A stretch of 64,000 nucleotides of DNA from Eubacteriales bacterium (GTDB lineage: Bacteria > Bacillota > Clostridia > Oscillospirales > CAG-272), in the NCBI GenBank assembly GCA_045649045.1, contig JAZRPF010000043.1, positions 459 through 64,458 of the forward strand. Reading direction: 5' to 3'. The notes under the pieces are model-generated. The model saw nothing but the letters and a program-made list of their open reading frames with translations, did no database searches and had not been told where the DNA came from. The stretch's first letter is position 1, and the number at the start of each line of letters is the position of its first letter. This document shows, piece by piece, positions 1-64,000 of this stretch. The position numbers and the translations under genes were made by a program.

Positions 1-1162
1 GCATAACATTCGCTATTGCCTTTTTGACCTCCTTTTGCCGTTCCATCAGATTGGCAATCTCGGTCTGTCTGACGTCGCCCTTTTGGAAGTCGAGCACCTG
101 CTGCACGATCCACTCCATCACATTCGGTTGGAGGATATACTGACGGATTGCTTTTGCAATCTCACCCTCTAAAAAGTCGCGTCGAATGGCTTTTTTGTTG
201 CACGTTCCGTTGGTGCGCTTTTCGTTACAAATATAGTAATAGTGGCTGTCGCCGTTCTTGCTCGTTCCCGACATTCCTATCATATGGGATTTGCATTTTC
301 CGCAGAACAGCTTGCCTGTCAAAAGGTAGATGCCGTCGTCGGCTCTCTTGCGCCCCTGTGGGTTTTTCTTTGTTTTCATAATCCTTTGTACCCGGTCAAA
401 CAGGCTCCTTTCTATGATTACAGGCATACCGCCCTCAATGCGCACGTCATTGAATATATAAACGCCTGTGTAGCGCTCGTTATGGAGAATGGTAAAGAAA
501 GAGCTTTTCCCCCATTCGTTTCCGTTCTTGGTCTTGATGCCGCGTCTGTTCAGGTCCTCGCTGATTTCCACGAACTTCTCACCGTTGGCAATGCGATTGA
601 ATATCTCCTGCACAATGGGAGCTCGCGTTTCGTCTATGGCAAACTTGCCGTCCTCTCCCGTCTTGTAGCCGTACGGCGCGGGTCCGTTGGCGCGGCAGTT
701 CAGAGCGTTGTCGGCTTGGTTGCGCTTGATGTCCTCTGCCATATTCTCCGAGAAGAATTGGTTTACGTTCATCATCGTGCGGAGAGCGAAGCGCCCTGCG
801 GCATTGTTGCCGAACTCTTCCTTTGCATATACAACCTTGATGCCGAGCTTTTCCATCTCGTTTTCAAACATAAGCGCATTGAGGATATTTCGCGCTATAC
901 GGTTGGATTTGTATGCGATAATGTAATTGAAGCCGCCCTTCTGTGCCTCGCGTTGCAACTTCTGAAATTGCGGTCTACGGTCAGTTCTGCCGGTCTTTGC
1001 GCTATCAGAGTAAACGCCAACGATCTTGATGCCCGAGAGGGCGGCAAAAGCCTTGCACTCGGCGACCTGCTGCTCTATACTTTCCTCACGCTGATTGTGC
1101 GACGAAAAGCGAGCGTATATGACGCCCGTGGCTTCGGGTGTGTTTATCGGTTTGCGTGCCAC
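1..1162 (-). CDS. Large serine recombinase (N-terminal ~387 aa; C-terminus lies left of the window)
   Basis: Own minus-strand translation; absent from the ORF track because it runs off the edge. Sequence VARKPINTPEATGVIYARFSSHNQREESIEQQ... is a resolvase catalytic domain with the YARFSS serine motif. It continues into a recombinase domain (...NGPAPYGYK...) and a Cys-rich zinc ribbon (CGKCKSH...YYICNEKRTNGTCN). GTG start at 1160-1162, with AAGGAGG 7 nt upstream. The + ORF 242..1276 is its antisense shadow. Confidence 0.9.
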   Translation of the reverse strand, partial: MARKPINTPEATGVIYARFSSHNQREESIEQQVAECKAFAALSGIKIVGVYSDSAKTGRTDRRPQFQKLQREAQKGGFNYIIAYKSNRIARNILNALMFENEMEKLGIKVVYAKEEFGNNAAGRFALRTMMNVNQFFSENMAEDIKRNQADNALNCRANGPAPYGYKTGEDGKFAIDETRAPIVQEIFNRIANGEKFVEISEDLNRRGIKTKNGNEWGKSSFFTILHNERYTGVYIFNDVRIEGGMPVIIERSLFDRVQRIMKTKKNPQGRKRADDGIYLLTGKLFCGKCKSHMIGMSGTSKNGDSHYYYICNEKRTNGTCNKKAIRRDFLEGEIAKAIRQYILQPNVMEWIVQQVLDFQKGDVRQTEIANLMERQKEVKKAIANVM

Positions 1163-1177
1163 AAGCTCGCCTCCTTA

Positions 1178-1765
1178 TTAGTTTTTCTTTTCGTATGTTA
1201 CGACGAGCCCCTCGTCCGGGTGATAAGTCCAACTCACCTTTACTCTATCATTTTCATCGTATTGCCGCCCATCTAATGCGCGTGTTTCAATCATCTTCTG
1301 ATATAAAGCACTTGAAAAGCCAAGCTCTCTATTTATGTCTTGTATCGCATCGGCGGCTTCTGTGTAGTAAAAATGGTCCCTGTTGCTTGGGTTGGTGTCT
1401 ATCTTCAAATAGCTATTATCGTCCGCGATATCACACCAATACTCGTATTGGTATTCTGAAAAGTCTTTTTTGAAATTGACAGGTTTGTTTGTGTCAAGAA
1501 AAATACAAATCAAGATAACAAGTGTGAGAACCCCCACTATAATTAAAAAGGATTTTTTATTGAATGCTTTTAGCTCGGTATCACGCTCGGTCGCGTCCTC
1601 GGTAACTCTTTGTCTTTTGTTATTTAACGCTATCAGATATATAGCAACCGCAACAGCTAATACAAACAGGACTATTAAATACATAGTTGAACTTACCTTT
1701 CTTGTAAAAAAATTTGTTGAAAAAACGGAGAGTACGACGAATAAAGCTGAAAGAGATTTTTTCAT
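1178..1765 (-). CDS. Hypothetical membrane protein, co-transcribed with the recombinase
   Basis: ORF track 1178..1810. Start at MKKSLSALFVVLSVF (signal/TM-like), followed by two more hydrophobic segments. Stops 16 nt before the recombinase start. Alternative start at 1684 (MYLIVLF) has a better RBS (GAAAGG). A TTGACA-18-TATAAT promoter lies on the minus strand at 1804..1775. Confidence 0.5.
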   Translation of the reverse strand: MKKSLSALFVVLSVFSTNFFTRKVSSTMYLIVLFVLAVAVAIYLIALNNKRQRVTEDATERDTELKAFNKKSFLIIVGVLTLVILICIFLDTNKPVNFKKDFSEYQYEYWCDIADDNSYLKIDTNPSNRDHFYYTEAADAIQDINRELGFSSALYQKMIETRALDGRQYDENDRVKVSWTYHPDEGLVVTYEKKN

Positions 1766-1908
1766 AGTACCCCAATTATAAATTATAATGTATTTTCTTG
1801 TCAATATCAAGCGAATGTTATAAAATCACATATCCGTGACAAATAGTCGCAAATGTGTTATAATGGTTATACTGCCGGCAGCAACTCTACGAAAGGAGCA
1901 AGGCAATT

Positions 1909-2061
1909 ATGGAAGAAAAGAAAACTACATACTTGGAGCAGAAGACAGACGATCAGACCAGTGTGGACTTGACCGAGGCTGCCGATCTTTTCTCGCGGCT
2001 AAAACCGGATATACAGGATGCTATTATAGAAGTGTTGCGAAAAATGCTTGATAAGCAATGA
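1909..2061 (+). CDS. Small acidic hypothetical protein (50 aa), not in the ORF track
   Basis: MEEKKTTYLEQKTDDQTSVDLTEAADLFSRLKPDIQDAIIEVLRKMLDKQ. AAAGGAG RBS lies 8 nt upstream and the hairpin terminator follows directly. The track ORF 1836..2051 is in another frame and lacks an RBS. Confidence 0.4.
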   Translation: MEEKKTTYLEQKTDDQTSVDLTEAADLFSRLKPDIQDAIIEVLRKMLDKQ

Positions 2062-2068
2062 TACTCCG

Positions 2069-2098
2069 TCCACCGTCATTTATGGCGGTGGATTTTTT
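2069..2098. terminator. Bidirectional rho-independent terminator
   Basis: TCCACCG-N10-CGGTGGA stem followed by TTTTTT. Sits between convergent genes 1909..2061 (+) and 2098..2520 (-). Confidence 0.6.
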
Positions 2099-2520
2099 CA
2101 ATGCGTGCTTTCCAAAGTGGTGTCTGTTTGCTCGCCTGCGTTGTTACAAACAGGGCAAACAAACGCTCTGTTTCCCGCGTAAACTTTTAATTCAGTATTG
2201 CAATAGGGGCAATTTCCTATTTGCGATAAACGCTTGAATTTGAAGTACTGCATAAAGCACCAAAATCCAACGATTATAAAAATCACACCGACAAAAACTG
2301 CGACCAACGGAATTCCTACGGCAATACAAGCAATACCGCCTATCAATTCTCCGTTGGCTTTTTTCTTATCCTCTGCCGCCAAAGTAGGAACTGAAAGAGT
2401 ACACACTTTTTTCTCAAAGGGTTCGTTTTCGTAGGTGTTCATCACATACCCACAATGCGGGCAGGAGGTAGCGGTCGTTGATATTTCTCTTGTGCATTCG
2501 GGACATTTAATAAGTGCCAT
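2098..2520 (-). CDS. Double zinc-ribbon membrane protein
   Basis: CPEC...CPHCG at the N-terminus, a central TM segment (IGGIACIAVGIPLVAVFVGVIFIIVGFW), and CPYC...CPVC at the C-terminus. Confidence 0.7.
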   Translation of the reverse strand: MALIKCPECTREISTTATSCPHCGYVMNTYENEPFEKKVCTLSVPTLAAEDKKKANGELIGGIACIAVGIPLVAVFVGVIFIIVGFWCFMQYFKFKRLSQIGNCPYCNTELKVYAGNRAFVCPVCNNAGEQTDTTLESTH

Positions 2521-2532
2521 ATTCTCTCCTTT

Positions 2533-2820
2533 TTATTCGGACAAAAGTCCTTTCATTTGTGCTATCAGCATCTTTTGCTGTTCAAGGGTTAACTGAGTAA
2601 ATAGATTTAGAAAATCAATGGTTTTACTATCCGCAGAATTAAGTCCTGTCATTTGATCCAAAGATGCTCCAAGTTCATCCGCAATCTCACAAGCTTCTGA
2701 CAAAGAAATCGGAACAAGACCGTTTGAAACGGATTCAAGACGATGAACGTCAACCCCAGAAGCTTCAATGTCTGCTTTATCTACCATTGCCAATTCTTGT
2801 GATAGCCTTTCCTTTGACAT
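2533..2820 (-). CDS. XRE-like helix-turn-helix protein
   Basis: ...HRLESVSNGLVPISLSEACEIADELGASLDQMTGL resembles the C-terminal half of Cro/C1-type HTH domains. Lies 12 nt upstream of the Zn-ribbon gene. Confidence 0.55.
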   Translation of the reverse strand: MSKERLSQELAMVDKADIEASGVDVHRLESVSNGLVPISLSEACEIADELGASLDQMTGLNSADSKTIDFLNLFTQLTLEQQKMLIAQMKGLLSE

Positions 2821-3022
2821 TCTAAATAGCTATGACGGCTATCTCGCTCAGGCGAAATTGGCGGAGGCTGAACAGAAAACAATTCCTGATCTGTTGCAGC
2901 AGGTAACGAGACTCGCACAGGAAAAGGTGGAGTTGAACGGCAAGGTTGAAAGCCTGGAACTTCAGCTCACCGATACACAGATGGCTCTTTGTGATGTATA
3001 TGAACTTGCATTGGGAGGTTAA
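2768..3022 (+). pseudogene. Possible 3' fragment of a phage coiled-coil (tail/fibre-associated) gene without a credible start
   Basis: The frame encodes ...AEAEQKTIPDLLQQVTRLAQEKVELNGKVESLELQLTDTQMALCDVYELALGG. Its 5' part overlaps the start of the divergent HTH gene. No in-frame ATG with an RBS; only a weak TTG. Confidence 0.3.
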
Positions 3023-3025
3023 TCT

Positions 3026-3145
3026 ATGGAAAAGGTTTATGCAGAACTGATCCGCAAGGGTCGAAAGAGAATTGAAGATGTTCCGCAGGCGCTTCGCGAA
3101 AATGTGCTTGCAATTTTGGAAGAGCAAGGGGTTGAGGGCTCATGA
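3026..3145 (+). CDS. Small phage-associated protein (39 aa), paralog 1
   Basis: MEKVYAELIRKGRKRIEDVPQALRENVLAILEEQGVEGS, with a GGAGG RBS. Below the 60-aa cut-off of the ORF track. From memory it resembles the small 'CD1375-like' proteins of clostridial prophage late regions. Confidence 0.6.
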   Translation: MEKVYAELIRKGRKRIEDVPQALRENVLAILEEQGVEGS

Positions 3146-3198
3146 GTAGCCTTCGATTCTTTCTTTTATCTATCCTGTTGAGAAAGGAGGTAGCAACG

Positions 3199-3318
3199 AT
3201 GGCAGTTGTATATGCTACGCTGATTGTTAAGGGCAAGAAAACTCTTGATCAGGTACCCGCTCTTATTAGAAAGCAGGTCGAAGATATCCTTGCCGATCTC
3301 GAAGTAACGGTTGAGTAA
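3199..3318 (+). CDS. Small phage-associated protein (39 aa), paralog 2
   Basis: MAVVYATLIVKGKKTLDQVPALIRKQVEDILADLEVTVE, with a GAAAGGAGG RBS. Same length and shared pattern (VYA-LI-KG----VP---R--V--IL) as 3026..3145. Confidence 0.65.
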   Translation: MAVVYATLIVKGKKTLDQVPALIRKQVEDILADLEVTVE

Positions 3319-3340
3319 TAGCCACTCAACACGAAAAAGC

Positions 3341-3364
3341 GCAACCAAAACAGGTTGCTTTTTT
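3341..3364 (+). terminator. Rho-independent terminator
   Basis: GCAACC-aaaaca-GGTTGC followed by TTTTTT. A second hairpin with the same stem (CGCAACC...GGTTGCG) follows at 3369-3388. Confidence 0.6.
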
Positions 3365-3416
3365 GAAACGCAACCTTAAACGGTTGCGCAGATCAACATA
3401 AAAGAGAGGTACAAAG

Positions 3417-3539
3417 ATGGACGGAAATACAATCGCAGCGGAACTCTTCGTCGGCATCATACTGCTCTTGGTCGGCGCAGTTATATGGATCACTACTCAA
3501 CAGGCGAAATCTCACTCGATTATGCTCTCAGCGTTATAA
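3417..3539 (+). CDS. Small single-TM protein (40 aa)
   Basis: MDGNTIAAELFVGIILLLVGAVIWITTQQAKSHSIMLSAL, with an AGAGAGG RBS. Not in the ORF track. Confidence 0.4.
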   Translation: MDGNTIAAELFVGIILLLVGAVIWITTQQAKSHSIMLSAL

Positions 3540-3739
3540 CGAGCTATCTCGGACATATGAAGCATTGCGATTGTGATGCCCTGCGGAATAAAGTGCTGGA
3601 CGACTTTGTGTTGGTACGGCACTATGCCGAAGAAAATTCAATATCACGCCCCGACATCTGATCGGGCGTTAGAGCCACGGTGAAAACCGCGGCTTTTTTA
3701 TTGCAAAGGACGCGACAATACAATATCGGAGGTGCAGAG

Positions 3740-4270
3740 TTGATAACTTGGCAGTCATTCATTGATACTTTTGGCAACATCACAGTTCTTGATGTTGCTA
3801 TTTTTATAGCGGCGATAGTATTCTTGGTCTTGATTTATCGCAAGGTCAAAGATTATCTTATCAAAAAACACGACGCGGATAAGCTCCGCGATGAACAGTT
3901 GCAGGAGGCTTTAACGGCCGTACGGAAATATCCCGAATACCGCAAGCAAAGTATTCAGATCCAACACGAGCTTGAAGACGAAAACTGCGCGGTCAGAAAG
4001 GATATCCAGGCACTCACCAAGCGCATTGAAAAAATGGAAGAGGACACCAAGCGCCGTGAGCGAAATAAGATCCGCGACAGGCTCTTGCAGAATTACAGGT
4101 ATTATACCAATACCGAAACCAATCCCACGCAATCGTGGACGAGGATGGAAGCAGACGCATTTTGGGAACTCTTCAAAGAATACGAAGAGAACGGCGGCGA
4201 CGGATATATGCACTCCGAAGTTCAGCCGGCAATGAACAAGCTCACCATCATAGAACACGAAACCAAATGA
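3740..4270 (+). CDS. Membrane-anchored coiled-coil protein
   Basis: Track ORF 3680..4270. I prefer the TTG start at 3740, which has GGAGG 7 nt upstream and lies after a hairpin plus T6 at ~3671-3697. N-terminal TM (VLDVAIFIAAIVFLVLIY) is followed by a charged coiled-coil-like region. Confidence 0.55.
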   Translation: MITWQSFIDTFGNITVLDVAIFIAAIVFLVLIYRKVKDYLIKKHDADKLRDEQLQEALTAVRKYPEYRKQSIQIQHELEDENCAVRKDIQALTKRIEKMEEDTKRRERNKIRDRLLQNYRYYTNTETNPTQSWTRMEADAFWELFKEYEENGGDGYMHSEVQPAMNKLTIIEHETK

Positions 4271-4329
4271 TAATTAGCGGGTGCGCAACGCTGATTATAA
4301 ATACCAAAAAAGAAAAGAGGTAACCCCAA

Positions 4330-4671
4330 ATGTTGAACTATTCAGCAATCCCCGTAATCGTGGTTATTTGCTACATTGCAATCACCGCGATCAAGACCAC
4401 CAAGATCAACAGCAAATTCTATCCGTTGATCTCCTGCATCCTCGGCGCACTTCTCGCGGCGGCGATGTTCTTCATCTTTCCCGAATTCATTGGCGCGGCA
4501 ACGCTTACCGCGGCAATTATCTCGGGAGCTGTGTCCGGACTCGCGGCAACAGGTACCAATCAGGTATTCAAGCAGTTGCTTAAAGCAGCCGAGAACGGCG
4601 AGGATCTGTCGAAGGTAAATACTACATCTACTGCACCTACCGACACAGGCGGCTCAACCGATACAAAGTAA
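4330..4671 (+). CDS. Putative phage holin (3 TM)
   Basis: Three hydrophobic segments and a polar, charged C-terminal tail. ...GAVSGLAATGTNQVFKQLLK resembles holin families of Firmicutes phages. Located after the small phage genes. Confidence 0.6.
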   Translation: MLNYSAIPVIVVICYIAITAIKTTKINSKFYPLISCILGALLAAAMFFIFPEFIGAATLTAAIISGAVSGLAATGTNQVFKQLLKAAENGEDLSKVNTTSTAPTDTGGSTDTK

Positions 4672-4687
4672 CCTCATATTAAAGAAA

Positions 4688-4727
4688 TCCCCTTGGCAAG
4701 CACAACGCTCGTCAAGGGGATTTTTTC
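4688..4727 (+). terminator. Rho-independent terminator after the holin gene
   Basis: TCCCCTTG...CAAGGGGA stem followed by TTTTTT. Confidence 0.7.
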
Positions 4728-4798
4728 TTTTATGCCGTTATCTGTGTTCGCTCGTCCCTCTCGCGTGTTGCAACGCGTTTTTCGGGGCTCTGCGAGGG

Positions 4799-4993
4799 TT
4801 ATCTACTGTATTCCTCGCACCACTCTTTCATTTCCTCAATAGTCTCGGACTCATTCTCTGTGAGGTTCATATTCCCGATGTCCTCGTGATGTGTGCTAAG
4901 CCAGCAGGCGAGCGTAGGATATTCGCGGAAGTTTTCCTTGCACTCCTTTTCACTTAATTCGTATACACTATAAAGTCCAATTTTTTCTACCAA
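4799..4993 (-). CDS. Small acidic hypothetical protein (uncertain)
   Basis: C-terminal part of track ORF 4799..5215, with a TTG start at 4993: LVEKIGLYSVYELSEKECKENFREYPTLACWLSTHHEDIGNMNLTENESETIEEMKEWCEEYSR. No clear RBS. Confidence 0.3.
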   Translation of the reverse strand: MVEKIGLYSVYELSEKECKENFREYPTLACWLSTHHEDIGNMNLTENESETIEEMKEWCEEYSR

Positions 4994-5003
4994 AATCAGA
5001 ATT

Positions 5004-5192
5004 ATGCGTGTAAAGCGTGGAAACCTCTCCGAGAGGGACTTGGCGGCAAGAATGGGCGATACTCCGCAGAACTTGAATAACAAAATGAAACGCGACGATT
5101 TCAAGGAGAGCGAGCTGCGCAAGATCGCAGATGCGCTCGGTGCGGACTTGGTTATTAAATTCATCGACCGCGAAACAGGAGAAGAAATATAA
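5004..5192 (+). CDS. XRE-family HTH protein, possibly 5'-truncated
   Basis: MRVKRGNLSERDLAARMGDTPQNLNNKMKRDDFKESELRKIADALGADL. The first helix of a typical Cro/C1 domain seems to be missing and there is no Shine-Dalgarno (SD) sequence before the ATG. Confidence 0.55.
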   Translation: MRVKRGNLSERDLAARMGDTPQNLNNKMKRDDFKESELRKIADALGADLVIKFIDRETGEEI

Positions 5193-5242
5193 AAGGAAAA
5201 TCCCCCGAGCCGCAAAGAGCAGTTCGGGGGATTGGAACATAG

Positions 5243-5506
5243 TCAATCGTCATATTTATGTATTGGTGCGCCCGTACGAGTTTTGGTCTTGGGGTAATGG
5301 TCGGGTACTCTGATAATGATTTCAGATAGCTCGCAGTCAAGGGCCTCGCATATCAGATCGAGGTGTTCCAGGTTAACTCGCTCCGCAATCTCGTGATAGA
5401 TCTCATTTATTGTAGTTGGTCTTATCCCGGTAGCGCGAGCAAGGTCTGCTTGGGTCCAACGAAGCTCGCCCAGCTTCTTAGACAAGAGAATTCTAATCAT
5501 AACCAT
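5243..5506 (-). CDS. XRE/Cro-C1 family transcriptional regulator
   Basis: MVMIRILLSKKLGELRWTQADLARATGIRPTTINEIYHEIAERVNLEHLDLICEALDC. AAAGGAG RBS before the ATG at 5506. The track ORF extends spuriously to 5689. Confidence 0.8.
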   Translation of the reverse strand: MVMIRILLSKKLGELRWTQADLARATGIRPTTINEIYHEIAERVNLEHLDLICEALDCELSEIIIRVPDHYPKTKTRTGAPIHKYDD

Positions 5507-5563
5507 GCTCCTTTCGTTAAATTCTAACAGTTTTTTATCGTTTTCGCTTGGTTTTGTTAGAAA

Positions 5564-5580
5564 ATAACGAAATGCGTTAT
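5564..5580. promoter_or_regulatory. Inverted repeat ATAACG-N5-CGTTAT, candidate operator upstream of the XRE gene
   Basis: Perfect 6-bp arms about 60 nt upstream of the 5506 start. Confidence 0.3.
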
Positions 5581-5620
5581 GAAAATGAAAATAGAAACGC
5601 AAAATAATCGGTGGAATAAC

Positions 5621-5656
5621 AAAAAAGACTATCGCAGTAAGACGATAGTCTTTTTT
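5621..5656. terminator. Bidirectional terminator (ends the tRNA-Met/Glu transcript)
   Basis: AAAAAAGACTATCG...CGATAGTCTTTTTT, with a perfect 14-nt arm including A/T runs on both sides. Confidence 0.75.
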
Positions 5657-5757
5657 GTTATTCATTGTGCAGACAAAACGAGAGGGCAAAGACTGTGCCT
5701 ACAACGGTGATAGCAACACCAGGGCAAACTATCTTTGTGTGTTCGTCTTGTCCAATT

Positions 5758-5832
5758 TGGTGACCCGTACGGGAATCGAACCCATGTTACAGCCGTGAAA
5801 GGGCCGTGTCTTAACCTCTTGACCAACGGGCC
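5758..5832 (-). tRNA. tRNA-Glu (anticodon UUC), CCA encoded
   Basis: GGCCCGTTGGTCAAGAGGTTAAGACACGGCCCTTTCACGGCTGTAACATGGGTTCGATTCCCGTACGGGTCACCA. Clean cloverleaf, near-identical to the Bacillus tRNA-Glu as I remember it. Confidence 0.95.
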
Positions 5833-5909
5833 TGGTAGCGGAAGTCGGACTTGAACCAACGACCTGTCGGGTATGAACCGAATGCTCTAGCCAACTGAGC
5901 TATTCCGCC
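5833..5909 (-). tRNA. tRNA-Met, elongator type (anticodon CAU), CCA encoded
   Basis: GGCGGAATAGCTCAGTTGGCTAGAGCATTCGGTTCATACCCGACAGGTCGTTGGTTCAAGTCCGACTTCCGCTACCA. The anticodon loop TTCATAC and G1-U72 match elongator Met. A tRNA-Ile2 (lysidine) identity is not strictly excluded. Confidence 0.9.
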
Positions 5910-5941
5910 ATATGAACTTCCTACGCTTTAAGCGCTTGTAT

Positions 5942-5970
5942 ATTATAACACGCCAAAATCATTTTGTCAA
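5942..5970 (-). promoter_or_regulatory. Consensus sigma-A promoter of the tRNA-Met/Glu operon
   Basis: Minus strand reads TTGACA-17 nt-TATAAT with TGt extended -10. Lies about 30 nt upstream of tRNA-Met. Confidence 0.8.
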
Positions 5971-6068
5971 CACCTTTTTCAAAAAAAATTGATGATTTTT
6001 TTGCTGATGAGATAGCAGGTATCTGCCATCAAAAATGCCACGCCAAAAACAATTCGGCGCGGCATTTT

Positions 6069-8165
6069 TCAAACTGCTCGAAAAAGAGCAGTCAAAGCCA
6101 TACAAATCATGATTCCTACCACCGTCGGAAGCGCAGCAGCAAGCGCTGTCCATTTCCATGAGCCCGTTTCCTTTTTGATTGTCAAAAGCGTCGTTGTGCA
6201 CGGAAAATGACAGATGAAAAGCACAAGCACCGAAATTGCCGTTTGCCATGTCCATCCTGCCGCTGTCAAAAGCGCGTGCATCTCCTCTGTGCCGCCAAGC
6301 GATGCAAGCTTCCCTTCCGCCGTATATGCCATAATCATAATCGGCAAGACAATTTCATTAGCAGGCGCACCGAGAATAAATGCAAGTAATATAACGCCAT
6401 CCACTCCCATCAGTCGTCCGAAAGGCTCAAGTGCATTCGCCGCATAGGCGAGCAGACTCTCTCCGCCAACCGTCAGGTTGGCAAGCAAAAAGAGCAACGC
6501 ACCCGCAGGCACAGCAACCGCAACAGCACGCCCAAGCACAAAAACTGTACGGTCAAAAACCGAACGAACAATGACTCGCCCGATTTCAGGTCGACGGTAG
6601 GGCGGTAATTCAAGAACAAAGGAGGACGGTGCCCCACGCAAAAATGTAGCCGATAGAAATCTCGTTGTCAGAAAGGTTAGAAGAATTCCCCCCACAATCA
6701 ACCCCGCAAGCATCAGGGCAACCACAAAGCTCCCCGCTGCACCGTCAATCCCCACAGCACAAAACATAGTCAGCACTGCAACGAGCGCAGGAAACCTACC
6801 GTTACAGGGGACAAACTGATTGGTCAGAATGGCAAGCAGGCGTTCACGCGGCGAATCAATAATGCGACAGCCAGTCACACCCACCGCATTGCATCCAAAG
6901 CCCATACACATCGTCAGTGCCTGCTTGCCGCAAGCATGACAGCACCGAAAGGGCGCATCAAGATTATACGCTATACGCGGAAGGTAGCCTGCATCCTCAA
7001 GCAATGTAAACAAAGGGAAGAAAATAGCCATCGGCGGTAGCATGACCGAAACTATCCATGCAGTCACACGGTAGCAGCCAAAAATCAGAAAATCACGCAG
7101 CGGCAAGGGCAAAGAAAGTGCCTTCAAACCCCGAAACAGATAGTCCTCTAACCGAAAAAGCAAATCCGAAAGAAATGAGGAAAAGTAATTTGCGCCAACA
7201 ACTGTTAACCAAAAAACCAACGCAAGCAGAGCAAGCATGGACAAAAATCCCCACACCTTCCCTGTCAAAAAGGCATCCATGCGCCTGTCCCTGTCCCCCG
7301 AGCTTTCGGGACACAAAACCGCCCCCTTCACAACCTCTTCCGCCTCGCGAACAATGGAAGACACCGTCATATCTGCAAATTCCGCCCGACCAATTGCGTG
7401 ACTTTCAAGCACCTGTTGTGCCACTTCAAGCGCATCACAAAGATCCGTATCCAGAAAAAAATCCGTTCCAAAGCGTTCCGCAAGTGATGAATAAAGGCTC
7501 TCGTCCCCCTCCAAAAGTCGCGCGGCAATAAAGCGGCTGACAGGAGTCCCCTCCTGCCCCGATGTCTCTTTCATGAGGCGTGCCACCGTCGGCTCCACCA
7601 AATTGATTGCCTCTTCAATTGCACTCGGATAGACAATTCGGTGTGTATAGCTCTCCTCGCTCTTTGAAAAAAGTGTGTCGAGCGCACCTGTGAGAAGCTT
7701 GGCGGCATTTTTCTTTCTTGCTGACAGGCCAACAACAGATATGCCCAGCCGGCACGAGATGGCACCAAGATCAAGAGTAATCCCCTTCTTCTTTGCCTCA
7801 TCCATCAAATTGACACAAAGTATAACGCGCGGACAAAGCTCCGCCGTCTGTATAACAAGATTCAAGTTACGCAGAAGGCAGGTCGCATCGGCTACCACCA
7901 CAACGGCATCGGGCTTTTGAAACAGGAGAAAATCCCTTGCCACCGCCTCCTCCTCGGAATGTGCAAGCAATGAATAAGTACCCGGCAGGTCAACGAACCG
8001 ATATTTCTCGCTCTCCCCCACCGCTAACCCAACCGTCTTGCCCGTCCAGTTGCCTGTATGCTGATGCATTCCCGTCAGCGCATTAAAAAGCGTGCTTTTT
8101 CCAACATTCGGATTGCCCGCAAAGGCAATTGTTTTTTTCTCCTTGATTAACCCCTTTTTCTGCAT
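6069..8165 (-). CDS. feoB: Ferrous iron transporter FeoB
   Basis: N-terminal G-domain (AFAGNPNVGKSTLFNALTG...DLPGTYSL) followed by a polytopic membrane domain. AGGAGGGG RBS. Confidence 0.95.
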   Translation of the reverse strand: MQKKGLIKEKKTIAFAGNPNVGKSTLFNALTGMHQHTGNWTGKTVGLAVGESEKYRFVDLPGTYSLLAHSEEEAVARDFLLFQKPDAVVVVADATCLLRNLNLVIQTAELCPRVILCVNLMDEAKKKGITLDLGAISCRLGISVVGLSARKKNAAKLLTGALDTLFSKSEESYTHRIVYPSAIEEAINLVEPTVARLMKETSGQEGTPVSRFIAARLLEGDESLYSSLAERFGTDFFLDTDLCDALEVAQQVLESHAIGRAEFADMTVSSIVREAEEVVKGAVLCPESSGDRDRRMDAFLTGKVWGFLSMLALLALVFWLTVVGANYFSSFLSDLLFRLEDYLFRGLKALSLPLPLRDFLIFGCYRVTAWIVSVMLPPMAIFFPLFTLLEDAGYLPRIAYNLDAPFRCCHACGKQALTMCMGFGCNAVGVTGCRIIDSPRERLLAILTNQFVPCNGRFPALVAVLTMFCAVGIDGAAGSFVVALMLAGLIVGGILLTFLTTRFLSATFLRGAPSSFVLELPPYRRPEIGRVIVRSVFDRTVFVLGRAVAVAVPAGALLFLLANLTVGGESLLAYAANALEPFGRLMGVDGVILLAFILGAPANEIVLPIMIMAYTAEGKLASLGGTEEMHALLTAAGWTWQTAISVLVLFICHFPCTTTLLTIKKETGSWKWTALAAALPTVVGIMICMALTALFRAV

Positions 8166-8410
8166 GATGCCCCTCCTTGCAAAAGGACGGTAGACGCATC
8201 CTTATCCCGAATGGCAATAACCGCACCGCGAATCAGATAAGCGGCAGGATCTCCGCCTGGGCTTCTTCCCACACATTTGACCGCAGTTCCTTCTGTAAGC
8301 CCTATATCTAAAAGACGGCGGCGCATCGCCCCATCTGTCAAAAGCCTTTCTACCCTCCCGCACTCGCCAACAGAGAGCGCGCACAAAGGCATGAAATCTT
8401 CCAAATCCAT
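8147..8410 (-). CDS. feoA: FeoA family iron transport protein
   Basis: MDLEDFMPLCALSVGECGRVERLL...IRGAVIAIRDKDASTVLL (SH3-like FeoA). GGAGGA RBS 9 nt before the ATG at 8410. Overlaps the feoB start. Confidence 0.85.
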   Translation of the reverse strand: MDLEDFMPLCALSVGECGRVERLLTDGAMRRRLLDIGLTEGTAVKCVGRSPGGDPAAYLIRGAVIAIRDKDASTVLLQGGASCRKRG

Positions 8411-8490
8411 GCTAAAAAATCCTCCAAAATGCACAGTGAGATTTATTAATCAGCATATTCCGAATTGTAACGAATGGTGACAGGCGGCAT

Positions 8491-8527
8491 AGAAAACAGG
8501 GCTATCGGCAACAAGCCGATAGCCCTG
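8491..8527 (-). terminator. Terminator after the LRR protein gene
   Basis: CAGGGCTATCGGC-aacaa-GCCGATAGCCCTG followed by TTTTCT on the minus strand. Confidence 0.7.
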
Positions 8528-8541
8528 TCTTACGCATTCAC

Positions 8542-11500
8542 TTATTCATTTGAAGGCTCATCATCCTCGTCCAAATCAGGCTTTTCTTCTAACTCAATCC
8601 CCTCGCCCGAAAGGCCGTCATCCCCATCATCCTCATTTTCTTGAGCATGATTCGGGCTTTGCTCTTTCTTTGCCTCACATAAAAGCTCTTCAAATGTCAG
8701 TCCCGTATTTTCCTCCGTAACCGTTTTCACTCGCCTCTTCGCCCATAATCTTGCTGAAATTCCAAGCGAAACCGAGGTAATGAGCGACACAAGAATTACC
8801 ACAACCAGAAGCACACGCCAGCCAATCCCCTCTTCCTTGTCATATAGCAATGCAAAAGATGCCCCTTCCCCGAGAGAAAGCGACAGACTGCCATCATCCG
8901 CAGGTGTCAAAACCTCAAATTCACCGTTCCTTAAAGCAAGAACAGATCCCCCCTGCTTCATCTGCTTTGGAGACAGTCGCAGGTAACATTGAATACCGCT
9001 CAGATCGCACGCAAATGTATTTGACGCATGACCGTCCTTATCGGTAATTGTGCATATGACCTCTATGAAGAAGCCTCCGTCTGTTACTTTGTCCTGTGCC
9101 TTTGCAAGTGAAGAAAAGTTTGCATTTAATTCGCCATTTGCAATGCGTGTAGCCGAGGCAGTAAAAAGCACGCTTCCACCGTGCAGGAGCCACTCGACCT
9201 CCTCTTCATCAAAAAGCACCTGCAAGCCCAAGAGAAGCCTTTCTCTGTCAATCATCTGACTGTCATCTCTCTCAAATACAAAGGCATTTTTGATAGCCGA
9301 CAACCGATATGCCTGTAATATTTCATTTTTCCGTTCTGTTAAAAGCAAGCGGTCGTTCTCACCAACCTCACTGATTGAAAGAAGACTGTCAATTTCGTCA
9401 AGTGCCTGCATAATTGTCGCTTCCTGCCCGACCGTTGCCATTTCCCCTCTCATCATGGCACTGACAATAGAAGAGATGCTCACACCCTCGACTTCAAGCA
9501 CAACCTCGCGCCCCGCCTCGTCATAGGCGACAAGCGTATGACTCTTCCCATCTGCTGAAAGTGTCAATACCGCCATACCGTTTTGAATCGTACACGGCTT
9601 GCCGTCAAGTGTCACCGACACAAGCCGTCCGTCATCGGTGATGCGGATTTTCCTGTCAGCATAATATTTTTCGCCGCTCGCAATACCAATCACCGTCGGC
9701 ACCTCAATGTCAATCAAAGAAGCTTCATAAAGTGCTGTAAAATCTGTATCTCCCGATACCGTCATTCCTTCTGTATAACCGCTCCACCCCAAAAATGCAA
9801 ACTTATATTGACCGTCTGATTCTTTTGTCGGGGGATTCGGCAACAGAACGGGGCTATCATAGTAAAGTGAAAACTCGGCAAGCAAACTTCCGTCATCATC
9901 AAAGAAGCGACACTGATAACGATTGGGCAACTCACGAAAAAGCGCCTCGGCGCGCAAGGACTGAAAAACCTGATAGGGCAACGCATCTGCCTGACCGTCA
10001 CCGTTCAGATCCCAGCCCGAAAAATAGGCAGTATATCCTTTTTTTGATTCATAGCTTGGAACATTTGGCTGGTTCAGCTCGCCACCAAGCTCCACATAAA
10101 CCACCGAAATCACTTGCCCTCTCGCGTAAAACTCGCATAATGCCCAGCTTCCAAGATACAAAGCCTCTGCATCTCCCTTCCAGCCGTCAGCAAACCCTTC
10201 TCCCTCTTCCTTGGTCTGCAAAAACAGCTTTCCGCCGCTTGCGGTATAGAAAGCATATCTCCCGACTGCCAAGAGATTTTTTGGCACAAGCAAGGACTTC
10301 AAAGCAAAGCAACGGTAAAAAGCAGAAGCCCCCACTCTTTGCAGTGCTTCGGGCAAAAAAATGCTCTCAAGGGCAGTACACCCCTCAAACGCCGATGAAC
10401 CGATTTCGCGCACCGATGCCCCCATACTGACCTTCAAAAGCCCTGTCAGCCCGTAGCAAAGTGAGGATGGCACCAGAGTGACATTCTCGCCGAATACCAT
10501 CTCCGTAAGCGCCACGCACCCACGAAAGACGGGCGAGGCGGAATCGCCTGCAACCAGACAGCTGTCAGCAAAAAAATTGACCTTTTTGAGCGCTGTATCA
10601 TATGCAAAGGCGTGTGTGCCAATGGCGCGTACACCCGATGGAATTGTGACCTCCTGCAAGGCAAGACAATAGGAAAATGCCTCCTTTCCTATGGTTTCCA
10701 AGCAGCTCGGCAGTTCGATTTTGGACAGCTTCTCGCAGGAATAAAACAGTCCATCTGCAATGGCTGTCAGACCAGACGGTAATGTTAAGCTGACAAGCTG
10801 ACGACATGACGAAAAGGCATGAACGCCAATACTTGTCACGCTTTCGGGAAAATGAACAGAACCAATCCCACTACCCGAAAAGCCATACGCACCGATTCCC
10901 GTCAGACCGTTTGGAAGCTGACAGCTTTCAAGTGCAGAACAACCAAAAAAGGCATAATCACCTATCGATGTCAGAAGTGTCGGCAAGGAAAGCGCGCGCA
11001 GAGATACGCAACCGCGAAAGCAGGATTCAGGGATGCTTTTAAGCGTTGCGGGAAGCTGTACGCTCTCCAAGGCGCTTGCACCAAAAAACGCAAACCCACC
11101 AATATCCTTTAAGACGGCAGGTAAATGTACTTCTTTGAGCGCGGTACACGATGCAAACGCATATGCGCCTAATTTTCTGCAAGATGCGGGTAGTGAAGCT
11201 CTTTTGAGCGCCGTACAGGAACGAAAGGCACCCTCTCCAATAGATGAAAGATATTCAGGAAAATCAACCGTAGAAAGCGCGCTGCAATGACTGAACGCAT
11301 GAGCGCCGATTTCTGCGACACTGTCGGGGATTGTCACGCTTTTGACGCGAAAAAAGCCGTAAAAGGCACGCGCACCAATGCTTGTCACACCGTTTTCTAT
11401 GTGAATTTCCACCGCTTTATCGGCATACTCGCTCCAGGGCGCCTTCTCCCCTTCTGCCACATCAGGCATCCTGCCCTCGCCCGATATAGTGAGCACACCG

Positions 11501-11637
11501 TTTTGATAGCTCCAATCAAACGGTTTTTCCGCCGCCAATGTTTCAGTACAAAAGCCCATTGTCAGAATGCAAGCAAAGAAGAATCCCGCAAACGCAATGA
11601 ATAGTTTACATTTTCTCATAAATATACAGCCTTTCAT
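8542..11637 (-). CDS. Cell-surface leucine-rich-repeat protein (BspA-type LRR plus Listeria/Bacteroides-type repeats, C-terminal TM and acidic tail)
   Basis: Signal peptide, then about 17 repeats of the type IPxSVxxIGxxAFxxCxxLxxV. Repeat-like YTAYFSGWDLNGDG / FAFLGWSGY motifs follow. TM segment WRVLLVVVILVSLITSVSLGI, then a D/E-rich tail. The start could be 11619. Confidence 0.85.
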   Translation of the reverse strand: MKGCIFMRKCKLFIAFAGFFFACILTMGFCTETLAAEKPFDWSYQNGVLTISGEGRMPDVAEGEKAPWSEYADKAVEIHIENGVTSIGARAFYGFFRVKSVTIPDSVAEIGAHAFSHCSALSTVDFPEYLSSIGEGAFRSCTALKRASLPASCRKLGAYAFASCTALKEVHLPAVLKDIGGFAFFGASALESVQLPATLKSIPESCFRGCVSLRALSLPTLLTSIGDYAFFGCSALESCQLPNGLTGIGAYGFSGSGIGSVHFPESVTSIGVHAFSSCRQLVSLTLPSGLTAIADGLFYSCEKLSKIELPSCLETIGKEAFSYCLALQEVTIPSGVRAIGTHAFAYDTALKKVNFFADSCLVAGDSASPVFRGCVALTEMVFGENVTLVPSSLCYGLTGLLKVSMGASVREIGSSAFEGCTALESIFLPEALQRVGASAFYRCFALKSLLVPKNLLAVGRYAFYTASGGKLFLQTKEEGEGFADGWKGDAEALYLGSWALCEFYARGQVISVVYVELGGELNQPNVPSYESKKGYTAYFSGWDLNGDGQADALPYQVFQSLRAEALFRELPNRYQCRFFDDDGSLLAEFSLYYDSPVLLPNPPTKESDGQYKFAFLGWSGYTEGMTVSGDTDFTALYEASLIDIEVPTVIGIASGEKYYADRKIRITDDGRLVSVTLDGKPCTIQNGMAVLTLSADGKSHTLVAYDEAGREVVLEVEGVSISSIVSAMMRGEMATVGQEATIMQALDEIDSLLSISEVGENDRLLLTERKNEILQAYRLSAIKNAFVFERDDSQMIDRERLLLGLQVLFDEEEVEWLLHGGSVLFTASATRIANGELNANFSSLAKAQDKVTDGGFFIEVICTITDKDGHASNTFACDLSGIQCYLRLSPKQMKQGGSVLALRNGEFEVLTPADDGSLSLSLGEGASFALLYDKEEGIGWRVLLVVVILVSLITSVSLGISARLWAKRRVKTVTEENTGLTFEELLCEAKKEQSPNHAQENEDDGDDGLSGEGIELEEKPDLDEDDEPSNE

Positions 11638-11760
11638 TTTTTCGTCCTACTTGTTCGCTTGTAAGTATGCAATTCAGTATCATTATAGACCAACCATACG
11701 CGCAAAAGAAAGCGAAAACCGTCGTCCGTGAACAAAAGATTTCGACTGTATGTGCGAGGA

Positions 11761-11809
11761 AAAAACAAAAAGGGTGTCAAAGAACATTCTTTCGTTCTTT
11801 GACACCCTT
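11761..11809 (-). terminator. Terminator after yloV
   Basis: 16-bp stem AAGGGTGTCAAAGAAC/GTTCTTTGACACCCTT followed by a T-run on the minus strand. Confidence 0.8.
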
Positions 11810-11821
11810 TTCCATCAGTGA

Positions 11822-13474
11822 TTATTCTACCGACACAACAAAATCATAGAGCGGCTGCGCGCCGTAAACCATGGAAACCTCAACATCCTCGCCAACCTGT
11901 GTACGAATCAGCTCTTCCATCTTTTGAGCATCGGCTTCCGTGACCTCTTCGCCATAAAAAGCCGTGATGAAGGTAGGGGAATCCACCTGCTCAAGCATCT
12001 TTTTCATGCAAGCAAAGCGGCAATCGTCAACCGCACAAATCTTTCCGTTACAAAGTCCGAGAACCTTGCCCTCGGGGAAGCTCTCGCCCTCAAATGAAAA
12101 TTCGCGGACCGCGCGTGTCATCTGAAGTGTGGTCACTCCCGCAACTGCCTCGTTCATAGCGGCGATGTTATCCTCCGCCGGAATCTCGCTGTCAAAAGCA
12201 AGCATAGCGGCAATTCCCTCGGGTACAGAACGGGTAGAAAGGACATAAACCTTGCGGTCATCGACCTCTGCTGCCGCCTGCTCGGACACCATGTAAATAT
12301 TCTTATTATTGGGCAATACAAATACATTTTTGGCAGGTGTATGGCGAATGGCATCCAGCATTTGCTCCATGCTTGGATTCATTGTCTGTCCGCCGAAAAC
12401 GATGCGGTCAGCGCCCAAATCCTCAAACATTCCCTTCATGCCGTCACCCATGCACACCGTGACAAAGCCGTATTCCTTCTCGGGCGCAACTGCATCCTCA
12501 TGCGCCTCATCTGCCTGTACGGCATTCTTTTCAAGAATTTCCGTGTGCTGCTTGCGCATATTTTCGATTTTAACAGTTGCAAGGTCGCCGTATTTCAGTG
12601 CCTTGGAAAGAACGCTGTCGGGGTTATTGGTATGAACATGAACCTTGATGATTTCTTCATCATCCACAAATACCACGCTGTCGCCAATGCCCATAATAAA
12701 CTGGCGGAAGTCTTCTGCCGTTCCCTCACCGGCGAAGGTCGGACGCTTCTCGACAATGCACTCGGTGCAATATGCAAATTTGATATCCTCGGTTGCAAAA
12801 TGCTCAAAGCTTGAAGAGGCAGCACCTTCTTCACTTGTAGCGGCATTTTTCAGCGCAATCGGCGCGCCCTGCAATGCAACCAGCATTCCCTCAATCATTT
12901 TGACAAAGCCCGCACCGCCCGCATCAACAACATTGGCAAGCTTCAGAGCAGGCAGAAGCTCGGGAGTTGTCTGTAAAGTTTCAATGGCAACAACCACCAT
13001 GTATGCAAACAGGGACTCTACCTTACCTGCATATTCTGTTTCAGCGCGGTCAATTGCCTTATCGGCGCAAACACGCATGACCGTCAGAATCGTACCCTCG
13101 GTCGGTGTCATAACCGCACGGTATGCCTCATGAACACCTGTTTTGAACGCACGCGCGATATGAATGGAATCCGCCTCAACAAGACCGTGCAATTCCTTTG
13201 CAAGACCGCGGAAGAAAAGTGACAGAATGACACCCGAATTTCCGCGTGCGGCACGAAGAACAACACGCGCTACACGCTCTGCACAATCCGAAATTGAGCC
13301 ATCAAAGCCACTTAATTCCGACCGTACTGAACGAAGCGTCATGCTCATATTGATACCGGTATCTCCATCCGGCACAGGAAAGACATTCAAATTATTGATT
13401 TCTTCCTGATTGTTTTCCAAGGCGTTTGCCGCCGAAATGCACATATCCCTGAAAAGTGTTCCTGTAATGACCAT
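11822..13474 (-). CDS. yloV: DAK2 domain fusion protein YloV
   Basis: ...NVFPVPDGDTGINMSMTL... DAK2 signature with a C-terminal DegV-like extension, 550 aa. Confidence 0.85.
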   Translation of the reverse strand: MVITGTLFRDMCISAANALENNQEEINNLNVFPVPDGDTGINMSMTLRSVRSELSGFDGSISDCAERVARVVLRAARGNSGVILSLFFRGLAKELHGLVEADSIHIARAFKTGVHEAYRAVMTPTEGTILTVMRVCADKAIDRAETEYAGKVESLFAYMVVVAIETLQTTPELLPALKLANVVDAGGAGFVKMIEGMLVALQGAPIALKNAATSEEGAASSSFEHFATEDIKFAYCTECIVEKRPTFAGEGTAEDFRQFIMGIGDSVVFVDDEEIIKVHVHTNNPDSVLSKALKYGDLATVKIENMRKQHTEILEKNAVQADEAHEDAVAPEKEYGFVTVCMGDGMKGMFEDLGADRIVFGGQTMNPSMEQMLDAIRHTPAKNVFVLPNNKNIYMVSEQAAAEVDDRKVYVLSTRSVPEGIAAMLAFDSEIPAEDNIAAMNEAVAGVTTLQMTRAVREFSFEGESFPEGKVLGLCNGKICAVDDCRFACMKKMLEQVDSPTFITAFYGEEVTEADAQKMEELIRTQVGEDVEVSMVYGAQPLYDFVVSVE

Positions 13475-13793
13475 AATGGATTATCCTCTTCCTTCAAAGA
13501 GTTCCTTTCTTTGTTTGTTAACCGTTCTTGCCATACAACAAGAAAATGCCATCAATACATATAGCATAGTATAGCATACTTTTTCCTTTTTTTCAAGTCT
13601 TTTTCAAAAAACTCTGAAAACGCATGGCGGAATTGTTCAGAAACGATACGATAAACCACAAAATATTTCATTAATATTTATTCTAAAAAGCGGCAAAAAA
13701 TGAATCCACGCACATTTTTTGTATCATAATGAATTAAAGAAAATTTTGAAGGCAAAACTATCCTTGTAACCAATATACAAAAAGGAGAAAGCT

Positions 13794-14393
13794 ATGTCAA
13801 TTGCATTTGCCGACAGCCAAACCAAAATCAACCTGATGCGCGCCTTTGCGGGCGAAAGCCAAGCGCGGAACCGCTACACCTTCGCCGCCTCCGTTGCAAA
13901 AAAAGCAGGGCAACCCGTGATTGCCGATATGTTTACCTTTACCGCAGGACAAGAAAAAGAACATGCCGAAATCTTTTACAATCACTTAAAGGTCTTTGCG
14001 GGAACAAACATCACCATTGATGCCGCCTATCCCATTGATAAGGATGACGGAATCACCGCGGTTTTACGCGCGGCACAGCACAATGAAAACGAGGAATACG
14101 AAGTCATTTACCCCGGCTTTGCAAACAAAGCCGAGGAAGAGGGCTTCTTGCAAATTGCCGCGTCCTTTCGCATGATTGCCGCCATTGAAAAGACACACAG
14201 TGACCGTTTCGGACTTGCAGCCGACCGCTCTGAAAGACAACAATTGTTTGCATCAGACTCTTCAATCAAATGGATGTGCCTCAACTGCGGTCATGTGCAC
14301 GAGGGCAAGGAAGCACCGATGAATTGTCCTGTATGCCAGCACGCACAAGGATATTTTATTCGTCTGTCAGAAGCCCCTTATACCTCCCTATAA
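13794..14393 (+). CDS. rbr: Rubrerythrin
   Basis: Ferritin-like diiron domain (NLMRAFAGESQARNRY...EKEHAE...) plus a C-terminal rubredoxin motif (CLNCGHV...CPVCQH). Confidence 0.95.
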   Translation: MSIAFADSQTKINLMRAFAGESQARNRYTFAASVAKKAGQPVIADMFTFTAGQEKEHAEIFYNHLKVFAGTNITIDAAYPIDKDDGITAVLRAAQHNENEEYEVIYPGFANKAEEEGFLQIAASFRMIAAIEKTHSDRFGLAADRSERQQLFASDSSIKWMCLNCGHVHEGKEAPMNCPVCQHAQGYFIRLSEAPYTSL

Positions 14394-14395
14394 GC

Positions 14396-14427
14396 AAAAA
14401 AGGCACGGAGCATTCCGTGCCTTTTTT
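14396..14427. terminator. Bidirectional terminator between rbr and the CNNM gene
   Basis: AAAAAGGCACGG-agcatt-CCGTGCCTTTTTT. Confidence 0.85.
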
Positions 14428-14429
14428 GC

Positions 14430-15698
14430 TTATTTATCATCCGTATCGTCTTCTTCGTTTTTGCTTGGCTCAAGAACGGAAACCTCTATAGCCAAAACGC
14501 GTCTGGAATCGGTTTCGATAACCTTGACGGCCAAATTGTCTGCCTCAAAGGAATCACCGACCTCGGGGATTTTTTCAAGTGCGGAAACCACCCAACCGCT
14601 GACGGTTGTCGATTCGCTTTCAATATCCTCGAAGCCAAAGAATTCAAACATATTCTCAAGCTCGGATGTACCAAGCACACGGTAAAGATTATCTCCAAGC
14701 GGCGTGATTTCTTCCACAACCTCATCGTGCTCATCCCAGATATCACCGACAAGCTCTTCAAGTATATCTTCCATCGTGACGATGCCGAGTGTACCGCCAA
14801 ATTCGTCGGCAATCACCGCCATATGCGTCTTTTCCTCTTGCAGTAAGCGCAAAAGGTCACCGATTTTCATGTTCGGTGCAATGAAGGTCGGCTTTTGCAT
14901 CAGCTCGGTAATTGGCTTGTGCGGATTCTTGTAAAAGTCTTTTTGATGCAAGACACCAATGATGTTATCAACGGTATCCTCATAGATTGGTAAGCGGGAA
15001 AATCCGCATTCCGCGAACATAGCTTCCACATCGTCGGCGGGAGCATCTATCGGAAGCGCCACAACATCGACGCGGGGCGTGAGGATATCCTCGGCATTCA
15101 ATTCATTAAACTCAATTGCGCTCTTGATAAGCTCACTTTCCTGCTCATCAATACCGCCCTCCTGTTCAGCTTCCTCAACAAAGGTCAGTATCTCGTTTTC
15201 GGTGATGGCACACTCGTCCTCATGCTTGAAGAAATGAGAAAGCCCGCGCTTAATCAGTCCGAAAAAGAGAGAAAAGGGCATCAGAATCGTGATAATGGGA
15301 CGCAAAAGAGGTGCTACTGTCATTGCGTATTTTTCAGGTCGCTCTTTCGCAAGAGCCTTCGGACACACCTCACCGAAAATCAACACAAAAACAGTCGTAA
15401 CGACAGTTGACCACAAAGTCCCATTGTCAGTTCCCATATTGAAATTCTCGACAAACAAAATGGTTGCAAGTGATGCCGATGCAATATTGACAATGTTGTT
15501 ACCGACAAGAATAGCCGAGATGAGATGGTCATAATTTTCAGACATCCGCAAAACGCGGCGTGCTTTCTTACTGCCTTCATCAGCCAAGCTCTTCAAACGG
15601 GTACGGTTCAAGGATGTAAATGCGGTTTCTGTCGATGAAAAAAACGCACTGAAAAGAAGTAAAATTACTAAAACAGTAATTAATATAGGGGTATTCAA
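14430..15698 (-). CDS. CNNM/CorC-HlyC family transporter (DUF21-CBS pair-CorC_HlyC; 'hemolysin family protein')
   Basis: ...LLLFSAFFSSTETAFTSL... (DUF21), CBS-pair region, and a C-terminal CorC/HlyC domain. I place the start at TTG 15698, with GGAGGA 7 nt upstream. The track start ATG 15734 has no SD. Confidence 0.85.
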   Translation of the reverse strand: MNTPILITVLVILLLFSAFFSSTETAFTSLNRTRLKSLADEGSKKARRVLRMSENYDHLISAILVGNNIVNIASASLATILFVENFNMGTDNGTLWSTVVTTVFVLIFGEVCPKALAKERPEKYAMTVAPLLRPIITILMPFSLFFGLIKRGLSHFFKHEDECAITENEILTFVEEAEQEGGIDEQESELIKSAIEFNELNAEDILTPRVDVVALPIDAPADDVEAMFAECGFSRLPIYEDTVDNIIGVLHQKDFYKNPHKPITELMQKPTFIAPNMKIGDLLRLLQEEKTHMAVIADEFGGTLGIVTMEDILEELVGDIWDEHDEVVEEITPLGDNLYRVLGTSELENMFEFFGFEDIESESTTVSGWVVSALEKIPEVGDSFEADNLAVKVIETDSRRVLAIEVSVLEPSKNEEDDTDDK

Positions 15699-16081
15699 AA
15701 TTATTTCCTCCGGTTTATATGTGTGAAATGCCATCGGTCAAAGCCGAGGCTGCGTGTGAAATAAAGAAGGGCTTTTTGCGGGAATCTGTCAGCATCGTGC
15801 AAATGCAAACCTCCGTTCTCTCCGAAAAGCACAGGGTACAGGGAATAAAGCACACCCGTTGCTTTTAGCAAAAGAGGAACGCAAGCGCGCCCGAAGCAAG
15901 GCCAAGCCGTTCTGCCACGCACCACAAAGTACCGAAAGAAGCAACCATGCGCACCAAATCGTGCGCTGACTTCGGTTTACAGTACCGTCGGATAAAGGCG
16001 GTTCGCTGCTCATAAAATCAGTTTTTTCCTTTCTTCAAAAAACAGGCTATCTGTATAGATTCCCCATTTTCATCATAATCA
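15699..16081 (-). promoter_or_regulatory. Long GC-rich structured 5' leader of the CNNM transporter gene (unclassified candidate cis-regulatory RNA)
   Basis: A consensus promoter at 16116..16088 sits about 380 nt upstream of the start codon. Clear stems such as GCGCAC-gatttg-GTGCGC are flanked by CCGAAG/CTTC..CGG. A CGGTACT motif is repeated. Confidence 0.45.
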
Positions 16082-16087
16082 ACGATT

Positions 16088-16116
16088 ATTATATCATCAT
16101 TCGCTTCTTTTGTCAA
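16088..16116 (-). promoter_or_regulatory. Consensus sigma-A promoter (TTGACA-17-TATAAT) for the CNNM leader
   Basis: Minus strand reads cATTGACAaaagaagcgaatgatgaTATAATaatcg. Confidence 0.75.
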
Positions 16117-16143
16117 TGATTTTCACAATTATTTTTCTAAAGC

Positions 16144-16172
16144 AAAAAACTGCCGCAATCGCGGCAGTTTTT
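16144..16172. terminator. Terminator after gdhA
   Basis: AAAAAA-CTGCCGC-aatc-GCGGCAG-TTTTT. Confidence 0.8.
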
Positions 16173-16188
16173 ATGACAGGAATTAAAA

Positions 16189-17541
16189 TCAGACAACACC
16201 GTAAGCCATCATAGCCTTTGCGACCTTGAGGAAGCCCGCGATATTCGCGCCTGCAACCAAATCGCCTTCCATGCCGTATTCCTTTGCGGCATCGACAGAG
16301 CTTTGATAGATGTTCTTCATGATGTCATGAAGCTTGGCGTCAACCTCTTCAGCGCTCCAGCTGTACCGCATGGAGTTCTGGGACATTTCAAGACCGGAAA
16401 CAGCAACGCCACCTGCGTTGACCGCCTTTGAGGGTGCAACAACGACGCCGTTTGCCTTCAAATATGCAACCGCCTCATTAGTGGTCGGCATATTGGAAAC
16501 CTCAACATAATACTTGATGCCGTTCGCAACGATTTTCTTTGCATCATCAAGGTTGACTTCGTTTTGGGTAGCGCAAGGCATAATGACATCTACCTTTTCG
16601 CCCCAAGGCTTCTGACCTGCGAAGAAAGGAACACCGAATTTGTCAGCATAGTCCTCAACTCTGTTGCGGCAGGAAGCGCGCATTTCAACAAGGAAATCAA
16701 CCTTTTCTTTGGTGGATATACCGTCTTTATCGTAGATATAGCCGTCAGGACCGGAAATAGTCACAACCTTACCGCCAAGCTCGTTCACCTTCTGAACGGT
16801 ACCCCAAGCAACATTACCGAAGCCCGAAACTGCGAAGGTCTTGCCCTTAATGCTTTCGCCAAAGGACTTGAGCATTTCAACCGTATAATAAACAGCACCG
16901 AAGCCTGTTGCCTCGGGACGAATAAGAGAACCGCCGTAGGGCAGTCCCTTACCTGTCAAAACGCCTGTGAACTCATTGCGCAGTCTCTTGTACTGACCGA
17001 AGAGATAACCGATTTCGCGTGCGCCAACACCGATATCACCTGCGGGAACATCAGTATCAGGACCGATGTGCTTGGCAAGCTCGGTCATAAAGCTCTGGCA
17101 GAAGCGCATCACTTCTCCATCGCTCTTGCCCTTCGGGTCAAAGTCAGAACCACCCTTACCGCCGCCCATAGGCAAGCCGGTCAAGGAGTTTTTGAAGGTC
17201 TGCTCAAAGCCAAGGAACTTGATAATGCTTTCGTTGACAGAGGGATGGAAGCGCAAACCGCCCTTGTAAGGACCGATAGCGCTGTTGAACTGAACACGGA
17301 AGCCGCGATTCACACGGACAACACCGTTATCATCTACCCACGGAACGCGGAACTTAATGATGCGCTCGGGCTCGACAATGCTTTCCATAACTCCCTTTTC
17401 AATAAATTCGGGATGACGGTCAATGACCGGCTCAAGAGATTCCAAAACCTCTTGCACTGTCTGGTGAAATTCAGGCTCACCGGGATTGCGGCGAATGACG
17501 GTATCCATCAATTCCTGCAATTTGGGATTTTTGAAGCTCAT
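16189..17541 (-). CDS. gdhA: NADP-specific glutamate dehydrogenase
   Basis: MSFKNPKLQELMDTVIRRNPGEPEFHQTVQEV...GLPMGGGKGGSDFDPKG... is classic Glu/Leu/Phe/Val dehydrogenase sequence. GGAGGA RBS 7 nt before the ATG at 17541; the track start 17625 is spurious. Confidence 0.95.
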   Translation of the reverse strand: MSFKNPKLQELMDTVIRRNPGEPEFHQTVQEVLESLEPVIDRHPEFIEKGVMESIVEPERIIKFRVPWVDDNGVVRVNRGFRVQFNSAIGPYKGGLRFHPSVNESIIKFLGFEQTFKNSLTGLPMGGGKGGSDFDPKGKSDGEVMRFCQSFMTELAKHIGPDTDVPAGDIGVGAREIGYLFGQYKRLRNEFTGVLTGKGLPYGGSLIRPEATGFGAVYYTVEMLKSFGESIKGKTFAVSGFGNVAWGTVQKVNELGGKVVTISGPDGYIYDKDGISTKEKVDFLVEMRASCRNRVEDYADKFGVPFFAGQKPWGEKVDVIMPCATQNEVNLDDAKKIVANGIKYYVEVSNMPTTNEAVAYLKANGVVVAPSKAVNAGGVAVSGLEMSQNSMRYSWSAEEVDAKLHDIMKNIYQSSVDAAKEYGMEGDLVAGANIAGFLKVAKAMMAYGVV

Positions 17542-17716
17542 GCTGTTTTCCTCCATATGTAATGAAATTTTGATTATCAAATCATTCTTATTGAGCACCT
17601 TTGCATTTCCACGGCAAATCATCAAAACCTCACTGTTATCAAAGGTTTTTCAATTTTCGGAAGGAGAGAAAAACGCTCAATTTTTGAAATTTTACTCTTT
17701 GTAAACTTCATTTTTT

Positions 17717-17745
17717 ATTGTAGCACATTCTTTTTTTGTTGTCAA
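17717..17745 (-). promoter_or_regulatory. gdhA promoter (TTGACA-17-TACAAT)
   Basis: Minus strand reads ctaTTGACAacaaaaaaagaatgtgcTACAATaaa. Implies a 5' UTR of about 170 nt. Confidence 0.6.
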
Positions 17746-17859
17746 TAGAAATTTCAAGAAGTTTGAAGACTTTTTTGTTTTTTGAAGATAAAAGGGCTTC
17801 GGCTTCCTGTTTTTTTTCATTAAAAGTTTGCAAAATCCGAAAACTTCGTCTTTTTTCTC

Positions 17860-17888
17860 TTGACAAACAAGTTTTTTTGTGTTATAAT
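17860..17888 (+). promoter_or_regulatory. Consensus promoter of tRNA-Gln (TTGACA-17-TATAAT, TGt extended -10)
   Basis: cTTGACAaacaagtttttttgtgtTATAATag, about 25 nt upstream of the tRNA. Confidence 0.8.
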
Positions 17889-17913
17889 AGCCGTCAGTGA
17901 TTCATTCAATTAT

Positions 17914-17991
17914 TGGGATATAGCCAAGTTGGTTAAGGCACAAGACTTTGACTCTTGCATTTCGCTGGTTCGAGTCCAGCTATCCCAGCCA
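17914..17991 (+). tRNA. tRNA-Gln (anticodon UUG), CCA encoded
   Basis: TGGGATATAGCCAAGTTGGTTAAGGCACAAGACTTTGACTCTTGCATTTCGCTGGTTCGAGTCCAGCTATCCCAGCCA. It has the U1-A72 pair typical of tRNA-Gln. The D-loop is somewhat long and the variable region is 6 nt by my fold (78 nt total). Confidence 0.9.
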
Positions 17992-17992
17992 G

Positions 17993-18022
17993 AAAAAAGC
18001 AAGTCGCAGGACTTGCTTTTTT
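17993..18022. terminator. Terminator after tRNA-Gln
   Basis: AAAAAA-GCAAGTC-gcag-GACTTGC-TTTTTT. Confidence 0.85.
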
Positions 18023-18023
18023 C

Positions 18024-18250
18024 TATCCAATCCGAAGGATTGGTATGTCATCAACGGGCAAATCCCGTTGTATGTAATCTGCGCCCCGCGCAGTATGGCA
18101 TCATGCGATAGCGTGTATCTCCCCGGATTCCTTCGGATTGATGCCATACATCACTTCGTGATGATTCCGTACGCGCCTCCGTCGCAATTTCATACCGCAA
18201 CGAGTTGCGGATGATATACACGCCTTCGGCGTGATATGGAATTTTTTTTG
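18024..18250. other. Hairpin-dense non-coding block (candidate structured RNA or element scar), strand unknown
   Basis: Seven stems in about 225 nt. Six are local hairpins: 18027-18043, 18053-18069, 18079-18093, 18149-18163, 18195-18210 and 18219-18233. The seventh is a 10-bp long-range pair, TATGGCATCA (18094-18103) with TGATGCCATA (18139-18148). The block ends in T8 (18243-18250). No convincing ORF. Confidence 0.35.
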
Positions 18251-18308
18251 CTTCTTTTGCGCTTTTGGAAAAAACACACAAAAATCTACATAAAATATAT
18301 ATGCACTC

Positions 18309-18336
18309 TTGACAAATCAAAAAACAGTGGTATAAT
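18309..18336 (+). promoter_or_regulatory. Promoter of the signal-peptidase/fibre-like operon (TTGACA-16-TATAAT, TGg extended -10)
   Basis: cTTGACAaatcaaaaaacagtggTATAATataac, about 95 nt upstream of the 18434 start. Confidence 0.75.
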
Positions 18337-18433
18337 ATAACTTGGTAAAAACATCTTTAAGTATACATAAGCCATCAAGGCTTTTGATATAAGTTCTCAT
18401 TAATTAAAATTTTTATAAAGGAGTGAACTCAAA

Positions 18434-19051
18434 ATGAAAACAATGAGAAATCGCAAAACAATTATCACCGCATTTTTACTCTTGGCATGCATGCTCATCG
18501 GTGTTGGTTACGCTGCAGTTACCAATGTTCTGGACATTCAGGGTAGTGCTGATGTGTCGCAGCAGCAGGCAGAAGACGAATTCAACGAAGATATCTACTT
18601 CACCGGTGCGAAGGCTCCCGACGGTGCAATCGTCACAAGCTTTTTGGTGTATGATGAGCAGGGACAGTATGACACCACCAAACAGGATGGCAAGACATAC
18701 CTTTATTCCGCAAACATCAACTCCAATAACAACGACAAAGCCCAGTTCACTATCAAGAATCTGGAAAACAAAGACGACCTCCAGACAATCACTTATCAAA
18801 TCAAAAATGACAGTGAGCACAACGCTGAGGTTTCACTCAAGACCATCACCAATACCAATGGTTCTACACAGGGCAACGCAGTGGCCGGTGATTTTGACTT
18901 TGATTTCTACTTTGGAACCGCAGGCACTAAGACTGCTACCGTTGCAGCCGGAGGAACAACCGAGGTTACTGTCGTAGTGAAGCTTCGCAATCAGGTTACC
19001 ACAGCTGTTTCCGCATCCTTTATTCTTGAGCTCAACGCAACTGCTGAATAA
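18434..19051 (+). CDS. Exported protein with SipW-type (TasA/camelysin-like class) N-terminal signal; small putative fibre/matrix subunit
   Basis: MKTMRNRKTIITAFLLLACMLIGVGYAAVTNVLDIQGSADV... followed by a Thr/Asn/Gly-rich, beta-strand-looking sequence (205 aa). AAAGGAG RBS. Confidence 0.65.
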   Translation: MKTMRNRKTIITAFLLLACMLIGVGYAAVTNVLDIQGSADVSQQQAEDEFNEDIYFTGAKAPDGAIVTSFLVYDEQGQYDTTKQDGKTYLYSANINSNNNDKAQFTIKNLENKDDLQTITYQIKNDSEHNAEVSLKTITNTNGSTQGNAVAGDFDFDFYFGTAGTKTATVAAGGTTEVTVVVKLRNQVTTAVSASFILELNATAE

Positions 19052-19096
19052 TTCGTAACCGTTCTGCAACATTAATCTCAACAAACGGAGGGCAGT

Positions 19097-20209
19097 ATGT
19101 TTAATGACAGAAAAAAGCTATATATACTGACATCATTATTGCTTGCCGCCCTCCTTGTTGCACTCTTTTTACCTGGAAATTACAGCGGAAGAATCGCAAC
19201 AGCGATTCTTCTGCTACCCCTTGTAGCGTGTATTTGGTTCTACATAAAGAAACGCAATATTCTTTCAATGAACAAGAAAGAAGTAACGATACTGATGGCT
19301 GCCATCGGGCTCGTTTATGTTGCAATTTATTACCTTGCGGGACTGAAATTCGGATTTTACAGAAATATTGATTTCCTGAATTTCAACCACATTATCCCTC
19401 TGTTTGTGATTATTGCCACGACAGAAGTCATCAGATGGGTAGTGAAAGCCCAGGAAGACAAAAAAGCAGATATTATTTGCTATGTTGCGTGCGTGGTTGC
19501 CGATGCACTTTGCTACGGTAACATTTATTACATAACATCATTTAACCGTTTTATTGATTTTTTGGCACTGACTATTTTCCCCGCTGTAATCGCCAATCTC
19601 GTTTACAGCTATATTTCAAAAAGATACGGCATCTATCCAAACCTGATATACAGATGTATAACAACCTTGTATGCATATCTTATCCCCATACTTCCGGGTG
19701 TTCCCGATTCATTATTTGCTTTCGCAAATCTTTTTGTTCCAATTGCAATTTATCTCTTTGTCGACGCGCTCTATGAAAAAAAGAGGCGTTACGCTCTTGC
19801 AAAAAAAAGAAGACTTGCTCCCGTTATCACGGCAATAGCCGTCATGATATTAGCGGGATTCGTTATGCTGATTTCCAATCAGTTTAAGTACGGCGCGCTC
19901 GTAATCGCCACCGAAAGCATGACCGGTGAAATCAACAAAGGCGATACCGTCATATTTGAGGCATATGACAGCCAGACCATTGAAAAAGGTCAGGTAATTG
20001 TTTTTGAAAAAAATGACTCTATGATTGTTCACAGAGTTGTAGATATAGAAAGAATCAACGGACAAAACCGATACATCACCAAAGGCGACGCCAATGAGGA
20101 CAACGACGCCGGACATGTCACAAAAGGACAGATTCGCGGACTCGTGAATTTCAAGGTTCCCTTCCTCGGTTATCCTACTCTTTGGTTACGCAGTCTTTTT
20201 GACAGATAA
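19097..20209 (+). CDS. SipW/archaeal-type signal peptidase I (S26) fused to a ~235-aa N-terminal polytopic membrane domain
   Basis: C-terminal 130 aa: ...ATESMTGEINKGDTVIF...SMIVHRVVDIE...YITKGDANEDNDAG.... These match the SM(E/T)P-like Ser box, the HRV His box and the KGDxN box of ER/archaeal-type signal peptidases. Residues 1-235 contain 6-7 hydrophobic helices of unknown function. Confidence 0.8.
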   Translation: MFNDRKKLYILTSLLLAALLVALFLPGNYSGRIATAILLLPLVACIWFYIKKRNILSMNKKEVTILMAAIGLVYVAIYYLAGLKFGFYRNIDFLNFNHIIPLFVIIATTEVIRWVVKAQEDKKADIICYVACVVADALCYGNIYYITSFNRFIDFLALTIFPAVIANLVYSYISKRYGIYPNLIYRCITTLYAYLIPILPGVPDSLFAFANLFVPIAIYLFVDALYEKKRRYALAKKRRLAPVITAIAVMILAGFVMLISNQFKYGALVIATESMTGEINKGDTVIFEAYDSQTIEKGQVIVFEKNDSMIVHRVVDIERINGQNRYITKGDANEDNDAGHVTKGQIRGLVNFKVPFLGYPTLWLRSLFDR

Positions 20210-20247
20210 TGTCCGTTTGTCAATAAACAGTGGGAAAGGAGAAAACA

Positions 20248-21780
20248 ATGTCTGAAGCTGAAAGAAAAAGGCGACAGGATTATAAACGGAACAGACACAA
20301 ATGGATTATTATCCAATCCATTGCAATTGCCCTTATCGCCACCGTTGCAATAGGCGCTTTCTTCATATATAACAATATGAATCGCACCTACTACATACAC
20401 TATACTGAACAAGGAAACGCAGACTACAAGGTTCATTACAAGGAAAACAATTTCTTTGACGAAGAATGGATTGGTCCCGGTCAGGCGTATATCGTTTCAC
20501 TGATTGACAATATTCAGGCAGATTTCAAATACGATCTCTCGATGGATACAGACCGCGTTGGCTTTGATTACAGCTATTCCATAAAAGCCAAGATACTCAT
20601 ACTTGACAAAAGATCCGGTGCTCCGCTTATCTCGCCGGAATATGAAATCATCCCAGAACGCTTCTCTACAATTCAAGGAGACAGCATCAAAATCCGCGAG
20701 CAGATCAATATTGATTATGTTGAATACAACAAATTTGCCAAAACATTTGTAGATAAATACGCGGAAGGTGCCAGCTGTTCACTTTCTGTGACACTCAATG
20801 TCAATGTGCTTGGACAGTGCGACGAATTTGAGACCAATAGCCAAAACTCATACTTCGTATCTCTGAAAATCCCACTGAACATCGAAACGATTGATGCAAC
20901 AATCACATCCAGCATCTCCGAAGCAGAAAACAAGGTTCTGGCTTGCTCGGGCGCGGTCAATCAGGATGTTTTTCTGTCCGTCGGCATTGTTGCAGCAATT
21001 GTGTCACTGGCTTTGGGCATTGTTTTCATAGCATTCGTATATCTGACGAGAAACGAGGACATTAACTACGCAAGAAAAGTAAAAAAGACAGTATCGGCTT
21101 ACCGTTCCTTTATTCAGCAAATAGAAGGAGAGTTTGATACCACGGGATATCAGACGGTATATATCAAGAGCTTTGTTGAGCTTCTCGGTATCCGCGATAC
21201 TATTCAGTCCCCTGTTCTTATGAGCGAAAACCCTGACCAGACCTGTACAAGCTTCCTCATTCCTACCGCTACCAAGCTTCTCTATATATTTGAGATAAAG
21301 GTAGATAATTACGATGCGATTTATTCGAAGAAGCCTATCATCCTCGACACGAACGCGGATATAGAGGCAGTCGCTGAAGCAATAGCTACGCCCGATGTCG
21401 TGCTTTCGGAAATCGAATTTGTCCCTGACGATGACGATGATTTTGCAGTTGCAGACGACGAGCCGGGTGTTGAGGTTGTTGGCGTTGTCTGGCCCGAAAG
21501 ACCTCACAAAAACAAAGTTTACCGCTACGACCCGAACGGTGAAACACTGAATGAGGGAGATGTGGTTCTTGTTCCCACTCGCGACGCCGAAAAAGGCAGA
21601 GAGGTTATCCGTAAGGCTGCAGTGGCTCACGAAAACCACCGTGTTGCTCCGGAACACATCAAGCACCCCTTGAAGAAAATCATCGGAATCGTTAAGCGCA
21701 GAGTCGAAAACGCCCTTGCGCCCGATACCGAATCTCAAACGGATAAAAAGAATTCGAGAGAGCAAGATAAAACAGAATAA
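20248..21780 (+). CDS. Bitopic membrane protein (extracytoplasmic domain between two TMs; cytoplasmic C-terminal domain), DUF5305-like by recollection
   Basis: Start at ATG 20248 (AAAGGAG RBS). TM1 is WIIIQSIAIALIATVAIGAFFIY and TM2 is VFLSVGIVAAIVSLALGIVFIAFVYL. An acidic linker is followed by VVGVVWPERPHKNKVYRYDPNGETLNEGDVVLVPT.... Proteins of this architecture sit next to SipW-type peptidases in Firmicutes, as far as I remember. Confidence 0.6.
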   Translation: MSEAERKRRQDYKRNRHKWIIIQSIAIALIATVAIGAFFIYNNMNRTYYIHYTEQGNADYKVHYKENNFFDEEWIGPGQAYIVSLIDNIQADFKYDLSMDTDRVGFDYSYSIKAKILILDKRSGAPLISPEYEIIPERFSTIQGDSIKIREQINIDYVEYNKFAKTFVDKYAEGASCSLSVTLNVNVLGQCDEFETNSQNSYFVSLKIPLNIETIDATITSSISEAENKVLACSGAVNQDVFLSVGIVAAIVSLALGIVFIAFVYLTRNEDINYARKVKKTVSAYRSFIQQIEGEFDTTGYQTVYIKSFVELLGIRDTIQSPVLMSENPDQTCTSFLIPTATKLLYIFEIKVDNYDAIYSKKPIILDTNADIEAVAEAIATPDVVLSEIEFVPDDDDDFAVADDEPGVEVVGVVWPERPHKNKVYRYDPNGETLNEGDVVLVPTRDAEKGREVIRKAAVAHENHRVAPEHIKHPLKKIIGIVKRRVENALAPDTESQTDKKNSREQDKTE

Positions 21781-21801
21781 AACAGGTAAAGGAGAGCAGA
21801 A

Positions 21802-23235
21802 ATGGACGTCAAGCCTTGGGTAAAGGTAACGGTGGGCATTATGCTCTCTTTTATGATTTTATTTGTTGGCATTGGATATGCAGCAATCAGTAATACTGTC
21901 AGTGTCATAGGCACCGCCGATGTGGAAATTCCTTCCGGACTTTTTATAACCGACATCACAATCAAATCATCGGGCAACCTCGACTACCAAACGGTTTCAT
22001 ATCTTGATTACACCACAACGGTTAACGCAAAAATAAGTAAGCAAAACAGGAACTCAACAGGAAATGTCGTTTATGAAATAACCGTCCTCAACAATACCGC
22101 ATATGAATACGCTTACCGCGGACTGTATTATACAACAAGCTACGGAAACAACTCATATGTAGCCACATCAAACTCATCAAACAAGCTGGGTGTTGTTGTA
22201 AGTTTCCCGAACGGAAGAATCGTTAAACCCGGTGAGCGCCTTACATTCACCGCTACATATACGATAGGCAGAAGTGTGAGCAACAGCCTGAATCTTGATA
22301 CATTACTGAACTATCAGTTCGGTATAAATGTTGACTCAATTGACAAGGCGGCAGATATAGTTCATGACAAATTCCTGAATATTCTCAACACGACATCCAC
22401 ATACCAACAGCTTGTTGATGCCCTTGACGATAAATTCGACGGCAATCAGGAATGGACATCCAACTACATCGGCAATGTCGGTAATGCCGTTGACAACGAT
22501 ATGATGACTGTAGAGACACTGTTTGCAGGTCAGCTCACCATGATGGTCAACGGGCAGGCACAAAAAGCGTGGGTAATTATTAAACACGAGAATCTGGACG
22601 AAAACATCAAAACAGGCGACGATTACACCTTGAACTATAATCAGTACGGAGAGGTAACTCACCAGGGCTGTGAGATGACACTTTACATGACCACAGATTC
22701 TCTCAGTCAAGCTAATGGTTGGGCTCCCGTATACGCCACCGTATTCACCTGCGACAGAGATGATGACGGCAATATCATCAGTAAGTGGTACAAGGTCGGC
22801 GACACTTATTCAGGTCAGGCTAACATTGTTGGATATAGGGGAGAATCCGGCGGAACTGGCTCGTTCGTCACAGATAACTGGAAGTCATACAGCTCAACTT
22901 ATTCGGTTACAGATCGTTATTCTTACAGTATCAGTGCGGATATGTCGATCAAAACTCTTATGCAGGTTGTCGATAACTCAACCATCAACGCATTCCAACA
23001 GCTTCTCGTCAAAGCTGAGCAAATGATTGCAAACGACAAATATGCCGGAACAGGTATTACCGTAGTGGAAGAAGCATACGCAAAAGCGGCATCATTCTAT
23101 ACATTGGACGCAAACCGAAAAGCCGTTGCCAATGCCGACACCCGAAGGGTATGGCTGATTCCCATTATGAACGAGCTTGACCATGTTCTGACAGTTGCTC
23201 AAGATGCCATTGATAGAATTGAGCAAGGTCCTTAA
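21802..23235 (+). CDS. Large exported protein with the same SipW-type signal motif; putative major fibre/matrix subunit or adhesin
   Basis: MDVKPWVKVTVGIMLSFMILFVGIGYAAISNTVSVIGTADV.... The GYAA motif occupies residues 25-28, exactly as in 18434..19051. 477 aa, rich in N/T/S/Y. AAAGGAG RBS. Confidence 0.65.
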   Translation: MDVKPWVKVTVGIMLSFMILFVGIGYAAISNTVSVIGTADVEIPSGLFITDITIKSSGNLDYQTVSYLDYTTTVNAKISKQNRNSTGNVVYEITVLNNTAYEYAYRGLYYTTSYGNNSYVATSNSSNKLGVVVSFPNGRIVKPGERLTFTATYTIGRSVSNSLNLDTLLNYQFGINVDSIDKAADIVHDKFLNILNTTSTYQQLVDALDDKFDGNQEWTSNYIGNVGNAVDNDMMTVETLFAGQLTMMVNGQAQKAWVIIKHENLDENIKTGDDYTLNYNQYGEVTHQGCEMTLYMTTDSLSQANGWAPVYATVFTCDRDDDGNIISKWYKVGDTYSGQANIVGYRGESGGTGSFVTDNWKSYSSTYSVTDRYSYSISADMSIKTLMQVVDNSTINAFQQLLVKAEQMIANDKYAGTGITVVEEAYAKAASFYTLDANRKAVANADTRRVWLIPIMNELDHVLTVAQDAIDRIEQGP

Positions 23236-23268
23236 AGCAGTCTTTCATCTGCATATAAAGCAAACAGC

Positions 23269-23302
23269 AAAAACAGCACTTGCTTCAGCAAGTGCTGTTT
23301 TT
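23269..23302 (+). terminator. Operon terminator
   Basis: ACAGCACTTGC-ttca-GCAAGTGCTGT followed by TTTT. Confidence 0.8.
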
Positions 23303-23423
23303 AACCAAATTTACCTGCCGGGAATGCTTGGCTTTGTTTTGCAAAACACCCTTAAATTCTATTGACTTTCCGCCCTTTTTGTGCTATCATAAATTGAAAT
23401 GTTTGGTAAAGGAGTCAAAGACT

Positions 23424-24176
23424 ATGAAGCTGAAGGTTGCCACCTATAATATTTGGTCCGGCAGAAATAATATTGTCGAACAAACAAGAAACTATGACTG
23501 GACCGCAGATGTCATCGCAGAAATTGCCCCCGACATCATCGGTTTACAGGAGGTTAGTAAGCAACCCTGCCTTTCTTTTCCCGCTTATGATATAGAGGAA
23601 GAGGTTCCCGATTACCTCGGCAAAAAACTGGGGATGTACGCCTATTTTGCGCCCACAAGAACCAATGGCAAATACCTTTTTGGAAACGCTCTTCTCTCCA
23701 AGTACCCGATTAAAAGTGCAAAAACCGTCATGATTCCCGATGCCCTGCCCGAGATTGAAAGGCGTTGCGTACTCGTTGCCGAAATTGATGTTTGCGGCGG
23801 TATCACCGTTCTTGTCACGCATTTTGGACTTGCCCCCGAGGAGCACATCCAGGCAGTCAAAACCGTGCTTGAGCTTGTCGAAGAGGCAAAAACACCCGTC
23901 ATTTTTATGGGCGACCTCAACATCATGCCCGACAATGAAATTCTGAAGCCTATCTTTGATAACCTCACGGATACAGCCGGTGGCTCTTTGCAGCCTTATA
24001 CCTGGCCCTCCGCCTTCACGAAATATACAGGTATATCCGAGGAAAAATACGGCATGAATAAGCAGCGCAAGGTCGATTACATCTTCACAACCGAGCAATT
24101 CAAAACCTTGCGCAGCGACATTCACCCCTCGCTTGCATCTGACCATGTTCCCTTTTTCGCAGAATTAGAGTTTTAA
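23424..24176 (+). CDS. Endonuclease/exonuclease/phosphatase (EEP) family protein
   Basis: MKLKVATYNIWSGRN...IGLQEV...GDLNIMPDN...SDHVPFFAELEF. AAAGGAG RBS before ATG 23424. Confidence 0.8.
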   Translation: MKLKVATYNIWSGRNNIVEQTRNYDWTADVIAEIAPDIIGLQEVSKQPCLSFPAYDIEEEVPDYLGKKLGMYAYFAPTRTNGKYLFGNALLSKYPIKSAKTVMIPDALPEIERRCVLVAEIDVCGGITVLVTHFGLAPEEHIQAVKTVLELVEEAKTPVIFMGDLNIMPDNEILKPIFDNLTDTAGGSLQPYTWPSAFTKYTGISEEKYGMNKQRKVDYIFTTEQFKTLRSDIHPSLASDHVPFFAELEF

Positions 24177-24182
24177 GGAGAA

Positions 24183-25043
24183 ATGATTATGAAAAGCGAA
24201 AAAACACTCATGTATCAGATTACCGAAACCAGTCCCTTCATGATGTCCTTTGTCATCGTTACGAAAAACAACAATGCCATTGTCATTGACGGTGGCAGAC
24301 CGGCCGATATGCCGCTTCTCAAGCAGTATATTGGTGGCAGACATATTTCCGCATGGATTTTGACACACGCCCATGAAGACCATATCAGTGGCATGATTGA
24401 TGAATACAAGAAAAACAAATGGGCTGATTTTGATATAGAAAAGATCTACTTCAACTTCCCCTTTGAATACCTCGATGACCCCAAGCTTGAAAACAATTGG
24501 GATGTCCATGAAACTCTCCCCGCCTTTGCTGAAATTCTGCCGGAATTTGAGGACAAAACCTATACCCCCAAGCAAGGCGACTCCATCCAGATTGACGAAA
24601 TCAAAATTGACTTTATTTTCACCTATCATACCCAAATCAAAAACAATCTGATGAACAACAGCTCGCTCGTCTTTAAGGTGATTACCCCGAACACATCTGT
24701 ACTCTTCCTTGGCGACATCGGTGTTGAAGCGGGCAACTGGCTCTATTTTGAATCAAGACATCTTTTGAAGTCCGATATGGTACAGATGGCACACCACGGC
24801 TCCTTCTGCTGCGGTATGGAGGTCTATGCGGCTGCAAGGCCTGATGTCTGTCTATGGTGCTGCCGTGAGGAAAACTATAACGGACTCAAAATCGGTACAC
24901 GCGACTACGAAGAATTCAGAAAGAACGGCTGGCTTGCACCCGCCGGTATGTTTCCCGCTACCGTAACACGCGAATGGATGGATATTCTTGGCGCAAAGAA
25001 GCATTATGTCACAAAGGACGGCACAAACGAAATCGTCCTGTAA
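24183..25043 (+). CDS. MBL-fold metallo-hydrolase
   Basis: ILTHAHEDHISG (HxHxDH motif) and a later MAHHGS motif. Confidence 0.8.
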   Translation: MIMKSEKTLMYQITETSPFMMSFVIVTKNNNAIVIDGGRPADMPLLKQYIGGRHISAWILTHAHEDHISGMIDEYKKNKWADFDIEKIYFNFPFEYLDDPKLENNWDVHETLPAFAEILPEFEDKTYTPKQGDSIQIDEIKIDFIFTYHTQIKNNLMNNSSLVFKVITPNTSVLFLGDIGVEAGNWLYFESRHLLKSDMVQMAHHGSFCCGMEVYAAARPDVCLWCCREENYNGLKIGTRDYEEFRKNGWLAPAGMFPATVTREWMDILGAKKHYVTKDGTNEIVL

Positions 25044-25121
25044 TCATAGGGGGGTATGCGATAGCAATATCGGCGTACCCCTACGATTTTACCGCTCGAA
25101 CGCAACTGAAAGGAAAAACCT

Positions 25122-25700
25122 ATGGAAAAAGCATCAAAGCTATCTCGGATTCTGACGCTCTTTTTAACCTTTTTGAAAATCGGCGCATTCACCTTTGGCG
25201 GCGGTTACGCGATGATTCCGCTCATTCAGCGTGATGTCGTTGAAAAGCACCGCTGGATTACAGATGATGACATTCTGGAAATTATTGCCATTGCCGAATC
25301 AACCCCTGGCCCCATTGCCATCAACTCGGCAACCTTCGTCGGATACCGAGTGGCAGGCTTCTTCGGTGCATTTGCCGCAACACTTGGCGTTGTGCTACCG
25401 TCATTCGTCGTCATTTCGCTCATCTCAGTCGTGCTTCGCGAGTTTCAGCACATCAAGGCTGTCCGTTACGCCTTCTTCGGCATTCGTGCAGGCGTGCTTG
25501 CCCTGCTTTTGAAAGCACTCTTCGGAATGTACCGCAAATGCCCGAAAGGTCTTATTTCCTATATTGTCATCGCATTTGCCTTCCTCACCGCAGCAATTCT
25601 TGACATCAATGTCCTGCTTGTCATTATCGGCTGTGCCGTAATTGGTCTTGTCTATTCGCTTATTGTAGGTCGCAAAGCCTCATCCCACAGTCAGAAATAA
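25122..25700 (+). CDS. chrA: Chromate transporter (ChrA family, half-size), subunit 1
   Basis: FLKIGAFTFGGGYAMIPLIQRDVVEKHRWI...ESTPGPIAINSATFVGY. Confidence 0.85.
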   Translation: MEKASKLSRILTLFLTFLKIGAFTFGGGYAMIPLIQRDVVEKHRWITDDDILEIIAIAESTPGPIAINSATFVGYRVAGFFGAFAATLGVVLPSFVVISLISVVLREFQHIKAVRYAFFGIRAGVLALLLKALFGMYRKCPKGLISYIVIAFAFLTAAILDINVLLVIIGCAVIGLVYSLIVGRKASSHSQK

Positions 25701-25715
25701 TTGTGAAAGGACATC

Positions 25716-26300
25716 ATGATGATTTTTTTAGAGCTTTTTTTAACATTTTTCAAAATCGGTCTTTTCACCTTTGGTGGTGGCTATGCCATGCTTCCCCTGA
25801 TTCAAGCCGAAACAGTCGCAAAGGGGTGGGTGAGTGAGGCTGAAATTGTCAATTTCATTGCCGTCAGCGAAAGCACCCCCGGCCCCTTCGCCATCAATAT
25901 GGCAACCTATATCGGTATTGAGCGCGCAGGTATTTTTGGTGCTGTTTGTGCAACGCTCGGCGTCGTTCTTCCCTCCTTTGTCGTCATTTTAATTGTCGCG
26001 CGGATTTTTGATAAATTCAAGAAAAACCGCATTGTCAGCGGATGTATGACAGGCCTCAAGCCTGCCGTTATTGGCTTGATTGCCGCCGCCATCATCTCGG
26101 TCGGCGCAACCGTCTTTCTCCCGCACGGCTTTGCAAAGGATATTTTTCAAAATGTCGCATTCTATATATCCCTCGCAATTTTTGCCGTCATGATAGTGCT
26201 TGCCTTCAAGAAGGTCCACCCTATTCTCATCATTACCCTCTCTGCCGCCATCGGCATTGCGGCAGGCTATTTACTTGAAATCCCCATCCAAATAATTTAA
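25716..26300 (+). CDS. chrA: Chromate transporter (ChrA family, half-size), subunit 2
   Basis: FFKIGLFTFGGGYAMLPLIQAETVAKGWV...ESTPGPFAINMATYIG. Paralogous to the preceding gene. Confidence 0.85.
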   Translation: MMIFLELFLTFFKIGLFTFGGGYAMLPLIQAETVAKGWVSEAEIVNFIAVSESTPGPFAINMATYIGIERAGIFGAVCATLGVVLPSFVVILIVARIFDKFKKNRIVSGCMTGLKPAVIGLIAAAIISVGATVFLPHGFAKDIFQNVAFYISLAIFAVMIVLAFKKVHPILIITLSAAIGIAAGYLLEIPIQII

Positions 26301-26305
26301 TTTTT

Positions 26306-26358
26306 TGCCCTTCCTGTAAGCATCTGTGTAACACAAGCTATGCAGGAAGGGCATTTTT
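26306..26358 (+). terminator. Terminator after the chrA pair (large-loop hairpin)
   Basis: TGCCCTTCCTG...CAGGAAGGGCA followed by TTTTT. Confidence 0.5.
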
Positions 26359-26401
26359 CACCGCATATACTCTAAAAGGATTTCCTGAAAGAAAATTCCG
26401 C

Positions 26402-26430
26402 TTTACATTTTGATTGGCTTGTGTTATAAT
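26402..26430 (+). promoter_or_regulatory. uvrB promoter (TTTACA-17-TATAAT, TGt extended -10)
   Basis: cTTTACAttttgattggcttgtgtTATAATaaagg. No GAAC-N4-GTTC LexA-type box seen nearby. Confidence 0.65.
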
Positions 26431-26473
26431 AAAGGTTGATAGAAAACGGTTTTCAAAAGAAAGGAAGCAAGCA

Positions 26474-28438
26474 ATGGGCATTTTCAAGCTGCACAGTCAG
26501 TTCGCCCCTACAGGTGATCAGCCCGAGGCTATTGACGGCTTGGTACGCGGTCTTGAGCGTGGCGACAAGGAACAGGTATTGCTCGGTGTCACAGGCTCGG
26601 GCAAAACCTTCACAATGGCAAATGTCATTGCGCGTATGAATCGCCCGACACTTGTACTCGCCCACAACAAAACCCTCGCCGCACAGCTTTGCTCGGAATT
26701 CAGAGAGTTCTTCCCCGAAAATGCCGTTGAATATTTTGTATCCTACTACGATTACTATCAGCCCGAGGCGTATATTCCCGGCAAGGATATGTATATCGAA
26801 AAGGATGCCATGATAAACGATGAGATTGACCAATTGAGGCATAGCGCGACATCCGCGCTTTTTGAGCGTCGGGATGTCATTATTGTAGCGAGTGTTTCCT
26901 GTATTTACAGCTTGGGTGACCCTGATGATTACCAAAGTATGCTGGTCTCGGTCCGACCGGGGCAAGCCATGCAAAGAGATGAGCTGATTGCCGCCTTGAT
27001 TGGCATTCAGTATGAACGCAACGATTTGAACTTCGTCCGTGATAAGTTCCGTGTACGCGGCGATGTGGTGGAAATTCTGCCCGCCGCCTCGCGCGACCGC
27101 GCCATCCGTGTCGAATTTTTCGGTGATGAAATTGAACGGGTAAGTGAAATTCATACAGTCACGGGAGAATATTTGCAGAATCTTTCCTATGCGGCAATTT
27201 TCCCCGCCACACACTATGCCGTTTCGACCGAAAAGCGTCTGCGTGCCTTGCAGGAAATTGAAGATGAAATGCATGAGCGAGCCACATTCTTTCGCGCACA
27301 AAACCGCTTGATTGAAGCACAGCGCATTGAAGAACGCACAAAATATGACCTTGAAATGCTCCGTGAGGTAGGCTATTGCTCGGGCGTTGAAAACTATTCA
27401 CGCGTACTTGCAGGAAGAGCAGCAGGCTCTACCCCCTTCACCCTGCTTGACTATTTTCCCAAGGACTTTTTACTCTTTGTCGACGAATCTCATGCGACCT
27501 TGCCACAGGTACGCGCCATGAGCGGCGGTGACTTCTCACGCAAGCAGAATCTGATTGAATATGGCTTTCGCCTGCCCTCCGCTTACGATAACCGTCCACT
27601 CCGCTTTGAAGAATTTGAGTCCAAGCTGAATCAGATTGTCTATGTCAGCGCCACACCCGGCCCTTACGAAAAAAAGCGCGCGGTCGCGACGGTTGAGCAG
27701 ATTATCCGACCGACAGGCTTGCTCGATCCCGAAATTACGGTGCGCCCGATTGCAGGACAGGTCGAGGATTTGATTTCAGAGCTGCATGACACCATCGCAC
27801 AGGGGGATAAAGCTCTTGTCACCACTCTCACCACAAAAATGGCGGAGGATTTGACAGACTATCTGTCTACACGCGGCATCAAGGTGAAATATATTCATCA
27901 CAATGTCGAAACCATTGAGCGTATGCAGATTATCCGCGATTTGCGTATGGGTGAATTTGATGTACTGGTCGGCATCAACCTTCTTCGAGAGGGACTGGAC
28001 ATTCCCGAGGTTTCACTTGTCGCGGTTCTCGATGCCGACAAAGAGGGCTTATTGCGTTCCGAAACCGCACTCATTCAGACAGTCGGCCGCGCCGCAAGAC
28101 ATCTTAACGGTCATGTTATCTTCTATGCCGATACCGTGACGCGCTCCATGGATGCCGCCATTCGCGAGACAGAGCGCCGCCGCACGATTCAGAAGGCGTA
28201 TAACGAGGCGCACGGCATCACCCCGCGAAGCGTTCAAAAGGATATTCGCGACCTTATCGAAATTGGCCGTCGCGACGATACCGACAAGGCAGGCAAGAAG
28301 AAAAAGCTGACCGCGAAGGAGCGCGCACGCACCATAGAAGAGCTGACAGCCGAAATGAAGCGTGCATCTGCACACCTTGAATTTGAACGCGCGGCATATC
28401 TGCGTGACAGAATCAAGGAGCTGCGTACAACAAAATAA
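26474..28438 (+). CDS. uvrB: Excinuclease ABC subunit B
   Basis: [27 protein letters not shown]...[15 protein letters not shown].... The C-terminus carries a UVR motif ([17 protein letters not shown]). Confidence 0.97.
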
Positions 28439-28483
28439 ATTTGCTTTGTCGATTGCAAAGCAACAAAAATCAGGACTGAACAC

Positions 28484-31384
28484 ATGAAAGATTATTTACG
28501 CATCCGCGGTGCGCGGGTACACAACCTGAAAAACATCAACCTGGATATTCCGCGAGACAGCTTGGTTGTCTTAACAGGCTTATCGGGCTCGGGCAAGTCA
28601 TCGCTTGCCTTTGACACCCTCTACGCTGAGGGACATCGCCGCTTTGTCGAATCTCTCTCCTCCTATGCCCGTCAGTTTTTGGGGCAAATGGACAAGCCCG
28701 ATGTTGACTCAATCGAGGGACTCTCCCCTGCCATTTCCATCGACCAAAAAACCACCTCACGCAATCCGCGCTCAACTGTCGGAACAGTGACTGAAATTTA
28801 CGATTACCTACGCTTGCTTTATGCGCGGGTGGGTATTCCGCACTGTCCCGTCTGTGGCAAGGAAATTGCCCGTCAGACTGTCGACGGCATCATCTCCCGC
28901 GTAGAAAGACTGTCAGAGGGACGGCGTTTCCTTGTTCTTGCGCCTGTTGTGCGTGGCGTAAAGGGTACGCACGAAAAGGTACTTGCCGATGCACGCAAGG
29001 GTGGTTATGTCCGCGTGCGAATTGACGGCAATTTTTATGAGCTTTCCGAGGAAATCAAGCTTGAAAAGAATTTGCGGCATACGATTGATGTCGTGCTTGA
29101 CCGCTTGGTGATGCGCGAGGGCATTCGCTCACGGCTTGCCGATTCGATTGAGGCGGCACTTGCACTCGCCGATGACCGCGTGGTCATTTCGGTGCTTGAA
29201 GGGCGAGAGGGTGAGCCTGCCGAGGAATTTGAATTTTCCTTAAAATATGCGTGTGAGGAGCACGGTATCAGCTTCGGCGAGCTTGAACCGCGTATGTTCT
29301 CCTTCAACAACCCCTTCGGTGCCTGCCCCGAATGTGCGGGCATTGGCACGATGCAGGATATTTCACCCGAAAAGCTCATTCCTCGCCGCGAACTTTCTCT
29401 CGCGGAAGGAGCGATTGCCTGTAACGGCTTCAAATCACTTGAAGAGGAAAGCTGGAACGGCCCTCTTGTCCGCGCTGTCGGTGAACGCCACGGCTTCGAT
29501 TTACACACCCCGATTGAACAGTTTTCGAGCGAATCACTCCGCGCCCTTCTATACGGTACAGGCACAGAGACCTATGATGTCGTGCGCTACTTTGACCGCA
29601 CCTCAAAGCGTCAGCACGCCATGTTCGAGGGGATTATCCCTATCATTCGTCGCCGCATGGAAATGGCAGGAGGCGACTATTATCAGGAATTTATCGAAGA
29701 GCATGATTGCCCCAGATGTCGCGGCAGGCGACTTTCGGACGAGATTCTCTCGGTCACAGTCGGTGGTCTGAACATTGACGAGATTTGCCGTCTGTCGATT
29801 GCCGATATGCTTTCATTTGTCGAAAGCCTCTCGCTTTCAGGATCCGCCGCTGAAATTGCACGCGAAATTCTGAAGGAAATCCGCGCGCGTCTCTCCTTCC
29901 TGCAAAGTGTCGGGCTTGACTACCTCACGCTTGCACGCAAGGCAGGCACACTCTCGGGTGGCGAGGCACAACGCATCCGCCTTGCAACACAGATCGGCTC
30001 TTCGCTTGTCGGTGTCCTCTATATTCTTGACGAGCCGAGCATCGGTCTGCATCAGCGCGACAATGACAAGCTGATATCCACGCTCAAGCGACTTCGCGAC
30101 CTTGGCAACACGGTTATTGTGGTGGAGCATGACGAGGATACCATGGGTGCGGCTGACTATGTTGTGGATATCGGTCCGGGCGCGGGTATACACGGCGGTC
30201 ACATTGTGGCAAGCGGTACACCCCTGGAGGTTTCCAAAAACAAAAATTCCATCACAGGCGACTACCTGTCAGGCAGACGCTTCATTCCTGTGCCTGCAAC
30301 AAGACGCTCGGGCAACGGTCATATGCTGACTGTCAAAGGCGCGTCCGAAAACAACCTGAAGAACATTGATGTTTCCTTCCCACTCGGTTGCTTTGTCTGC
30401 GTAACGGGCGTTTCGGGATCGGGAAAATCCTCGCTTGTCAACGGTATTCTCTACCGTTCTCTTTCGCATACACTCAACCGCGCCTTTACGGTTGCGGGCA
30501 AACACCGTGCGATAGAGGGCGCGGAGCACCTTGACAAAATTATTGCCATTGACCAAAGCCCGATAGGCCGCACACCGCGCTCCAATCCCGCCACCTATAC
30601 GGGTGTTTTCGGGGACATTCGCGAGCTTTTCGCCAAAACCCCCGACGCGCGTGCGCGCGGCTATACAGCAGGCAGATTCTCCTTTAACACCAAGGGGGGC
30701 AGATGCGAGGCGTGTGAGGGTGGCGGTGTCAAATGTATCGAAATGCATTTTCTGCCCGATGTCTATGTCAAATGCGATGTGTGTGGCGGTATGCGCTACA
30801 ACAAAGACACATTAGAGGTGCGCTATAAAGGTAAAAATATCTATGATGTTCTGGATATGTCGGTTGAGGAGGGGCTTGCCTTCTTTGATGGCATTCCGCA
30901 AATTGTCCGTAAGCTGAAAACACTCTGCGATGTCGGACTTGGCTATATCAAAATCGGTCAGTCCTCCACAACGCTGTCAGGCGGTGAGGCACAACGCGTC
31001 AAGCTGGCAACCGAGCTTGCGCGCCGTAGTACAGGTAAAACCCTCTACCTTTTGGACGAGCCGACAACAGGACTCCATACGCATGATGTTTCCATGCTGA
31101 TCCGCGTCCTGCACCGTCTGGTTGAAAGCGGTAACACTGTGCTTGTCATTGAGCATAATCTTGACTTCATCAAAACTGCCGATTACCTGATTGACCTCGG
31201 GCCCGAGGGCGGAGATGGCGGTGGTCAGATTGTCGCCGTCGGTACACCCGAGGAGGTGGCAAAGGTCAAAGCTTCTTATACAGGCAAATATCTTGCACCC
31301 AAGCTGGCATCCGCTTCTGTCTCGCCGTCTCCCTCTCTCGATGAAAAACCGAAAGCCAAATGTGGCAGAAAAAAAGCTGAATGA
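28484..31384 (+). CDS. uvrA: Excinuclease ABC subunit A
   Basis: [44 protein letters not shown].... Two ABC ATPase modules and zinc-finger Cys motifs. Confidence 0.97.
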
Positions 31385-31398
31385 CGAAAGGATACACC

Positions 31399-31848
31399 AT
31401 GACAAAACCGAGCATTTTGATTAAAAAGCTTGAAAAATCAGCAAAAATACCGACATACGGCTCGCCTGACGCGGCAGGTGCTGACCTCTACGCCCTGTCC
31501 GAGATGGGTGAGGTCACCTTTGCCCCAGGCGAAACCGTGATGATACGGACAGGCATCGCCATCTCCATTCCTAAGGGGTATGCAGGACTGATTTATGCAC
31601 GAAGCGGTCTTGCCTGTAAGCGCGGTCTTGCGCCTGCAAACAAGGTCGGCGTCATTGATGCCGATTATCGCGGTGAAATCATGGTCGCACTCCACAACCA
31701 CACAAATGAGGCGGTCACACTTGCGGCGGGTGAGCGCATTGCACAGCTTGTTGTCACCCCCTGCCTCATGCCCGACTTTACCGAATGTGACGAGCTTGAC
31801 GATACCTTGCGCGGCGAGGGTGGCTTTGGCTCAACAGGTACTCTTTGA
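31399..31848 (+). CDS. dut: dUTP diphosphatase
   Basis: ...AGADLYA...GVIDADYRGEI...RGEGGFGSTG. AAAGGA RBS before ATG 31399. Confidence 0.9.
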   Translation: MTKPSILIKKLEKSAKIPTYGSPDAAGADLYALSEMGEVTFAPGETVMIRTGIAISIPKGYAGLIYARSGLACKRGLAPANKVGVIDADYRGEIMVALHNHTNEAVTLAAGERIAQLVVTPCLMPDFTECDELDDTLRGEGGFGSTGTL

Positions 31849-31942
31849 CTTCAGAAAGGATTTTAACACCGTGAAGGAGCTATTCAATCTTCTGTTCCAT
31901 TTCAAATTCAAGGCGCTCTTTTTTGAGCCTACCGAAAACGGC

Positions 31943-32326
31943 ATGATCAAATTTTTCCGCTACTGCTTTGTCGGCGGAATCGCCTTTGTCGTTGACTACG
32001 CCGTTGCTGCCCTGACCTTTATTCTGATGGGAGAAAATACCCTCTCAACCGTCGTCGGCACGACGCTCGGTTTTATCTTCGGCCTCATTGTCAACTTCGC
32101 CCTCTCCAAGAAATTCGTTTTCACCGAGGACGCCAAGAGCGTCTCAAAGAAGGGTGAATTTCTCTCCTACGCCATCATCGGCATTGTCGGCTTGGGACTG
32201 AATATCCTTCTGATGATGCTCGCAACCGAGTGGCTTTTGGAGATGAATCAGTTTATCGCCAAAATTGTTGTCGCGCTTATTGTTCTCGTCTATAATTTTC
32301 TGGCAAGAAAGCTTCTTTTGTATTAA
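31943..32326 (+). CDS. GtrA-like membrane protein
   Basis: MIKFFRYCFVGGIAFVVDYAV...LSKKFVF...IVVALIVLVYNFLARKLLLY, with four TMs. The start may be GTG 31872. Confidence 0.75.
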   Translation: MIKFFRYCFVGGIAFVVDYAVAALTFILMGENTLSTVVGTTLGFIFGLIVNFALSKKFVFTEDAKSVSKKGEFLSYAIIGIVGLGLNILLMMLATEWLLEMNQFIAKIVVALIVLVYNFLARKLLLY

Positions 32327-32403
32327 AGATTCATTTGCCGGAATAAAACTCACATCAAAACGAAAAGCGAGCTTATGGCATGTACTCTTAAGGACAGTAA
32401 TTT

Positions 32404-32439
32404 AAAAGGCTGAACGAAATCAATCGTTCAGCCTTTTTT
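32404..32439 (+). terminator. Terminator after the gtrA-like gene
   Basis: AAAA-GGCTGAACG-aaatcaat-CGTTCAGCC-TTTTTT. Confidence 0.85.
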
Positions 32440-32544
32440 CGTAGGGCAATTCACGAATCACCCGTTTATAAGGTCTTAGGATTATCCTAAATCACCGGAA
32501 GACGGTACACACCTTCCCTACTTGTTACAGTACAGGACAAAGAG

Positions 32545-33384
32545 TCATTTTTCAATCATCCCATTAACAGCATTTAATCCGTAGTTCTTCAAAATTTTTA
32601 CTGCATTTTCTACATCTTCATATGTGGTTTCGGTATTCGGAAGTGTGTTCTTCATCGAAAGGGCTTGATATCTGGATGCAGCAAAGTGATGATATTGTAA
32701 TACCTTCACCTTTTCTATACCTTTCTTATTGCTCAAAAACTCACCGATTCGGTCACACTCACAATCATTGTAACCTTTGACAAGCGGATATCTGATTTCA
32801 ATCTTACAATTCCTTTCAGACAGAAATTTTAAATTTTCCAGTATCAACTGATTATCCCTACCTGTGCATTTTTTATGCACATTTGAGTCAATCGCTTTTA
32901 TGTCATATAAGAATTTATCGGTAAAAGGAATTATGGATTCTATAATCTCTTGTTTTACGAAACCGCATGTATCAATATAGACACTTATGCCTTTTTCCTT
33001 AAGTTTATATGCAAGTGCAATGGCAAAATCAGGTTGTGCAAGACATTCACCGCCGGACAATGTAACACCGCCACCACTGTTCCTGAAAAAAACTTCGTCT
33101 TGTATCAGCGTATCCACAAGGTCATTTACCTCATATTCGGTGCCGTACAGCATAAGTGCATCAGCAGGACAACTTTGCGCCGTTATATCGTTATGTTCAC
33201 CTCTACAAATACCGCATTGTACACATTTATTCCTGTAAAAAGCAATTTGTTTTTCAAACGATATACTTTCCGGATTGTGACACCAAATACATTTCAGTGG
33301 ACAGCCTTTAAAAAATACGGTTGTTCTAAGTCCGTCACCGCCGTGCGATTCCATTCGTTTTATTCCTGAAATCAGACCTTTCAT
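32545..33384 (-). CDS. Glycyl-radical enzyme activating enzyme (radical SAM)
   Basis: ...HGGDGLRTTVFFKGCPLKCIWCHNPES... (CxxxCxxC), an additional Cys-rich ferredoxin-like insert (CVQCGIC...C), and the GGGVTLSGGE SAM motif. The ATGA overlap couples it to the GRE gene. Confidence 0.9.
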   Translation of the reverse strand: MKGLISGIKRMESHGGDGLRTTVFFKGCPLKCIWCHNPESISFEKQIAFYRNKCVQCGICRGEHNDITAQSCPADALMLYGTEYEVNDLVDTLIQDEVFFRNSGGGVTLSGGECLAQPDFAIALAYKLKEKGISVYIDTCGFVKQEIIESIIPFTDKFLYDIKAIDSNVHKKCTGRDNQLILENLKFLSERNCKIEIRYPLVKGYNDCECDRIGEFLSNKKGIEKVKVLQYHHFAASRYQALSMKNTLPNTETTYEDVENAVKILKNYGLNAVNGMIEK

Positions 33385-35447
33385 CGTATTGACCTCGCTA
33401 TAAATTCATCCTTCTCTTTTTCACTGAGTGATGAAAACAATACGTTCCAACCGCACAATCTCACCTGTAAGTTAGGATACTTTTGAGGATTGAGTTTAGC
33501 CTCTTTCAGAATTTCTGTATCAAGCACATTATAATGCACAGCAAATCCACCAAGTTCAAAATATGTTTTGAGCGTAGAAACAAATGTTTTCAGGCCATTT
33601 TCGCCTTGAACAGCTGACGAATGAAGGTCTATATCCACAATTGTTCCGTTGGGAGTTTTTGAAGAATCAATAGATGCAACAGAGAGAAGATGTGCTGTAG
33701 CGCCATCACGGTCAGCACCAAAGGTTGCACTCGTATTCTGCGAAAGTGTTTCTTTTGCATATCTTCCGTCGGCAGAGGCTGCTGTTTTCTCACCAAAATC
33801 CCAGCGCCAGTTAATGGAAATTAATCCAAGTCTGTACACCCCGCCTTTCACATTTGGTTTTCCACTTATAGCACCAGAAAGGACATTGACAATATCTTTT
33901 GCAAGTTCATTGGTTTTCTTGTCGTTCATTCCAAATTTAGGGAACTTGTTCTTAATCAGCAAACGAAGAGCTTCTTGACCATCCCAGTTGGATTTTAATA
34001 TTTCTATCAATTCATTTAAGGTCAGGATTTTATCTTCAAACACTGCCTTTTTTATTGCAATAAGAGAATCTACAGCTGTTGCAAGACCAATTGCGTTAAC
34101 TGATGAATTGTTGTATTTTGCAGTATAATCACAGTATAAATCTCCGCCTTTTTCCAACGCAGAGGTATAAGTTCCTGAAAGTATGGGCGCAGAATGAACA
34201 TGTTTATAATGCGCTTCACAAATATCAGTAATTTTCATTGCACAATTACACATATACACAAGCTGTTTTTTAAACTCGGTATATAATGCATCATAGCTGT
34301 CAAAGCATCCGCTGTTTTCCGGTCCGACCTGCTTATCTGAGAGCATTGTTTTACCGTGGTTGAGCGCAAGCTCCAATGCAAGCGGAACATTTACTCTTGC
34401 ATTGCTCGAGCATGTCAGCTCGCCATCTCCGCCGCATTCATAACAACCGACAACATGATAGTTCACTGCATCTTCGTGCTTTTCTCCCATTTTTTCAAGA
34501 GACTCTATGATTTTTGCGTCCGACATAAATACTATACTGTTATTTCCGTTGCGAACGGCATCAAGAGCATTACTTATTATGTCGTCAGGTGTGTTTTCCG
34601 AACACAAAAGATGGAATTTTGTGTTGTTGGTATTTGCTATTGTATATGCATCCAAAATCAAATATGAAAGCTTATTGATTAAACTGTTCCCGGAACAATC
34701 TGTTCCGCCAAGAGCAAAAGGAATATTGGCAGGAGCATTCAATCGGTCTATCTCTTTGAGAAAGTCAATAAGTAGCTCTTTGACACTGCTTTCATCCTCA
34801 TCTTGACAGAAAGGATCAAAAAGGCTGTCAAGTCGGCCGAGTGTTCTTAAAAATGTCCCTTCAAACATAAGTTGCAACACATAATAAATTATCGTTGTCT
34901 GCATCGCTTCAAATAAATTGGAGGGAGCTTTTTCTGTCAGGTTTGCGATGCCTGCCGCCATTTCTGCCTTTCCGTTTTCTTTGGCGACTTCTGAAGCTCG
35001 TTTCATAAAACGCAAAGCAGCATCATAAACTTTTGATATTTCGTTATAAAATCTCTGTTTCTTTTTGTCATCTTTGTTCTTTTGAGCATAGTCGGATATT
35101 CTTTTTCTCAAGCCTGAAATACCTAAGGAAATTACACTTTCCCATTCCGCTGTAGTATGGCTGAAATCATACATGCCTGTGTATGCAAGGGTTTCATCGC
35201 CTACAGAAAGGTCAGTTTCAACAATTTCAGGACGATAATACTGATTTAATCTTTTCCAGTAAACTTCGTGTTGCACCTCGGCGCAATTGACTTCAACAAA
35301 GAAACGGTTATTTTCCGGCACTGTAATTTCACAGTTTTCGAGAAGATACACAATGTTTTGACAATCCAGCTCTAAAACATCGTCGTTTTTTCCAACTTCA
35401 AAATTTTGCATAGCATATTCAAGCAATTCTTCTCTTCTTAATGACAT
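33381..35447 (-). CDS. Glycyl-radical enzyme of unknown substrate (short, ~688 aa)
   Basis: Cys-loop HVVGCYECGG (G-C-x-E) at codon 34443-34445. C-terminal glycine-radical motif ...YPNLQVRLCGWNVLFSSLSEKEKDEFIARS, with Gly at 33450-33452. I prefer ATG 35447 (AAAGGA RBS) over the track's GTG 35456. Confidence 0.85.
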   Translation of the reverse strand: MSLRREELLEYAMQNFEVGKNDDVLELDCQNIVYLLENCEITVPENNRFFVEVNCAEVQHEVYWKRLNQYYRPEIVETDLSVGDETLAYTGMYDFSHTTAEWESVISLGISGLRKRISDYAQKNKDDKKKQRFYNEISKVYDAALRFMKRASEVAKENGKAEMAAGIANLTEKAPSNLFEAMQTTIIYYVLQLMFEGTFLRTLGRLDSLFDPFCQDEDESSVKELLIDFLKEIDRLNAPANIPFALGGTDCSGNSLINKLSYLILDAYTIANTNNTKFHLLCSENTPDDIISNALDAVRNGNNSIVFMSDAKIIESLEKMGEKHEDAVNYHVVGCYECGGDGELTCSSNARVNVPLALELALNHGKTMLSDKQVGPENSGCFDSYDALYTEFKKQLVYMCNCAMKITDICEAHYKHVHSAPILSGTYTSALEKGGDLYCDYTAKYNNSSVNAIGLATAVDSLIAIKKAVFEDKILTLNELIEILKSNWDGQEALRLLIKNKFPKFGMNDKKTNELAKDIVNVLSGAISGKPNVKGGVYRLGLISINWRWDFGEKTAASADGRYAKETLSQNTSATFGADRDGATAHLLSVASIDSSKTPNGTIVDIDLHSSAVQGENGLKTFVSTLKTYFELGGFAVHYNVLDTEILKEAKLNPQKYPNLQVRLCGWNVLFSSLSEKEKDEFIARSIR

Positions 35448-35452
35448 AACAA

Positions 35453-36319
35453 TCACATTCCTTTCAATATAAATTCTTCTGCACCCACCGCCATGTTTTC
35501 CACCATAAAAACTCCCCCGTCATGTTCGCCTGCCGGACTATCCTCACCCGCTGTTGTAACAAACATAATAGATTTGTCCTCACCACCAAAAGCGACGCTT
35601 ATGATGCGATAAACAGGAAAGTAAATTTCATTAATAATCTCACCTTGAGGGTTATAACATAACAATGGTCCTCCCGGTCTGCAACATGCGACCCAAAGGT
35701 TTCCCTCAATATCTGTAGCCATGCCGTCAGGCAGGCAACCGGAGGCAAACACTTTTTTGTTGCTAAGCATGCCGGTTGTTTTATCATAGTCATATACATA
35801 CACGCAGTCATGGTCAGTTACAGCAAAATACAATTTATCCAGTTGAGGAGAAAACCGTATTCCGTTGGGTGTGTTTCCTGTTTCCTCTTCAAGACAAACT
35901 AAATCTGCCTTATTATCCAACAACCAAAACGAGCCGTGCTCTGCCCGTTTATCAGGCTCGAAATAATGCGTTGCAAGCATACCGCAATATATGCGTCCTT
36001 TTGAGTCTGCAATCACATCATTAAACAGTGCCTTTTTAAAATCCTTGTATAATACCGGCTCCGAATAGGGCTTCCATTTCCAAATTTTTCCATTATCGGC
36101 AAACAAAAGCATATAATCGTTGTCTGTAAAAACCATACTGCCGATTCTTCCTATATTCAGTTGAAAACATTCAAAATCATTCACATCATCATTGACCTTT
36201 TTTCTATATAGCTCGCCATGGAATCCATGCCAGTAAAGAAATTTATCTTTCTTATCCCACATTGGCGATTCTGATAATTCACAATGACAATCGGCAAATA
36301 GTTTGATGTCTTTTTTCAT
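35453..36319 (-). CDS. SMP-30/gluconolactonase/LRE-like beta-propeller protein
   Basis: ...CELSESPMWD...FNDVIADSKGRIYCG...TPNGIRFSPQLDKLYFAV...PDGMATDIEGNLWVA...VAFGGEDKSIMFVTTA. AAAGGAGG RBS before ATG 36319. Confidence 0.8.
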   Translation of the reverse strand: MKKDIKLFADCHCELSESPMWDKKDKFLYWHGFHGELYRKKVNDDVNDFECFQLNIGRIGSMVFTDNDYMLLFADNGKIWKWKPYSEPVLYKDFKKALFNDVIADSKGRIYCGMLATHYFEPDKRAEHGSFWLLDNKADLVCLEEETGNTPNGIRFSPQLDKLYFAVTDHDCVYVYDYDKTTGMLSNKKVFASGCLPDGMATDIEGNLWVACCRPGGPLLCYNPQGEIINEIYFPVYRIISVAFGGEDKSIMFVTTAGEDSPAGEHDGGVFMVENMAVGAEEFILKGM

Positions 36320-36490
36320 ATTAATTTTTCCTCCTTTACAATACAATTATATTTCACTTCAACAAAATAGTCAATATGAATTAACGACTATATTATACTT
36401 TTCGAAATAAATTAACCAAGTATATTGATTTTTAGCCTAGAATATATTATAATATTAGAAACAATACAAATCCAAAAGGAAGAACAAACT

Positions 36491-37282
36491 ATGGAAAAAT
36501 CGGATATATTATCAACCGACTTTTACCTGAAAAAACTGATCTGCGTCATCAAATCCGAGATGAACAACTGTACAAAAACAATCTATGTCAACGGAAGGCA
36601 CAGCCATGCTTATGTATATATTTTGTCAGGCTCCTGCAGTTACAATTTTAATAATGAATATGAAATCACCGTCAATACGGGCGATGTTCTTTATCTTGCA
36701 CAAAATGCAGAATATACAATGAATGTCCATACACCAAATTACCGATATATATACTGTGATTTTGAGCTTAATGATAATGTTGTCAGGAAAAGCAATGTGT
36801 ATACTCCAGAAAACACTTCCGATGTAGAAAATCAGTTTATCAAGCTTATAAAAACCTACAATATGTTTTCAATGGCATCTTTTTCTAGGTGCATATCTTT
36901 GATATATCATATTCACAGTATGCTTTTAAAAACAAAAGAAACGATCAATTTAGAAAAGGGAACAGAAAACAAAATTGTGAACGCCAGGAAATATATTGAC
37001 ACTCATTTTTCTGACAATATGCTCAGCATCTCGTCGCTTGCCGAGATGGCCGAAATCAGTGAGGTTTACTTTAGAAAACTGTTTAAGTTGCAATATCATA
37101 TGTCACCGGCACAATATCTTACATCTTTGAGAATAAAAAAAGCAAAACAACTCCTTGGTTATAGTTTTTTAGCATTAGAAGAATGTGCAAATCAATGTGG
37201 CTTCTCAACAGTGCAATATTTTTGTCGTGTGTTCAAAAACTCCACCGGTATGACACCGACAGAGTATAGAAACAAAAAATAA
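36491..37282 (+). CDS. AraC family transcriptional regulator (cupin sensor plus HTH), divergent from the GRE operon
   Basis: C-terminal ...ISSLAEMAEISEVYFRKLFKLQYHMSPAQYLTSLRIKKAKQLL...CGFSTVQYFCRVFKNSTGMTPTEYR. Confidence 0.9.
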   Translation: MEKSDILSTDFYLKKLICVIKSEMNNCTKTIYVNGRHSHAYVYILSGSCSYNFNNEYEITVNTGDVLYLAQNAEYTMNVHTPNYRYIYCDFELNDNVVRKSNVYTPENTSDVENQFIKLIKTYNMFSMASFSRCISLIYHIHSMLLKTKETINLEKGTENKIVNARKYIDTHFSDNMLSISSLAEMAEISEVYFRKLFKLQYHMSPAQYLTSLRIKKAKQLLGYSFLALEECANQCGFSTVQYFCRVFKNSTGMTPTEYRNKK

Positions 37283-37318
37283 TAGGGTTGCAGAAATTTT
37301 TCTGCAACCCTATTTTCG
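37281..37318 (+). terminator. Terminator after the AraC gene
   Basis: 15-bp perfect stem AATAGGGTTGCAGAA/TTCTGCAACCCTATT followed by a T-rich tail. Confidence 0.8.
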
Positions 37319-37435
37319 AAAACTGCCCTTAAGAACACTCGTTTTATTGCTCGCTTTTTGTTTTCAAGAAGCATAAACCCCTGCTTCCCTTTTTGCTATT
37401 CTTGTGCTTTCGTTCTATGCGAATGCTCCTGCCTC

Positions 37436-38212
37436 TTATTTTCTCTTTTTTTGATTTTTGCCGTAAATCTCAGCAAGACCGCGTAAAAGCATGGAATCGT
37501 CACGCTTGATTTCACGCTTGCAAAGAGGCAGAATACTGTCGGCAATACTACCCGATGCAATAAGTGTCGCATGATAGCCAAGCTCGTCCTCAATACGCTC
37601 AATCATGCCGTCAATCATGGCGACGCTGCCGTAAATGCAGCCACTCTGCATACTTTCCATCGTATTCACGCCGATGCATCGCTTGGGCATCGTGTGCGCG
37701 ATATGCGGCAAAAGGCTTGCCCCGTTGCTGAGCGCCTCGCTTGAAAGGGCAACACCGGGTGCGATGGCACATCCGATAAATGCACCCTGTTTATCAAGCA
37801 CAGAGAAGGTAGTTGCCGTGCCGAAATCAATCAGAATCAGCGGTGCTTCATAAGACGAAAGAGCGCCGACGGCGCGCGCCACAAGGTCACCGCCAAGCTG
37901 TGAAGGCTCATCAGTGCGGATATCAAGCCCCGTCCGCAATCCTGCACCAAGAAGATGCGTGCGGAAGCCGCACACAAGCTCAACAGCCGCGCGGACAGTT
38001 TCGGTTGCAGAGGGGACGACCGAAGAGGCAATTGCTCCCTTGAAGTCCTGCGGATGATAGCCCTTAAAATCAAGCAGCCCCTTTAATAAGCAGGCGTATT
38101 CATCGGCGGTACGGTCGGAGAGAAGCGCAATTGAGAACCTATCAAGCAAGTTGCACTCATGGACAATGCCAAACAAAATCTCATTATTTCCTATATTGTA
38201 TACAAGAAGCAT
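37436..38212 (-). CDS. coaX: Type III pantothenate kinase
   Basis: MLLVYNIGNNEILFGI...LILIDFGTATTFSVL...IASGSIA (ASKHA fold, CoaX pattern), 258 aa. Confidence 0.85.
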   Translation of the reverse strand: MLLVYNIGNNEILFGIVHECNLLDRFSIALLSDRTADEYACLLKGLLDFKGYHPQDFKGAIASSVVPSATETVRAAVELVCGFRTHLLGAGLRTGLDIRTDEPSQLGGDLVARAVGALSSYEAPLILIDFGTATTFSVLDKQGAFIGCAIAPGVALSSEALSNGASLLPHIAHTMPKRCIGVNTMESMQSGCIYGSVAMIDGMIERIEDELGYHATLIASGSIADSILPLCKREIKRDDSMLLRGLAEIYGKNQKKRK

Positions 38213-38224
38213 AAGTATCCCAAA

Positions 38225-38830
38225 TTATTTCATTCTGTGATTGAAATAGGAAACGACACGCGTAAGCGCAGTGCCCAGCACCATGTTGGTTGCAAACTCA
38301 ACAATAAAATTGATGCCAATCCAGCCAAGAAACAGGACAGCAAGCGGTGCTTCGCCACCTGCATTGGCAGACAAAAAGCCATAGAAAATAGTCATGATAC
38401 CGAGTGCAAACAAGCCTGTATTGACGATAGGTGTGAGAATACTTGCCAAAATCGAAGCGAGTGTCGGCAGCTTTTTGGCAATCGGCCGATAGACAAGACC
38501 TGCAATCGCACCTGCCACCGTGCCCTTCAAAAGACAAAGAACGGTCGTGCCGATGGCGTTATAATTCATCATCATATTGACGAAGCCGCCATCAAGTCCC
38601 ATAAGACCTGTGATATACACAACGGCGCTGAAAACGAAGCCGAGAAAGGCACCGCACCGCCAGCCGTAGATAGCCGCGCCCACGCTGATGGGAAAGAGTG
38701 CGAGAGTGATAGAAAAAGGTCCGAATTTAATGAAGGTGCAAATCATCTGCAAGGCAACAACAATCGCCGCCAGCATGGCATACACAACCATTTTCCGAAC
38801 CCGCTCGTGAGAAGTAGTGCGAATATTCAT
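38225..38830 (-). CDS. ECF-transporter S component, probably pantothenate-specific (PanT-like)
   Basis: About 200 aa with six TMs. AGGAGG RBS before ATG 38830. Immediately upstream of and co-oriented with coaX. No EcfA/A'/T genes in the window. Confidence 0.55.
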   Translation of the reverse strand: MNIRTTSHERVRKMVVYAMLAAIVVALQMICTFIKFGPFSITLALFPISVGAAIYGWRCGAFLGFVFSAVVYITGLMGLDGGFVNMMMNYNAIGTTVLCLLKGTVAGAIAGLVYRPIAKKLPTLASILASILTPIVNTGLFALGIMTIFYGFLSANAGGEAPLAVLFLGWIGINFIVEFATNMVLGTALTRVVSYFNHRMK

Positions 38831-38912
38831 GATAACCTCCTGCTGCCGCTCTCGCTTGGCGAGATACAGCGCAAAAATATTTTCGTGCAGACAAGCTGCA
38901 TCGAATAACCCG

Positions 38913-38941
38913 ATTATACCACATTTTTTGCAAAATTGCAA
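38913..38941 (-). promoter_or_regulatory. Promoter of the S-component/coaX operon (TTGCAA-17-TATAAT, TGg extended -10)
   Basis: Minus strand reads cTTGCAAttttgcaaaaaatgtggTATAATcggg. Confidence 0.7.
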
Positions 38942-38977
38942 GACCTGTGTCCATCTTTCTCATGACAAAAACGCAAA

Positions 38978-39013
38978 TATAAAAGCAAGCAGTCACGAAG
39001 ACTGCTTGCTTTT
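38978..39013 (-). terminator. Terminator after the DUF4430 lipoprotein gene
   Basis: AGCAAGCAGTC-ttcgt-GACTGCTTGCT followed by TTTTAT on the minus strand. Confidence 0.75.
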
Positions 39014-39020
39014 GACTCAT

Positions 39021-39446
39021 TTACCCTTTCACACAGGCAAGTGTATACACACCGCCGTTTTGAATTTCAATGCCGTCGGCACCTGTCATTGCGCTTTCCT
39101 CACCGATGGCAATCGACCAATAACAGCCGTCCTTTTCATAATCGGCGCGCATTCCGTTCACGCTCTTGATATAAAGACCGTAATCTCCCTGCTCGCCCTC
39201 GACAAGCTGATGCTCAACAAGCGCATCACCGAGCGTCATCTTGTCAGTGTTAATGGTAAAAACAACCGTTTTTTCCTCTGCCACAACCGTCACGGTGATG
39301 GTTTTTTCTCCCGTGCCGAGTGTCGTATCCTCGGTATAGATGGCATCCTCCCAGAAATCCGTCTTGCTCTCGCCGCAGGAAACGAGACACAGAATCAGAA
39401 GAGCTGACAATAAAATGATGATTTTTGATTGAACTGTTTGCTTCAT
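39021..39446 (-). CDS. DUF4430 (transcobalamin-like beta-domain) lipoprotein
   Basis: Lipobox LILCLVSC. Mature part: ...ITVTVVAEEKTVVFTINTDKMTLGDALVEHQLVEGEQGDYGLYIKSVNGMRADYEKDGCYWSIAIGEE.... Confidence 0.7.
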   Translation of the reverse strand: MKQTVQSKIIILLSALLILCLVSCGESKTDFWEDAIYTEDTTLGTGEKTITVTVVAEEKTVVFTINTDKMTLGDALVEHQLVEGEQGDYGLYIKSVNGMRADYEKDGCYWSIAIGEESAMTGADGIEIQNGGVYTLACVKG

Positions 39447-39480
39447 AGCTTCTTTCCTTTCTTTTTCAAATTAAAAAGGA

Positions 39481-39750
39481 TAAAATAAAAGCGCCTCTTC
39501 TATGGGCGCATGCATAAAGAAAAAATACCCTGCCGTATCTTTCGTCGCCGCTCTCCCATTTTGCCCAAGAGTCTTTTACAGGCACAGTCCGATAAGCATT
39601 CCGACTTGTGATGGTTTCAACATCAGATACGGTAATGGCTGTTGCCGCGGATTCTCACCGCCGTTTCCTTATCCCCGAACGCGTCATAGACGCGCCCGAT
39701 TCCGAAGCTCGTGAAGAGAGTTCGATGAACTGCGTTTATTCTTTTTATAA
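39481..39750 (-). promoter_or_regulatory. Cobalamin-riboswitch-like leader with terminator expression platform
   Basis: Minus strand: hairpin GCGCGTC-tat-GACGCG, then GATAAGGAAACGGCGGTGAGAATCCGCGGCAACAGCC. The GGTGAGAATCC core (plus-strand 39649-39659) is as in B12 elements. A closing stem CCGTATC...GATACGG follows, then GCGCC-N9-GGCGC plus TTTTATTTT directly before the RBS. Confidence 0.5.
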
Positions 39751-39754
39751 AACC

Positions 39755-39783
39755 ATTGTAGCATATTTTCGGGCAAAATGCAA
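39755..39783 (-). promoter_or_regulatory. Promoter of the riboswitch-like leader (TTGCAT-17-TACAAT)
   Basis: Minus strand reads cTTGCATtttgcccgaaaatatgcTACAATgg. Confidence 0.6.
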
Positions 39784-39842
39784 GAGCTTTTCGAAAAAAT
39801 TGAATATAAAGATGGGAGTCCCGAAGGACTCCCACACTTCTT

Positions 39843-41036
39843 TTATTCAGTTGTATAGTTATCAAAATAACCTTGAATCCAGACAATCGGTGTTCCCTTG
39901 TCACCAGAACCGGAGGTAAGGTCGCAAAGAGAGCCAATCAGGTCGGTCAAGCGGCGGGGCGTTGTTCCCTCGGATGCCATCTGACCAAAGAGATCAGCAT
40001 CCTTCTGATGAATCTTTCCTTTGATTGCCTCCTTGAGTGCATCACCCGAAAGAGAGGCAAATTCGTTATCTGCAAGGTATTTCAGCTTCAGCTCGTTTGG
40101 CGTGCCTTCAAGTCCTTTTGTATATGCAGGAGCAACAACAGGGTCTGCAAGCTCCCAGATTTTACCGACAGGATCCTTGAATGCGCCGTCACCGTAAACC
40201 ATGACCTCAATGCGCTTTCCTGTCGCCTTGTAAAGCTTTTCGGCAATGGCATCCACAACCGACTGGCAATCGCGAGGGAAAAGCTTGATTGTTTCCTCGG
40301 TCGCCTTATTAGAACCGAGCAAGCCATAGCTTGCGTTATAGCCCGAGCCATCGACAGACTCATTGAGAATCTCATCAAGACCGAGAATAATCTCACCGCC
40401 CGCTTGCTTCAACATACGCTTGGTGCGTGCTCTTGTATGAATATCGCAAGCAAGAACATTTTTTGTGTAGGGGAGAATTGCGCGTGCATCGTTTGCAAAA
40501 ATAATTTCCGCCTCTGCGCCCGACTCACGAATCAAGCGCTCATAATATTCAACATAATCAACACCTGTAAAGATATGCTTTTCGTAACCAAAAAGTTCAC
40601 GGTAGCGTTCAAGCGTCAAAACATCGCTGTAAGGATTCACGCCCTTTTCATCAAGCATATCCAAGCTGATCAGATGATTACCAACCTCATCAGAGGGATA
40701 GGAAAACATGAGAACAATTTTCTTTGCGCCCTTGGCGATACCGCGCAGGCAAATCGCAAAGCGGTTACGGCTGAGGATCGGAAAAATGACGCCGACAGTC
40801 TCTCCGCCAAATTTGCGTCTGACATCCTCGGCAATATGATCAACAGATGCGTAGTTTCCCTGCGCTCTTGCGACAACTGCCTCGGTCATTGCGACAACAT
40901 CACGGTCATGGAAAGGAATCCCATCTTCCTTTGACGCTTCAAGCACCGACGCGGTCACAATATCAACAATATCATCACCCTGTCTGATAATCGGTGCGCG
41001 TACTCCGCGGGACACTGTGCCAATCATGCGACTCAT
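39843..41036 (-). CDS. F420-0:gamma-glutamyl ligase-like (CofE/F420_ligase domain) family protein
   Basis: MSRMIGTVSRGVRAPIIRQGDDIVDIVTASVLEA...VVAMTEAVVARAQGNY.... The pattern matches the family as I remember it. AAGGAG RBS before ATG 41036. Confidence 0.5.
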   Translation of the reverse strand: MSRMIGTVSRGVRAPIIRQGDDIVDIVTASVLEASKEDGIPFHDRDVVAMTEAVVARAQGNYASVDHIAEDVRRKFGGETVGVIFPILSRNRFAICLRGIAKGAKKIVLMFSYPSDEVGNHLISLDMLDEKGVNPYSDVLTLERYRELFGYEKHIFTGVDYVEYYERLIRESGAEAEIIFANDARAILPYTKNVLACDIHTRARTKRMLKQAGGEIILGLDEILNESVDGSGYNASYGLLGSNKATEETIKLFPRDCQSVVDAIAEKLYKATGKRIEVMVYGDGAFKDPVGKIWELADPVVAPAYTKGLEGTPNELKLKYLADNEFASLSGDALKEAIKGKIHQKDADLFGQMASEGTTPRRLTDLIGSLCDLTSGSGDKGTPIVWIQGYFDNYTTE

Positions 41037-41270
41037 AAAAATACAACTCCTTTTTGCTTTTGAGACTGTCATGTCTCAGAAGCAGAATTTATTAACAATT
41101 CATTATACCACCAACAAGCGCATATTGCAATATTTTTTTACTAAAATTTCAAAAAAATTCAAAAAGCCTTTCTGCCTGCCTTGACCTCTTTTTTGCACAA
41201 AATCTTGTATTTTTGTTTTGAGTATGGTACAATGGATACTGTAATGAATTCAAGTACAGAAAGGTATTGT

Positions 41271-41903
41271 ATGAAAACATATTTGTTTGATTTGGACGGC
41301 ACATTAATCGACTCCGTGCCCGTTTATGTCCAAGCAGTGACTCGTATTCTTGATGATTACCACATCGATTATCCAAGCAACATCGGTGAAATTATCACGC
41401 CGCTTGGCAGTCATGGGACGGCCGAGCTTTTCATCAAAATGGGCATACCCCTCTCATATGACGAGCTGATTGCCCTGTTTGGCCGTACACTGCTTGACGA
41501 ATATGTTTATCGCATTCCCGAAAAGAAAAATGTCACTAAAGTCCTGAAAAGCTTGAAGGCGCGCGGGAACAGTCTCAATATTCTGACCGCAAGCCCTCAC
41601 ACTGTGCTTGACCCTTGCGTCAAGCGACTGGGATTTGTAGAGTATTTCGACAACATCTGGTCTGCCGATGACTTCAATATGTATAAAAGCGATCCGCAAA
41701 TCTACCGCGAAGCCGCAAAAAAACTCAATGTCGCGATTGAAGATATAATTTTTATTGACGATAATGCCGTTGCTCTTAAGGCGGCAAAGCAAGCGGGCGC
41801 ACAGGTATACGGTGCCTTTGAAGCAAGCGCACGCGACCAAGAAGAAACCATCCGTGCCAATGCCGACCGATACATCATGGACTTCATCGAACTGCTTGAT
41901 TAA
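41271..41903 (+). CDS. HAD-superfamily hydrolase
   Basis: MKTYLFDLDGTLIDS (DxDGT motif I) ...ILTASP... and a late IFIDDN motif. Confidence 0.85.
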   Translation: MKTYLFDLDGTLIDSVPVYVQAVTRILDDYHIDYPSNIGEIITPLGSHGTAELFIKMGIPLSYDELIALFGRTLLDEYVYRIPEKKNVTKVLKSLKARGNSLNILTASPHTVLDPCVKRLGFVEYFDNIWSADDFNMYKSDPQIYREAAKKLNVAIEDIIFIDDNAVALKAAKQAGAQVYGAFEASARDQEETIRANADRYIMDFIELLD

Positions 41904-41915
41904 CCGTCAGGCAAT

Positions 41916-41959
41916 AAAAAAGCAAGTGCAAACAAGAATCTGCACTTGCTTTTGTTTTT
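41916..41959. terminator. Bidirectional terminator between the HAD gene and ddh
   Basis: AAAAA-AGCAAGTGCA-N10-TGCACTTGCT-TTTGTTTTTT. Confidence 0.8.
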
Positions 41960-42943
41960 TCAAAGAAGCGTTTGAATCAGCTCCTCGTAAGGCTTTGCCG
42001 ACAGGTAGGCGGGCGGAACATCAAAAACCGTCTGACAGCCGTACTTCCCTTCCGCCTGCAATCTGACGGCGGCGCGGGCGTACGCGACAATCACAGAGGC
42101 GGTAAATTCGGGATTGGAATCCAGCTTCAAACGATATTCAATGAGGTGCTGATTCTCAAGCTTGGCACCCGTTCTTCCTGTGCGAATGACAAAGCCACCG
42201 TGCGGAATACCGCCATGATCGCGGCGAAGCTCATCCATTGAAATGAAATGAACGGTGGTATCGTAGTCGGCGAAATAATTGGGCATCTCCTTGATTTCAC
42301 GCTCAATTCTTTGTAGGTCTGCGCCCTCCTCTGCCACAACAAAGCATTCTCTTGTATGCTTATCTCTTGCAGTCAGCGTCGGGTTTTTCCCACTTCGCAC
42401 CGCGTCAAGTGCCGCAAGAACAGGAATGGTGTATTGCTTCGCATCAAGCACGCCTTCAATGCGGCGAATGGCATCCGAATGACCTTGACTGACGCCCTTG
42501 CCCCAGAAGGTATAGTCCTGACCGTCAGGGAGAATCGCACTTGCATAAAGGCGGTTCAAGGAAAACATACCGGGGTCCCAGCCGACAGAAATCAGCGCCG
42601 TATGACCACTTGCCTTTGCCGCACGGTCAACATTTTCAAAGTGAGCAGGAATTTTTGCATGTGTGTCAAAGCTGTCCACAACCGTAAACAAAGACGCAAG
42701 ACTTGGTGTCTGTACGGGCAAATCGGTTGCACTGCCGCCACAGAGAATCATCACATCAATTTTTCCAACATAATCGGCAACATCTTCTGCACGGCAGACT
42801 GATACCCCTTCTGTTGCTATCCTGACAGCAGACGGATCGCGTCGGGTAAAAACCGCCGCAAGCACCATATCTTCGTTTTGACGAATGGCGTTTTCAATGC
42901 CCCTTCCGAGATTGCCGTAACCGTAAATGCCGACTCGTATCAT
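41960..42943 (-). CDS. ddh: meso-Diaminopimelate D-dehydrogenase
   Basis: MIRVGIYGYGNLGRGIENAI...VFTRRDP...GWDPGMFS...QGHSDA.... 327 aa, characteristic length and motifs. Confidence 0.85.
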   Translation of the reverse strand: MIRVGIYGYGNLGRGIENAIRQNEDMVLAAVFTRRDPSAVRIATEGVSVCRAEDVADYVGKIDVMILCGGSATDLPVQTPSLASLFTVVDSFDTHAKIPAHFENVDRAAKASGHTALISVGWDPGMFSLNRLYASAILPDGQDYTFWGKGVSQGHSDAIRRIEGVLDAKQYTIPVLAALDAVRSGKNPTLTARDKHTRECFVVAEEGADLQRIEREIKEMPNYFADYDTTVHFISMDELRRDHGGIPHGGFVIRTGRTGAKLENQHLIEYRLKLDSNPEFTASVIVAYARAAVRLQAEGKYGCQTVFDVPPAYLSAKPYEELIQTLL

Positions 42944-43062
42944 ACTTTTCTCCGTTCTGTCGCATCGCGACTTGAAATTAAGCGTTTTTCCAACAGGGCT
43001 ATTATATCATTTTTGTCCTTTGTTTGCAAGATGTTTTTGTAAAATTTAAGCTTCTTTGACAG

Positions 43063-43099
43063 AAAAAAGTGCGTACAGCCAAACGCTGTACGCACTTTT
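43063..43099. terminator. Terminator after the Gfo/Idh/MocA gene
   Basis: AAAAAA-GTGCGTACAGC-caaac-GCTGTACGCAC-TTTT. Confidence 0.85.
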
Positions 43100-43103
43100 C
43101 AAA

Positions 43104-44291
43104 TTAAAGCTCAGGAATATTGATTTCGATTTCATGACCGAGTCTGGAAGACTCCACGATACCGGAAATAATTGCTTGGTTGTAGATGATCTGGTCGATC
43201 GGCACAGGTGCCTTACCTCCTGTACGGGCAGCATCAAGGAAGGTACGGATTTTGTGGTCCCAATAGGAGAGATTTCCGTTTTTGAGAATCGGCAATTCGG
43301 TCACTGTCTGCAGGCCTGCAACCTCATGATAAATCTTGAGAGGACCGCCGACTGTACCGTTCCAGCATTCAGTCGAGGGAATACGAAGACCGCCCTTTGT
43401 ACCGAGAATCAAGGTGTCGCCTGCAGTATCCATGTTCATTGCCCATGAAATACGGAAGTCAAGAACGATGTCTCCTTCAAGGCGGACAAAGCCTGCTGCA
43501 AAGTCATCAACACCAAAGGCTTCAGCAAGCTCTTCAGCTGTTTCGGTACCGTCGTAGCCGTAAGCAGTACCCTTCACATATTCAATATACTTCGGGTCAC
43601 GGCCAAAGAAGGAGGACTGATAGCCCGATACCGTCAAGGGCTTCGGATAACCAAGTGCATTCAAGACCATATCAAGCGAATAGCATCCGATATCTGCCAT
43701 AGCACCCATACCTGCTGTATCGTCACGAATGAAGGAAGCCTCGTGACCGACAGGAATACCACGGCGACGGCCGCCACCTGTCTGCACATAATAAACCTTA
43801 CCAAGCTCGCCCGACTCGACAATCTTCTTAATCATCTTCATATTCTCGTCAAAACGAGGCTGGAATCCAATGGACAGAATCTTGCCACTCTTTTTCTCGA
43901 CCTTCATCAGCTCAATGCCTTCTTCGATAGTCACGCAAAGAGGCTTTTCAAGAAGAACATGACAGCCGTGCTCCAGTGCGGCGATTGCACAGGGTACATG
44001 CTGACGGTTGTATGTACAAACTGAAACAGCATCAAGCTTCAGGCTCTTGTCCTCAAGCATTTCAAGATGATTGCGATAGTTGGTTTTTGCTTTCTCGATA
44101 CCATACTCTTCAAGCAATGCCTTTGCGCGTCCTTCCACAAGGTCGCAAGCCGCAACAATCTCAACATTCGGTGCTGCCTTGTAGGCTTGAATATGCGAGT
44201 GTGCAATGCTGCCACAGCCGATGATACCGACACGCATTACTTTGTTCAAATCCGCATTTTCTACATTCGATTTCTTTTCGGTGGTTGCCAT
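43104..44291 (-). CDS. Gfo/Idh/MocA family oxidoreductase
   Basis: VGIIGCGSIAHSHIQAYKA...VLLEKPLC... (Rossmann N-domain plus EKP motif). GGGAGG RBS. Confidence 0.85.
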   Translation of the reverse strand: MATTEKKSNVENADLNKVMRVGIIGCGSIAHSHIQAYKAAPNVEIVAACDLVEGRAKALLEEYGIEKAKTNYRNHLEMLEDKSLKLDAVSVCTYNRQHVPCAIAALEHGCHVLLEKPLCVTIEEGIELMKVEKKSGKILSIGFQPRFDENMKMIKKIVESGELGKVYYVQTGGGRRRGIPVGHEASFIRDDTAGMGAMADIGCYSLDMVLNALGYPKPLTVSGYQSSFFGRDPKYIEYVKGTAYGYDGTETAEELAEAFGVDDFAAGFVRLEGDIVLDFRISWAMNMDTAGDTLILGTKGGLRIPSTECWNGTVGGPLKIYHEVAGLQTVTELPILKNGNLSYWDHKIRTFLDAARTGGKAPVPIDQIIYNQAIISGIVESSRLGHEIEINIPEL

Positions 44292-44408
44292 GATTTTTCC
44301 TCCCTATTAACAAAAGTTGTTATTAAAGAACTCATGCTGTTTTATTATAACAGATAATATCCAATTCGTCCATAGGATTTTTGAAATTTATTTGGATTTT
44401 AATGAAAA

Positions 44409-45188
44409 TTATTCATAAAGTGAAAGGTCAGGCGGAGTAATCGTCACACTCCCGCTTTCAAGGATGCGACAGGTGCTTTTCCCTTCTACACTCATTGTCT
44501 TACCTGTTGAAGTGACCGTCATTTCAGCCGTATAGGTGTAGCTGTATTCGAGAAGTCTGCCACTCTCGCGGTCAAGCTTAAAGCTTGCTTTGATGTCATC
44601 ATAACGCACATTTGTGAAGGCAACACCTGTGGAATTGATTATTTCAGCAAGTGAACGGTAAAGCTGCACAACCTTATCCGATGTCGACTCCCACGGCACG
44701 CTGAAGGAGACCGTCACACTATCGGTATTTTCACTCGCGCGGTAGTCTTCGACCTCATCCTCATTAAAGAAGAGAAAAAGCGACTCATCCTTCAACACAG
44801 TGGCATCAAAGCTCTCTTTGAATCGGCGTCCCTCCTCATCAATATAAACAGTTCCGTCACAGTAATAAACGGAATAGGAGCTTTTCTCTCCGTCTGTTTC
44901 AGCGCTTTCTTCGGCCGCATATTCAGTGATGTTGCCCTCTCCGTCAAGACGAAAGGCAAGTGTCGCGCGGCGAGTCGAATGCATATCATATTCAGTCGTG
45001 CTAGACTGCATATAAACAATCTTTGCGTCGGTTTCTGTTTCAAGCTTCAGTGAGGATGCCCCCTCTGCCGCTTCCATCGCCAAGGCAAGCGCCTCAAAGG
45101 AATAGTCAGAGGGCTGACCTCCGTCAGAGCAGGCGGTGAAGGCGAATCCTAATGCAAATGCAAGGCATAACGCACATAATTTTCTCAT
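44409..45188 (-). CDS. Lipoprotein of unknown function
   Basis: MRKLCALCLAFALGFAFTACSDGG (lipobox). GAGGGA RBS before ATG 45188. Translationally close to the upstream gene. Confidence 0.65.
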   Translation of the reverse strand: MRKLCALCLAFALGFAFTACSDGGQPSDYSFEALALAMEAAEGASSLKLETETDAKIVYMQSSTTEYDMHSTRRATLAFRLDGEGNITEYAAEESAETDGEKSSYSVYYCDGTVYIDEEGRRFKESFDATVLKDESLFLFFNEDEVEDYRASENTDSVTVSFSVPWESTSDKVVQLYRSLAEIINSTGVAFTNVRYDDIKASFKLDRESGRLLEYSYTYTAEMTVTSTGKTMSVEGKSTCRILESGSVTITPPDLSLYE

Positions 45189-45202
45189 TGTTTTCCCTCG
45201 TT

Positions 45203-46165
45203 TCAATTGCCATTGGGCAAGCTTTCAAGAATATTGGCGATATCTGCCGAAATGTATGTGAGATAGACAATCTGCGTGGCTCTCACATACATTTTGCTAA
45301 CGCCGTCCTGCTCGGCAAGAGCACCTATCTGATAGGTAAAGTCCTTCTCCTCTCCCGTCTGTGCATCTCTGTATCGGATTGTCAGGCTTCTTCCTTTGCT
45401 CAAGCCCCATTCGGTAAGCTGCTCCTCTGTCGGTTGATATGCCTGCACCGCGTCAGGAAAGAAATCAGGAAATGTCAGTGAATTCCATGTGTTGCGTGTC
45501 GCGTCCGTGTCGCACTCTGCTGTATAAAGAATGCGCCCGCCCTCCTGAACGGTCACGGAAAGAAGAGATTCCTTCTCAATGAAGGGAATGCTATCAAGCT
45601 TCAAAAAGTCGTAAAGCTTCATATTCAAACAATACTCGTCTATATTCACAAGAAAAACACCCGACTGAAGTGAGGTGCTTGCATAGCGTCTGCTATCGGT
45701 TTGGCACTGTTTACCAATCCAAATATCAACCTTGTTGCCGTTGTAATCCACAAGCGTAATAGTCGGTGCGTCGGTTTTATCATAACCGTAAAGCACTCCG
45801 CCATCACTTTCAGACTCTCGGTAATACGATTTCATATAGGCAAATTTATCAATGACCGATTTGATGAGTTCTTGGTCAAGTGGCATATCGGGATTCTTTG
45901 TTTCGTAAAACTTGTCATTCTCACCCTTTTGATAGTGATGCCCATTCATTTCAAAAGATTCAAGACTCTGAAAGGATACATCGCTGAACTGAACAGGATG
46001 CTCCAGGGTGTTTGGATTATCGTCATCCTCCGTCGACTCGCTTGGATTTTCACCGATGCCCTGCTCTCTTTGCTCACGCAGGATTAAATGATAGATAACA
46101 CCAAAAGCAACAAGAAGGGCAAGAAGAACTGCTGATAAAATGAAAGACCACCGTTTTTTTTGCAT
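45203..46165 (-). CDS. Membrane-anchored hypothetical protein (DUF4340-like by impression)
   Basis: MQKKRWSFILSAVLLALLVAFGVIY... N-terminal anchor followed by a large extracytoplasmic domain. AAAGGA RBS before ATG 46165; the track start is 46192. Confidence 0.5.
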   Translation of the reverse strand: MQKKRWSFILSAVLLALLVAFGVIYHLILREQREQGIGENPSESTEDDDNPNTLEHPVQFSDVSFQSLESFEMNGHHYQKGENDKFYETKNPDMPLDQELIKSVIDKFAYMKSYYRESESDGGVLYGYDKTDAPTITLVDYNGNKVDIWIGKQCQTDSRRYASTSLQSGVFLVNIDEYCLNMKLYDFLKLDSIPFIEKESLLSVTVQEGGRILYTAECDTDATRNTWNSLTFPDFFPDAVQAYQPTEEQLTEWGLSKGRSLTIRYRDAQTGEEKDFTYQIGALAEQDGVSKMYVRATQIVYLTYISADIANILESLPNGN

Positions 46166-46335
46166 AACCGGATTCCTTTTTTTCAAATTCATTCAAGCTG
46201 CCATCACAAGCAGTAAAAAAATTATAGCATAAGCCACCGCCAGTGTCAAGTACAAAAGAAAATTTGCCAATTTTGCATAAAACAGTGCGAAGAGGCAAAA
46301 ATAGAGTCAGAATCACAGAGAAAGGAACAAGAAAT

Positions 46336-47016
46336 ATGGACAAAAAACCTACCGAAAAAGCGTCTTCGCTGCAAGCGAACCGCATACTTTACCTTGTCAT
46401 CATCGGTGTTCTTTGCGTATCGGCAATCATTATCGGCATTACAGCGGCACTTCGCCGTCCGTCAGAGCCGTCTTTGCCGAATGTCGGAGATTCATCCTCA
46501 GATTCCGCCTCTGAAACCGAGACGGAAGAAGCACCCCAAACCTCTGCCATACCGACCTTGACAGCACCTCTTGCAGGTAATGTCACAAAGAAGCACGACC
46601 TTTCGGTGCTCGTCCATTCGGTCACAATGGGGGATTGGCGCGTCCACGCAGGTCTTGATATCGCTGCCAAGCTCGGTGACGAGGTCAAGGCAACCGCCGC
46701 AGGCACAGTCAAGGAGGTGTGGGAGGACCCGCTGATGGGTACTTGCGTGTCTATTGAACATGGCGGCAAGCTCGTATCCGTCTACAAAAACCTGCACGAA
46801 ACGCTCGCAAGCGGTATCATTCCCGGTGTCAAGGTCAACGCAGGCGACACCATTGGCGCAGTTGGCGAAACGGCACTCATTGAATGTGCAGAAAATCCGC
46901 ATATTCATTTTGAGGTCATGCTGAACGGCGAGCTTGTTGACCCGCTTGACCATATTTCAGCGTCAAGTCAAGAGGCAATGCTGACCTTTGACGAGGATGT
47001 CGAATACGAGGGATAA
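46336..47016 (+). CDS. M23 family metallopeptidase (membrane-anchored)
   Basis: ...WRVHAGLDIAAKLGDEV...VSIEHGGKLVSVYKNL...NPHIHFEVMLNGELVDP (HxxxD and HxH motifs). Confidence 0.85.
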   Translation: MDKKPTEKASSLQANRILYLVIIGVLCVSAIIIGITAALRRPSEPSLPNVGDSSSDSASETETEEAPQTSAIPTLTAPLAGNVTKKHDLSVLVHSVTMGDWRVHAGLDIAAKLGDEVKATAAGTVKEVWEDPLMGTCVSIEHGGKLVSVYKNLHETLASGIIPGVKVNAGDTIGAVGETALIECAENPHIHFEVMLNGELVDPLDHISASSQEAMLTFDEDVEYEG

Positions 47017-47072
47017 CCCGTCCCTTATGATGACAAAAGAACTCTCGCGCCAAATCGGCGCGAGAGTTCTTT

Positions 47073-47786
47073 TCAGCCAAGTGCAAGTTCCCGAATCACC
47101 GTACCTGCCAAAATCATACCTGCAACACCGGGAACAAAGGAAACACTGCCCGGCGAGCCGGCACGGTTGGCGCTTGTAAGCGGTGGCTCTTCGGAATAGA
47201 CAACCGTGAGCTGCTTCACGCCCCGCCGCCGTAATTCATAGCGCATGACACGCGCAAGCGGGCAAACGGAGGTCTTATAAATATCGGCAACACGAAAGGC
47301 GGTCGGGTCTAATTTATTGCCTGCACCCATGCAGGAAATGATTTTTGTCCCTGTCGCCTGTGCTGCCATAATGAGTGCGATTTTGGCACTCACGCTATCA
47401 ATGGCATCAATCACATAATCATAGCGCGCAAAGTCGAACTCGTGCTTATTTTCCTCGCAAAAGAAAACCTCACGCGTCTCGATTTGCAAATCAGGGGAAA
47501 TGTCAAGAAGGCGTTTTTGTGCCGCCTCGACCTTCGGCATTCCGACGGTTGAATGCAATGCCACCATCTGCCGATTCAGATTGGAGGGGGCAACGCGGTC
47601 GGCATCCACAAGCGTCAGACGGCCGACGCCCGCCCTTGCAAGTGCTTCCGCCGCATGACCGCCAACCCCGCCGATGCCGAAAAGCGCAATATGCGCCTGT
47701 CGTAATCTATTCACGCCATCAATACCCAACATCCGCTCGGTGCGCTCATAAAATTCAGGATTCATCGTGTTTTCCAGCAAGACCAA
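47073..47786 (-). CDS. tcdA: tRNA threonylcarbamoyladenosine dehydratase (ThiF/E1-like)
   Basis: ...LRQAHIALFGIGGVGGHAAEALARAGVGRLTLVDADRVAPSNLNRQ.... TTG start at 47786 with AGGAGA 7 nt upstream; alternative start is ATG 47765. Confidence 0.8.
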   Translation of the reverse strand: MVLLENTMNPEFYERTERMLGIDGVNRLRQAHIALFGIGGVGGHAAEALARAGVGRLTLVDADRVAPSNLNRQMVALHSTVGMPKVEAAQKRLLDISPDLQIETREVFFCEENKHEFDFARYDYVIDAIDSVSAKIALIMAAQATGTKIISCMGAGNKLDPTAFRVADIYKTSVCPLARVMRYELRRRGVKQLTVVYSEEPPLTSANRAGSPGSVSFVPGVAGMILAGTVIRELALG

Positions 47787-47822
47787 AAGGTCTTTCTCCT
47801 ACTATCAAAAAATCAGTCAGAG

Positions 47823-48878
47823 TTATTCTGCATATAAAATCCGTCCGCCGCCGACAACCGTATCTCCGTCATAAAGAACCACCGACTGTCCGGGTGAAAT
47901 GGCGCGCTGCGGTGTATCAAAGCTGACACGAATGCGGTCACAGTCAGTCTGAACGACAGTTGCCCACTGCTCTGTCTGACGGTAGCGCACCTTGGCACGC
48001 ACCCGCATGGGTGTCTGAATATCGGGAACCGATATCAGATTGATACGGTCAGCAACCAGGCTCTCTGCATAAAGAGCCTCCTCGGGTGCCAGAACAACGC
48101 GGTTTTTCTCTATATCCTTCTCCTTGACATAGAGCGGTGCGGGCAAGGAAAGTCCAAGTCCCTTGCGCTGACCTACCGTATAGCGAATAATACCGCGATG
48201 CCTGCCAAGCACCTTGCCCGATAAATCAACGAAATCGCCCTCGGGGAACTGCCGTCCGAGGTAATGCTCAATAAAAGATGCATAGTCACCGTCATTGACA
48301 AAGCAAATGTCCTGACTGTCGGGACGCTCGGCATTGTCAAAGCCGTTTTGACGGGCAATTTCTCTCACCTCGCCCTTGGTCATCTCACCAAGCGGAAAGA
48401 TGGTGCGCGCAAGCATCTCCTGTGTCAATGTGTAGAGAACATAGCTTTGGTCCTTCTGACCGTCGAGCGCGCGGCGAAGCAAATACCTGCCGCTTTTTTC
48501 ATCGTAGCCCGTGCGTGCATAATGGCCTGTGGCAATCATGTCACTGCCCATCTCAAAACCGCGCTCAAAAAGCTTCTCAAATTTCAAATAACGGTTGCAG
48601 ACAACGCAAGGATTCGGCGTCCCCCCCTCACAGTAGGTACGCACGAAATTGTCAATGACAGTTGCCGTAAAGTCAGCCTCAAAATCGTAAACCTCATAGG
48701 GCATCGACAGCTTATCCGCGACCGCGCGTGCGAGCCTGATATCCTCATCGGTACAGCAAGTGTTCTTGCCCTGCACGCGCATGGTTGCCGCCATGCAATC
48801 ATAGCCCGCTTGCTTCAAAAGCAAGGCACTGACGGCACTGTCAACACCGCCCGACAAGGCAACAAGTATCTTCTTCAT
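47823..48878 (-). CDS. mnmA: tRNA 2-thiouridine(34) synthase
   Basis: MKKILVALSGGVDSAVSALLLKQAGYD (PP-loop SGGxDS) ...TGHYAR.... Confidence 0.95.
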   Translation of the reverse strand: MKKILVALSGGVDSAVSALLLKQAGYDCMAATMRVQGKNTCCTDEDIRLARAVADKLSMPYEVYDFEADFTATVIDNFVRTYCEGGTPNPCVVCNRYLKFEKLFERGFEMGSDMIATGHYARTGYDEKSGRYLLRRALDGQKDQSYVLYTLTQEMLARTIFPLGEMTKGEVREIARQNGFDNAERPDSQDICFVNDGDYASFIEHYLGRQFPEGDFVDLSGKVLGRHRGIIRYTVGQRKGLGLSLPAPLYVKEKDIEKNRVVLAPEEALYAESLVADRINLISVPDIQTPMRVRAKVRYRQTEQWATVVQTDCDRIRVSFDTPQRAISPGQSVVLYDGDTVVGGGRILYAE

Positions 48879-49792
48879 CAGCCTAACCGAATCATCTCGT
48901 CAATCGGTCGGCGCGCCAGACGAAGCGTTTCATCATCAAGGATAATTTCATCCCCCACCTTGCCTTCAAGGCAAGCAAGCACATCGGGCAGCGTGGTCAG
49001 GCGCATATCGCTGCAAATCAGTCTGGCACTCACGGGATAGAAACGCTTATCGGGACAACGGTATTGCAGGTGTGTCACGATGGAATTTTCCGTACCGATG
49101 ATGAATTCACCGTTTGTGCTCTTTTCGGCAAACTCCATAATTGCCGAGGTGCTGCCGACAAAATCCGCCATCTCCTGCACCTCTTTTTTGCATTCGGGAT
49201 GCACAAGGAAAAGCGCATTCGGATGCTTTTTCTTTGCAGTTTCTGCCTCTTCCTTTGTCACAGCGGCATGGAGAGGGCATCCGCCCTTCACGAGCGTCAG
49301 CTGCTTTTCAGGCACATTCTCCGCAACATAGGCACCGAGATTGCAGTCGGGAATAAAAAGAATTTTGTCATTTTTCAGATTTCTCACAATTTTCAAAGCC
49401 GACGCAGAGGTGACGCAGACATCCGACACCGTCTTGATGGCGGCGGTCGTGTTGATATACGAAACAACGGCATGGTCTGGATACCTCTGCCTCAAAGCAA
49501 GAATGTCCTCGCGTGTAAACTGCTCTGCCATCGGACAGCCTGCATCGGGTGATGCCAGAATAACCTGACGGTCAGGCGCAAGCAGCTTGGCTGTTTCTGC
49601 CATAAAGCGCACGCCGCACATCAGAAGACGGCGGCTCGTGGTTTTGGCGGCAAGGCGGCTTAACTGAAAGGAATCGCCCGTAATGTCGGCAATCTCCAGT
49701 ATCTCATGCGCCTGATAGGTATGCGCCAGAATACAGGTATCGGTTTCTTTTTTCAGAGCAATGATTCGCTCCTGCAATTCTTTTGTTGTCAT
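48878..49792 (-). CDS. nadA: Quinolinate synthase
   Basis: ...ILAHTYQAHEILEIADITGDSFQLS...VRFMAETAKLL...GCPMA...HPEC.... ATG at 49792 with a GGAG RBS. The stop overlaps the mnmA start (TGATG). Confidence 0.9.
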   Translation of the reverse strand: MTTKELQERIIALKKETDTCILAHTYQAHEILEIADITGDSFQLSRLAAKTTSRRLLMCGVRFMAETAKLLAPDRQVILASPDAGCPMAEQFTREDILALRQRYPDHAVVSYINTTAAIKTVSDVCVTSASALKIVRNLKNDKILFIPDCNLGAYVAENVPEKQLTLVKGGCPLHAAVTKEEAETAKKKHPNALFLVHPECKKEVQEMADFVGSTSAIMEFAEKSTNGEFIIGTENSIVTHLQYRCPDKRFYPVSARLICSDMRLTTLPDVLACLEGKVGDEIILDDETLRLARRPIDEMIRLG

Positions 49793-49804
49793 AATTGACT
49801 CCGT

Positions 49805-49836
49805 TTTTTCTATATTTGAGATTTTTCTATATTTGA
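49805..49836. repeat. Tandem direct repeat 2 x TTTTTCTATATTTGA (period 17) in the nadA 5' UTR
   Basis: Copies at 49805-49819 and 49822-49836, identical. Located between the nadA -10 box and the RBS. Confidence 0.8.
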
Positions 49837-49840
49837 CAGT

Positions 49841-49869
49841 AGTATAACACAAAAAAGCAAAAAAGTAAA
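49841..49869 (-). promoter_or_regulatory. nadA promoter (TTTACT-17-TATACT)
   Basis: Minus strand reads cTTTACTtttttgcttttttgtgtTATACTactg. Confidence 0.5.
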
Positions 49870-49953
49870 GAGAAAGACCAAAGCTTGTCCGACTTTTTCA
49901 AAAGAAGTCTCTCTCACTTTCTTTTTTATCGTTTTTTATAATCTATTCGCAGC

Positions 49954-50061
49954 AAAAAGCTCGACTTTTTGCAAAGCTCTTTACTTTTTACTTTTCGTAT
50001 GCTATAATTATGGATGGCATAATTGCAAATAAAAAATAACGATGGAGGAAGCAATATGTTA
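49954..50061 (+). repeat. Copy 1 of a duplicated promoter/5'UTR/start block (includes TTTACT-17-TATAAT at 49980-50008)
   Basis: AAAAAGCTCGAC..GCTCTTTACTTTT..TATAATTATGGATGGCATAATTGCAAATAAAAA..ATGGAGGAA.CAA.ATGTTA. Near-identical to 50522-50640. Confidence 0.9.
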
Positions 50062-50433
50062 AAAATGAAAAAAATCAATTTATTCTTAACTGTATTCTTG
50101 TTATTATTATCCGTAAGCGTTGTTTTCGTCGCTTGCAACGATGCTGGTGCCGATAAGCCGACCGAAAGCACCGATGAATCGAGCGAGAGCATTGAATCAG
50201 GTACACTCGGCTATGAAGAAATGCTCGCTTCTTTGGAAGAAGGTATGACATACCGTCAGTTTGCCGATATTTTGGGCGGCGACGGCGTTGACATAGGCTC
50301 CGGTGCCATTATTTATCAGTGGGATACCGGCGGTCATATGGTAACGGCGTGGCTTCAGGCACCGGTTTTTGATGGTGAGTATACATACCCCGACGAACTT
50401 ATCGTGCAGTCCTTCCGCGTTGAACCCAAATAA
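50056..50433 (+). CDS. Small lipoprotein of unknown function
   Basis: MLKMKKINLFLTVFLLLLSVSVVFVACNDAG (lipobox). GGAGGA RBS. Confidence 0.7.
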   Translation: MLKMKKINLFLTVFLLLLSVSVVFVACNDAGADKPTESTDESSESIESGTLGYEEMLASLEEGMTYRQFADILGGDGVDIGSGAIIYQWDTGGHMVTAWLQAPVFDGEYTYPDELIVQSFRVEPK

Positions 50434-50445
50434 AAATCTTTTGAA

Positions 50446-50480
50446 CTTGACGCTCCGCAACCGCGGAGCGTCAAGCTTTC
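50446..50480 (+). terminator. Hairpin/terminator after the lipoprotein gene
   Basis: 13-bp stem CTTGACGCTCCGC-aacc-GCGGAGCGTCAAG, followed by a weak T tract. Confidence 0.6.
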
Positions 50481-50521
50481 ATTCAGGTGATTTTTTGCTC
50501 ATTCTTCACTAATTTTACAGT

Positions 50522-50640
50522 AAAAAGCTCGACATTTTTTGCAAAAGCTCTTTACTTTTATCTTTTTGTATGTTATAATTATGGATGGCATAATTGCAAA
50601 TAAAAATAAATATAGAAAAAATGGAGGAAACAACATGTTA
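50522..50640 (+). repeat. Copy 2 of the duplicated promoter/5'UTR/start block (TTTACT-17-TATAAT at 50551-50579, TGt extended -10)
   Basis: See copy 1. This copy drives PFOR. Confidence 0.9.
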
Positions 50641-53600
50641 GAAAGAAAAAAGCTTTCTATGGATGGTAACACCGCGGCGGCGCATGTATCCTATGCATTC
50701 ACCGAAGTTGCGGCTATCTATCCCATCACCCCTTCCAGCCCCATGGCTGAAGTGACCGATACCTGGTCCTCTGCCGAAGGACGCAAGAACATCTTTAACG
50801 ATACCGTTAAGATGATGGAGATGCAGTCCGAAGCAGGTGCCGCAGGTACCGTTCACGGTAGCTTGGCATCAGGCGCCCTGACCACCACCTACACCGCATC
50901 GCAGGGCTTGCTCCTCATGATTCCGAACATGTATAAAATTGCAGGTGAGCTTCTCCCCTGTGTCATTCATGTATCGGCTCGTTGCGTTGCATCCCACGCG
51001 CTCAACATTTTCGGCGACCACTCGGATGTTTATGCTTGCCGTCAGACAGGCTTCGCAATGCTCGCTGAATCCAATCCGCAGGAAATCATGGACCTTGGCG
51101 CTGTTGCACACCTTGCAACCATTAAGGGAAGAGTTCCTTTCCTCAACTTCTTCGATGGCTTCCGTACCTCACATGAAATCCAGAAGATTTCTGTCTGGGA
51201 TTATAAGGATCTGGCTGAAATGGTCGATATGGATGCGATTGCCGCATTCCGCGCCCGTTCTCTGAACCCCGAGCATCCTGTGCTTCGCGGCTCGGCTGAA
51301 AACGGCGATATCTTCTTCCAGCACAGAGAGGCTTGCAACACCTACTATGACAACCTCCCCGCAATTGTCGAGGAGTACATGGACAAGGTGAATGAAAAGC
51401 TCGGCACAAACTATAAGTTCTTCAACTACTACGGCGCACCCGACGCTGACCGCGTTATCGTGGCAATGGGCTCTGTCTGCGATGTTGCAGAGGAGGTTAT
51501 TGACTACCTGAACGCCAATGGCGAAAAGGTCGGTCTTGTCAAGGTTCGTCTGTACCGTCCCTTCGTTGCAGAAAAGCTTGCCGAGGCAATTCCCGCAAGT
51601 GTCAAGAAGATTGCTGTTCTTGACAGAACCAAGGAGCCCGGCGCGCTCGGCGAGCCCCTCTACCTCGATGTTGTCACCGCACTTTCACGCGTTGGCAGAC
51701 AGGCTGAGATTGTCGGCGGCCGTTACGGTCTCGGCTCCAAGGACACCACGCCTGCTTCCATTTTTGCAGTCTTTGCAAATCTTGCCTCTGCTACTCCCAA
51801 GAACAACTTTACCGTCGGCATCGTCGACGATGTCACAGGCTTGTCTCTTGAGGAACAGCCCGCACCCCATGTTGCGCCCGCTGGCACCATCGCTTGCAAG
51901 TTCTGGGGCTTGGGCGGCGACGGTACTGTCGGTGCGAACAAGAACTCCATCAAGATTATCGGCGACCATACCGATAAATACATTCAGGCATACTTCCAGT
52001 ATGACTCCAAGAAGACGGGCGGCGTGACCATTTCTCACCTCCGCTTCGGCGATTCGCCCATCAAGTCTTCCTACTATATCACCAAGGCTGACTTTGTTGC
52101 CTGCCATACACCCTCCTATATGCTGAAGGGCTACAAGATTGTCAACGATGTGAAGCCGGGCGGTACCTTCCTTCTGAACTGCCAGTGGAGCGACGAGGAG
52201 CTTGACAGCCACCTTTCCGCAGAAACCAAGCAGTACATTGCAAACAACGGCATCAAGTTCTATACCGTTAATGCCATTGATATGGCAAAGAAAATCGGTA
52301 TGGGCAAGCGCACCAACACCATTCTGCAGTCTGCATTCTTTGCTCTTGCAAACATCATGCCGATTGCCGAGGCTGTTGACTACATGAAATACATGGCAAA
52401 GAAGTCCTATCTGAAGAAGGGCGAGGATGTTGTTCAACTGAACTACAACGCCATTGACGCAGGTGTTGATGCCATTCATGAGGTGAAGGTTCCTGACGCT
52501 TGGAAAACCGCTGCCGATACTGCCGCTGAAAAGAAGGCAGAGAGCAACCGCGGCGAGCTTGAGAAGTTTGTCAATGAGGTTGTGTTCCCTGTTGCAAAGA
52601 TGCAGGGTGATGCACTTCCCGTATCGGCATTCACCGATTATGCAGACGGTACCTTCCCGCAGGGTGCTGCCGCATTTGAAAAGAGAGGCGTTGCCGTTGA
52701 TGTTCCTGTATGGCACGCTGAAAACTGCATTCAGTGTAACCAGTGCGCTTATGTCTGCCCGCACGCCGCAATCCGTCCCTTCGCTCTGAATGACGAGGAG
52801 AAGGCTGCTGCTCCCGCAGACACCAAGTACACCGCAAAGATGATTGGTAAGGGTTGCGAAGGCCTCCACTTCACCATGGCAATCAGCCCGCTTGACTGTA
52901 TGGGTTGTACCCTCTGTGTGAAGGCTTGCCCGACCAAGCCCGAAAAGCGCGCAATTGAAATGGTCAGCCAGGAATCCCAGCTCGCACAGCAAGCTTCCTT
53001 CGACTACTGCGTTGCCAATGTTTCCTCGAAGGAGCTTCCCTTCGCTGACAACACCATTAAGGGCAGCCAGTTCAAGCAGCCGCTTCTTGAGTTCTCCGGC
53101 TCCTGCGCAGGCTGTGCCGAGACCTCTTACGCTCGTCTGATTACCCAGCTCTTCGGCGAAAGAATGTATATTTCCAACGCAACAGGCTGTTCTTCCATTT
53201 GGGGTGGCTCTGCTCCCTCTACTCCTTACACCGTCAACCGCGAGAGCGGCCGCGGTCCTGCTTGGGCAAACTCGCTCTTCGAGGATAACGCTGAGCACGG
53301 TCTCGGTATCTACCTCGGTCAGAAGGCAATTCGCGACCGCCTGATTGGCTATGTCCGCGAGCTGCACAGCGATAACGCTGATGAGCAGGCAATTATCGAC
53401 GCTTATCTTGCAACCATCGACGACGGTAAGGCAAACGCACCGGCAACCGATGCACTCGTCGCTTTGCTCGAAAAGTGGGCTGCAAACGGCTGTGAGAAGG
53501 CTTCTCGCATCCTCGCTGAAAAGTCCTACCTCTCCAAGAAGTCGGTTTGGATCTTCGGTGGTGACGGTTGGGCATACGATATCGGCTTCGGCGGTCTTGA

Positions 53601-54192
53601 CCATGTCATCGCATCCGGTGAGGATGTCAATATCATGGTATTCGATACCGAGGTTTACTCCAACACAGGCGGTCAGGCATCCAAGGCATCCAACATCGGT
53701 CAGGTTGCACAGTTTGCCGCTGCCGGTAAGGCAATCGGCAAGAAGGACCTTGCACAAATCGCCATGTCCTACGGCTATGTCTATGTTGCACAAATCGCTA
53801 TGGGTGCTGACATGAACCAAACCATGAAGGCTCTCTGCGAGGCAGAGGCATACAAGGGCCCGACTATCATCATCGGCTACGCTCCTTGCGAAATGCACAG
53901 CATCAAGGGCGGCATGGCAAACTGCCAGGCTGAAATGAAGAAGGCTGTCGAGGCTGGCTACTGGCAGATGTTCCGTTACAATCCTGCTTTGAAGGCAGAG
54001 GGCAAGTCCCCCTTCACGCTGGATTCCAAGGAACCCACCGCAAGCTACCAAGACTTCATCAAGAGCGAAGCTCGTTATGCTCGTTTGGCACAGGCATTCC
54101 CCGAAAGAGCTGCTGACCTGTTCGCAAAGGCTGAACAGAACGCCAAGGCGAAGTACGACCGTCTCTTGAAGCTCAAGGACTTCTACGAATAA
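50635..54192 (+). CDS. nifJ: Pyruvate:ferredoxin (flavodoxin) oxidoreductase
   Basis: [39 protein letters not shown].... Two 4Fe-4S ferredoxin motifs ([25 protein letters not shown]) and a TPP domain ([10 protein letters not shown]). ATG at 50635 with a GGAGGA RBS. Confidence 0.97.
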   Translation: [1185 protein letters not shown]

Positions 54193-54197
54193 GATAT

Positions 54198-54234
54198 AAA
54201 AAACAAGGTGAGCCTCGGCTCACCTTGTTTTTTT
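54198..54234 (+). terminator. PFOR terminator
   Basis: AAAAAACAAGGTGAGCC..GGCTCACCTTGTTTTTTT. Confidence 0.9.
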
Positions 54235-54236
54235 GT

Positions 54237-54348
54237 ATAATGAAGGGACATTTTTCAATTGCTTGTTTGTTCTAACTTCTTATCTTTGCTTTTATCATGA
54301 ACAGACTTTTCTCAATTGCCTATTTGTTCTGACTTCCTATCTCTCTTC
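54237..54348 (+). repeat. Imperfect tandem repeat (period 57), each unit containing an 11-codon mini-ORF
   Basis: Unit 1 starts at 54240 (ATGAAGGGACATTTTTCAATTGCTTGTTTGTTCTAA...). Unit 2 starts at 54297 (ATGAACAGACTTTTCTCAATTGCCTATTTGTTCTGA...). 33/39 identity over the best-aligned core. Confidence 0.7.
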
Positions 54349-54358
54349 ACCGTATATC

Positions 54359-54388
54359 AAAGCAGGCGTGCCGTGGCACGCCTGCTTT
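54359..54388. terminator. Hairpin between the repeat region and the fucI 3' end
   Basis: AAAGCAGGCGTGCC-gt-GGCACGCCTGCTTT, a 14-bp stem. Confidence 0.65.
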
Positions 54389-54402
54389 GTTTGAAATGAA
54401 TT

Positions 54403-56232
54403 TTATTTGTAAAGAGGACCGAATGCGGCACAAGCGCGGTAGTCCTGACCTTCCTTGTCTGCACCAAATGCATTCCATACAGCAGGACGGAAAATGTCAT
54501 CCTCAGGAACATTATGCATACAAACAGGAATGCGGAGCATCGAGCACATTGTGATAAGGTCGGCACCGATATGACCGTAGCTGATTGCGCCGTGGTTTGC
54601 GCCCCAGTTGCTCATGACCTCGTAAGCGGTCTTGAAGGGACTTCCCTCCTTGCCGTCGCAACGAGGAGCAAACCAGGTGCAAGGCCATGTCGGGTTGGTG
54701 CGTTCCATCAGCTTATCGGAAACCTCGTCGGGAAGCTTGACAGTCCATCCCTCTGCAATTTGAAGAACAGGGCCGAGTCCCTTCACAAGATTCAAGCGAA
54801 TCATGGTGCAGGGCATCTCTGCGCGGGTTGTATAGTGGCTGGAGAATCCGCCGCCGCGGAAGTTATCAAAGCCTGCCTCGCACCATACGGTCGCGTCGGT
54901 CATCTTCTTGATATCTTCATCAGTCACTTCCCACCACTTCTTCATGGTGGCATTGCCGTTCTCGTCAGTGCATTCGCCGCAAGCATCAAGGCAAGCTGCG
55001 CCCGAGTTCAAGAGGTGAATGATACCGTTCGATTCAGCCGCCTTGCCTTCAAGCTTATAGCCTGTCACACGCTCGGTTGCCTCACCTGACCAATATGTAC
55101 GGACATCAGCAAAAATCTGTGCGCGGTGTGTCAGAAGGCGCATAAAGAGCATACCAAGACCGTTTAATACATCATTCTCGGTTGCCAGGGTGTACGGCCC
55201 ACGCGCGCCCTCGTAGTCAAAGGTCGAGGACAGAAGTGCCTCGGGGTAGTCGCAGTTCGGCCAATGGTCTGTCCATTGACGCTGTCCCTGAAAGCCACCT
55301 GCGATAGCGTTGTGGCCAACCTTCTCTTCCACAAATGCAACGGGCAGATTCTTGTTGCCTGCCATCAAATCCTTGATGATGCAGTACATCTTGACGGTAA
55401 ACTCCCACTGCTTCTCTTTTTCTTCGGGAGTGAACTTAATCTTATGCTCATGACCGAGGAACGGAACAGACTCGGGGTTATCGTCTCTGCCTTCCTTGCA
55501 GTGCTCCTTTGTCCATGCCAGTGCCTTCTGATATTCTTCTTCGTTATAAATGCCCTCTTCCATACGGCGCAGGATTTCCACCTCGTCAACAGACTCTACG
55601 CGCATACCGAGGTAGGATTCCATGAAGTCCTGGTCGATGATAGAGCCTGCAATACCCATGCACTGTGAGCCAATTTGCAGGTAGGACTTACCGCGCATGG
55701 TAGCAACCGCGATAGCCGCACGGCCGAAGCGCAGAAGCTTCTCCTTCACATCCTCGGGAATCTCGGTGATCTGGTCGCGGTCCTGTACCTCATGACCATA
55801 AATACCAAACGCAGGCAAGCCCTTCTGTGCATGACCTGCCAGAACAGCCGCCAGATAAACGGCACCGGGACGCTCTGTACCGTTAAAGCCCCACACGCCC
55901 TTGATGGTCTGGGGATCCATATCCATCGTCTCGGAGCCGTAGCACCAGCAGGGTGTGACGGACAGAGTGATGTCAACGCCTTCCTTCTTGAACTTGTTTG
56001 CACAAGCGGCAGCCTCGGGCACACGACCGATAGAGGTGTCAGCCATCACGACCTTCACATGCTCACCGTTCGAGTAGAACAGATTTTCTTCAAAAAGCTT
56101 CTTGGCGGCGTTTGCCATCGCCATAACCTGTGCTTCCAGGCTTTCGCGCAGCATCATCGGGCCACGGCGACCATCAACGATGGGGCGAATGCCAATGACG
56201 GGATAATCACCAACATATCTGTTTTTTGCCAT
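54403..56232 (-). CDS. fucI: L-fucose isomerase
   Basis: ...[13 protein letters not shown]...[18 protein letters not shown]... closely parallels E. coli FucI as I recall it. 609 aa. Confidence 0.92.
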
Positions 56233-56379
56233 TGTATCATACCTCTTTCTTATAAATTTTCAGTTCTTTAGGAAGTCACTTTCTTCCATTATAGTCATTA
56301 TAACATAAATACGAAAAAAGCACAACCGTCTTTTGTAATTTTTTTGCATTTTTTTGCCACAAACGGCACCGTCTGTTGA

Positions 56380-56422
56380 GAATAGTCAAAACCACCGGCC
56401 AAGCCGGTGGTTTTGACTATTC
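56380..56422. repeat. 20-bp perfect hairpin at the 3' end of the sigma-like gene and left edge of the recombinase module
   Basis: GAATAGTCAAAACCACCGGC-caa-GCCGGTGGTTTTGACTATTC. Overlaps the stop codon by 2 nt. No U-tract on the minus strand. Confidence 0.7.
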
Positions 56423-56789
56423 ATGATCTCTTGCTTTTTGTGCGCTCACACTCAACTGCTTCTTTTTCTCTTATGTAGGCATTCATTCCGTGCATGATAG
56501 GAAAAAGCCTGTTAGGCGCACTTAAATGTTTTTGTACCATGCGGTCAAATTGATAGATATAGCTTAACCCAACACCAAAGGCACTGGCAATTTCGGCGCT
56601 TGACATCTGTTTTTGATAGCGCATCTCGATGAATCTTTGTTCCCTTTCTTTGAGTGTGGAAATTGCATATTCAATGCCTCGTAAAATATCATCTGTAATA
56701 CGAGACGGCACGCTGACTCTCTCGCTGTTTCTGTACTGAATCGCCAGTATCAAGTTAATCGGATATTCTTCCTTCAAAAACTGCCGCAT
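56421..56789 (-). CDS. Sigma-70 region-4-like HTH protein
   Basis: ...LKEREQRFIEMRYQKQMSSAEIASAFGVGLSYIYQFDRMVQKHL.... ATG at 56789, directly after the upstream stop (TGAcATG). Confidence 0.7.
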   Translation of the reverse strand: MRQFLKEEYPINLILAIQYRNSERVSVPSRITDDILRGIEYAISTLKEREQRFIEMRYQKQMSSAEIASAFGVGLSYIYQFDRMVQKHLSAPNRLFPIMHGMNAYIREKEAVECERTKSKRS

Positions 56790-56790
56790 G

Positions 56791-57060
56791 TCACACCGTT
56801 TCCTTTGGATTTTTTTCTTTTCCAAGGTCCTGTTTCAAAATTCGCCTTGCGATATATTCAAGTTCTCTTTTTGACATTGCACAAATTTTATCATTTTTTA
56901 TTTGCCGATAGCAATTCTCGCATAATTGCCCACACCCCGAAACATAAAACCTTCGCATATCAACGGGTACGTCATAAGTATAGCCTGTTTCATCTCCGCA
57001 CAAAACACATCTGTCAGGCTCATTCATCGTTTGAATAGCAATCTTTTCTTTTATTTTCAT
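56791..57060 (-). CDS. Small Cys-rich (zinc-ribbon-like) protein
   Basis: MKIKEKIAIQTMNEPDRCVLCGDETGYTYD...SGCGQLCENCYRQ... (CxxC...CxxxCxxC). Confidence 0.6.
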   Translation of the reverse strand: MKIKEKIAIQTMNEPDRCVLCGDETGYTYDVPVDMRRFYVSGCGQLCENCYRQIKNDKICAMSKRELEYIARRILKQDLGKEKNPKETV

Positions 57061-57129
57061 GTATTTTCACCTTTTTGAGCTTCACGCAATGCTTGCCTCG
57101 GTGGGCGTCAGCAATTAAAAGATATGAAT

Positions 57130-57154
57130 ACAACATAATTCTCATTATGTGGTA
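57130..57154. repeat. Left inverted repeat (lox-like site) of the candidate invertible segment
   Basis: ACAACATAATTCTCATTATGTGGTA is the reverse complement of 57421-57445 at 24/25 positions (22 contiguous). Confidence 0.9.
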
Positions 57155-57196
57155 GTTAAAAAAAGTAAATAAGTTTTTACAAGATTTACATATGTT

Positions 57197-57225
57197 ATTA
57201 TACTATCAATTTACCCAAAAATCAA
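57197..57225 (-). promoter_or_regulatory. Near-consensus promoter inside the IR-bounded segment (TTGATT-17-TATAAT), currently facing the 57060<-56421 genes
   Basis: Minus strand reads gggTTGATTtttgggtaaattgatagTATAATaac. An 8-1-8 palindrome AAAGCAAA-T-TTTGCTTT (57239-57255) lies just upstream of the -35. Confidence 0.7.
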
Positions 57226-57420
57226 CCCTTTTCTACAAAAAAGCAAATTTTGCTTTGTAAAGTTTTTTAATTTTTAATCATTCAGAATGAAAAATTGCAT
57301 ACCAAAACACCCCCCTGCCCTAGCTTTTTTGGAAAGGAAAGCATTGGGGGGCTTTTTGCCGTTTGGCTATGAAGCGAAAAAGAAAGAAATGCCTTTTGTT
57401 TTTTCTTTTTCGCTTGATTT

Positions 57421-57445
57421 TACCACATAATGAGAATTATGTGGT
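57421..57445. repeat. Right inverted repeat (lox-like site)
   Basis: TACCACATAATGAGAATTATGTGGT. Begins 10 nt beyond the recombinase stop codon. Confidence 0.9.
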
Positions 57446-57455
57446 TTTTCTTTTT

Positions 57456-58292
57456 CTATAAAACAAGACCAAGCTGCTCGATTTTGCGTCGATGCTCTCT
57501 GCCACTTGACATAATATAGATTCTTGTCGTTTCGATACTGCTGTGACCGAGAATATCCGCGAGCTTGGCAATATCCTTTTCAATGCCATAAAAAGTGCGC
57601 GCAAAGAGCTTGCGGAGATTGTGCGGAAAGACCTTTTTGGGATTGACTCCCGCCGCCTCGCATAATCCCTTCATATCTGCCCATATATTCGAGCGATTCA
57701 TCGGCTTTCCTTTCCGCGTACAGAAAATGACACCTGTGGCAATGCCTTTCTTCTTTGCGTAATCAAGCAGATGCCCTCTCAATTTTCTTGGAATTAGAAT
57801 TGTCCTTGTTTTATTTTTGCAGGATACAACGACACTTCCCCGCCTGACCGACTCTACCGTAAAGAATTGAAGCTCGGATACGCGAATACCCGTGCCGCAA
57901 ATTGTCTCAATCAAAAGACAAAGGCGGGGCTTTTTTCTCGATGCATCAAGCAATCTCATATATTCCGCCTTGGTCAATTCCTTTTCCTCTGCCTGATAGA
58001 TTTCCCGCTGAATTTTCAAGATTTTCACCTTGCAATCCGCCCATTTCAAAAACGAAAAAAGACTGTTCATTGATGCAATTTTGGAATTGACCGAGCGCGG
58101 CAAATATCCCTTCTGTATCAAAGCTTGCTTATATGCAAGCGCTCTTTCTTTTGTGAGCTCCTGTCCATCAAGATAGAGCATCAGATCCCTTGCATCCTGC
58201 GTGTATTTCTTCACGGTAGCAGAGGACTTCTCCTCGTTCATCAAATGCTTTTGAAAATTCCGAATCTTATCACTTGTCAATTTTTTCATCAT
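57456..58292 (-). CDS. Tyrosine recombinase (phage-integrase family)
   Basis: ...IETICGTGIRVSEL... (Arg I), ...HNLRKLFA... (H-x-x-R), ...LGHSSIETTRIYI (His/Tyr). GAAAGGAAGG RBS before ATG 58292; the track start 58427 is spurious. Confidence 0.9.
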   Translation of the reverse strand: MMKKLTSDKIRNFQKHLMNEEKSSATVKKYTQDARDLMLYLDGQELTKERALAYKQALIQKGYLPRSVNSKIASMNSLFSFLKWADCKVKILKIQREIYQAEEKELTKAEYMRLLDASRKKPRLCLLIETICGTGIRVSELQFFTVESVRRGSVVVSCKNKTRTILIPRKLRGHLLDYAKKKGIATGVIFCTRKGKPMNRSNIWADMKGLCEAAGVNPKKVFPHNLRKLFARTFYGIEKDIAKLADILGHSSIETTRIYIMSSGREHRRKIEQLGLVL

Positions 58293-58395
58293 AATAACCT
58301 TCCTTTCATCACCTTTATTCTGCCTCACGCCGACCGATTTATTTACAATTTCTTCTTTACCATTTGCCTTATATTGCATTTTCGCAGCATGGCTC

Positions 58396-58424
58396 TTGCT
58401 TTTTTTGAAAAAACAGAGTATAAT
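58396..58424 (+). promoter_or_regulatory. copA promoter (TTGCTT-17-TATAAT)
   Basis: cTTGCTTtttttgaaaaaacagagTATAATcat. ACActTGTA at 58438-58446 lies between the -10 and the RBS. Confidence 0.5.
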
Positions 58425-58458
58425 CATAGGTGAATAAACACTTGTAAATGAGGTTTTT

Positions 58459-60693
58459 ATGAAAAGTAATTTTTCGGTCAGCGGTATGATGTGTGCCGCC
58501 TGTGCATCTCATGTAGAAGGTGCTGTCAAACGCATTGCGGGTGTTCAGGATGTCACGGTCAGCCTACTGACAAATTCTATGACTGTGATGCACACTTGCC
58601 CTGCGTCCGATATTGAAAATGCAGTTTCGCATATCGGCTATGAAGCCGCATTGCTCGAAAGAAAGGCAAGCGGAAGCAGCTTCACACACATAGGCACACA
58701 GGCAAAAAACGAAAGGAGCGCAACCGTGCGAATGCTCCTATCAGCCACGCTCTCACTTGTTCTTTTTGTCATTTGCATGGGACATATGCTGGGGATGCCG
58801 CTTCCGCACATAATAAGTCCAATGCACCACCCCGTCAATTATCTATTGATACAGGCGACTTTGGCAACCCCTGTCCTCTTCCTGCAATTCGGTTATTTCC
58901 GCCGCGGTACAGCCGCCCTGCTCCGTCTGCGTCCTTCGATGGATACACTTGTGGCTCTGGGATCGGGTGCCGCCTACCTGCATGGCATGATTGTCTTGGT
59001 GCTTGCCCTGCTTTCGCAGCTTGATGCGCACCATGTTCATGTTTATTTCGAGGCTTCTGCCATGATTTTGGCATTGGTCAGCATCGGCAAACGCTTGGAA
59101 GGCAGAGCGAAAGACAAGACAGCCGATGCCATTCGCGCACTTGCCGCCCTCTCGCCCAAAACCGCCGCCGTGCTTTCAGAGGATGGAAGCGAAATGACGG
59201 TCAATACCGAAAACCTGACCGTCGGTATGCACATTGTTCTTCGTGCGGGCGACAGCATTCCTGCTGATGGCAAGGTGGTTGCAGGTCACGGTGCCATTGA
59301 CGAATCGTCACTCACGGGCGAGAGCCTGCCAATTGACAAAAAAGAGGGTGATACAGTCACCTCGGGCAGCATGATGAAGGACGGCTACCTCGTCTTTTGT
59401 GCCGAGCGCGTCGGTGACGAGACCTCGCTTTCAGAAACCGTCCGTATGGTTGCAGAGGCGGCAGCCACCAAAGCACCCATCGCCAAAGCCGCCGATGCGG
59501 TGGCGGCAATATTTGTCCCCGTTGTTCTCCTGATTGCTCTTATCAGCTTTCTTGCCTTTTTCATTGTAACAGAGAGCCTTTCGACCGCACTCTCGCACCT
59601 TATCAGCGTGCTTGTCATTTCCTGTCCCTGCGCACTCGGACTTGCAACGCCAACTGCGATTATGACAGCGACAGGGCGCGGTGCCGAGCTTGGTATTCTT
59701 TTCAAAAGTGCCGAATCACTTGAAGCGCTCGGTCACATCAATACGGTGGCATTTGATAAAACAGGAACACTCACCAATGGTAAAATGGCACTTGCCGACT
59801 ATCGCCTGACAGACGGAACTGAGCCGAGCGAAGCGGCACGCGTTCTCTATGCACTTGAAAGTCAATCCTCTCACCCGATTGGTGAGGCTCTCGCGGCACA
59901 CTTTGCCGCCTATGCAGGTGCCGAGGCAAAGGGCTTCTCTGTCATTGAGGGCAAGGGCGTCTTTGCGCGCGTTGACGGGCAAAAGTGCATGGCAGGCAAT
60001 CTCCATCTGTTTGAAGATGATTTGGAATTTGACATTTCCCCGCTTCGCGCCGATTTTGACCGCATGACCGCGGCAGGAGCAACCGCAGTGTTTCTCTCTG
60101 CCGGCGAGCGCCTGCTCGGTATCTTTTCGGTTGCCGATACCCTGCGCCACGAGTCGCCCGATGCCATTTCCGCCCTGCACCGCCTCGGCATTAAGACCTG
60201 TATGCTGACAGGCGACAATACAGGCAGTGCCGCATACATGGCAGAAAAGGCAGGTATCGCCGAATTTCATGCCACACTCTCGCCAAAGGGCAAAGCACAG
60301 CTGATTGAAGCCCTTGCAAAAGACGGCAAAACTGCCATGGTCGGTGACGGCATCAACGATGCTCTGCCGCTTGTTTCGGCTGATGTCGGAATTGCGGTAG
60401 GGGCAGGCACCGATGTGGCAATTGCTTCGGCTGATGTTGTACTGCGCCGTGAAACACCGCTCGATGTTGTCAATGCGATTCTGCTTGGTCGCGCAACACT
60501 TCGGAATATCAGGCAAAATCTCTTTTGGGCGCTCGCCTATAATTCGCTCTGTATTCCCATTGCCGCAGGCGTATTTGCGCCGCTCGGCTTGACGCTTTCC
60601 CCCATGCTTGCCGCTGCCGCTATGAGCCTCTCCTCGCTTTTTGTGGTCGGCAATGCATTGCGTCTACGCCGATTCAAGCCGATTCTCCGATAA
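58459..60693 (+). CDS. copA: Copper-translocating P1B-type ATPase
   Basis: N-terminal HMA domain (GMMCAACASHVEGAV), CPC motif (SCPCALGLATP), DKTGTLT, and GDGINDA. Confidence 0.95.
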   Translation: MKSNFSVSGMMCAACASHVEGAVKRIAGVQDVTVSLLTNSMTVMHTCPASDIENAVSHIGYEAALLERKASGSSFTHIGTQAKNERSATVRMLLSATLSLVLFVICMGHMLGMPLPHIISPMHHPVNYLLIQATLATPVLFLQFGYFRRGTAALLRLRPSMDTLVALGSGAAYLHGMIVLVLALLSQLDAHHVHVYFEASAMILALVSIGKRLEGRAKDKTADAIRALAALSPKTAAVLSEDGSEMTVNTENLTVGMHIVLRAGDSIPADGKVVAGHGAIDESSLTGESLPIDKKEGDTVTSGSMMKDGYLVFCAERVGDETSLSETVRMVAEAAATKAPIAKAADAVAAIFVPVVLLIALISFLAFFIVTESLSTALSHLISVLVISCPCALGLATPTAIMTATGRGAELGILFKSAESLEALGHINTVAFDKTGTLTNGKMALADYRLTDGTEPSEAARVLYALESQSSHPIGEALAAHFAAYAGAEAKGFSVIEGKGVFARVDGQKCMAGNLHLFEDDLEFDISPLRADFDRMTAAGATAVFLSAGERLLGIFSVADTLRHESPDAISALHRLGIKTCMLTGDNTGSAAYMAEKAGIAEFHATLSPKGKAQLIEALAKDGKTAMVGDGINDALPLVSADVGIAVGAGTDVAIASADVVLRRETPLDVVNAILLGRATLRNIRQNLFWALAYNSLCIPIAAGVFAPLGLTLSPMLAAAAMSLSSLFVVGNALRLRRFKPILR

Positions 60694-60697
60694 TTGC

Positions 60698-60743
60698 AAA
60701 AACACCCTTTCCAAGCTATGAATAGCTTGGAAAGGGTGTTTTT
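60698..60743. terminator. Bidirectional terminator after copA
   Basis: AAAAACACCCTTTCCAAGCTA-tgaa-TAGCTTGGAAAGGGTGTTTTT. Confidence 0.9.
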
Positions 60744-61299
60744 AATTTTGCGTTGCTTGCTTGGCATATTCGGTTCTTGAAGTCAATATCTGATAGAAAA
60801 CCTGATTCGAGCCGAGAAGCACCATGATATATCCCATATCGGTATGGGCATACAGTCTGATTCGATACTGTGGGCGCATGGAATTGGTGAAGGAAAAATG
60901 CTTTTCGGGCTTTTTCTTTTTGATACTGTCAGGCAGACTTCGGCCGCGCTCTTCAAGATAAAGCTCCTCCACCTCGTCAAGATAGATGTGGCAAACTGTT
61001 GAAATGCGACGCCCCTGTGTGTCAGTGACAATCAGGACGGCGCGGGAATTGAGAGAGGTCAAGGTATAGGTGCGATAAGAAAGATAATAGCGAAAGCCAA
61101 AATAGATGCCCACCGCCCCGCAAATCATGACAAGCGATTGCCAGATTGCTGAATACAAAAATCCGATTCCCGACATGACAAAGGAAAAGAATGCCAAGAT
61201 GAAGGCGACCAGGATAACGATAGCAGGCAAGCAGTTTTCACTTGTATGCCGATAGTGCAGCTCCGTCATACAGGGCGACGCATCATGCATATTAGTCAT
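60742..61299 (-). CDS. Hypothetical two-TM membrane protein
   Basis: ...LPAIVILVAFILAFFSFVMSGIGFLYSAIWQSLVMICGAVGIYFGF... followed by a soluble C-terminal domain. AGGGAG RBS 7 nt before ATG 61299. Overlaps the upstream gene by 8 nt. Confidence 0.6.
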   Translation of the reverse strand: MTNMHDASPCMTELHYRHTSENCLPAIVILVAFILAFFSFVMSGIGFLYSAIWQSLVMICGAVGIYFGFRYYLSYRTYTLTSLNSRAVLIVTDTQGRRISTVCHIYLDEVEELYLEERGRSLPDSIKKKKPEKHFSFTNSMRPQYRIRLYAHTDMGYIMVLLGSNQVFYQILTSRTEYAKQATQN

Positions 61300-62035
61300 G
61301 CGGGCGTTCTCCCTTCGAAAGCTCATATTTTTTCACATTATAGACATAAAGATGCGCCTTGTCCGAGCCGTCCTCTGCCAGCATATGCGTTTCGTAGATG
61401 GGCAGGCGCGCAATTGGCTCTTCAATGCCTTCAATATAGATATTGAGTGTGAAATAAAAGCTACCCGATTGATTTCCTGTCGCATCGGTCACAATCTCAC
61501 ATTCATGCGGAAGGGGAAATTTGACACCGTCAAAGATGAGCTTACGGTAACGGTACATGAAGCGCTCTGCCTGCTTTTCTTCTGAAAGCGAATAAATCTG
61601 ACCGTCCGATGCAACAAGTTTATAAATAAATGCCGAATCGTCGGGCAAGAGGTCTTGTCCGTACTCTTCGCGCAAATTTCTGACCGAGCTTGAATTATAA
61701 CGAACCGTAATTTGAAGCTGCTCTGCCTTTGGAATCAAAAAGAGTGCGTGCGAAAAGAAATTGCCATCATCGCTATCGTCATAAGGAATACGGATTTTTT
61801 GCGTATAAATATCCATATCCCCCCCTGTCGCATCATAATGTGCGCGGAGTGTCTGGTTAAAATAGACCTCCTCCATTGCAGAAGGATAGGTTTCCTGCGT
61901 CCAGATACGGAAGAGTATCAGCCCGCAAACGCCGACAATGATGATAAGAAGGAAAATGCGCAGAATCCAGCCGATAGGACCGCGCTTCTTTTTTTCACCG
62001 CTGTAAACATCCTCAATATGTCCGTATTGTTCCAT
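61292..62035 (-). CDS. Hypothetical N-terminally anchored protein
   Basis: MEQYGHIEDVYSGEKKKRGPIGWILRIFLLIIIVGVCGLILF... followed by a ~200-aa extracytoplasmic domain. Confidence 0.6.
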   Translation of the reverse strand: MEQYGHIEDVYSGEKKKRGPIGWILRIFLLIIIVGVCGLILFRIWTQETYPSAMEEVYFNQTLRAHYDATGGDMDIYTQKIRIPYDDSDDGNFFSHALFLIPKAEQLQITVRYNSSSVRNLREEYGQDLLPDDSAFIYKLVASDGQIYSLSEEKQAERFMYRYRKLIFDGVKFPLPHECEIVTDATGNQSGSFYFTLNIYIEGIEEPIARLPIYETHMLAEDGSDKAHLYVYNVKKYELSKGERPHD

Positions 62036-62233
62036 TGGCAACTCTCGCTTTCATGTTGTTTCTTTTTTTATTATACAACATCCTTCACGATTTGTCAAAG
62101 GTTTTTCAAGCTGACTTTTCGCATAAACTCTGTTTTTTGAAACTTTTTTCGCTTGAAGTATTGACAAACGACAAGCTTTCATGTATAATAACTTGTAGAC
62201 TTCTAATTTGAGAAGCGAGAAAGGATGTGTCCG

Positions 62234-62776
62234 ATGAAGCTTGATGTCCGTGCTTTGCTGGCAGGTGAATCCCGTTCCTTGCCGATTGACATACTGCTTC
62301 CTTTCTCCGCCGATTCACAAGATACAAAAACCACTATTGGTGACTTTACCTTTGATGGGCCGATAACCGTCAAGGGCGAAATCCTCAATACCGCCGGATA
62401 TCTCCGCTTGACAGCAACGCTTGAGGCCGCATATACCACCTTCTGTGCGCGTTGTCTTGATGAGGTTAAGGGTGTCTTTTCCTTCCCCTTTGAGCGCACG
62501 GTCTCCACGCGCAAGCAGCTTTCGGACTTGCCCGAAGAGGCGCTTGATGACTATGTGTTGGCTGATGACGGTTATATTGTTCTTGATGACCTGCTTCTTG
62601 AATTTTTTGAGCTTTCTCTTCCCCTCCGCACACTCTGTCGCGAAGATTGCCTCGGTCTTTGCCATCATTGTGGCAAAAACCTGAATCAAGGCGCTTGCGA
62701 CTGTGCCTCGACAGAAGTCGATCCTCGGCTAGCTCCTCTTCAAAAGTGGCTTGCCGAACATAAAGAGGAAGAATAG
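62234..62776 (+). CDS. yceD: YceD/DUF177 family ribosome-maturation-associated protein
   Basis: C-terminal ...CREDCLGLCHHCGKNLNQGACDC... motif. Conserved position upstream of rpmF. ATG at 62234 with an AAAGGA RBS. Confidence 0.85.
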   Translation: MKLDVRALLAGESRSLPIDILLPFSADSQDTKTTIGDFTFDGPITVKGEILNTAGYLRLTATLEAAYTTFCARCLDEVKGVFSFPFERTVSTRKQLSDLPEEALDDYVLADDGYIVLDDLLLEFFELSLPLRTLCREDCLGLCHHCGKNLNQGACDCASTEVDPRLAPLQKWLAEHKEEE

Positions 62777-62872
62777 TAGCTCCGTCGCCGAGCGATGCAT
62801 CGGCTTTCCCAATTGTCAAACAAAAAATAAAGATAAGCGCATTCGCGCTGACCGATTAAGGAGGTAACACAC

Positions 62873-63058
62873 ATGGCAGTACCGAAGAAAAAGGTTTCCA
62901 AAGCACGCAGAGACAAGCGCCGTTCAAATGTCTGGAAGCTTGATGCTCCCGGCATGGCAAAGTGCCCTAACTGCGGCGAATACAATTTGACTCACCGTGT
63001 TTGCAGCAATTGCGGCAGATACAATGGCGAAGTCGTTGTCGCAAAGAAGGAAGCGTAA
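62873..63058 (+). CDS. rpmF: 50S ribosomal protein L32 (zinc-ribbon form)
   Basis: [22 protein letters not shown]...CPNCGE...CSNCG. Confidence 0.97.
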
Positions 63059-63130
63059 CAAAGAAGAAACCCGTCTTTACCGTAATTGTCATAGGGATTT
63101 TTACGGTAAGTAGCAGGGTTTCGAAAAGTT

Positions 63131-63160
63131 AAGGCGTGGCGCGAAAGCCACGCCTTTTCT
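63131..63160 (+). terminator. Terminator after rpmF
   Basis: AAGGCGTGGC-gcgaaa-GCCACGCCTT followed by TTCT. Preceded by a nested hairpin at 63068-63118. Confidence 0.75.
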
Positions 63161-63217
63161 CATATTCAGATTTAATAGTTGACTTAATTCAAGGAGGCTA
63201 ATTAAGAATTCAATCTA

Positions 63218-63246
63218 TTGACTTAAAAAGAAATTTATGGTATAAT
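63218..63246 (+). promoter_or_regulatory. rhaA promoter (TTGACT-17-TATAAT, TGg extended -10)
   Basis: aTTGACTtaaaaagaaatttatggTATAATcaa. A second TTGACTTAA and a 7-bp inverted repeat (CTTAATT...AATTAAG) lie 40 nt upstream. Confidence 0.65.
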
Positions 63247-63309
63247 CAATTTGTTAGAGTATGACATTTTAGTGATTTATTAAACGCGAAAACGCGTAGG
63301 AGGGCAAAA

Positions 63310-64000
63310 ATGAATCAAAAAGAAAGATACTTATCTGCAAAAGAAATGTACGCTGATATCGGCATTGACACCGAAGAAGCACTCAAAAAACTTCAAAATG
63401 TGCGCATTTCTATGCATTGCTGGCAAGCAGACGATGTTCACGGATTTGAAGGTATGGGCGCGCTCACGGGTGGCATACAAACCACGGGTAACTATCCTGG
63501 TATTGCCAGAAATCCCGAAGAAGTTTTTGCTGATATTGACAAAGCTTTGTCACTTATACCCGGCACGCACAAAATCAATGTTCATGCAAACTACGCTATT
63601 ACAGAAGACGGAGAAGAAGTTGACCGCGACAAGTTAGAACCTAAACATTTCAAAAAATGGGTAGAACTCGCTAAAAAGCACAACTGCGGGCTTGATTTCA
63701 ACCCCACCATTTTCTCTCACCCGATGGCATCAAGCGGAATGACTCTGTCAAGCCCCGACGACAATGTCAGAGAATACTGGATTCGTCATTGCATAGCGTG
63801 TATCAGAATTTCGGAATATTTTGCAACTGAAACCGGTTATCCTTGCGTAATGAACATTTGGACCGGCGACGGCACGAAAGATGTTCCGGCTGACCGCATG
63901 GGTCCGAGAGAAAGATACAGAGATTCTATTGACCGCGTGCTTGCTTGTGGATATGATAAAAAGAAAGTTTATGTTACAGTAGAATCCAAGGTGTTCGGTA
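63310..64000 (+). CDS. rhaA: L-rhamnose isomerase (N-terminal 230 aa; continues beyond the window)
   Basis: Own translation; not in the track because it runs off the edge. MNQKERYLSAKEMYADIGIDTEEALKKLQNVRISMHCWQADDVHGFE.... GGAGGG RBS. The frame is open to position 64000. Confidence 0.88.
   Translation, partial: MNQKERYLSAKEMYADIGIDTEEALKKLQNVRISMHCWQADDVHGFEGMGALTGGIQTTGNYPGIARNPEEVFADIDKALSLIPGTHKINVHANYAITEDGEEVDRDKLEPKHFKKWVELAKKHNCGLDFNPTIFSHPMASSGMTLSSPDDNVREYWIRHCIACIRISEYFATETGYPCVMNIWTGDGTKDVPADRMGPRERYRDSIDRVLACGYDKKKVYVTVESKVFG

Follow-up and report, generated by a model that had tools for sequence, protein, structure and literature searches.

We estimate at roughly 60% the probability that four adjacent genes in the window, the 64,000-nt stretch of DNA analysed here, form a self-contained, chaperone-free surface-fibre system in which a DUF5305 protein partners a dedicated signal peptidase of the ER/archaeal type. 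The most likely product is a thin fibre in which the gene 1 protein is the small repeating subunit and the gene 4 protein the large tip or starter. The operon would then be a new bacterial example of a type of fibre system lately described mainly in archaea and Bacillus. The host is most likely an uncultured herbivore-gut Clostridium, and the MAGs that carry the cassette originate from ruminant hindguts. The four genes are conserved together in about 50 species-level MAGs and in ~45 of 57 species-level loci, and the cassette is also kept with distant relatives of gene 1, in unrelated chromosomal neighbourhoods.

The four ORFs, of 205, 370, 510, and 477 aa, lie on the plus strand between one promoter and one terminator. 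The gaps between genes 1 and 2, 2 and 3, and 3 and 4 are 45, 38, and 21 nt, and a GGAG-type ribosome-binding site (RBS) precedes each gene. The single-promoter, single-terminator operon with strong RBSs described in the initial annotation was thus confirmed in all its ORFs and signals. The sigma-70-type promoter (18309..18336, + strand) reads TTGACA-16 nt-TATAAT, a 12/12 match to the consensus with a TG extension, and the RBS of gene 1 was read from the sequence as AAAGGAG (18417..18423, +). The intrinsic terminator hairpin (23269..23302, +) has a 15-bp stem and a U5 end, with a folding energy of -24.1 kcal/mol (z = -5.2). The operon had also been called markedly AT-rich, which overstates a modest dip in G+C (42.9% compared with 46.8% for the window, within the lowest ~9% of 5-kb windows). 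Horizontal acquisition next to the tRNA-Gln gene (17914-17991) is only weakly indicated, as the dip is modest, no att repeat or integrase was found, and a relative with 96% identity keeps the same housekeeping context around it.

Judged by its sequence, the peptidase encoded by gene 2 (19097..20209, +; 370 aa) is an ER/archaeal-type signal peptidase I. TIGR02228, a model put forward for checking this protein, matches residues 244-362 with 82.9 bits (cutoff 51.85), and Pfam Peptidase_S26 matches with 27.0 bits, above its threshold of 22.9. The boxes initially read as those of archaeal/ER-type peptidases are present as ESMTGE (Ser274), VHRV (His312-Arg313), and KGDANEDND (Asp331, Asp337), and none of the four residues Ser274, His312, Asp331, and Asp337 varies among 50 homologues. 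These Ser-His (with Asp) residues, rather than the bacterial Ser-Lys dyad, fit MEROPS S26B. The best PDB matches are human SEC11C (E 7.5e-15) and SEC11A (E 5.1e-14). The initial label of SipW class does not extend to SipW proper, as the protein reaches only 52.6 bits with the SipW equivalog model NF046067 (cutoff 190) and has an extra polytopic domain of ~235 aa. Hydropathy predicts nine transmembrane (TM) helices. About eight lie in the N-terminal domain (aa 1-235; 19097..19801, +), and the last shares the segment 19802..20209 (+) with the C-terminal peptidase domain, which is defined by TIGR02228 and the catalytic residues. Nine helices together with the positive-inside loops place the catalytic domain outside the cell. 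The N-terminal domain matches no Pfam or NCBIfam family; across 50 homologues K51-K52-R53, P101, E110, R113, G178, P181, and P215 are invariant in it.

Gene 3 (20248..21780, +; 510 aa, with an alternative GTG start at 20230) encodes a DUF5305 membrane protein. The PF17231 model, also suggested beforehand, matches residues 131-330 with 31.9 bits, above the Pfam gathering score of 29, and homologues at the related loci L064, L066, and L067 match it as well. Hydropathy supports the two-TM topology first proposed, with helices at 20-38 and 245-263 and an outside domain between them. The second helix is followed by a cytoplasmic domain, a variable linker, and a small C-terminal domain, and the conservation map of the homologues shows a conserved cytoplasmic block at 271-360. 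By analogy, the protein is a putative peptidase accessory or assembly platform; a comparable role has been proposed for TafG and for the DUF5305 proteins of AbpX loci (PMC11821415; bioRxiv 10.64898/2026.01.04.697558).

Genes 1 and 4 were described at the outset as starting with signal anchors that share a motif, and this holds. Over their first ~43 residues both have a signal anchor, then the invariant motif G-[Y/F]-A as putative cleavage site, and then an amphipathic strand of 14 residues; both carry G-x-GYAA...G-x-ADV, and BLASTP aligns them at 41% identity over 32 aa. The signal peptide of gene 1 (aa 1-27; 18434..18514, +) ends in G25-Y26-A27, with predicted cleavage after A27, and is followed by the putative donor strand (aa 28-42, AVTNVLDIQGSADVS; 18515..18559, +), which is unstructured in the monomer model and has a conserved pattern. 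Among 134 homologues of gene 1, A27 is the sole invariant column, G25 is present in 99%, position 26 is Tyr or Phe in 100%, and position +1 is variable. Ala at -1 occurs in 100% of the gene 1 family and 97% of the gene 4 family, and Gly at -3 in 99% and 100%. In the window and at 60+ related loci, the extended motif G-[Y/F]-A-x-[L/V/I]-[T/S]-[D/N]-x-L-x-[I/V]-x-G is seen in no proteins other than the homologues of genes 1 and 4. Conservation runs 14 residues beyond the cleavage site in an alternating strand pattern, with Gly at +10 in 97-98% and, in the gene 1 strand, small or hydrophobic residues at +6, +8, +10, +12, and +14. Position +2 in the gene 1 family is Leu (64%), Val (24%), Ile (7%), or aromatic (~2%), and is Val or Ile in the proteins of the window; position +4 is Asp in 83% of the family and Asn in both window proteins. 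Neither protein has RR in its first 35 residues, and export presumably proceeds through Sec given the lack of a twin-arginine motif. Sortase-assembled Gram-positive pili were considered and rejected, as no LPXTG-like motif occurs in any of the four proteins and no sortase was called among the cassette neighbours at the loci whose gene tables were read. The cassette also contains no anchor, which counts against the fibre, as it leaves no evident means of attachment.

Gene 1 (18434..19051, +; 205 aa) encodes a putative major fibre subunit. Its AF2 model (pLDDT 90.5) consists of a TM helix, an unstructured stretch at residues 24-42, and a confident Ig-like beta-sandwich. Nine of the 13 best Foldseek matches are subunits of donor-strand filaments: CfaB, CS17, the Saci_0406 thread, AbpA, FimG, and PapK/PapG. 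Structural modelling, which the initial annotation had recommended, may thus favour the fibre in the fold and its neighbours, but the scores are weak (E 3e-3 to 7e-2, TM 0.3-0.47; E 3e-3 to 2e-2 for CfaB, Saci_0406, AbpA, FimG, and PapK at the top of the list), Ig-like sandwiches are common, and the TasA fibre appears only at rank 47. The mature protein is acidic (pI 4.23, 14.1% Asp+Glu). Its family comprises 2428 representative clusters, and neither gene 1 nor its 134 homologues match a curated family in Pfam or NCBIfam.

The strongest competing explanation is that genes 1 and 4 encode cognate substrates of the peptidase that stay monomeric, whether at the surface or secreted. Gene 4 could, for instance, be an adhesin and gene 1 its small Ig-like coat or partner, akin to a BslA layer, with the segment after the cleavage site serving only peptidase recognition or wall association. 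We regard this as unlikely, though worth taking seriously. The Ig-like fold is generic, and the gene 1 family includes proteins that weakly match fn3_5, CARDB, DUF11, and, in one case, BslA; the low Foldseek scores and a cassette without an anchor or minor subunits would also suit monomers. Against this, the strictly alternating pattern with its near-invariant Gly extends over 14 residues past the cleavage site, which exceeds usual signal peptidase recognition, and neither protein's model shows an intramolecular partner for the strand segment. The closest structural neighbours of gene 1 are specifically donor-strand pilins, and all characterised loci with a peptidase and a DUF5305 protein make filaments.

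Gene 4 (21802..23235, +; 477 aa) is, by analogy, a putative tip or nucleator subunit. Behind the signal and strand module (aa 1-43) lie an N-terminal beta-sandwich at 47-177, a beta-rich domain at 239-377, and, at the C-terminus, a helical domain at 383-475; residues 30-46 are unstructured in the AF2 model of the protein (pLDDT 78). It has no curated match in Pfam or NCBIfam, and 0 of its 596 homologues are annotated. The gene 1 and gene 4 families align with hhalign (E 7.5e-13) solely through the N-terminal module, and homology over the full length is rejected because the likeness ends after ~43 residues. Gene 4 evolves more slowly than gene 1 and has >100 invariant columns, including K261-H262-E263 and C290-E291, a degree of conservation that might be expected of a secreted effector, enzymatic or toxin-like, that the peptidase matures, with gene 1 as an accessory, inhibitor, or chaperone-like protein. 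This strikes us as improbable, since searches of Pfam, NCBIfam, PDB sequences, and Foldseek returned no enzyme family or fold, gene 4 has no recognisable catalytic motif, and its N-terminus is the gene 1 strand module followed by a sandwich, as in the two-domain TafC tip. Least probable of all is that genes 1 and 4 are type II membrane proteins with uncleaved signal anchors beside a general signal peptidase placed there by chance: the hydrophobic segment is indeed long (~19 residues), and the 64-kb window holds no second S26 peptidase (uninformative at such a scale), but small residues that do not vary at -3 and -1, next to a +1 that does, mark a cleavage site, TasA and AbpX have h-regions of equal length and are cleaved, and gene 2 accompanies the other three genes in ~50 species and differing neighbourhoods, which is unexpected of a housekeeping enzyme.

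In the fibre pathway that we infer, Sec would export the products of genes 1 and 4, and their long signal anchors would keep them in the membrane. The peptidase domain of gene 2, at the outer face, would cut both after G-[Y/F]-A (after Ala27), probably in cooperation with the DUF5305 protein of gene 3. Cleavage would liberate the amphipathic N-terminal strand (aa 28-42), which could complement a neighbouring gene 1 subunit as a donor strand by entering its Ig-like sandwich, so that gene 1 polymerises into a filament. Gene 4, with the same strand before its sandwich and two further domains, would act as the first subunit, a tip or nucleator like TafC or TapA, and probably bears the binding function.

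Membership of known families was examined with the models named in the initial annotation and several others. At E<=10 the 34-position signal model TIGR04088 matches the N-terminus of neither gene 1 nor gene 4, and TIGR04089 and TIGR04090 do not match them either. In control searches TIGR04088 picks up TasA with 38 bits but misses AbpX, which is proven to be a donor-strand fibre subunit; failure of genes 1 and 4 does not therefore exclude a wider class. The TasA/camelysin family (NF046066, Peptidase_M73) was rejected, as gene 1, gene 4, and the 134 gene 1 homologues give no match, and the gene 1 family profile aligns with TasA at an hhalign probability of 1.5%. Of the fibre-assembly proposal as first made, the dedicated peptidase, two cognate exported proteins, the gene 1 fold, the synteny, a DUF5305 partner, and a layout like that of Tafi and AbpX loci speak in its favour; the TIGR04088 and TasA models, the SipW equivalog, and homology of genes 1 and 4 beyond the shared module do not.

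The resemblance to AbpX loci is close in organization. These loci belong to the TasA superfamily and comprise that of Pyrodictium abyssi and homologues in archaea and Bacillota. They encode a small acidic subunit (reported pI ~4, ~15% acidic residues) whose signal ends in ...G-x-x-Y-A| and is followed by an amphipathic strand in the same register as in gene 1, a TIGR02228 peptidase that is likewise dedicated and has about ten TM helices compared with the nine predicted for gene 2, and a separate, larger predicted tip protein. Their DUF5305 protein has a sandwich outside the cell, two TM helices, and a domain in the cytoplasm, a topology like the one predicted for gene 3 from hydropathy. The AbpX donor strand, W2-I12, has been seen by cryoEM (bioRxiv 10.64898/2026.01.04.697558). 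Sequence homology with gene 1 is only suggestive: hhalign aligns 104 columns of the gene 1 family profile with a single AbpX sequence (E 3.6e-4, probability 37%), and both the cleavage site and the strand fall in register (AbpX ...GLTYA|QWSETLSLS). AbpX proteins are reported to have an aromatic +2 and an acidic +4, whereas genes 1 and 4 of the window have an aliphatic +2 and Asn at +4, and the SLH/LPXTG anchor, sortase, and c-di-GMP or kinase regulators reported for bacterial abpX loci are absent here.

A similar set is found in the Tafi (Tat-fimbriae) loci of haloarchaea, with the major pilin TafA/E, peptidase TafD, DUF5305 partner TafG, and tip TafC, and in the DUF1102 loci of Thermococcales and Archaeoglobales, which depend on Sec (PMC11821415, PMC12337348), and TafD is needed for TafA processing and fimbriae (PMC11821415). 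TafC, the tip or initiator, has two domains and bears a donor strand at its N-terminus, an arrangement comparable to the strand module and following sandwich of gene 4. The Tafi system of haloarchaea differs in its non-bacterial host, its twin-arginine signal, and its TafB regulator and TafF anchor, which have no counterpart here; TafD has four TM helices and an N-terminal peptidase domain, whereas gene 2 has eight extra N-terminal helices and a C-terminal peptidase domain. The equivalence of the layout with Tafi and AbpX loci (peptidase, DUF5305 protein, major subunit, tip) supports the fibre idea indirectly.

In the tapA-sipW-tasA operon of Bacillus subtilis, as here, the gene of a dedicated ER/archaeal-type peptidase stands among those of a fibre subunit and of a larger accessory subunit, which supplies the first donor strand. 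TasA is cleaved after residue 27 (...TWA|AFND) and its fibre chain starts at A28, a register equal to that of gene 1. Besides the family-model failures given above, gene 2 departs from SipW in its additional 8-TM domain. To our knowledge, the Bacillus operon contains no DUF5305 gene. The eukaryotic ER signal peptidase complex (SEC11 with SPC22/23, SPC25, and SPC12) also offers a parallel, as SEC11A/C are nearest to the gene 2 catalytic domain among solved structures and the enzyme is accompanied by a membrane accessory protein with an outside beta-sandwich, but it is a general secretory enzyme with no dedication to fibres. The analogy between SPC and DUF5305 proteins was proposed in the AbpX preprint (bioRxiv 10.64898/2026.01.04.697558).

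More speculatively, and with distinctly less confidence than in the fibre itself, the cassette may be a minimal four-component donor-strand pilus machine of Gram-positive bacteria. The 8-TM domain and the DUF5305 protein would form a membrane platform equivalent to chaperone plus usher, holding uncleaved subunits by their signal anchors and coupling cleavage to strand insertion, and the variable cytoplasmic tail of the DUF5305 protein would link assembly to intracellular signals. If so, uncultured fibre-degrading gut Clostridia would harbour a large and so far undescribed family of adhesive fibres.

The strands of genes 1 and 4 tend to vary together. Within the same genome 7.6 of 16 positions agree, compared with 6.0 after shuffling, and 0 of 5000 shuffles, which ignore shared phylogeny and gene conversion, reached as high a value. 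This co-variation lends strand insertion between subunits indirect support, but it could reflect peptidase specificity instead of a common acceptor groove. Rare variants shared by both genes of a genome include N/N, K/K, and E/E at +4 and F/F at +6.

The best-supported reading of the four-gene cassette, which was also the central proposal of the initial annotation and to which we give a probability of about 60%, is that a dedicated peptidase (gene 2), two cognate exported subunits (genes 1 and 4) and a membrane partner (gene 3) together build a fibre. The genes lie on the forward strand at 18434-19051 (gene 1, 205 aa), 19097-20209 (gene 2, 370 aa), 20248-21780 (gene 3, 510 aa, with an in-frame GTG at 20230) and 21802-23235 (gene 4, 477 aa), separated by 45, 38 and 21 nt in that order and each preceded by a GGAG-type ribosome-binding site. 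A sigma-70 promoter with a TG extension (18309-18336, +) matches the consensus at 12 of 12 positions, and a terminator hairpin (23269-23302, +) has a 15-bp stem and a U5 end (-24.1 kcal/mol, z = -5.2). tRNA-Gln lies at 17914-17991. The description of a four-gene operon in the initial annotation is correct. No Rfam element, riboswitches included, was detected in the leader or operon. Three more perfect or near-perfect sigma-70 promoters with TG extensions occur nearby, at 17860-17888, 17745-17717 (-) and 16116-16088 (-); one precedes tRNA-Gln, and the last sits 3' of the glutamate dehydrogenase ORF (16189-17625, -). The tRNA is followed by a hairpin of its own at about 17995-18022.

The identification of gene 2 as an ER/archaeal-type signal peptidase is secure. 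Its C-terminal ~125 residues pass the NCBIfam model for archaeal/ER-type signal peptidase I, TIGR02228, with 82.9 bits against a cutoff of 51.85, and a profile of 50 homologues gave human SEC11C and SEC11A as the closest solved relatives (E 7.5e-15 and 5.1e-14). Ser274, His312-Arg313, Asp331 and Asp337 are invariant across 50 homologues. The earlier assignment to the SipW class stands at the level of TIGR02228 but not at that of SipW itself, whose equivalog model requires 190 bits and was given 52.6. Hydropathy analysis yielded eight segments over threshold and one weaker segment (180-200); the resulting nine transmembrane helices, taken with strongly positive loops at 51-53 and 227-240, would place the catalytic domain on the outside of the cell. 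The N-terminal polytopic domain of ~235 residues matched no Pfam or NCBIfam family, and contains the invariant residues K51-K52-R53, P101, E110, R113, G178, P181 and P215. A sub-threshold match of this domain to Wzy_C (E 0.0035) was dismissed. Gene 2 has 1414 homologues, with lengths of 308-392 aa, mostly 370-380 aa, among the 120 matches listed. No second S26 peptidase was found within the 64-kb window, which is uninformative at that scale.

Gene 3 is likewise securely assigned as a DUF5305 protein, passing the Pfam threshold with 31.9 bits against 29. By hydropathy, residues 20-38 and 245-263 are its transmembrane helices. Comparison of 39 homologues showed conservation over residues 1-360, highest in the cytoplasmic block 271-360, and then a hypervariable linker (361-420) in which inserts reach ~600 aa; ~85% of the homologues also carry a small C-terminal domain (421-480). 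This domain (KVYRYDPNGETLNEGDVVLVP...) is missing from the shortest homologues (364-384 aa) and has a single, weak match, to phrog_3489. The cytoplasmic tail as a whole (aa 361-510) is encoded at 21328-21780, and the DUF5305 protein of L001, a related locus in another genome, reaches 1122 aa (9864-13232).

Genes 1 and 4 matched no model in Pfam, NCBIfam or PHROGs. The TIGR04088 and TasA checks proposed in the initial annotation produced no match for either protein, and TIGR04089 and TIGR04090 likewise gave none. Homologues are numerous: a word index returned 69 for gene 1, a profile search extended these to 2428 representative clusters at E<=1e-3 (1037 of them at E<=1e-10), and gene 4 has 596. 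Where the source names them, they are hypothetical proteins of Clostridia or Oscillospiraceae MAGs, with the exception of one evidently misannotated gene 1 homologue. Against PDB sequences the two family profiles yielded only noise or weak Ig-domain matches (to C5a peptidase Fn3-like domains, E 2e-3).

What the two proteins have in common is confined to their first ~43 residues (41% identity over 32 aa by BLASTP). Alignment of the family profiles with hhalign gave E 7.5e-13, a signal that disappeared when residues 1-43 were trimmed; homology of the globular domains is accordingly not demonstrable. The shared module consists of a basic N-terminal region, a hydrophobic segment of ~19 residues and a cleavage/strand motif, G(-3)-[Y/F](-2)-A(-1), a variable +1, then [L/V/I]-[T/S]-[D/N]-x-L-x-[I/V]-x-G-x-[A/V]-x-[V/I]. 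Conservation in the gene 1 and gene 4 families, respectively, is 100% and 97% for Ala(-1), 99% and 100% for Gly(-3), and 97% and 98% for Gly(+10). That genes 1 and 4 carry a common motif had been recognised from the start, and this was borne out by a regular expression that, in the window and 60+ related loci, found only their homologues and one chance match. The small residues at -3 and -1, together with the variable +1, argue for signal cleavage after Ala27 in gene 1, the predicted site from which positions are numbered here. Both proteins are likely substrates of the gene 2 peptidase. The N-terminal region of the signal peptide in the gene 1 family (aa 4-8, 18443-18457) is itself strongly conserved as M-K-N-R-K, which is unusual in signal peptides; none of 65 sequences departs from its Met, Asn and Arg, and this conservation does not extend to gene 4.

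In the predicted structure of gene 1 (pLDDT 90.5), residues 7-23 form a transmembrane helix, residues 24-42 have no secondary structure, and a second helix (43-52) leads into a beta-sandwich. Foldseek found nothing in the PDB at E<=1e-3; nine of the 13 best matches, all above that value, are donor-strand filament subunits (CfaB, CS17, the Saci_0406 thread, AbpA, FimG and PapK/PapG), and the TasA fibre ranks 47 in the list. The gene 4 model (pLDDT 78) has a free N-terminal segment as in gene 1, a sandwich at 47-177 and helices, followed by a disordered region (199-236), a beta-rich domain (239-377) and a helical C-terminus. Its Foldseek matches are generic sandwiches (AP2 appendage, AMO-B, VP28, PapG pilin domain, VAP-MSP and FixG-like), several of them also matches of gene 1 (VP28, PapG pilin domain, VAP-MSP and FixG-like), and Foldseek gave no enzyme or lectin fold. 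Between residues 261 and 320 of gene 4 (22582-22761), K261-H262-E263, T271-G272-D273 and C290-E291 are invariant and the run C317-D-R-D is nearly so. Cys290 and Cys317, the only cysteines of the mature protein, could pair as a disulfide, and the Asp-rich loops are candidate metal-binding sites.

We compared the module with known fibre systems. The TasA fibre chain (PDB 8AUR) begins at Ala28, after ...GGGTWA, which is the same position and the same -1/-2 pattern as at the site predicted in gene 1. No homology to TasA emerged when the gene 1 profile was compared with it by hhalign. The AbpX precursor reads ...AIGLTYA|QWSETLSLSATIS in a preprint supplement, and its W2-I12 donor strand is reported to be visible in the cryoEM fibril (bioRxiv 10.64898/2026.01.04.697558). 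When the gene 1 family profile was aligned with AbpX by hhalign, GLTYAQWSETLSLS fell opposite GVGYAALTDxLxIxG, in register, over 104 columns (E 3.6e-4, probability 37%), which is suggestive of a relationship but not conclusive. In a control, TasA matched TIGR04088 and AbpX did not, so failing this model does not exclude membership of the wider class. Mature gene 1 has a pI of 4.23 and 14.1% Asp+Glu, resembling the low pI and acidic content of AbpX-type proteins; it differs from AbpX at position +2, which is aliphatic rather than aromatic, and position +4 is Asn in the window.

Deletion of the TafD peptidase of the Haloarcula Tafi system abolishes both TafA processing and fimbriae; TafG, a DUF5305 protein, is the proposed helper of TafD, and TafC, which has two domains and an N-terminal donor strand, serves as tip and initiator (PMC11821415, PMC12337348). 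Archaeal and Bacillota abpX loci are reported to combine a TIGR02228 peptidase of ~10 TM helices with a DUF5305 accessory protein, minor subunits and tip proteins (bioRxiv 10.64898/2026.01.04.697558). The parts list of the Tafi and AbpX loci is the same as that of the present cassette, which belongs to this recently defined kind of system; the kind itself is not new.

The two strands also appear to vary together. In 38 loci, the 16 residues that follow the predicted cleavage were compared between gene 1 and gene 4 within each genome. They agree at 7.61 positions, against 6.00 (sd 0.19) for shuffled pairings, and none of 5000 shuffles, uncorrected for phylogeny or gene conversion, attained 7.61. 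Rare variants are held in common at +4 (N/N in the window, K/K and E/E elsewhere), at +6 and +8 (F/F) and at +13/+14 (SY/SY). This fits the reading of both strands by one partner, either the gene 1 acceptor groove or the peptidase. Motif, fold class, co-variation and analogy together point to a fibre that would polymerise by donor-strand exchange, with gene 4 as the putative tip or nucleator.

Searching the GTDB species genomes with the gene 4 family returned 57 loci. All are in MAGs, and every source given in an isolate name is ruminant or deer gut (yak, sheep, goat, roe deer and cattle). The order 1-2-3-4 is kept in most loci with enough flank, 4-1-2-3 occurs in about eight, one is divergent and one has two copies of gene 1. 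Distant gene 1 relatives (31-36% identity) lie in the same cassette within differing neighbourhoods, one each beside rpsB-tsf, an acyltransferase and LacI, dap genes and glycogen genes. No conserved sortase, anchor or regulator accompanied the cassette in the loci compared. Tandem gene 1 paralogues precede the peptidase in one distant locus (L061, 2044-3708) and may represent a major and a minor subunit.

Of the four genes, gene 1 changes most quickly: its median identity to the protein of the window is 33%, versus 48-51% for the other three. Gene 4 identity to the window is out of step with the values for genes 1-3. This discordance and the variable position of gene 4, upstream of gene 1 in some loci, suggest that the putative tip gene has been exchanged between cassettes. 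The comparison covered L001, L008-L015, L028, L039 and L056 against 18434-23235: in L008-L015 gene 4 is ~70% identical to the window and gene 1 just 23-40%, and in L001 the values are 41% and 64%. Since contexts vary by lineage and gene 4 is apparently shuffled relative to genes 1-3, some mobility of the cassette over evolutionary time is plausible. The present copy is not a recognisable island. The initial annotation had proposed horizontal acquisition beside tRNA-Gln, but neither a copy of the tRNA 3' end nor flanking direct repeats nor an integrase was found at the operon, and the gdh ... uvrBA neighbourhood is shared by a relative with 96% identity in the gene 4 product. Its description of the operon as markedly AT-rich was overstated, because ~9% of 5-kb windows have a lower G+C content (operon 42.9%, window 46.8%).

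To our knowledge, the characterised examples of donor-strand fibres that rely on a dedicated ER/archaeal-type signal peptidase together with a DUF5305 protein come only from Bacillus (TasA) and a few archaea (AbpA, AbpX, Tafi and threads). The same machinery, condensed to four genes, would be present in many Clostridia and Oscillospiraceae, so far uncultured, from ruminant hindguts, with a subunit family of >2400 representative clusters for which Pfam and NCBIfam hold no model. If the fibre reading is right, a large block of hypothetical proteins gains a name and a function that can be tested, gut commensals are seen to have a likely organelle for adhesion or aggregation, and a minimal system becomes available for studying how cleavage is coupled to chaperone-free polymerisation.

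Elsewhere in the window, a low-GC stretch (32545-37282, 31-40% G+C) encodes, as judged by eye from translations, a 279-aa radical-SAM activase-like protein, a 691-aa glycyl-radical-enzyme-like protein, a 297-aa SMP-30/gluconolactonase-like protein and an AraC-type regulator.

What the first reader, a model, noticed from the sequence alone, without database searches (positions are those of the whole stretch)
32439..37320. Low-GC island: glycyl-radical enzyme, activase, SMP-30/lactonase-like protein and divergent AraC regulator
Three minus-strand genes are tightly coupled: an ATGA overlap at 33381-33384, and a 5-nt gap between the SMP-30 stop codon and the GRE start at 35447 to 35453. They are divergently paired with an AraC-type sensor-regulator. 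The block is bounded by terminators at 32404-32439 and 37281-37318.

Composition drops sharply. Hand counts give 25/60 and 21/60 G+C inside the block against 32/60 in uvrA. The left edge carries an odd palindromic stretch (GTAGGG at 32442...CCCTAC at 32514, enclosing TAGGATTATCCTA).

I do not know of a characterised GRE pathway that uses an SMP-30/gluconolactonase-type beta-propeller partner. The characterised ones I recall are PFL, glycerol/propanediol dehydratases, CutC, HypD, IslA, HPAD/IAD and benzylsuccinate-type enzymes.

Inference: this is an inducible, horizontally acquired anaerobic catabolic module for an unidentified substrate, possibly a sugar lactone or cyclic ester.
Basis: partly seen in the sequence, partly recalled or inferred. 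Interest (0 to 1): 0.7.

Follow-up and report, generated by a model that had tools for sequence, protein, structure and literature searches.

The report
Mobile cassette with unclassified glycyl-radical enzyme

Summary
Activase (32545-33384, -), glycyl-radical enzyme (GRE, 33381-35447, -), SMP-30/SGL protein (35453-36319, -) and divergent AraC regulator (36491-37282, +) are tightly packed, low in G+C (0.375 against 0.475 for the rest of the window) and bounded by two perfect hairpins.

The GRE fits no characterised family. It falls far below every NCBIfam equivalog cut-off and is 18-25% identical to all solved GREs. It keeps the radical Gly666, Cys335-x-Glu337 and the His of the dehydratases. 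It belongs to a large unstudied clade with the loops GCYE and R[VL]CGWN.

Across 66 species-level loci the conserved unit is AraC + GRE + activase. AraC is present in 48 of 66 and the activase in 57 of 71. The SMP-30 gene lies between them in only 3 of 66, and one of those is a deletion remnant. However, related and unrelated SMP-30 genes have joined operons of three GRE subfamilies in different gene orders, so a facultative functional link is plausible.

The cassette keeps about 0.37 G+C in hosts of 0.38-0.55, sits in unrelated contexts, and ends in 17-nt inverted repeats. Substrate unknown; I favour a dehydratase or isomerase acting on a sugar-derived hydroxy acid.

The parts
32355..32372 (.). 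Host-side half of a split terminator-like palindrome (TCAAAACGAAAAGCGAGC), just outside the cassette.
   Evidence: When joined to 37349-37366 it folds into a 14-bp hairpin flanked by an A-run and a T-run: -14.8 kcal/mol, z = -4.0 against shuffles. It lies between the convergent genes gtrA-like and coaX.
32373..32398 (.). Left terminal inverted repeat of the cassette. The core is 32382-32398, reading ACTGTCCTTAAGAGTAC on the minus strand.
   Evidence: The pattern has 2 hits in the window against 0.04 expected. Both hits are at the island edges and in inverted orientation. The same pair flanks the cassettes of L084 and L086/L087. DNA homology between cassettes in different hosts ends here.
32404..32437 (.). 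Hairpin terminator of the operon, likely bidirectional, carried inside the cassette.
   Evidence: 14-nt arms, 100% complementary, 6-nt loop. A hairpin is present at the same place in L084, L085, L086 and L005, although its sequence varies.
32440..32544 (-). Conserved 3'-untranslated spacer after the activase gene.
   Evidence: It aligns across five cassettes. The hairpin GGGAAxxTG..CAxxTTCC has two sequences with both sides changed at one pair, and the hairpin TTAGGAT.ATCCTAA is kept in four of five.
32545..33384 (-). GRE-activating radical-SAM enzyme (279 aa).
   Evidence: TIGR02494 scores 264.7 against a cut-off of 174, and PF04055 gives 1.5e-18. The CX3CX2C motif is C28/C32/C35. It overlaps the GRE stop (ATGA). 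An activase lies directly downstream of the GRE in 57 of 71 loci.
33381..35447 (-). Glycyl-radical enzyme (688 aa) of an uncharacterised clade. Features: Cys loop G-C335-Y-E337, Gly loop R-L-C-G666-W-N, and His97.
   Evidence: PF02901 and PF01228 both match. Every equivalog model scores far below its cut-off. The best solved relatives are HypD and glycerol dehydratase, at 23-25% identity and TM-score about 0.8. 98 of 124 full-length 50%-cluster representatives carry the GCYE loop.
35453..36319 (-). SMP-30/gluconolactonase-like (SGL) six-bladed propeller protein (288 aa). It is a lineage-specific insertion between the promoter region and the GRE.
   Evidence: PF08450 scores 144 bits. The metal ligands E17, N100, N152 and D198 are invariant in an alignment with pentonolactonase XacC and regucalcin. 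The gene is present in 3 of 66 loci, one of them a remnant. There is a 5-nt gap to the GRE ATG.
36320..36490 (.). Divergent control region.
- Operon promoter-like site on the minus strand: -35 at 36374-36369 and -10 at 36351-36346.
- araC promoter-like site on the plus strand: -35 at 36425-36430 and -10 at 36448-36453.
- A 25-nt direct repeat at 36386-36410 and 36440-36464.
   Evidence: The sites match the consensus at 11 of 12 and 10 of 12 positions. The direct repeat is 80% identical with 54-nt spacing. Function is inferred, not shown. G+C is 0.21.
36491..37282 (+). AraC/XylS-type regulator (263 aa) with an N-terminal cupin-like domain, divergent from the operon.
   Evidence: PF12833 gives 8.7e-21. 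The cupin and AraC_binding matches fall below Pfam cut-offs. A divergent AraC gene lies within 1.4 kb of the GRE in 48 of 66 loci.
37281..37314 (.). Hairpin terminator after araC, carried inside the cassette.
   Evidence: 16-nt arms, 100% complementary. It is 95-97% conserved in L084 and L086.
37322..37348 (.). Right terminal inverted repeat. The core is 37322-37338, reading ACTGCCCTTAAGAACAC.
   Evidence: It has 3 mismatches to the left core. Cassette homology ends at 37334-37364 in L086, L004 and L084.
37349..37366 (.). Host-side second half of the split palindrome (GCTCGCTTTTTGTTTTCA).
   Evidence: as for 32355-32372.

Best explanation
The island is a discrete mobile cassette of about 4,976 bp (32373-37348) that carries a complete, self-regulated glycyl-radical enzyme system.

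**How it is likely to work.**
- An AraC-type sensor is transcribed divergently. It probably binds a small-molecule inducer and switches on one operon from a strong promoter-like site.
- The operon reads SGL, then GRE, then activase, with translational coupling.
- The activase is a radical-SAM enzyme that installs the radical on Gly666 of the GRE.
- The radical passes to Cys335, which abstracts a hydrogen from a carbon bearing a hydroxyl group.
- Glu337 (the CXE motif) deprotonates that hydroxyl, and His97 protonates a neighbouring leaving group.
- The result would be a 1,2-elimination (dehydration) or a ring-opening isomerisation of a hydroxylated small molecule.

**The SGL protein.** It keeps a full SMP-30-type metal site. 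I read it as a facultative helper that hydrolyses a lactone to the hydroxy acid the GRE uses. Such a step can also happen spontaneously or be encoded elsewhere, which would explain why most cassettes lack it.

**The likely substrate.** I favour a sugar-derived compound from plant or host glycans, such as an aldonic or deoxy-aldonic acid.

**What is shown and what is inferred.**
- Shown: gene identities, catalytic motifs, the conserved three-gene unit, the rarity and recurrence of SGL, and the mobility signatures.
- Inferred: the reaction class, from motifs.
- Speculative: the substrate and the lactonase's role.
For: **GRE identity and class.**
- His97 aligns with His164 of glycerol dehydratase and the equivalent His of two propanediol dehydratases.
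- C335-x-E337 aligns with C433/E435 of glycerol dehydratase and C434/E436 of HypD.
- The 2026 review states that all eliminases and isomerases keep CXE, with the Glu bonded to a substrate hydroxyl (PMC13450708).

**Distinct family.**
- Every equivalog model scores below its cut-off.
- Identity to solved structures is 18-25%, with equal TM-scores of about 0.8 to many classes.
- The GCYE / RxCGWN clade is large.

**Conserved unit and SGL rarity.** The closest cassettes lack SGL, and L004 carries a deletion remnant.

**SGL competence and recurrence.**

**Sugar context.** The occasional operon partners and neighbours are sugar-related:
- glycoside hydrolases GH95, GH29, GH78, GH2 and GH43;
- lyxose isomerase with a PfkB kinase;
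- aldose epimerase;
- ABC sugar transporters;
- Gfo/Idh/MocA and SDR oxidoreductases.

The window itself encodes L-fucose isomerase.

**Mobility.**
Against: - No substrate evidence is direct.
- No transporter or downstream enzyme is conserved with the GRE. The most frequent other neighbour occurs in 6 of 78 loci, so the sugar context may only reflect what these gut genomes are full of.
- SGL is absent from 63 of 66 loci and was deleted in one lineage. Four of six SGL relatives are not next to any GRE.
- Aldonate dehydration does not need radical chemistry in known pathways (my own knowledge).
- The position matching Ser282 of glycerol dehydratase and Asp278 of HypD cannot be assigned within one residue, and no coordinates were available for pocket analysis.
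- The model's glycyl loop is poorly predicted: pLDDT is below 50 for residues 661-688.
- No empty site, target duplication or transposase was found.
Confidence: 0.55

Rival explanations
1. The SGL gene is a functionally unrelated hitch-hiker. It was inserted by chance between the promoter and the GRE, is co-transcribed, and has nothing to do with the GRE's substrate. On this view the cassette's chemistry does not involve lactones at all.
For: - SGL lies between AraC and the GRE in only 3 of 66 loci, and one of those is a deletion remnant.
- The cassettes closest in sequence lack it.
- Orthologous SGL genes stand alone among housekeeping genes in 4 of 6 sampled places.
- By matching contig lengths, only 2 of the top 120 sister-family clusters share a contig with an SGL.
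Against: - The junction is tight: a 5-nt gap, with the GRE ribosome-binding site inside the SGL 3' end.
- SGL genes occur in operons of three GRE subfamilies with different gene orders: SGL-GRE-AE, GRE-SGL, and GRE-esterase-SGL-EamA-AE.
- One of those SGLs is only 24% identical to the window's. This is hard to get by chance.
Confidence: 0.3
2. The GRE is simply a divergent orthologue of a known enzyme, such as hydroxyproline, glycerol or propanediol dehydratase or choline lyase. The module would then be an ordinary known pathway.
For: - The best hits are HypD (E = 1e-70) and glycerol dehydratase.
- His, Cys, Glu and Gly are all in place.
- The host encodes L-fucose isomerase, so propanediol could be available.
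Against: - Scores against cut-offs: HypD 278 against 1100; PFL2/glycerol dehydratase subfamily 285 against 678; CutC 214 against 1050.
- Identity to solved structures is 18-25%, and the enzyme is equidistant from many classes.
- Asp447 of glycerol dehydratase aligns with Ser/Cys348. The loop GHSIS of the diol dehydratases is G-T-F/Y-L-R-T here.
- The protein is about 100 residues shorter.
- There are no microcompartment genes, no proline-pathway genes and no aldehyde-handling genes nearby.
Confidence: 0.04
3. The GRE belongs to another reaction class. For example, it could be a decarboxylase of an aryl- or alkyl-acetate, which needs only enzyme plus activase. That would fit a cassette with no conserved pathway partners.
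For: - The three-gene cassette has no conserved downstream enzymes or transporter.
- Hydroxyphenylacetate decarboxylase also has a Cys-x-Glu loop (my own knowledge).
- Decarboxylases appear among the weaker structural matches.
Against: - Decarboxylase models score lowest among the PFL-like classes: 181 and 141 bits against cut-offs of 1150 and 1100.
- There is no small-subunit gene.
- The His shared with the dehydratases is invariant in the family.
- Neighbours, where there are any, are carbohydrate-related rather than amino-acid fermentation genes.
Confidence: 0.1
4. The block is a native, vertically inherited locus. Its low G+C would reflect only local codon usage, and the end repeats would be ordinary terminator-region sequences rather than mobile-element ends.
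For: - In the more distant family members the cassette's G+C tracks the host: the median difference is -0.014.
- A single copy of the end motif sits between nrdR and tyrS in L066 with no cassette attached.
- No recombinase, empty site or target duplication was found.
Against: - Cassettes with 78-100% identical GREs keep G+C 0.36-0.38 in flanks of 0.38, 0.45, 0.49 and 0.55. They lie between completely different housekeeping genes.
- DNA homology stops within about 10 nt of the inverted repeats at both ends in three contexts.
Confidence: 0.06

Closest known systems
GRE 1,2-eliminases that cleave C-O bonds: B12-independent glycerol dehydratase (1R8W), propanediol dehydratase (5I2A, 9RCO) and trans-4-hydroxy-L-proline dehydratase HypD (6VXC)
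   Same: - PFL-like ten-stranded barrel with a C-terminal glycyl-radical domain.
- Cys-x-Glu on the Cys loop.
- The His that protonates the leaving hydroxyl in glycerol dehydratase (His164) aligns with the invariant His97.
- A dedicated activase gene follows the GRE gene.
   Different: - Only 22-25% identical, and below all family cut-offs.
- About 100 residues shorter, mostly at the N-terminus.
- The Cys loop is GCYE rather than GCVE, and the Gly loop is RLCGWN rather than RVAGYS.
- The substrate-contact positions of the known enzymes (Ser282 and Asp447 of glycerol dehydratase, Asp278 of HypD) are not kept.
- There is no microcompartment and no pathway genes.
GRE isomerases YbiW and PflD (ring opening of 1,5-anhydroglucitol-6-P and 1,5-anhydromannitol-6-P) and HplG
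   Same: - CXE-type GREs acting on sugar-derived cyclic substrates (PMC13450708).
- Structural matches are as good as those to the dehydratases: 8YJO has TM-score 0.78.
- One distant family member (L075) sits in an operon of GH2, GRE, activase, lyxose/mannose isomerase and PfkB kinase.
   Different: - 20-21% identity.
- No phosphotransferase or aldolase genes are conserved nearby.
- The L075 arrangement occurs once, at 45% identity to the window's GRE.
SMP-30 / regucalcin and the pentonolactonases XylC (7PLB) and XacC
   Same: - PF08450 propeller.
- Metal ligands equivalent to SMP-30 Glu18, Asn103, Asn154 and Asp204 are invariant.
- In oxidative sugar pathways these lactonases are helpers for a step that also runs spontaneously (my own knowledge).
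   Different: - At most 34% identity. The window's protein belongs to a separate Clostridia subfamily at 48-88% identity.
- Arg101 of SMP-30, kept in XacC and regucalcin, is Leu here.
- No sugar dehydrogenase or aldonate dehydratase of the usual kinds is linked.
Mobile insertion cassettes and other transposase-less elements bounded by inverted repeats, such as the IS231-derived MICs of Bacillus cereus (recalled from my own knowledge, not tested)
   Same: - Passenger genes lie between short terminal inverted repeats, with no recombinase inside.
- The same element is found in unrelated genomic contexts.
   Different: - No cognate insertion sequence with these ends is known to me or was found.
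- No target-site duplication is evident.
- The element appears to sit inside terminator-like palindromes, which is not a described MIC property.

Membership tests
Glycyl-radical enzyme superfamily (PFL-like) | PFL-like barrel domain plus a C-terminal glycine-radical domain | tested here: met
   PF02901 scores 299 bits (cut-off 24.3) and PF01228 scores 72 bits (cut-off 22.2). Foldseek gives TM-score about 0.8 to more than 50 GRE chains.
Glycyl-radical enzyme superfamily (PFL-like) | Radical glycine in an RVxG[FWY] motif and a catalytic Cys on the Cys loop | tested here: met
   R663-L-C-G666-W aligns with RVAG763Y of glycerol dehydratase. C335 aligns with C433 of glycerol dehydratase and C434 of HypD. 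All are invariant in 25 family members.
Glycyl-radical enzyme superfamily (PFL-like) | Cognate radical-SAM activase with CX3CX2C encoded nearby | tested here: met
   TIGR02494 scores 264.7 against a cut-off of 174. The motif is C28/C32/C35. The activase overlaps the GRE stop and is adjacent in 57 of 71 loci.
Glycyl-radical enzyme superfamily (PFL-like) | A stable glycyl radical is formed (EPR) and is needed for catalysis | not testable with these tools
   Needs anaerobic reconstitution.
GRE 1,2-eliminases and isomerases | Cys-x-Glu motif on the Cys loop, with the Glu bonded to a substrate hydroxyl | tested here: met
   C335-Y-E337 is present and invariant. The motif definition is from PMC13450708. 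Contact with substrate could not be tested.
GRE 1,2-eliminases and isomerases | Catalyses elimination or ring opening next to a hydroxyl-bearing carbon | not testable with these tools
   No biochemical data are available, and the substrate is unknown.
trans-4-hydroxy-L-proline dehydratase HypD (NF043068) | Whole-protein score at or above the equivalog cut-off of 1100 bits | tested here: not met
   278 bits. 25% identity to 6VXC.
Glycerol/propanediol dehydratase group (TIGR01774 subfamily) | Subfamily score of at least 678 bits, plus the diol-binding residues Ser282 and Asp447 of glycerol dehydratase | tested here: not met
   285 bits. Asp447 aligns with Ser348, which is Cys in most members. 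The Ser282 region reads G-T-F/Y-L-R-T, with an alignment ambiguity of one residue.
Choline trimethylamine-lyase CutC (TIGR04394) | Equivalog score of at least 1050 bits | tested here: not met
   214 bits.
SMP-30/gluconolactonase/LRE family | SGL propeller domain | tested here: met
   PF08450 scores 144 bits against a cut-off of 26.3, covering profile positions 1-245 of 246.
SMP-30/gluconolactonase/LRE family | Divalent-metal ligands (human SMP-30 Glu18, Asn154 and Asp204, with Asn103) | tested here: met
   E17, N100, N152 and D198 are invariant across the subfamily, XacC and regucalcin. The ligand list is from my own knowledge of the SMP-30 structures.
SMP-30/gluconolactonase/LRE family | Lactone hydrolysis | not testable with these tools
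   Arg101 of SMP-30 is replaced by Leu98, so the substrate may differ.
AraC/XylS regulators | C-terminal double helix-turn-helix | tested here: met
   PF12833 gives 8.7e-21 and PF00165 gives 4e-18.
AraC/XylS regulators | N-terminal ligand-binding cupin domain | tested here: inconclusive
   Cupin_3, Cupin_2 and AraC_binding all match but fall below their Pfam cut-offs.
Transposase-less mobile cassette bounded by inverted repeats | Terminal inverted repeats at the limits of the transferred DNA | tested here: met
   The 17-nt core has 2 hits in the window against 0.04 expected, both at the edges and inverted. The same is seen in L084 and L086/L087. Homology ends there.
Transposase-less mobile cassette bounded by inverted repeats | Target-site duplication and an empty site in relatives | tested here: inconclusive
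   No duplication is evident by eye. No empty site was found: the only gtrA relative is not syntenic, and contigs carrying the identical coaX or dut run into the cassette.
Transposase-less mobile cassette bounded by inverted repeats | A cognate autonomous element with the same ends | not tested
There is no match in plasmids or phages. A tyrosine recombinase gene lies 20 kb away at 57456-58427, but no link to it was shown.

The most novel reading that the evidence does not exclude
The GCYE / RxCGWN glycyl-radical enzymes form a new functional class. They would carry out a radical dehydration or ring opening of sugar acids or lactone-derived hydroxy acids in strict anaerobes, with SMP-30-type lactonases as facultative feeders. 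In one sub-lineage the whole system travels between gut Clostridia as a transposase-less cassette that lands inside terminator hairpins.
Probability: 0.15. Interest if true: 0.75.

Novelty: new variant of a known kind. Interest (0 to 1): 0.55.

Why it matters
Glycyl-radical enzymes of gut bacteria have repeatedly turned out to make host-relevant metabolites, including trimethylamine, p-cresol, skatole and sulfide precursors.

The 2026 review of the field stresses that whole clades remain unassigned (PMC13450708). This cassette gives a well-defined target in one such clade:
- The family is found in at least 216 species-level genomes, and all 80 loci kept are uncultured gut Clostridia MAGs, with humans and ruminants among the named sources.
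- It is a minimal three-gene unit with its own sensor, which could be used directly as a reporter to find the inducer.
- It has an occasional lactonase partner, which narrows the substrate search.

The constant-composition, repeat-bounded form also documents recent exchange of a radical-enzyme module between gut species.

Tried and rejected
**Empty-site search.**
- A metagenome scan with the gtrA-like protein found one 71% relative with no synteny.
- Exact-protein look-ups of coaX and dut found only short contigs that run into the cassette.
- So I found no empty site and cannot call a target duplication.

**Plasmid and phage searches.** The whole cassette gave no match in either collection.

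**Unbiased neighbourhood clustering of 78 loci.**
- It looked for a conserved transporter or downstream enzyme and found none. The best other cluster occurs in 6 loci.
- Pfam counts on 39 putative operon partners gave no recurrent family beyond two GH95 genes.

**Assigning the pocket residue equivalent to Ser282 of glycerol dehydratase and Asp278 of HypD.** The single-sequence and profile alignments differ by one residue. The structure tool returns no coordinates, so this stays open.

**Structure model.** It is good overall (pLDDT 82.9, pTM 0.86), but residues 545-582 and the glycyl loop 661-688 are unreliable. I used it only for fold comparison.

**Rejoined flanks as a terminator hairpin.** This is convincing in the window (z = -4.0). 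In L084 and L086 the z-score is only -0.9, and cross-joined controls fold about as well. Hairpin targeting therefore remains a suggestion.

**Literature.** No paper links a GRE with SMP-30, gluconolactonase or a lactonase as partners.

**Rfam.** There is no riboswitch or other RNA family in the region.

**The outer GTAGGG/CCCTAC arms.** I rejected these as a meaningful palindrome: they are 6 nt long, are imperfect in the other cassettes, and were not chosen by the consensus fold.

Full report
**1. What is there**

The ORF map, family scans and direct reading confirm the finding's anatomy. On the minus strand lie three genes:
- an SGL/SMP-30 propeller protein (35453-36319, 288 aa);
- a glycyl-radical enzyme, or GRE (33381-35447, 688 aa);
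- a GRE-activating radical-SAM enzyme (32545-33384, 279 aa).

The SGL stop and the GRE ATG are 5 nt apart. The GRE stop and the activase ATG share ATGA.

An AraC-type regulator is divergent. Its real start is the ATG at 36491 (263 aa), as in the gene calls for the same sequence elsewhere.

The 171-nt intergenic region is 21% G+C. It holds back-to-back promoter-like sites matching the consensus at 11 of 12 and 10 of 12 positions, and a 25-nt direct repeat.

Perfect hairpins at 32404-32437 and 37281-37314 close the block. G+C is 0.375 inside, against 0.475 for the rest of the window and about 0.53 in the neighbouring uvrA/dut.

**2. The enzyme is a GRE of no known family**

It has the PFL-like barrel and the glycine-radical domain. 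Every curated equivalog model scores far below its cut-off:

| Model | Score (bits) | Cut-off (bits) |
|---|---|---|
| HypD | 278 | 1100 |
| PFL2/glycerol dehydratase subfamily | 285 | 678 |
| CutC | 214 | 1050 |
| Sulfopropanediol dehydratases | 228-254 | 1000 |
| Arylacetate decarboxylases | 141-181 | 1100-1150 |
| PFL | 98 | 994 |

Against solved structures it is about equally far from many classes, at 18-25% identity and TM-score about 0.8. These include:
- hydroxyproline, glycerol and propanediol dehydratases;
- PflD/YbiW and HplG;
- CutC;
- the sulfolyases.

The alignments place residues as follows:
- Gly666 (R-L-C-G-W-N) on the radical glycine;
- Cys335 and Glu337 on the Cys-x-Glu motif;
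- His97 on His164 of glycerol dehydratase, where two propanediol dehydratases also have His.

All are invariant in 25 family members. The 2026 review of the superfamily states that every eliminase and isomerase keeps CXE, with the Glu bonded to a substrate hydroxyl (PMC13450708). The reaction class I infer is therefore elimination or ring-opening next to a hydroxyl-bearing carbon.

The substrate-contact positions of the known enzymes are not kept, and the protein is about 100 residues shorter.

A search of 1.84 billion representatives shows that the window's enzyme sits in a large radiation of short GREs of 680-760 aa. Of 124 full-length representatives, 98 have the Cys loop GCYE, and most have R[VL]CGWN at the glycine. 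I found no characterised member.

**3. What is conserved around it**

A scan of one genome per species found 216 relatives. The best 80 are all uncultured Clostridia from human and ruminant guts.

Mapping the four window proteins onto these loci, and clustering all neighbours without prior assumptions, gave a clear result:

| Feature | Count |
|---|---|
| Divergent AraC gene within 1.4 kb of the GRE | 48 of 66 loci |
| Median distance from AraC start to GRE start | 177 nt |
| Activase directly downstream of the GRE | 57 of 71 loci |
| Most frequent other neighbour | 6 of 78 loci |
| SGL gene between AraC and the GRE | 3 of 66 loci |

The three SGL cases are the window's species, L007 (75% identical SGL) and L004. 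In L004 only the last 37 codons survive, and DNA alignment shows a clean internal deletion. The cassettes closest to the window's (GRE 83-85% identical) have no SGL.

**4. The SGL gene is nevertheless not obviously an accident**

It belongs to a discrete Clostridia subfamily at 48-88% identity. Similarity then drops to 34% or less for pentonolactonases and regucalcin.

The metal ligands of SMP-30 are invariant, but Arg101 is Leu.

I sampled six relatives at 52-62% identity:
- Four stand alone among housekeeping genes.
- Two lie in operons of a sister GRE family that is 36% identical to the window's and also has a GCYE loop. L098 reads AraC | SGL-GRE-activase, and L097 reads AraC | GRE-SGL.

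A third, more distant GRE in L037 has an SGL only 24% identical to the window's, in a GRE-esterase-SGL-EamA-activase operon.

Matching contig lengths suggest four more SGL-bearing members of the window's family and one more of the sister family. This is indirect evidence.

Recruitment into three GRE subfamilies in four gene orders argues for a facultative functional link. The low frequency argues that the step is dispensable or encoded elsewhere. Lactone hydrolysis, which also proceeds spontaneously, would fit that pattern. This last step is inference.

**5. Hints about the substrate**

Where extra genes join the operon or lie next to it, they are mostly carbohydrate-related:
- GH95, GH29, GH78, GH2 and GH43 glycosidases;
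- a GH2-GRE-activase-lyxose isomerase-PfkB kinase operon in L075;
- aldose epimerase;
- sugar ABC transporters;
- Gfo/Idh/MocA and SDR oxidoreductases.

The window's host encodes L-fucose isomerase.

None of these is conserved, and such genes are common in these genomes, so this is weak evidence. I favour a sugar-derived hydroxy acid or cyclic derivative, with low confidence.

**6. The island is a mobile cassette**

Cassettes whose GREs are 78-100% identical keep G+C at 0.36-0.38. Their host flanks have 0.38 (L084, L004), 0.45 (L085), 0.49 (window) and 0.55 (L086). In distant family members, by contrast, cassette and host agree.

The flanking genes differ every time:
- uvrA-dut-gtrA | coaX in the window;
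- icd | ACT-DUF711 in L084;
- cellulase and NAD kinase in L085;
- homoserine dehydrogenase and aspartate kinase | sigma factor in L086.

DNA homology runs past both terminators and stops at an inverted repeat. Its 17-nt core occurs twice in the window against 0.04 expected, at 32382-32398 and 37322-37338, in opposite orientation. The same pair brackets the cassettes of L084 and L086/L087.

In the window, the DNA just outside the two repeats re-joins into a 14-bp hairpin with an A-run and a T-run (z = -4.0). That is what one expects between the convergent gtrA and coaX genes. The same reconstruction is only suggestive in the other two hosts.

Several things remain unexplained:
- There is no recombinase in the cassette.
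- I found no empty site or target duplication.
- A lone copy of the motif lies between nrdR and tyrS in L066.

The mechanism of movement is therefore unknown.

**7. Verdict**

It is wrong in treating the SMP-30 protein as its defining partner.

The thing of interest is the enzyme clade itself and its compact, sensor-equipped, mobile form. The lactonase is a useful but uncertain clue.

Noticed in passing
window 32373-32398 and 37322-37348; L084 7007-7023 and 11042-11058; L086 7005-7021 and 11082-11098: Short inverted repeats (core ACTGTCCTTAAGAGTAC) bracket the cassette just outside its two terminators in three unrelated genomic contexts. There is no recombinase inside the cassette.
   Followed up: partly
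window 32355-32372 with 37349-37366: The host DNA on either side of the cassette is complementary. When re-joined it forms a 14-bp A-run/T-run hairpin, as if the cassette had landed in the loop of the gtrA/coaX terminator.
   Followed up: partly
L066 1649-1665: A lone copy of the cassette-end motif (1 mismatch) follows a terminator hairpin between nrdR and tyrS. It lies 1.4 kb from a 49%-identical GRE that has no AraC gene.
   Followed up: partly
L093 and L094 (ending at window 37305 and 37310); L095 (ending at window 32471): Short contigs from other samples carry the identical coaX or dut genes. They all break off 38-98 nt inside the cassette edges, as expected if the assembly graph branches there because of strain variation or several copies.
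   Followed up: no
L004 9882-9992: A 37-codon remnant of the SGL 3' end lies directly upstream of a 78%-identical GRE. The rest of the gene has been cleanly deleted.
   Followed up: yes
L038 6734-16896: A Christensenella MAG has three GRE-activase pairs in tandem on one strand. Two GH43 genes, an SDR and ABC permeases precede them; an aldo/keto reductase lies within the last pair and an EamA transporter follows.
   Followed up: partly
L037 14582-20438: A second operon lies right next to the family cassette. It reads GRE (759 aa, GCYE loop), SASA carbohydrate esterase, distant SGL, EamA transporter and activase, with its own AraC gene.
   Followed up: partly
L075 7560-14647: A tightly overlapping operon reads GH2 glycosidase, GRE (45% identical), activase, D-lyxose/mannose isomerase and PfkB sugar kinase.
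   Followed up: partly
window 32545-33384 (activase residues 54-72): The activase has a single extra four-Cys motif (C54, C57, C60, C72). Its match to the family model skips about 20 positions there, suggesting one auxiliary iron-sulfur cluster rather than the usual two.
   Followed up: no
window 35453-36319 (SGL residue 98): The whole Clostridia SGL subfamily has Leu where SMP-30, XacC and regucalcin have the Arg of the N-R-F-N-D motif. This hints at a different substrate.
   Followed up: partly
window 56000-58500: A second low-G+C stretch (0.41) holds a tyrosine recombinase gene (57456-58427) and a small sigma-70 region-4 protein (56421-56825), next to L-fucose isomerase (54403-56232).
   Followed up: partly
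window 36386-36410 and 36440-36464: A 25-nt direct repeat (80% identical, 54 nt apart) sits in the divergent control region. The second copy overlaps the araC promoter-like -10 site, so these may be regulator binding sites.
   Followed up: no
window 5761-5909 and 17914-17988: Three tRNA genes. These are the only Rfam matches in the window.
   Followed up: no

Follow-up and report, generated by a model that had tools for sequence, protein, structure and literature searches.

A naturally inverting segment with a predicted promoter beside an Xer-like recombinase gene, and the family of clostridial loci related to it

A 266-bp non-coding segment in the genome of an Eubacteriales bacterium inverts in nature. 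Between assembled contigs the segment is found in either orientation with its flanks unchanged, and the breakpoints lie in the inverted repeats that bound it. The segment was studied in a stretch of 64,000 nucleotides (the window) from contig JAZRPF010000043.1. We regard it as very likely that the locus is a working phase-variation switch, in which an invertible promoter is served by the recombinase encoded next to it. Linkage points to this recombinase as the catalyst, and the action of the promoter and terminators and the switching of the cargo genes between ON and OFF are predicted from the sequence.

Among the known routes by which gut bacteria acquire heritable ON/OFF heterogeneity, the invertible promoter is the main one; such promoters have been characterised mostly in Bacteroides, E. 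coli and C. difficile. The locus described here is a clean example of a very large and little-described family of switches in gut Clostridia, each with its own enzyme, and it is this family-level picture, more than the single locus, that is of interest.

Results

Organisation of the locus

The features of the locus are collected in Table 1. An earlier note on this DNA had proposed a recombinase-driven invertible promoter bounded by a 25-nt inverted repeat, and the repeat is as it was described: 57130-57154 (ACAACATAATTCTCATTATGTGGTA) and 57421-57445 (TACCACATAATGAGAATTATGTGGT) match at 24 of 25 positions, 22 of them contiguous. A repeat search extends the two copies to 28 nt with 93% complementarity (57127-57154 and 57421-57448), the arms being 266 nt apart. 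Each copy is itself a palindrome around an asymmetric 4-nt core, as had also been noted, and the core of the recombinase-proximal site becomes TCTC when read on the recombinase strand. The pattern CACATAAT-N4-ATTATGTG, with up to two mismatches allowed, has two matches in the 64-kb window, and these are the two copies of the repeat. Dinucleotide-preserving shuffles give an expectation of 0.01 matches and none of the 100 shuffles contained two, so that an origin as chance repeats was rejected. The spacing given earlier was also reproduced, with the right-hand site 10 nt from the stop of the recombinase ORF and the left-hand site 69 nt from the start (57060) of the 89-aa Cys-rich ORF, and the 8-1-8 palindrome is present. 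The module of 2.1 kb forms a low-GC island, with 33-46% GC as against 52-58% in its neighbours. A search of Rfam over 56200-58600 gave nothing above a gathering score.

Table 1. Coordinates of the features of the locus, as positions in the window
Feature	Position	Strand	Details
Second cargo gene, 122 aa, sigma-70 region-4 helix-turn-helix only	56421..56789	-	Pfam Sigma70_r4, Sigma70_r4_2
Perfect hairpin of 20 bp closing the cargo operon, likely terminator	56380..56422	.	Inverted repeat I2, 100% complementary, 3-nt loop
First cargo gene, 89-aa Cys-rich (CxxC...CxxxCxxC) zinc-ribbon-like protein	56791..57060	-	ORF
Cargo-proximal site	57127..57154	.	ACATAAT 57133-57139, core TCTC 57140-57143, ATTATGT 57144-57150
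Invertible segment, 266 bp, ON orientation in the window	57155..57420	.	Inverted in contigs L175 and L176
Predicted sigma-70-type promoter TTGATT-17-TATAAT, outward toward the cargo	57197..57225	-	Promoter scan, 10/12 matches
8-1-8 palindrome AAAGCAAA-T-TTTGCTTT	57240..57256	.	5' of the -35 element; read from the sequence
GC-rich hairpin, terminator-like in both directions	57308..57357	.	Minus strand -19.8 kcal/mol, tail TTTTGGTA; plus strand -18.9 kcal/mol, tail TTTTTGCC
Second hairpin, terminator-like on the plus strand only	57369..57418	+	Inverted repeat I3; -16.6 kcal/mol, tail TGATTTTA
Recombinase-proximal site	57421..57448	.	ACATAAT 57425-57431, core GAGA 57432-57435, ATTATGT 57436-57442
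Xer-like tyrosine recombinase gene, 278 aa	57456..58292	-	Pfam Phage_integrase 2.4e-24 and Phage_int_SAM_1

The near-consensus promoter claimed for the minus strand of the segment was recovered by the promoter scan. A weaker promoter-like site lies opposed to it on the plus strand (57176-57204), and transcripts starting there would stop at the same hairpins in either state. The earlier note had further assigned to two hairpins the termination of the recombinase transcript. Both hairpins exist, but only the one at 57308-57357 has a U-rich tail in the direction of that transcript. On the plus strand, T-tails follow both hairpins and also the right-hand site. It would seem that the hairpins act chiefly as insulation for the cargo when the switch is OFF, and not simply as terminators of the recombinase transcript.

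No Pfam or NCBIfam family was found for the zinc-ribbon-like protein encoded by the first cargo gene, though homologues occur inside operons downstream of three related switches (L036, L059 and L076). For the second cargo protein the NCBIfam matches are confined to region 4 of FliA, SigF and ECF sigma factors. A full HMMER scan against 1.84 billion representatives gave 216 relatives of this 122-aa protein and, of ten that were scanned for domains, nine are fusions of Sigma70_r4 with RNA_pol_A_CTD (the RNA polymerase alpha C-terminal domain), mostly 200-250 aa in length. Word-based searches with both cargo proteins returned same-species sequences only. The cargo is most likely a phase-variable pair of small transcription modulators; the combination of a protein consisting of sigma region 4 only with a zinc-ribbon partner suggests a phase-variable regulator.

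Both orientations of the segment are found among assembled contigs

Contigs carrying the same locus were obtained through the 90%-identity cluster (five members) of the recombinase gene call P0001. This is a longer call of 323 aa starting at 58427, and the recombinase is recorded only in this form. Exact-protein look-ups gave no match for the recombinase as a 278-aa or 279-aa protein, for the 89-aa and 122-aa cargo proteins or for the neighbouring fucose isomerase, and the contigs from the L32 look-up were short and all stopped before the switch.

In two of the contigs, L175 (ENA ERZ28593939 scaffold_17578) and L176 (ERZ27317572 k141_417956), which are 98.4% identical to the window, the segment is inverted. 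When L175 was compared with a reverse-complemented extract of the window (52001-63500), it was collinear with extract positions 3871-6080 and 6347-7094, while positions 6053-6374 aligned in reverse; the aligned flanks, 2210 nt on the left and 748 nt on the right, are thus both collinear. The predicted OFF sequence, made by reverse-complementing 57155-57420, matches L175 at 785 of 800 positions, as against only 672 for the ON sequence, and within the switch itself L175 differs from the predicted flipped sequence by a single mismatch. At the junctions in L175 and L176 each outer arm retains its flank (AAAACC... on one side, ...TTGTATTCA on the other) and the inner flanks have traded places, as predicted for strand exchange inside the sites. 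The orientation of the window, on the other hand, is seen in six contigs, among them L169-L172, which are ~96.4% identical over 8-11 kb and collinear including the switch, and L173, which is 99.3% identical. L175 and L176 pair by sample in the same way as L161 and L162 do and are probably two assemblies of a single sample, so that the flipped state of this exact locus should be counted as one independent observation.

Among the checks suggested in the earlier note was a search of homologous loci for the same repeat pair in both orientations. This search was positive, the 98.4%-identical locus being flipped with its breakpoints inside both sites, and the claim of an invertible segment is borne out in that both orientations occur naturally among contigs, here and in at least four other pairs of close relatives. 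The flipped locus also lends support to the reading as an ON/OFF phase switch, in which the promoter is predicted to be active, the cargo to be silenced on inversion and the neighbouring enzyme to be the catalyst.

The places at which some contigs end were also considered. Three contigs with an identical recombinase (L166-L168) end 33 nt (an ENA scaffold), 8 nt and 8 nt (both Logan) beyond the 22-nt repeat that the two sites share. With k=55 for the ENA scaffold and k=31 for Logan, both values being assumed, the offsets correspond to k-22 and k-1-22, and it is suggestive that this is where an assembly graph would be expected to branch if both junctions were present. However, contigs would be expected to stop 8 nt sooner at an outgoing branch. 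Two further contigs do not fit, namely L173, which ends 20 nt short of the expected branch point, and L174. As the offsets suit three contigs and not these two, the contig ends were rejected as proof of mixed populations.

The site pair is shared by a family of recombinase-linked loci

A search for relatives of the recombinase, with one genome per species, gave more than 380 matches, of which the best 80 (58-67% identity) were analysed; these are from Lachnospiraceae, Oscillospiraceae, Faecousia, Acutalibacteraceae, Blautia, Holdemania and others. A scan of metagenomes added 80 further relatives, bringing the set to 161 loci (160 related loci and the window). Among the matches listed in the scans of genomes and metagenome contigs none was above 67% identity. 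At a wider level, at least 7,990 recombinase clusters (90% identity) match with E <= 1e-60, and the source databases label these proteins merely as "tyrosine-type recombinase/integrase".

In nearly all of the 160 related loci the sequence ACATAAT-N4-ATTATGT starts 7-60 nt past the stop of the recombinase gene, even though the proteins have diverged by ~40%, and the gene is always linked in cis to the site. A partner site whose core is exactly the reverse complement is present in 130 of the 161 loci, 210-430 nt further on and mostly at 240-280 nt. Some loci have solo sites; 21 of the loci that lack a partner are contigs that end before any partner could show, and in only one locus of the set, L103, does the core of a second site fail to match. 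Across the family, conservation at each position of the 7-nt arms is 89-100%. The cores, in contrast, take 34 different forms, none of them palindromic, with C or T as the first base in 96% of loci. The combination of invariant arms, a free but matched core and a constant inverted geometry marks these as recombinase sites that need identical central regions. The earlier note had held that its proposal would fail if the palindromes recurred as plain terminators at loci lacking a recombinase; no such case was seen, the site being found only beside this recombinase family.

Inversion is not confined to the locus in the window. In an all-against-all comparison of the inner segments, 109 of the best matches were on the same strand and 91 on the opposite strand. 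In close pairs the flanks are collinear and the reversal is confined to the segment between the sites, as in L044/L051 (flanks 97.6% and inverted segment 91.8% identical), L020/L039 (84-92% and 93%), L001/L002 (83-96% and 90%) and L021/L033 (82-96% and 90%). The last pair has additional sites, with two proximal and one distal in L021 and one proximal and two distal in L033, and here the inverted block is bounded by the outermost pair; such multi-site loci would allow nested inversions.

The cassette between the sites also has a common layout. In 103 of 130 segments a strong promoter is predicted by motif match, typically cTTGAtttt-17-TATAAT and in many cases with an extended -10; it faces outward, and its -10 ends 35-50 nt from one site. 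This predicted promoter faces the downstream gene (ON) in 31 loci and the 3' end of the recombinase gene (OFF) in 72. With the promoter drawn rightward, 71 loci have a terminator-like hairpin in the direction of the promoter that ends ~100-125 nt from the far end, and hairpins in the opposite direction lie ~50-75 nt (73 loci) or 0-25 nt (38 loci) from it. Most family members have a terminator-like hairpin 50-125 nt from the far end, the same relative position as that of the hairpin at 57308-57357. The window conforms to this layout and is in the ON state.

Throughout the family the recombinase gene and the first gene downstream are in the same orientation; otherwise the cargo is very diverse, with more than 40 unrelated cargo families, mostly of surface or regulatory genes. 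Signal peptidase S26 heads some operons, for example in L036 and L059, which also encode secreted proteins that we take to be camelysin/TasA-like from their appearance. Other Pfam assignments are an MmeI-type methyltransferase (a weak match), SPFH together with zinc-ribbon proteins, TetR, GGDEF, a LytS-type histidine kinase, a cohesin/dockerin/NlpC surface protein, an adhesin-like DUF5979 protein, an EPS-priming sugar transferase, a ResIII/DEAD helicase, an MBL-fold protein and a sulfatase-like protein.

The recombinase and its sites

By sequence the closest relatives of the recombinase are XerA, XerC and XerD, yet it is a member of none of these equivalog families. Its top NCBIfam match, XerA_Arch, scores 136.9 bits (cutoff 220), and it falls below the cutoffs of both XerD (107 bits, cutoff 329.6) and XerC (94 bits, cutoff 335). 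Membership of the FimB/FimE-type invertases was rejected, with 20.0 bits against NF007370 (cutoff 221) and 15.5 bits against NF007371 (cutoff 222), as was that of the integron integrases (TIGR02249, 44.5 bits, cutoff 265). The nearest solved structures are those of the XerC-like protein of Pyrococcus (4a8e) and of E. coli XerD (1a0p). In an alignment to XerD the catalytic set is complete, with R137, K161, H224, R227, H250 and Y259.

The sites had been likened to loxP and FRT. Two half-sites around a directional spacer are indeed present and the two sites are in opposite orientation, but the recombinase is Xer-like and this brings the sites nearer to the dif type than to loxP or FRT. The overlap used by tyrosine recombinases is usually 6-8 bp; since the variable core is only 4 nt, the true crossover must take in some of the invariant flanking bases. 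Action at a single dif-type site was rejected, given the inverted site pairs ~250 bp apart beside the gene in 130 loci.

In the mechanism that we propose, the Xer-like recombinase expressed from the adjacent upstream gene would bind the palindromic arms as dimers, synapse the two sites and carry out strand exchange over the asymmetric TCTC core. With the two cores in opposite orientation the outcome would be inversion and not excision. In the ON state, as in the window, the promoter would read through the left-hand site into the zinc-ribbon and sigma-region-4-like genes, and the bidirectional hairpin at 57308-57357 would end the recombinase transcript before it reached the promoter. In the OFF state the promoter would drive antisense transcription into the recombinase gene from its 3' end, and two T-tailed hairpins directly ahead of the cargo would block read-through. 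The second hairpin (57369-57418), once inverted, would face read-through from the recombinase gene just ahead of the cargo.

Discussion

Three other explanations of the locus were weighed. It is improbable, in our judgement, that the segment inverts but owes this wholly or partly to another enzyme acting in trans, the adjacent recombinase having some other task, for example in mobilisation or integration of the module. The evidence for the cis enzyme consists of its linkage, and there is a precedent in C. difficile, where RecV is unlinked and serves many switches, several of which act after transcription initiation; as one RecV serves several distant switches, another enzyme could similarly act in trans here. 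In at least one MAG (JAZRMH01), moreover, the core CTGC is common to two switches, L031 and L035, which makes cross-action between paralogues conceivable. Set against this is the constancy of the linkage, the site being 7-60 nt past the recombinase stop in nearly all related loci at ~40% protein divergence, and the arms and the gene are conserved together while cargo and flanks vary, as would be expected of an enzyme and its own substrate.

That the sites are instead the attachment sites or ends of a small mobile element comprising recombinase and cargo, with excision and integration or a dimer resolution like that of Xer/dif as the main activity and inversion as a side reaction, we consider highly improbable. 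The Xer-like recombinase, the low GC content of the 2.1-kb module, the mosaic flanks within the family, where synteny breaks at the distal site, and the occurrence of solo sites would all suit such an element. However, the sites bracket only the 266-bp non-coding cassette, in inverted orientation and with a conserved promoter and terminator layout, and do not bracket the module; the enzyme scores far below the cutoffs for XerC, XerD and the integron integrases; and the variation actually seen is inversion. It is more improbable still, to the point that we attach almost no weight to it, that the palindromes are ordinary terminators or operator-like hairpins arising from a local duplication and that the flipped contigs are assembly artefacts. 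The right-hand site does score as terminator-like, with its T-run on the plus strand, and segments between inverted repeats can be mis-oriented by short-read assemblers. The shared repeat of 22 nt is, though, shorter than the usual assembly k-mers, so that mis-orientation is not expected, and the same inverted contig came from two different assemblies. On the strand of the gene that each follows, neither site has a T-tail, and a terminator would have no need of cores that covary as reverse complements in 130 loci with 34 cores.

A phase-variation switch served by the adjacent recombinase, the reading that we prefer, has clear parallels. In E. coli fimS an invertible segment of ~300 bp is bounded by inverted repeats and carries one promoter, which drives the adjacent operon in one orientation, and by analogy the locus can be regarded as functionally an inverton of the fimS type. 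As with FimB and FimE, the gene for the tyrosine recombinase lies immediately upstream and is transcribed toward the switch, so that here too the 3' end of the recombinase mRNA would depend on the orientation. The differences lie in the enzyme, which is Xer-like with an N-terminal SAM-like domain and outside the FimB/FimE family; in the sites, which have two palindromic arms and a variable 4-nt core where fim has 9-bp repeats; in the use of one recombinase rather than two; and in the cassette, which has its own predicted terminators. The sites share with those of Xer/dif and Cre/loxP the two inverted binding arms and the short asymmetric centre that sets directionality. In contrast to dif (11-6-11) and loxP (13-8-13), arms of 7-10 bp here surround a variable core of 4 nt, and the sites form an inverted pair ~270 bp apart, which gives inversion.

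The RecV switches of C. difficile (flgB, cwpV and cmrRST) are likewise clostridial invertible regulatory elements acted on by a tyrosine recombinase; they differ from the present family, in which every switch comes with a recombinase of its own beside it and a cassette of predicted promoter plus terminators. Among the RecV switches, cmrRST is an earlier case in which the phase-variable cargo is a regulator (PMC6837544).

The earlier note knew of no description of this site architecture paired with this cargo. The architecture is not unique; the locus is one of a huge family, which probably already appears as one group in a survey of the hCom2 community (Microbiome 2025, PMC11892184). According to the searchable text and supplementary PDF of that survey, 32 of the 33 invertons in its inverton group 139 are from Clostridia, in 17 strains; they are ~254-256 bp long with repeats of 13-25 nt, and nearly all have a tyrosine-type recombinase/integrase within 5 kb (PMC11892184). 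The association of group 139 with invertase group 35, a tyrosine recombinase, is given as the strongest between invertons and invertases in the survey, and the orientation ratios of group 139 changed during passaging (PMC11892184). The clostridial host, the adjacent tyrosine recombinase and the inverton length of ~250 bp all agree with what is seen here, and the present family is probably inverton group 139/invertase group 35, a comparison made by description and not by repeat sequence. The two-arm site, the covariation of the cores, the layout of the cassette and the size of the recombinase family are not described in the searchable text and supplementary PDF of PMC11892184. A literature search for a described clostridial family found nothing beyond that survey, and a text search of the literature for the site motif returned unrelated primer sequences only. 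The family-level picture of matched variable cores, a portable cassette and a very large recombinase family is thus in the literature only in part.

As the anatomy of these switches can be read from sequence, through the fixed 7-nt arms, the covarying free 4-nt core and the cassette, they should be easy to annotate in genomes and MAGs, and their ON or OFF state can be read from assemblies. For synthetic biology they offer a compact pair of recombinase and site with a potentially programmable core.

A broader reading, which we put forward only tentatively and think rather doubtful, is that the recombinase and the 300-bp switch make up a portable, self-contained phase-variation module that has come to lie before dozens of unrelated genes, with the distal site as an integron-like cargo junction and the 4-nt core as a private address. 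Such a core would keep the two sites of a switch compatible and limit recombination with paralogous switches in the same genome. The shared core of L031 and L035 in one MAG speaks against this, and no mechanism of cargo capture was seen. The number of recombinase clusters (at least 7,990), the more than 40 unrelated cargo families and the low-GC island are hints of portability. The two members of one lineage pair have 3 kb of upstream DNA in common, together with the recombinase and the switch, but from the distal site onward their DNA is wholly different.

Organisation of the module and of its recombination sites

The recombinase gene, the switch (the invertible segment with its predicted promoter) and the two cargo genes together form a low-GC island, with a GC content of 33-46% compared with 52-58% for the genes on either side, which encode a fucose isomerase and a copper ATPase. 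The fact that the whole module stands out from its neighbours in this way suggests that it was acquired horizontally. A 15-nt direct repeat (93%) is seen near the module edges, which may be due to chance.

Two groups of metagenome loci with a related recombinase, L060, L120 and L137-L158 versus L128, L130, L132, L135 and L141, were compared. Both share around 3 kb of upstream DNA, the recombinase (94-97% nucleotide identity) and the switch (~90%). From the distal, cargo-side site on, the DNA of the two groups is unrelated, with a methyltransferase-like gene beyond the site in one and a 121-aa zinc-ribbon protein in the other. The break in synteny falls exactly on the recombination site, and the cores of the two groups are unlike (CCCG and CATT).

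The number of sites also varies. Two or three tandem copies, about 40-50 nt apart, are found on one or both sides of the switch in L015, L021, L033, L040, L059, L002 and L001. Between L021, with 2+1 sites, and L033, with 1+2, the stretch bounded by the outermost sites is inverted and, therefore, nested or alternative inversions would be possible at such loci. At L012, L096, L101, L136 and L159 the proximal, recombinase-side site stands alone, with no partner found within 3-5 kb. These are possibly locked or deleted switches; the single site of L012 lies between two outer flanks, the proximal one and the distal one of its relative, L001. In L084 a reverse-complement partner lies 2.1 kb away, possibly delimiting a larger invertible block.

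Many contigs break off only a few tens of nucleotides downstream of the recombinase stop codon, at the proximal site or slightly beyond it (L005, L007, L017, L027, L029, L064, L098, L127, L133, L143, L149 and L166-L168), and 21 of the 161 loci are on contigs too short to reveal the partner site. Assembly breaks at recombinase-adjacent switches are unusually frequent. The Faecousia sp. MAG JAZRMH01 has at least two recombinase-switch units, L031 and L035, on different contigs. Both have the core CTGC, so switches with identical cores can share one genome.

Cargo proteins and a second promoter-like site

One cargo protein in the window is a lone sigma-70 region-4 domain. In 9 of 10 scanned relatives this domain is fused to the RNA polymerase alpha C-terminal domain, an unusual architecture, and these fusions are mostly 200-250 aa long. 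The zinc-ribbon gene is undamaged in L175, a contig of the strain with the switch in the OFF orientation. Its product and the zinc-ribbon protein of the window differ at five residues, four of which are grouped within 15 residues about the first CxxC, and the surrounding DNA is 98% identical.

Within the switch a second promoter-like site stands back-to-back with the main promoter. As predicted plus-strand transcripts from it would meet three terminator-like hairpins within ~110-240 nt, a short non-coding RNA is possible. The same region also contains an ORF, probably a spurious one.

Coordinates of the features (window positions except for L175)
Feature	Position	Strand	Detail
Low-GC module	56300-58450		
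Direct repeat	56428-56442 / 58393-58407		
Sigma-70 region-4 gene	56421-56789	-	
Zinc-ribbon gene	56791-57060		
Zinc-ribbon gene, L175	2571-2840		
Second promoter-like site	57176-57204	+	TTTACA-17-TATACT, 10/12 matches
ORF	57287..57430	+	47 aa
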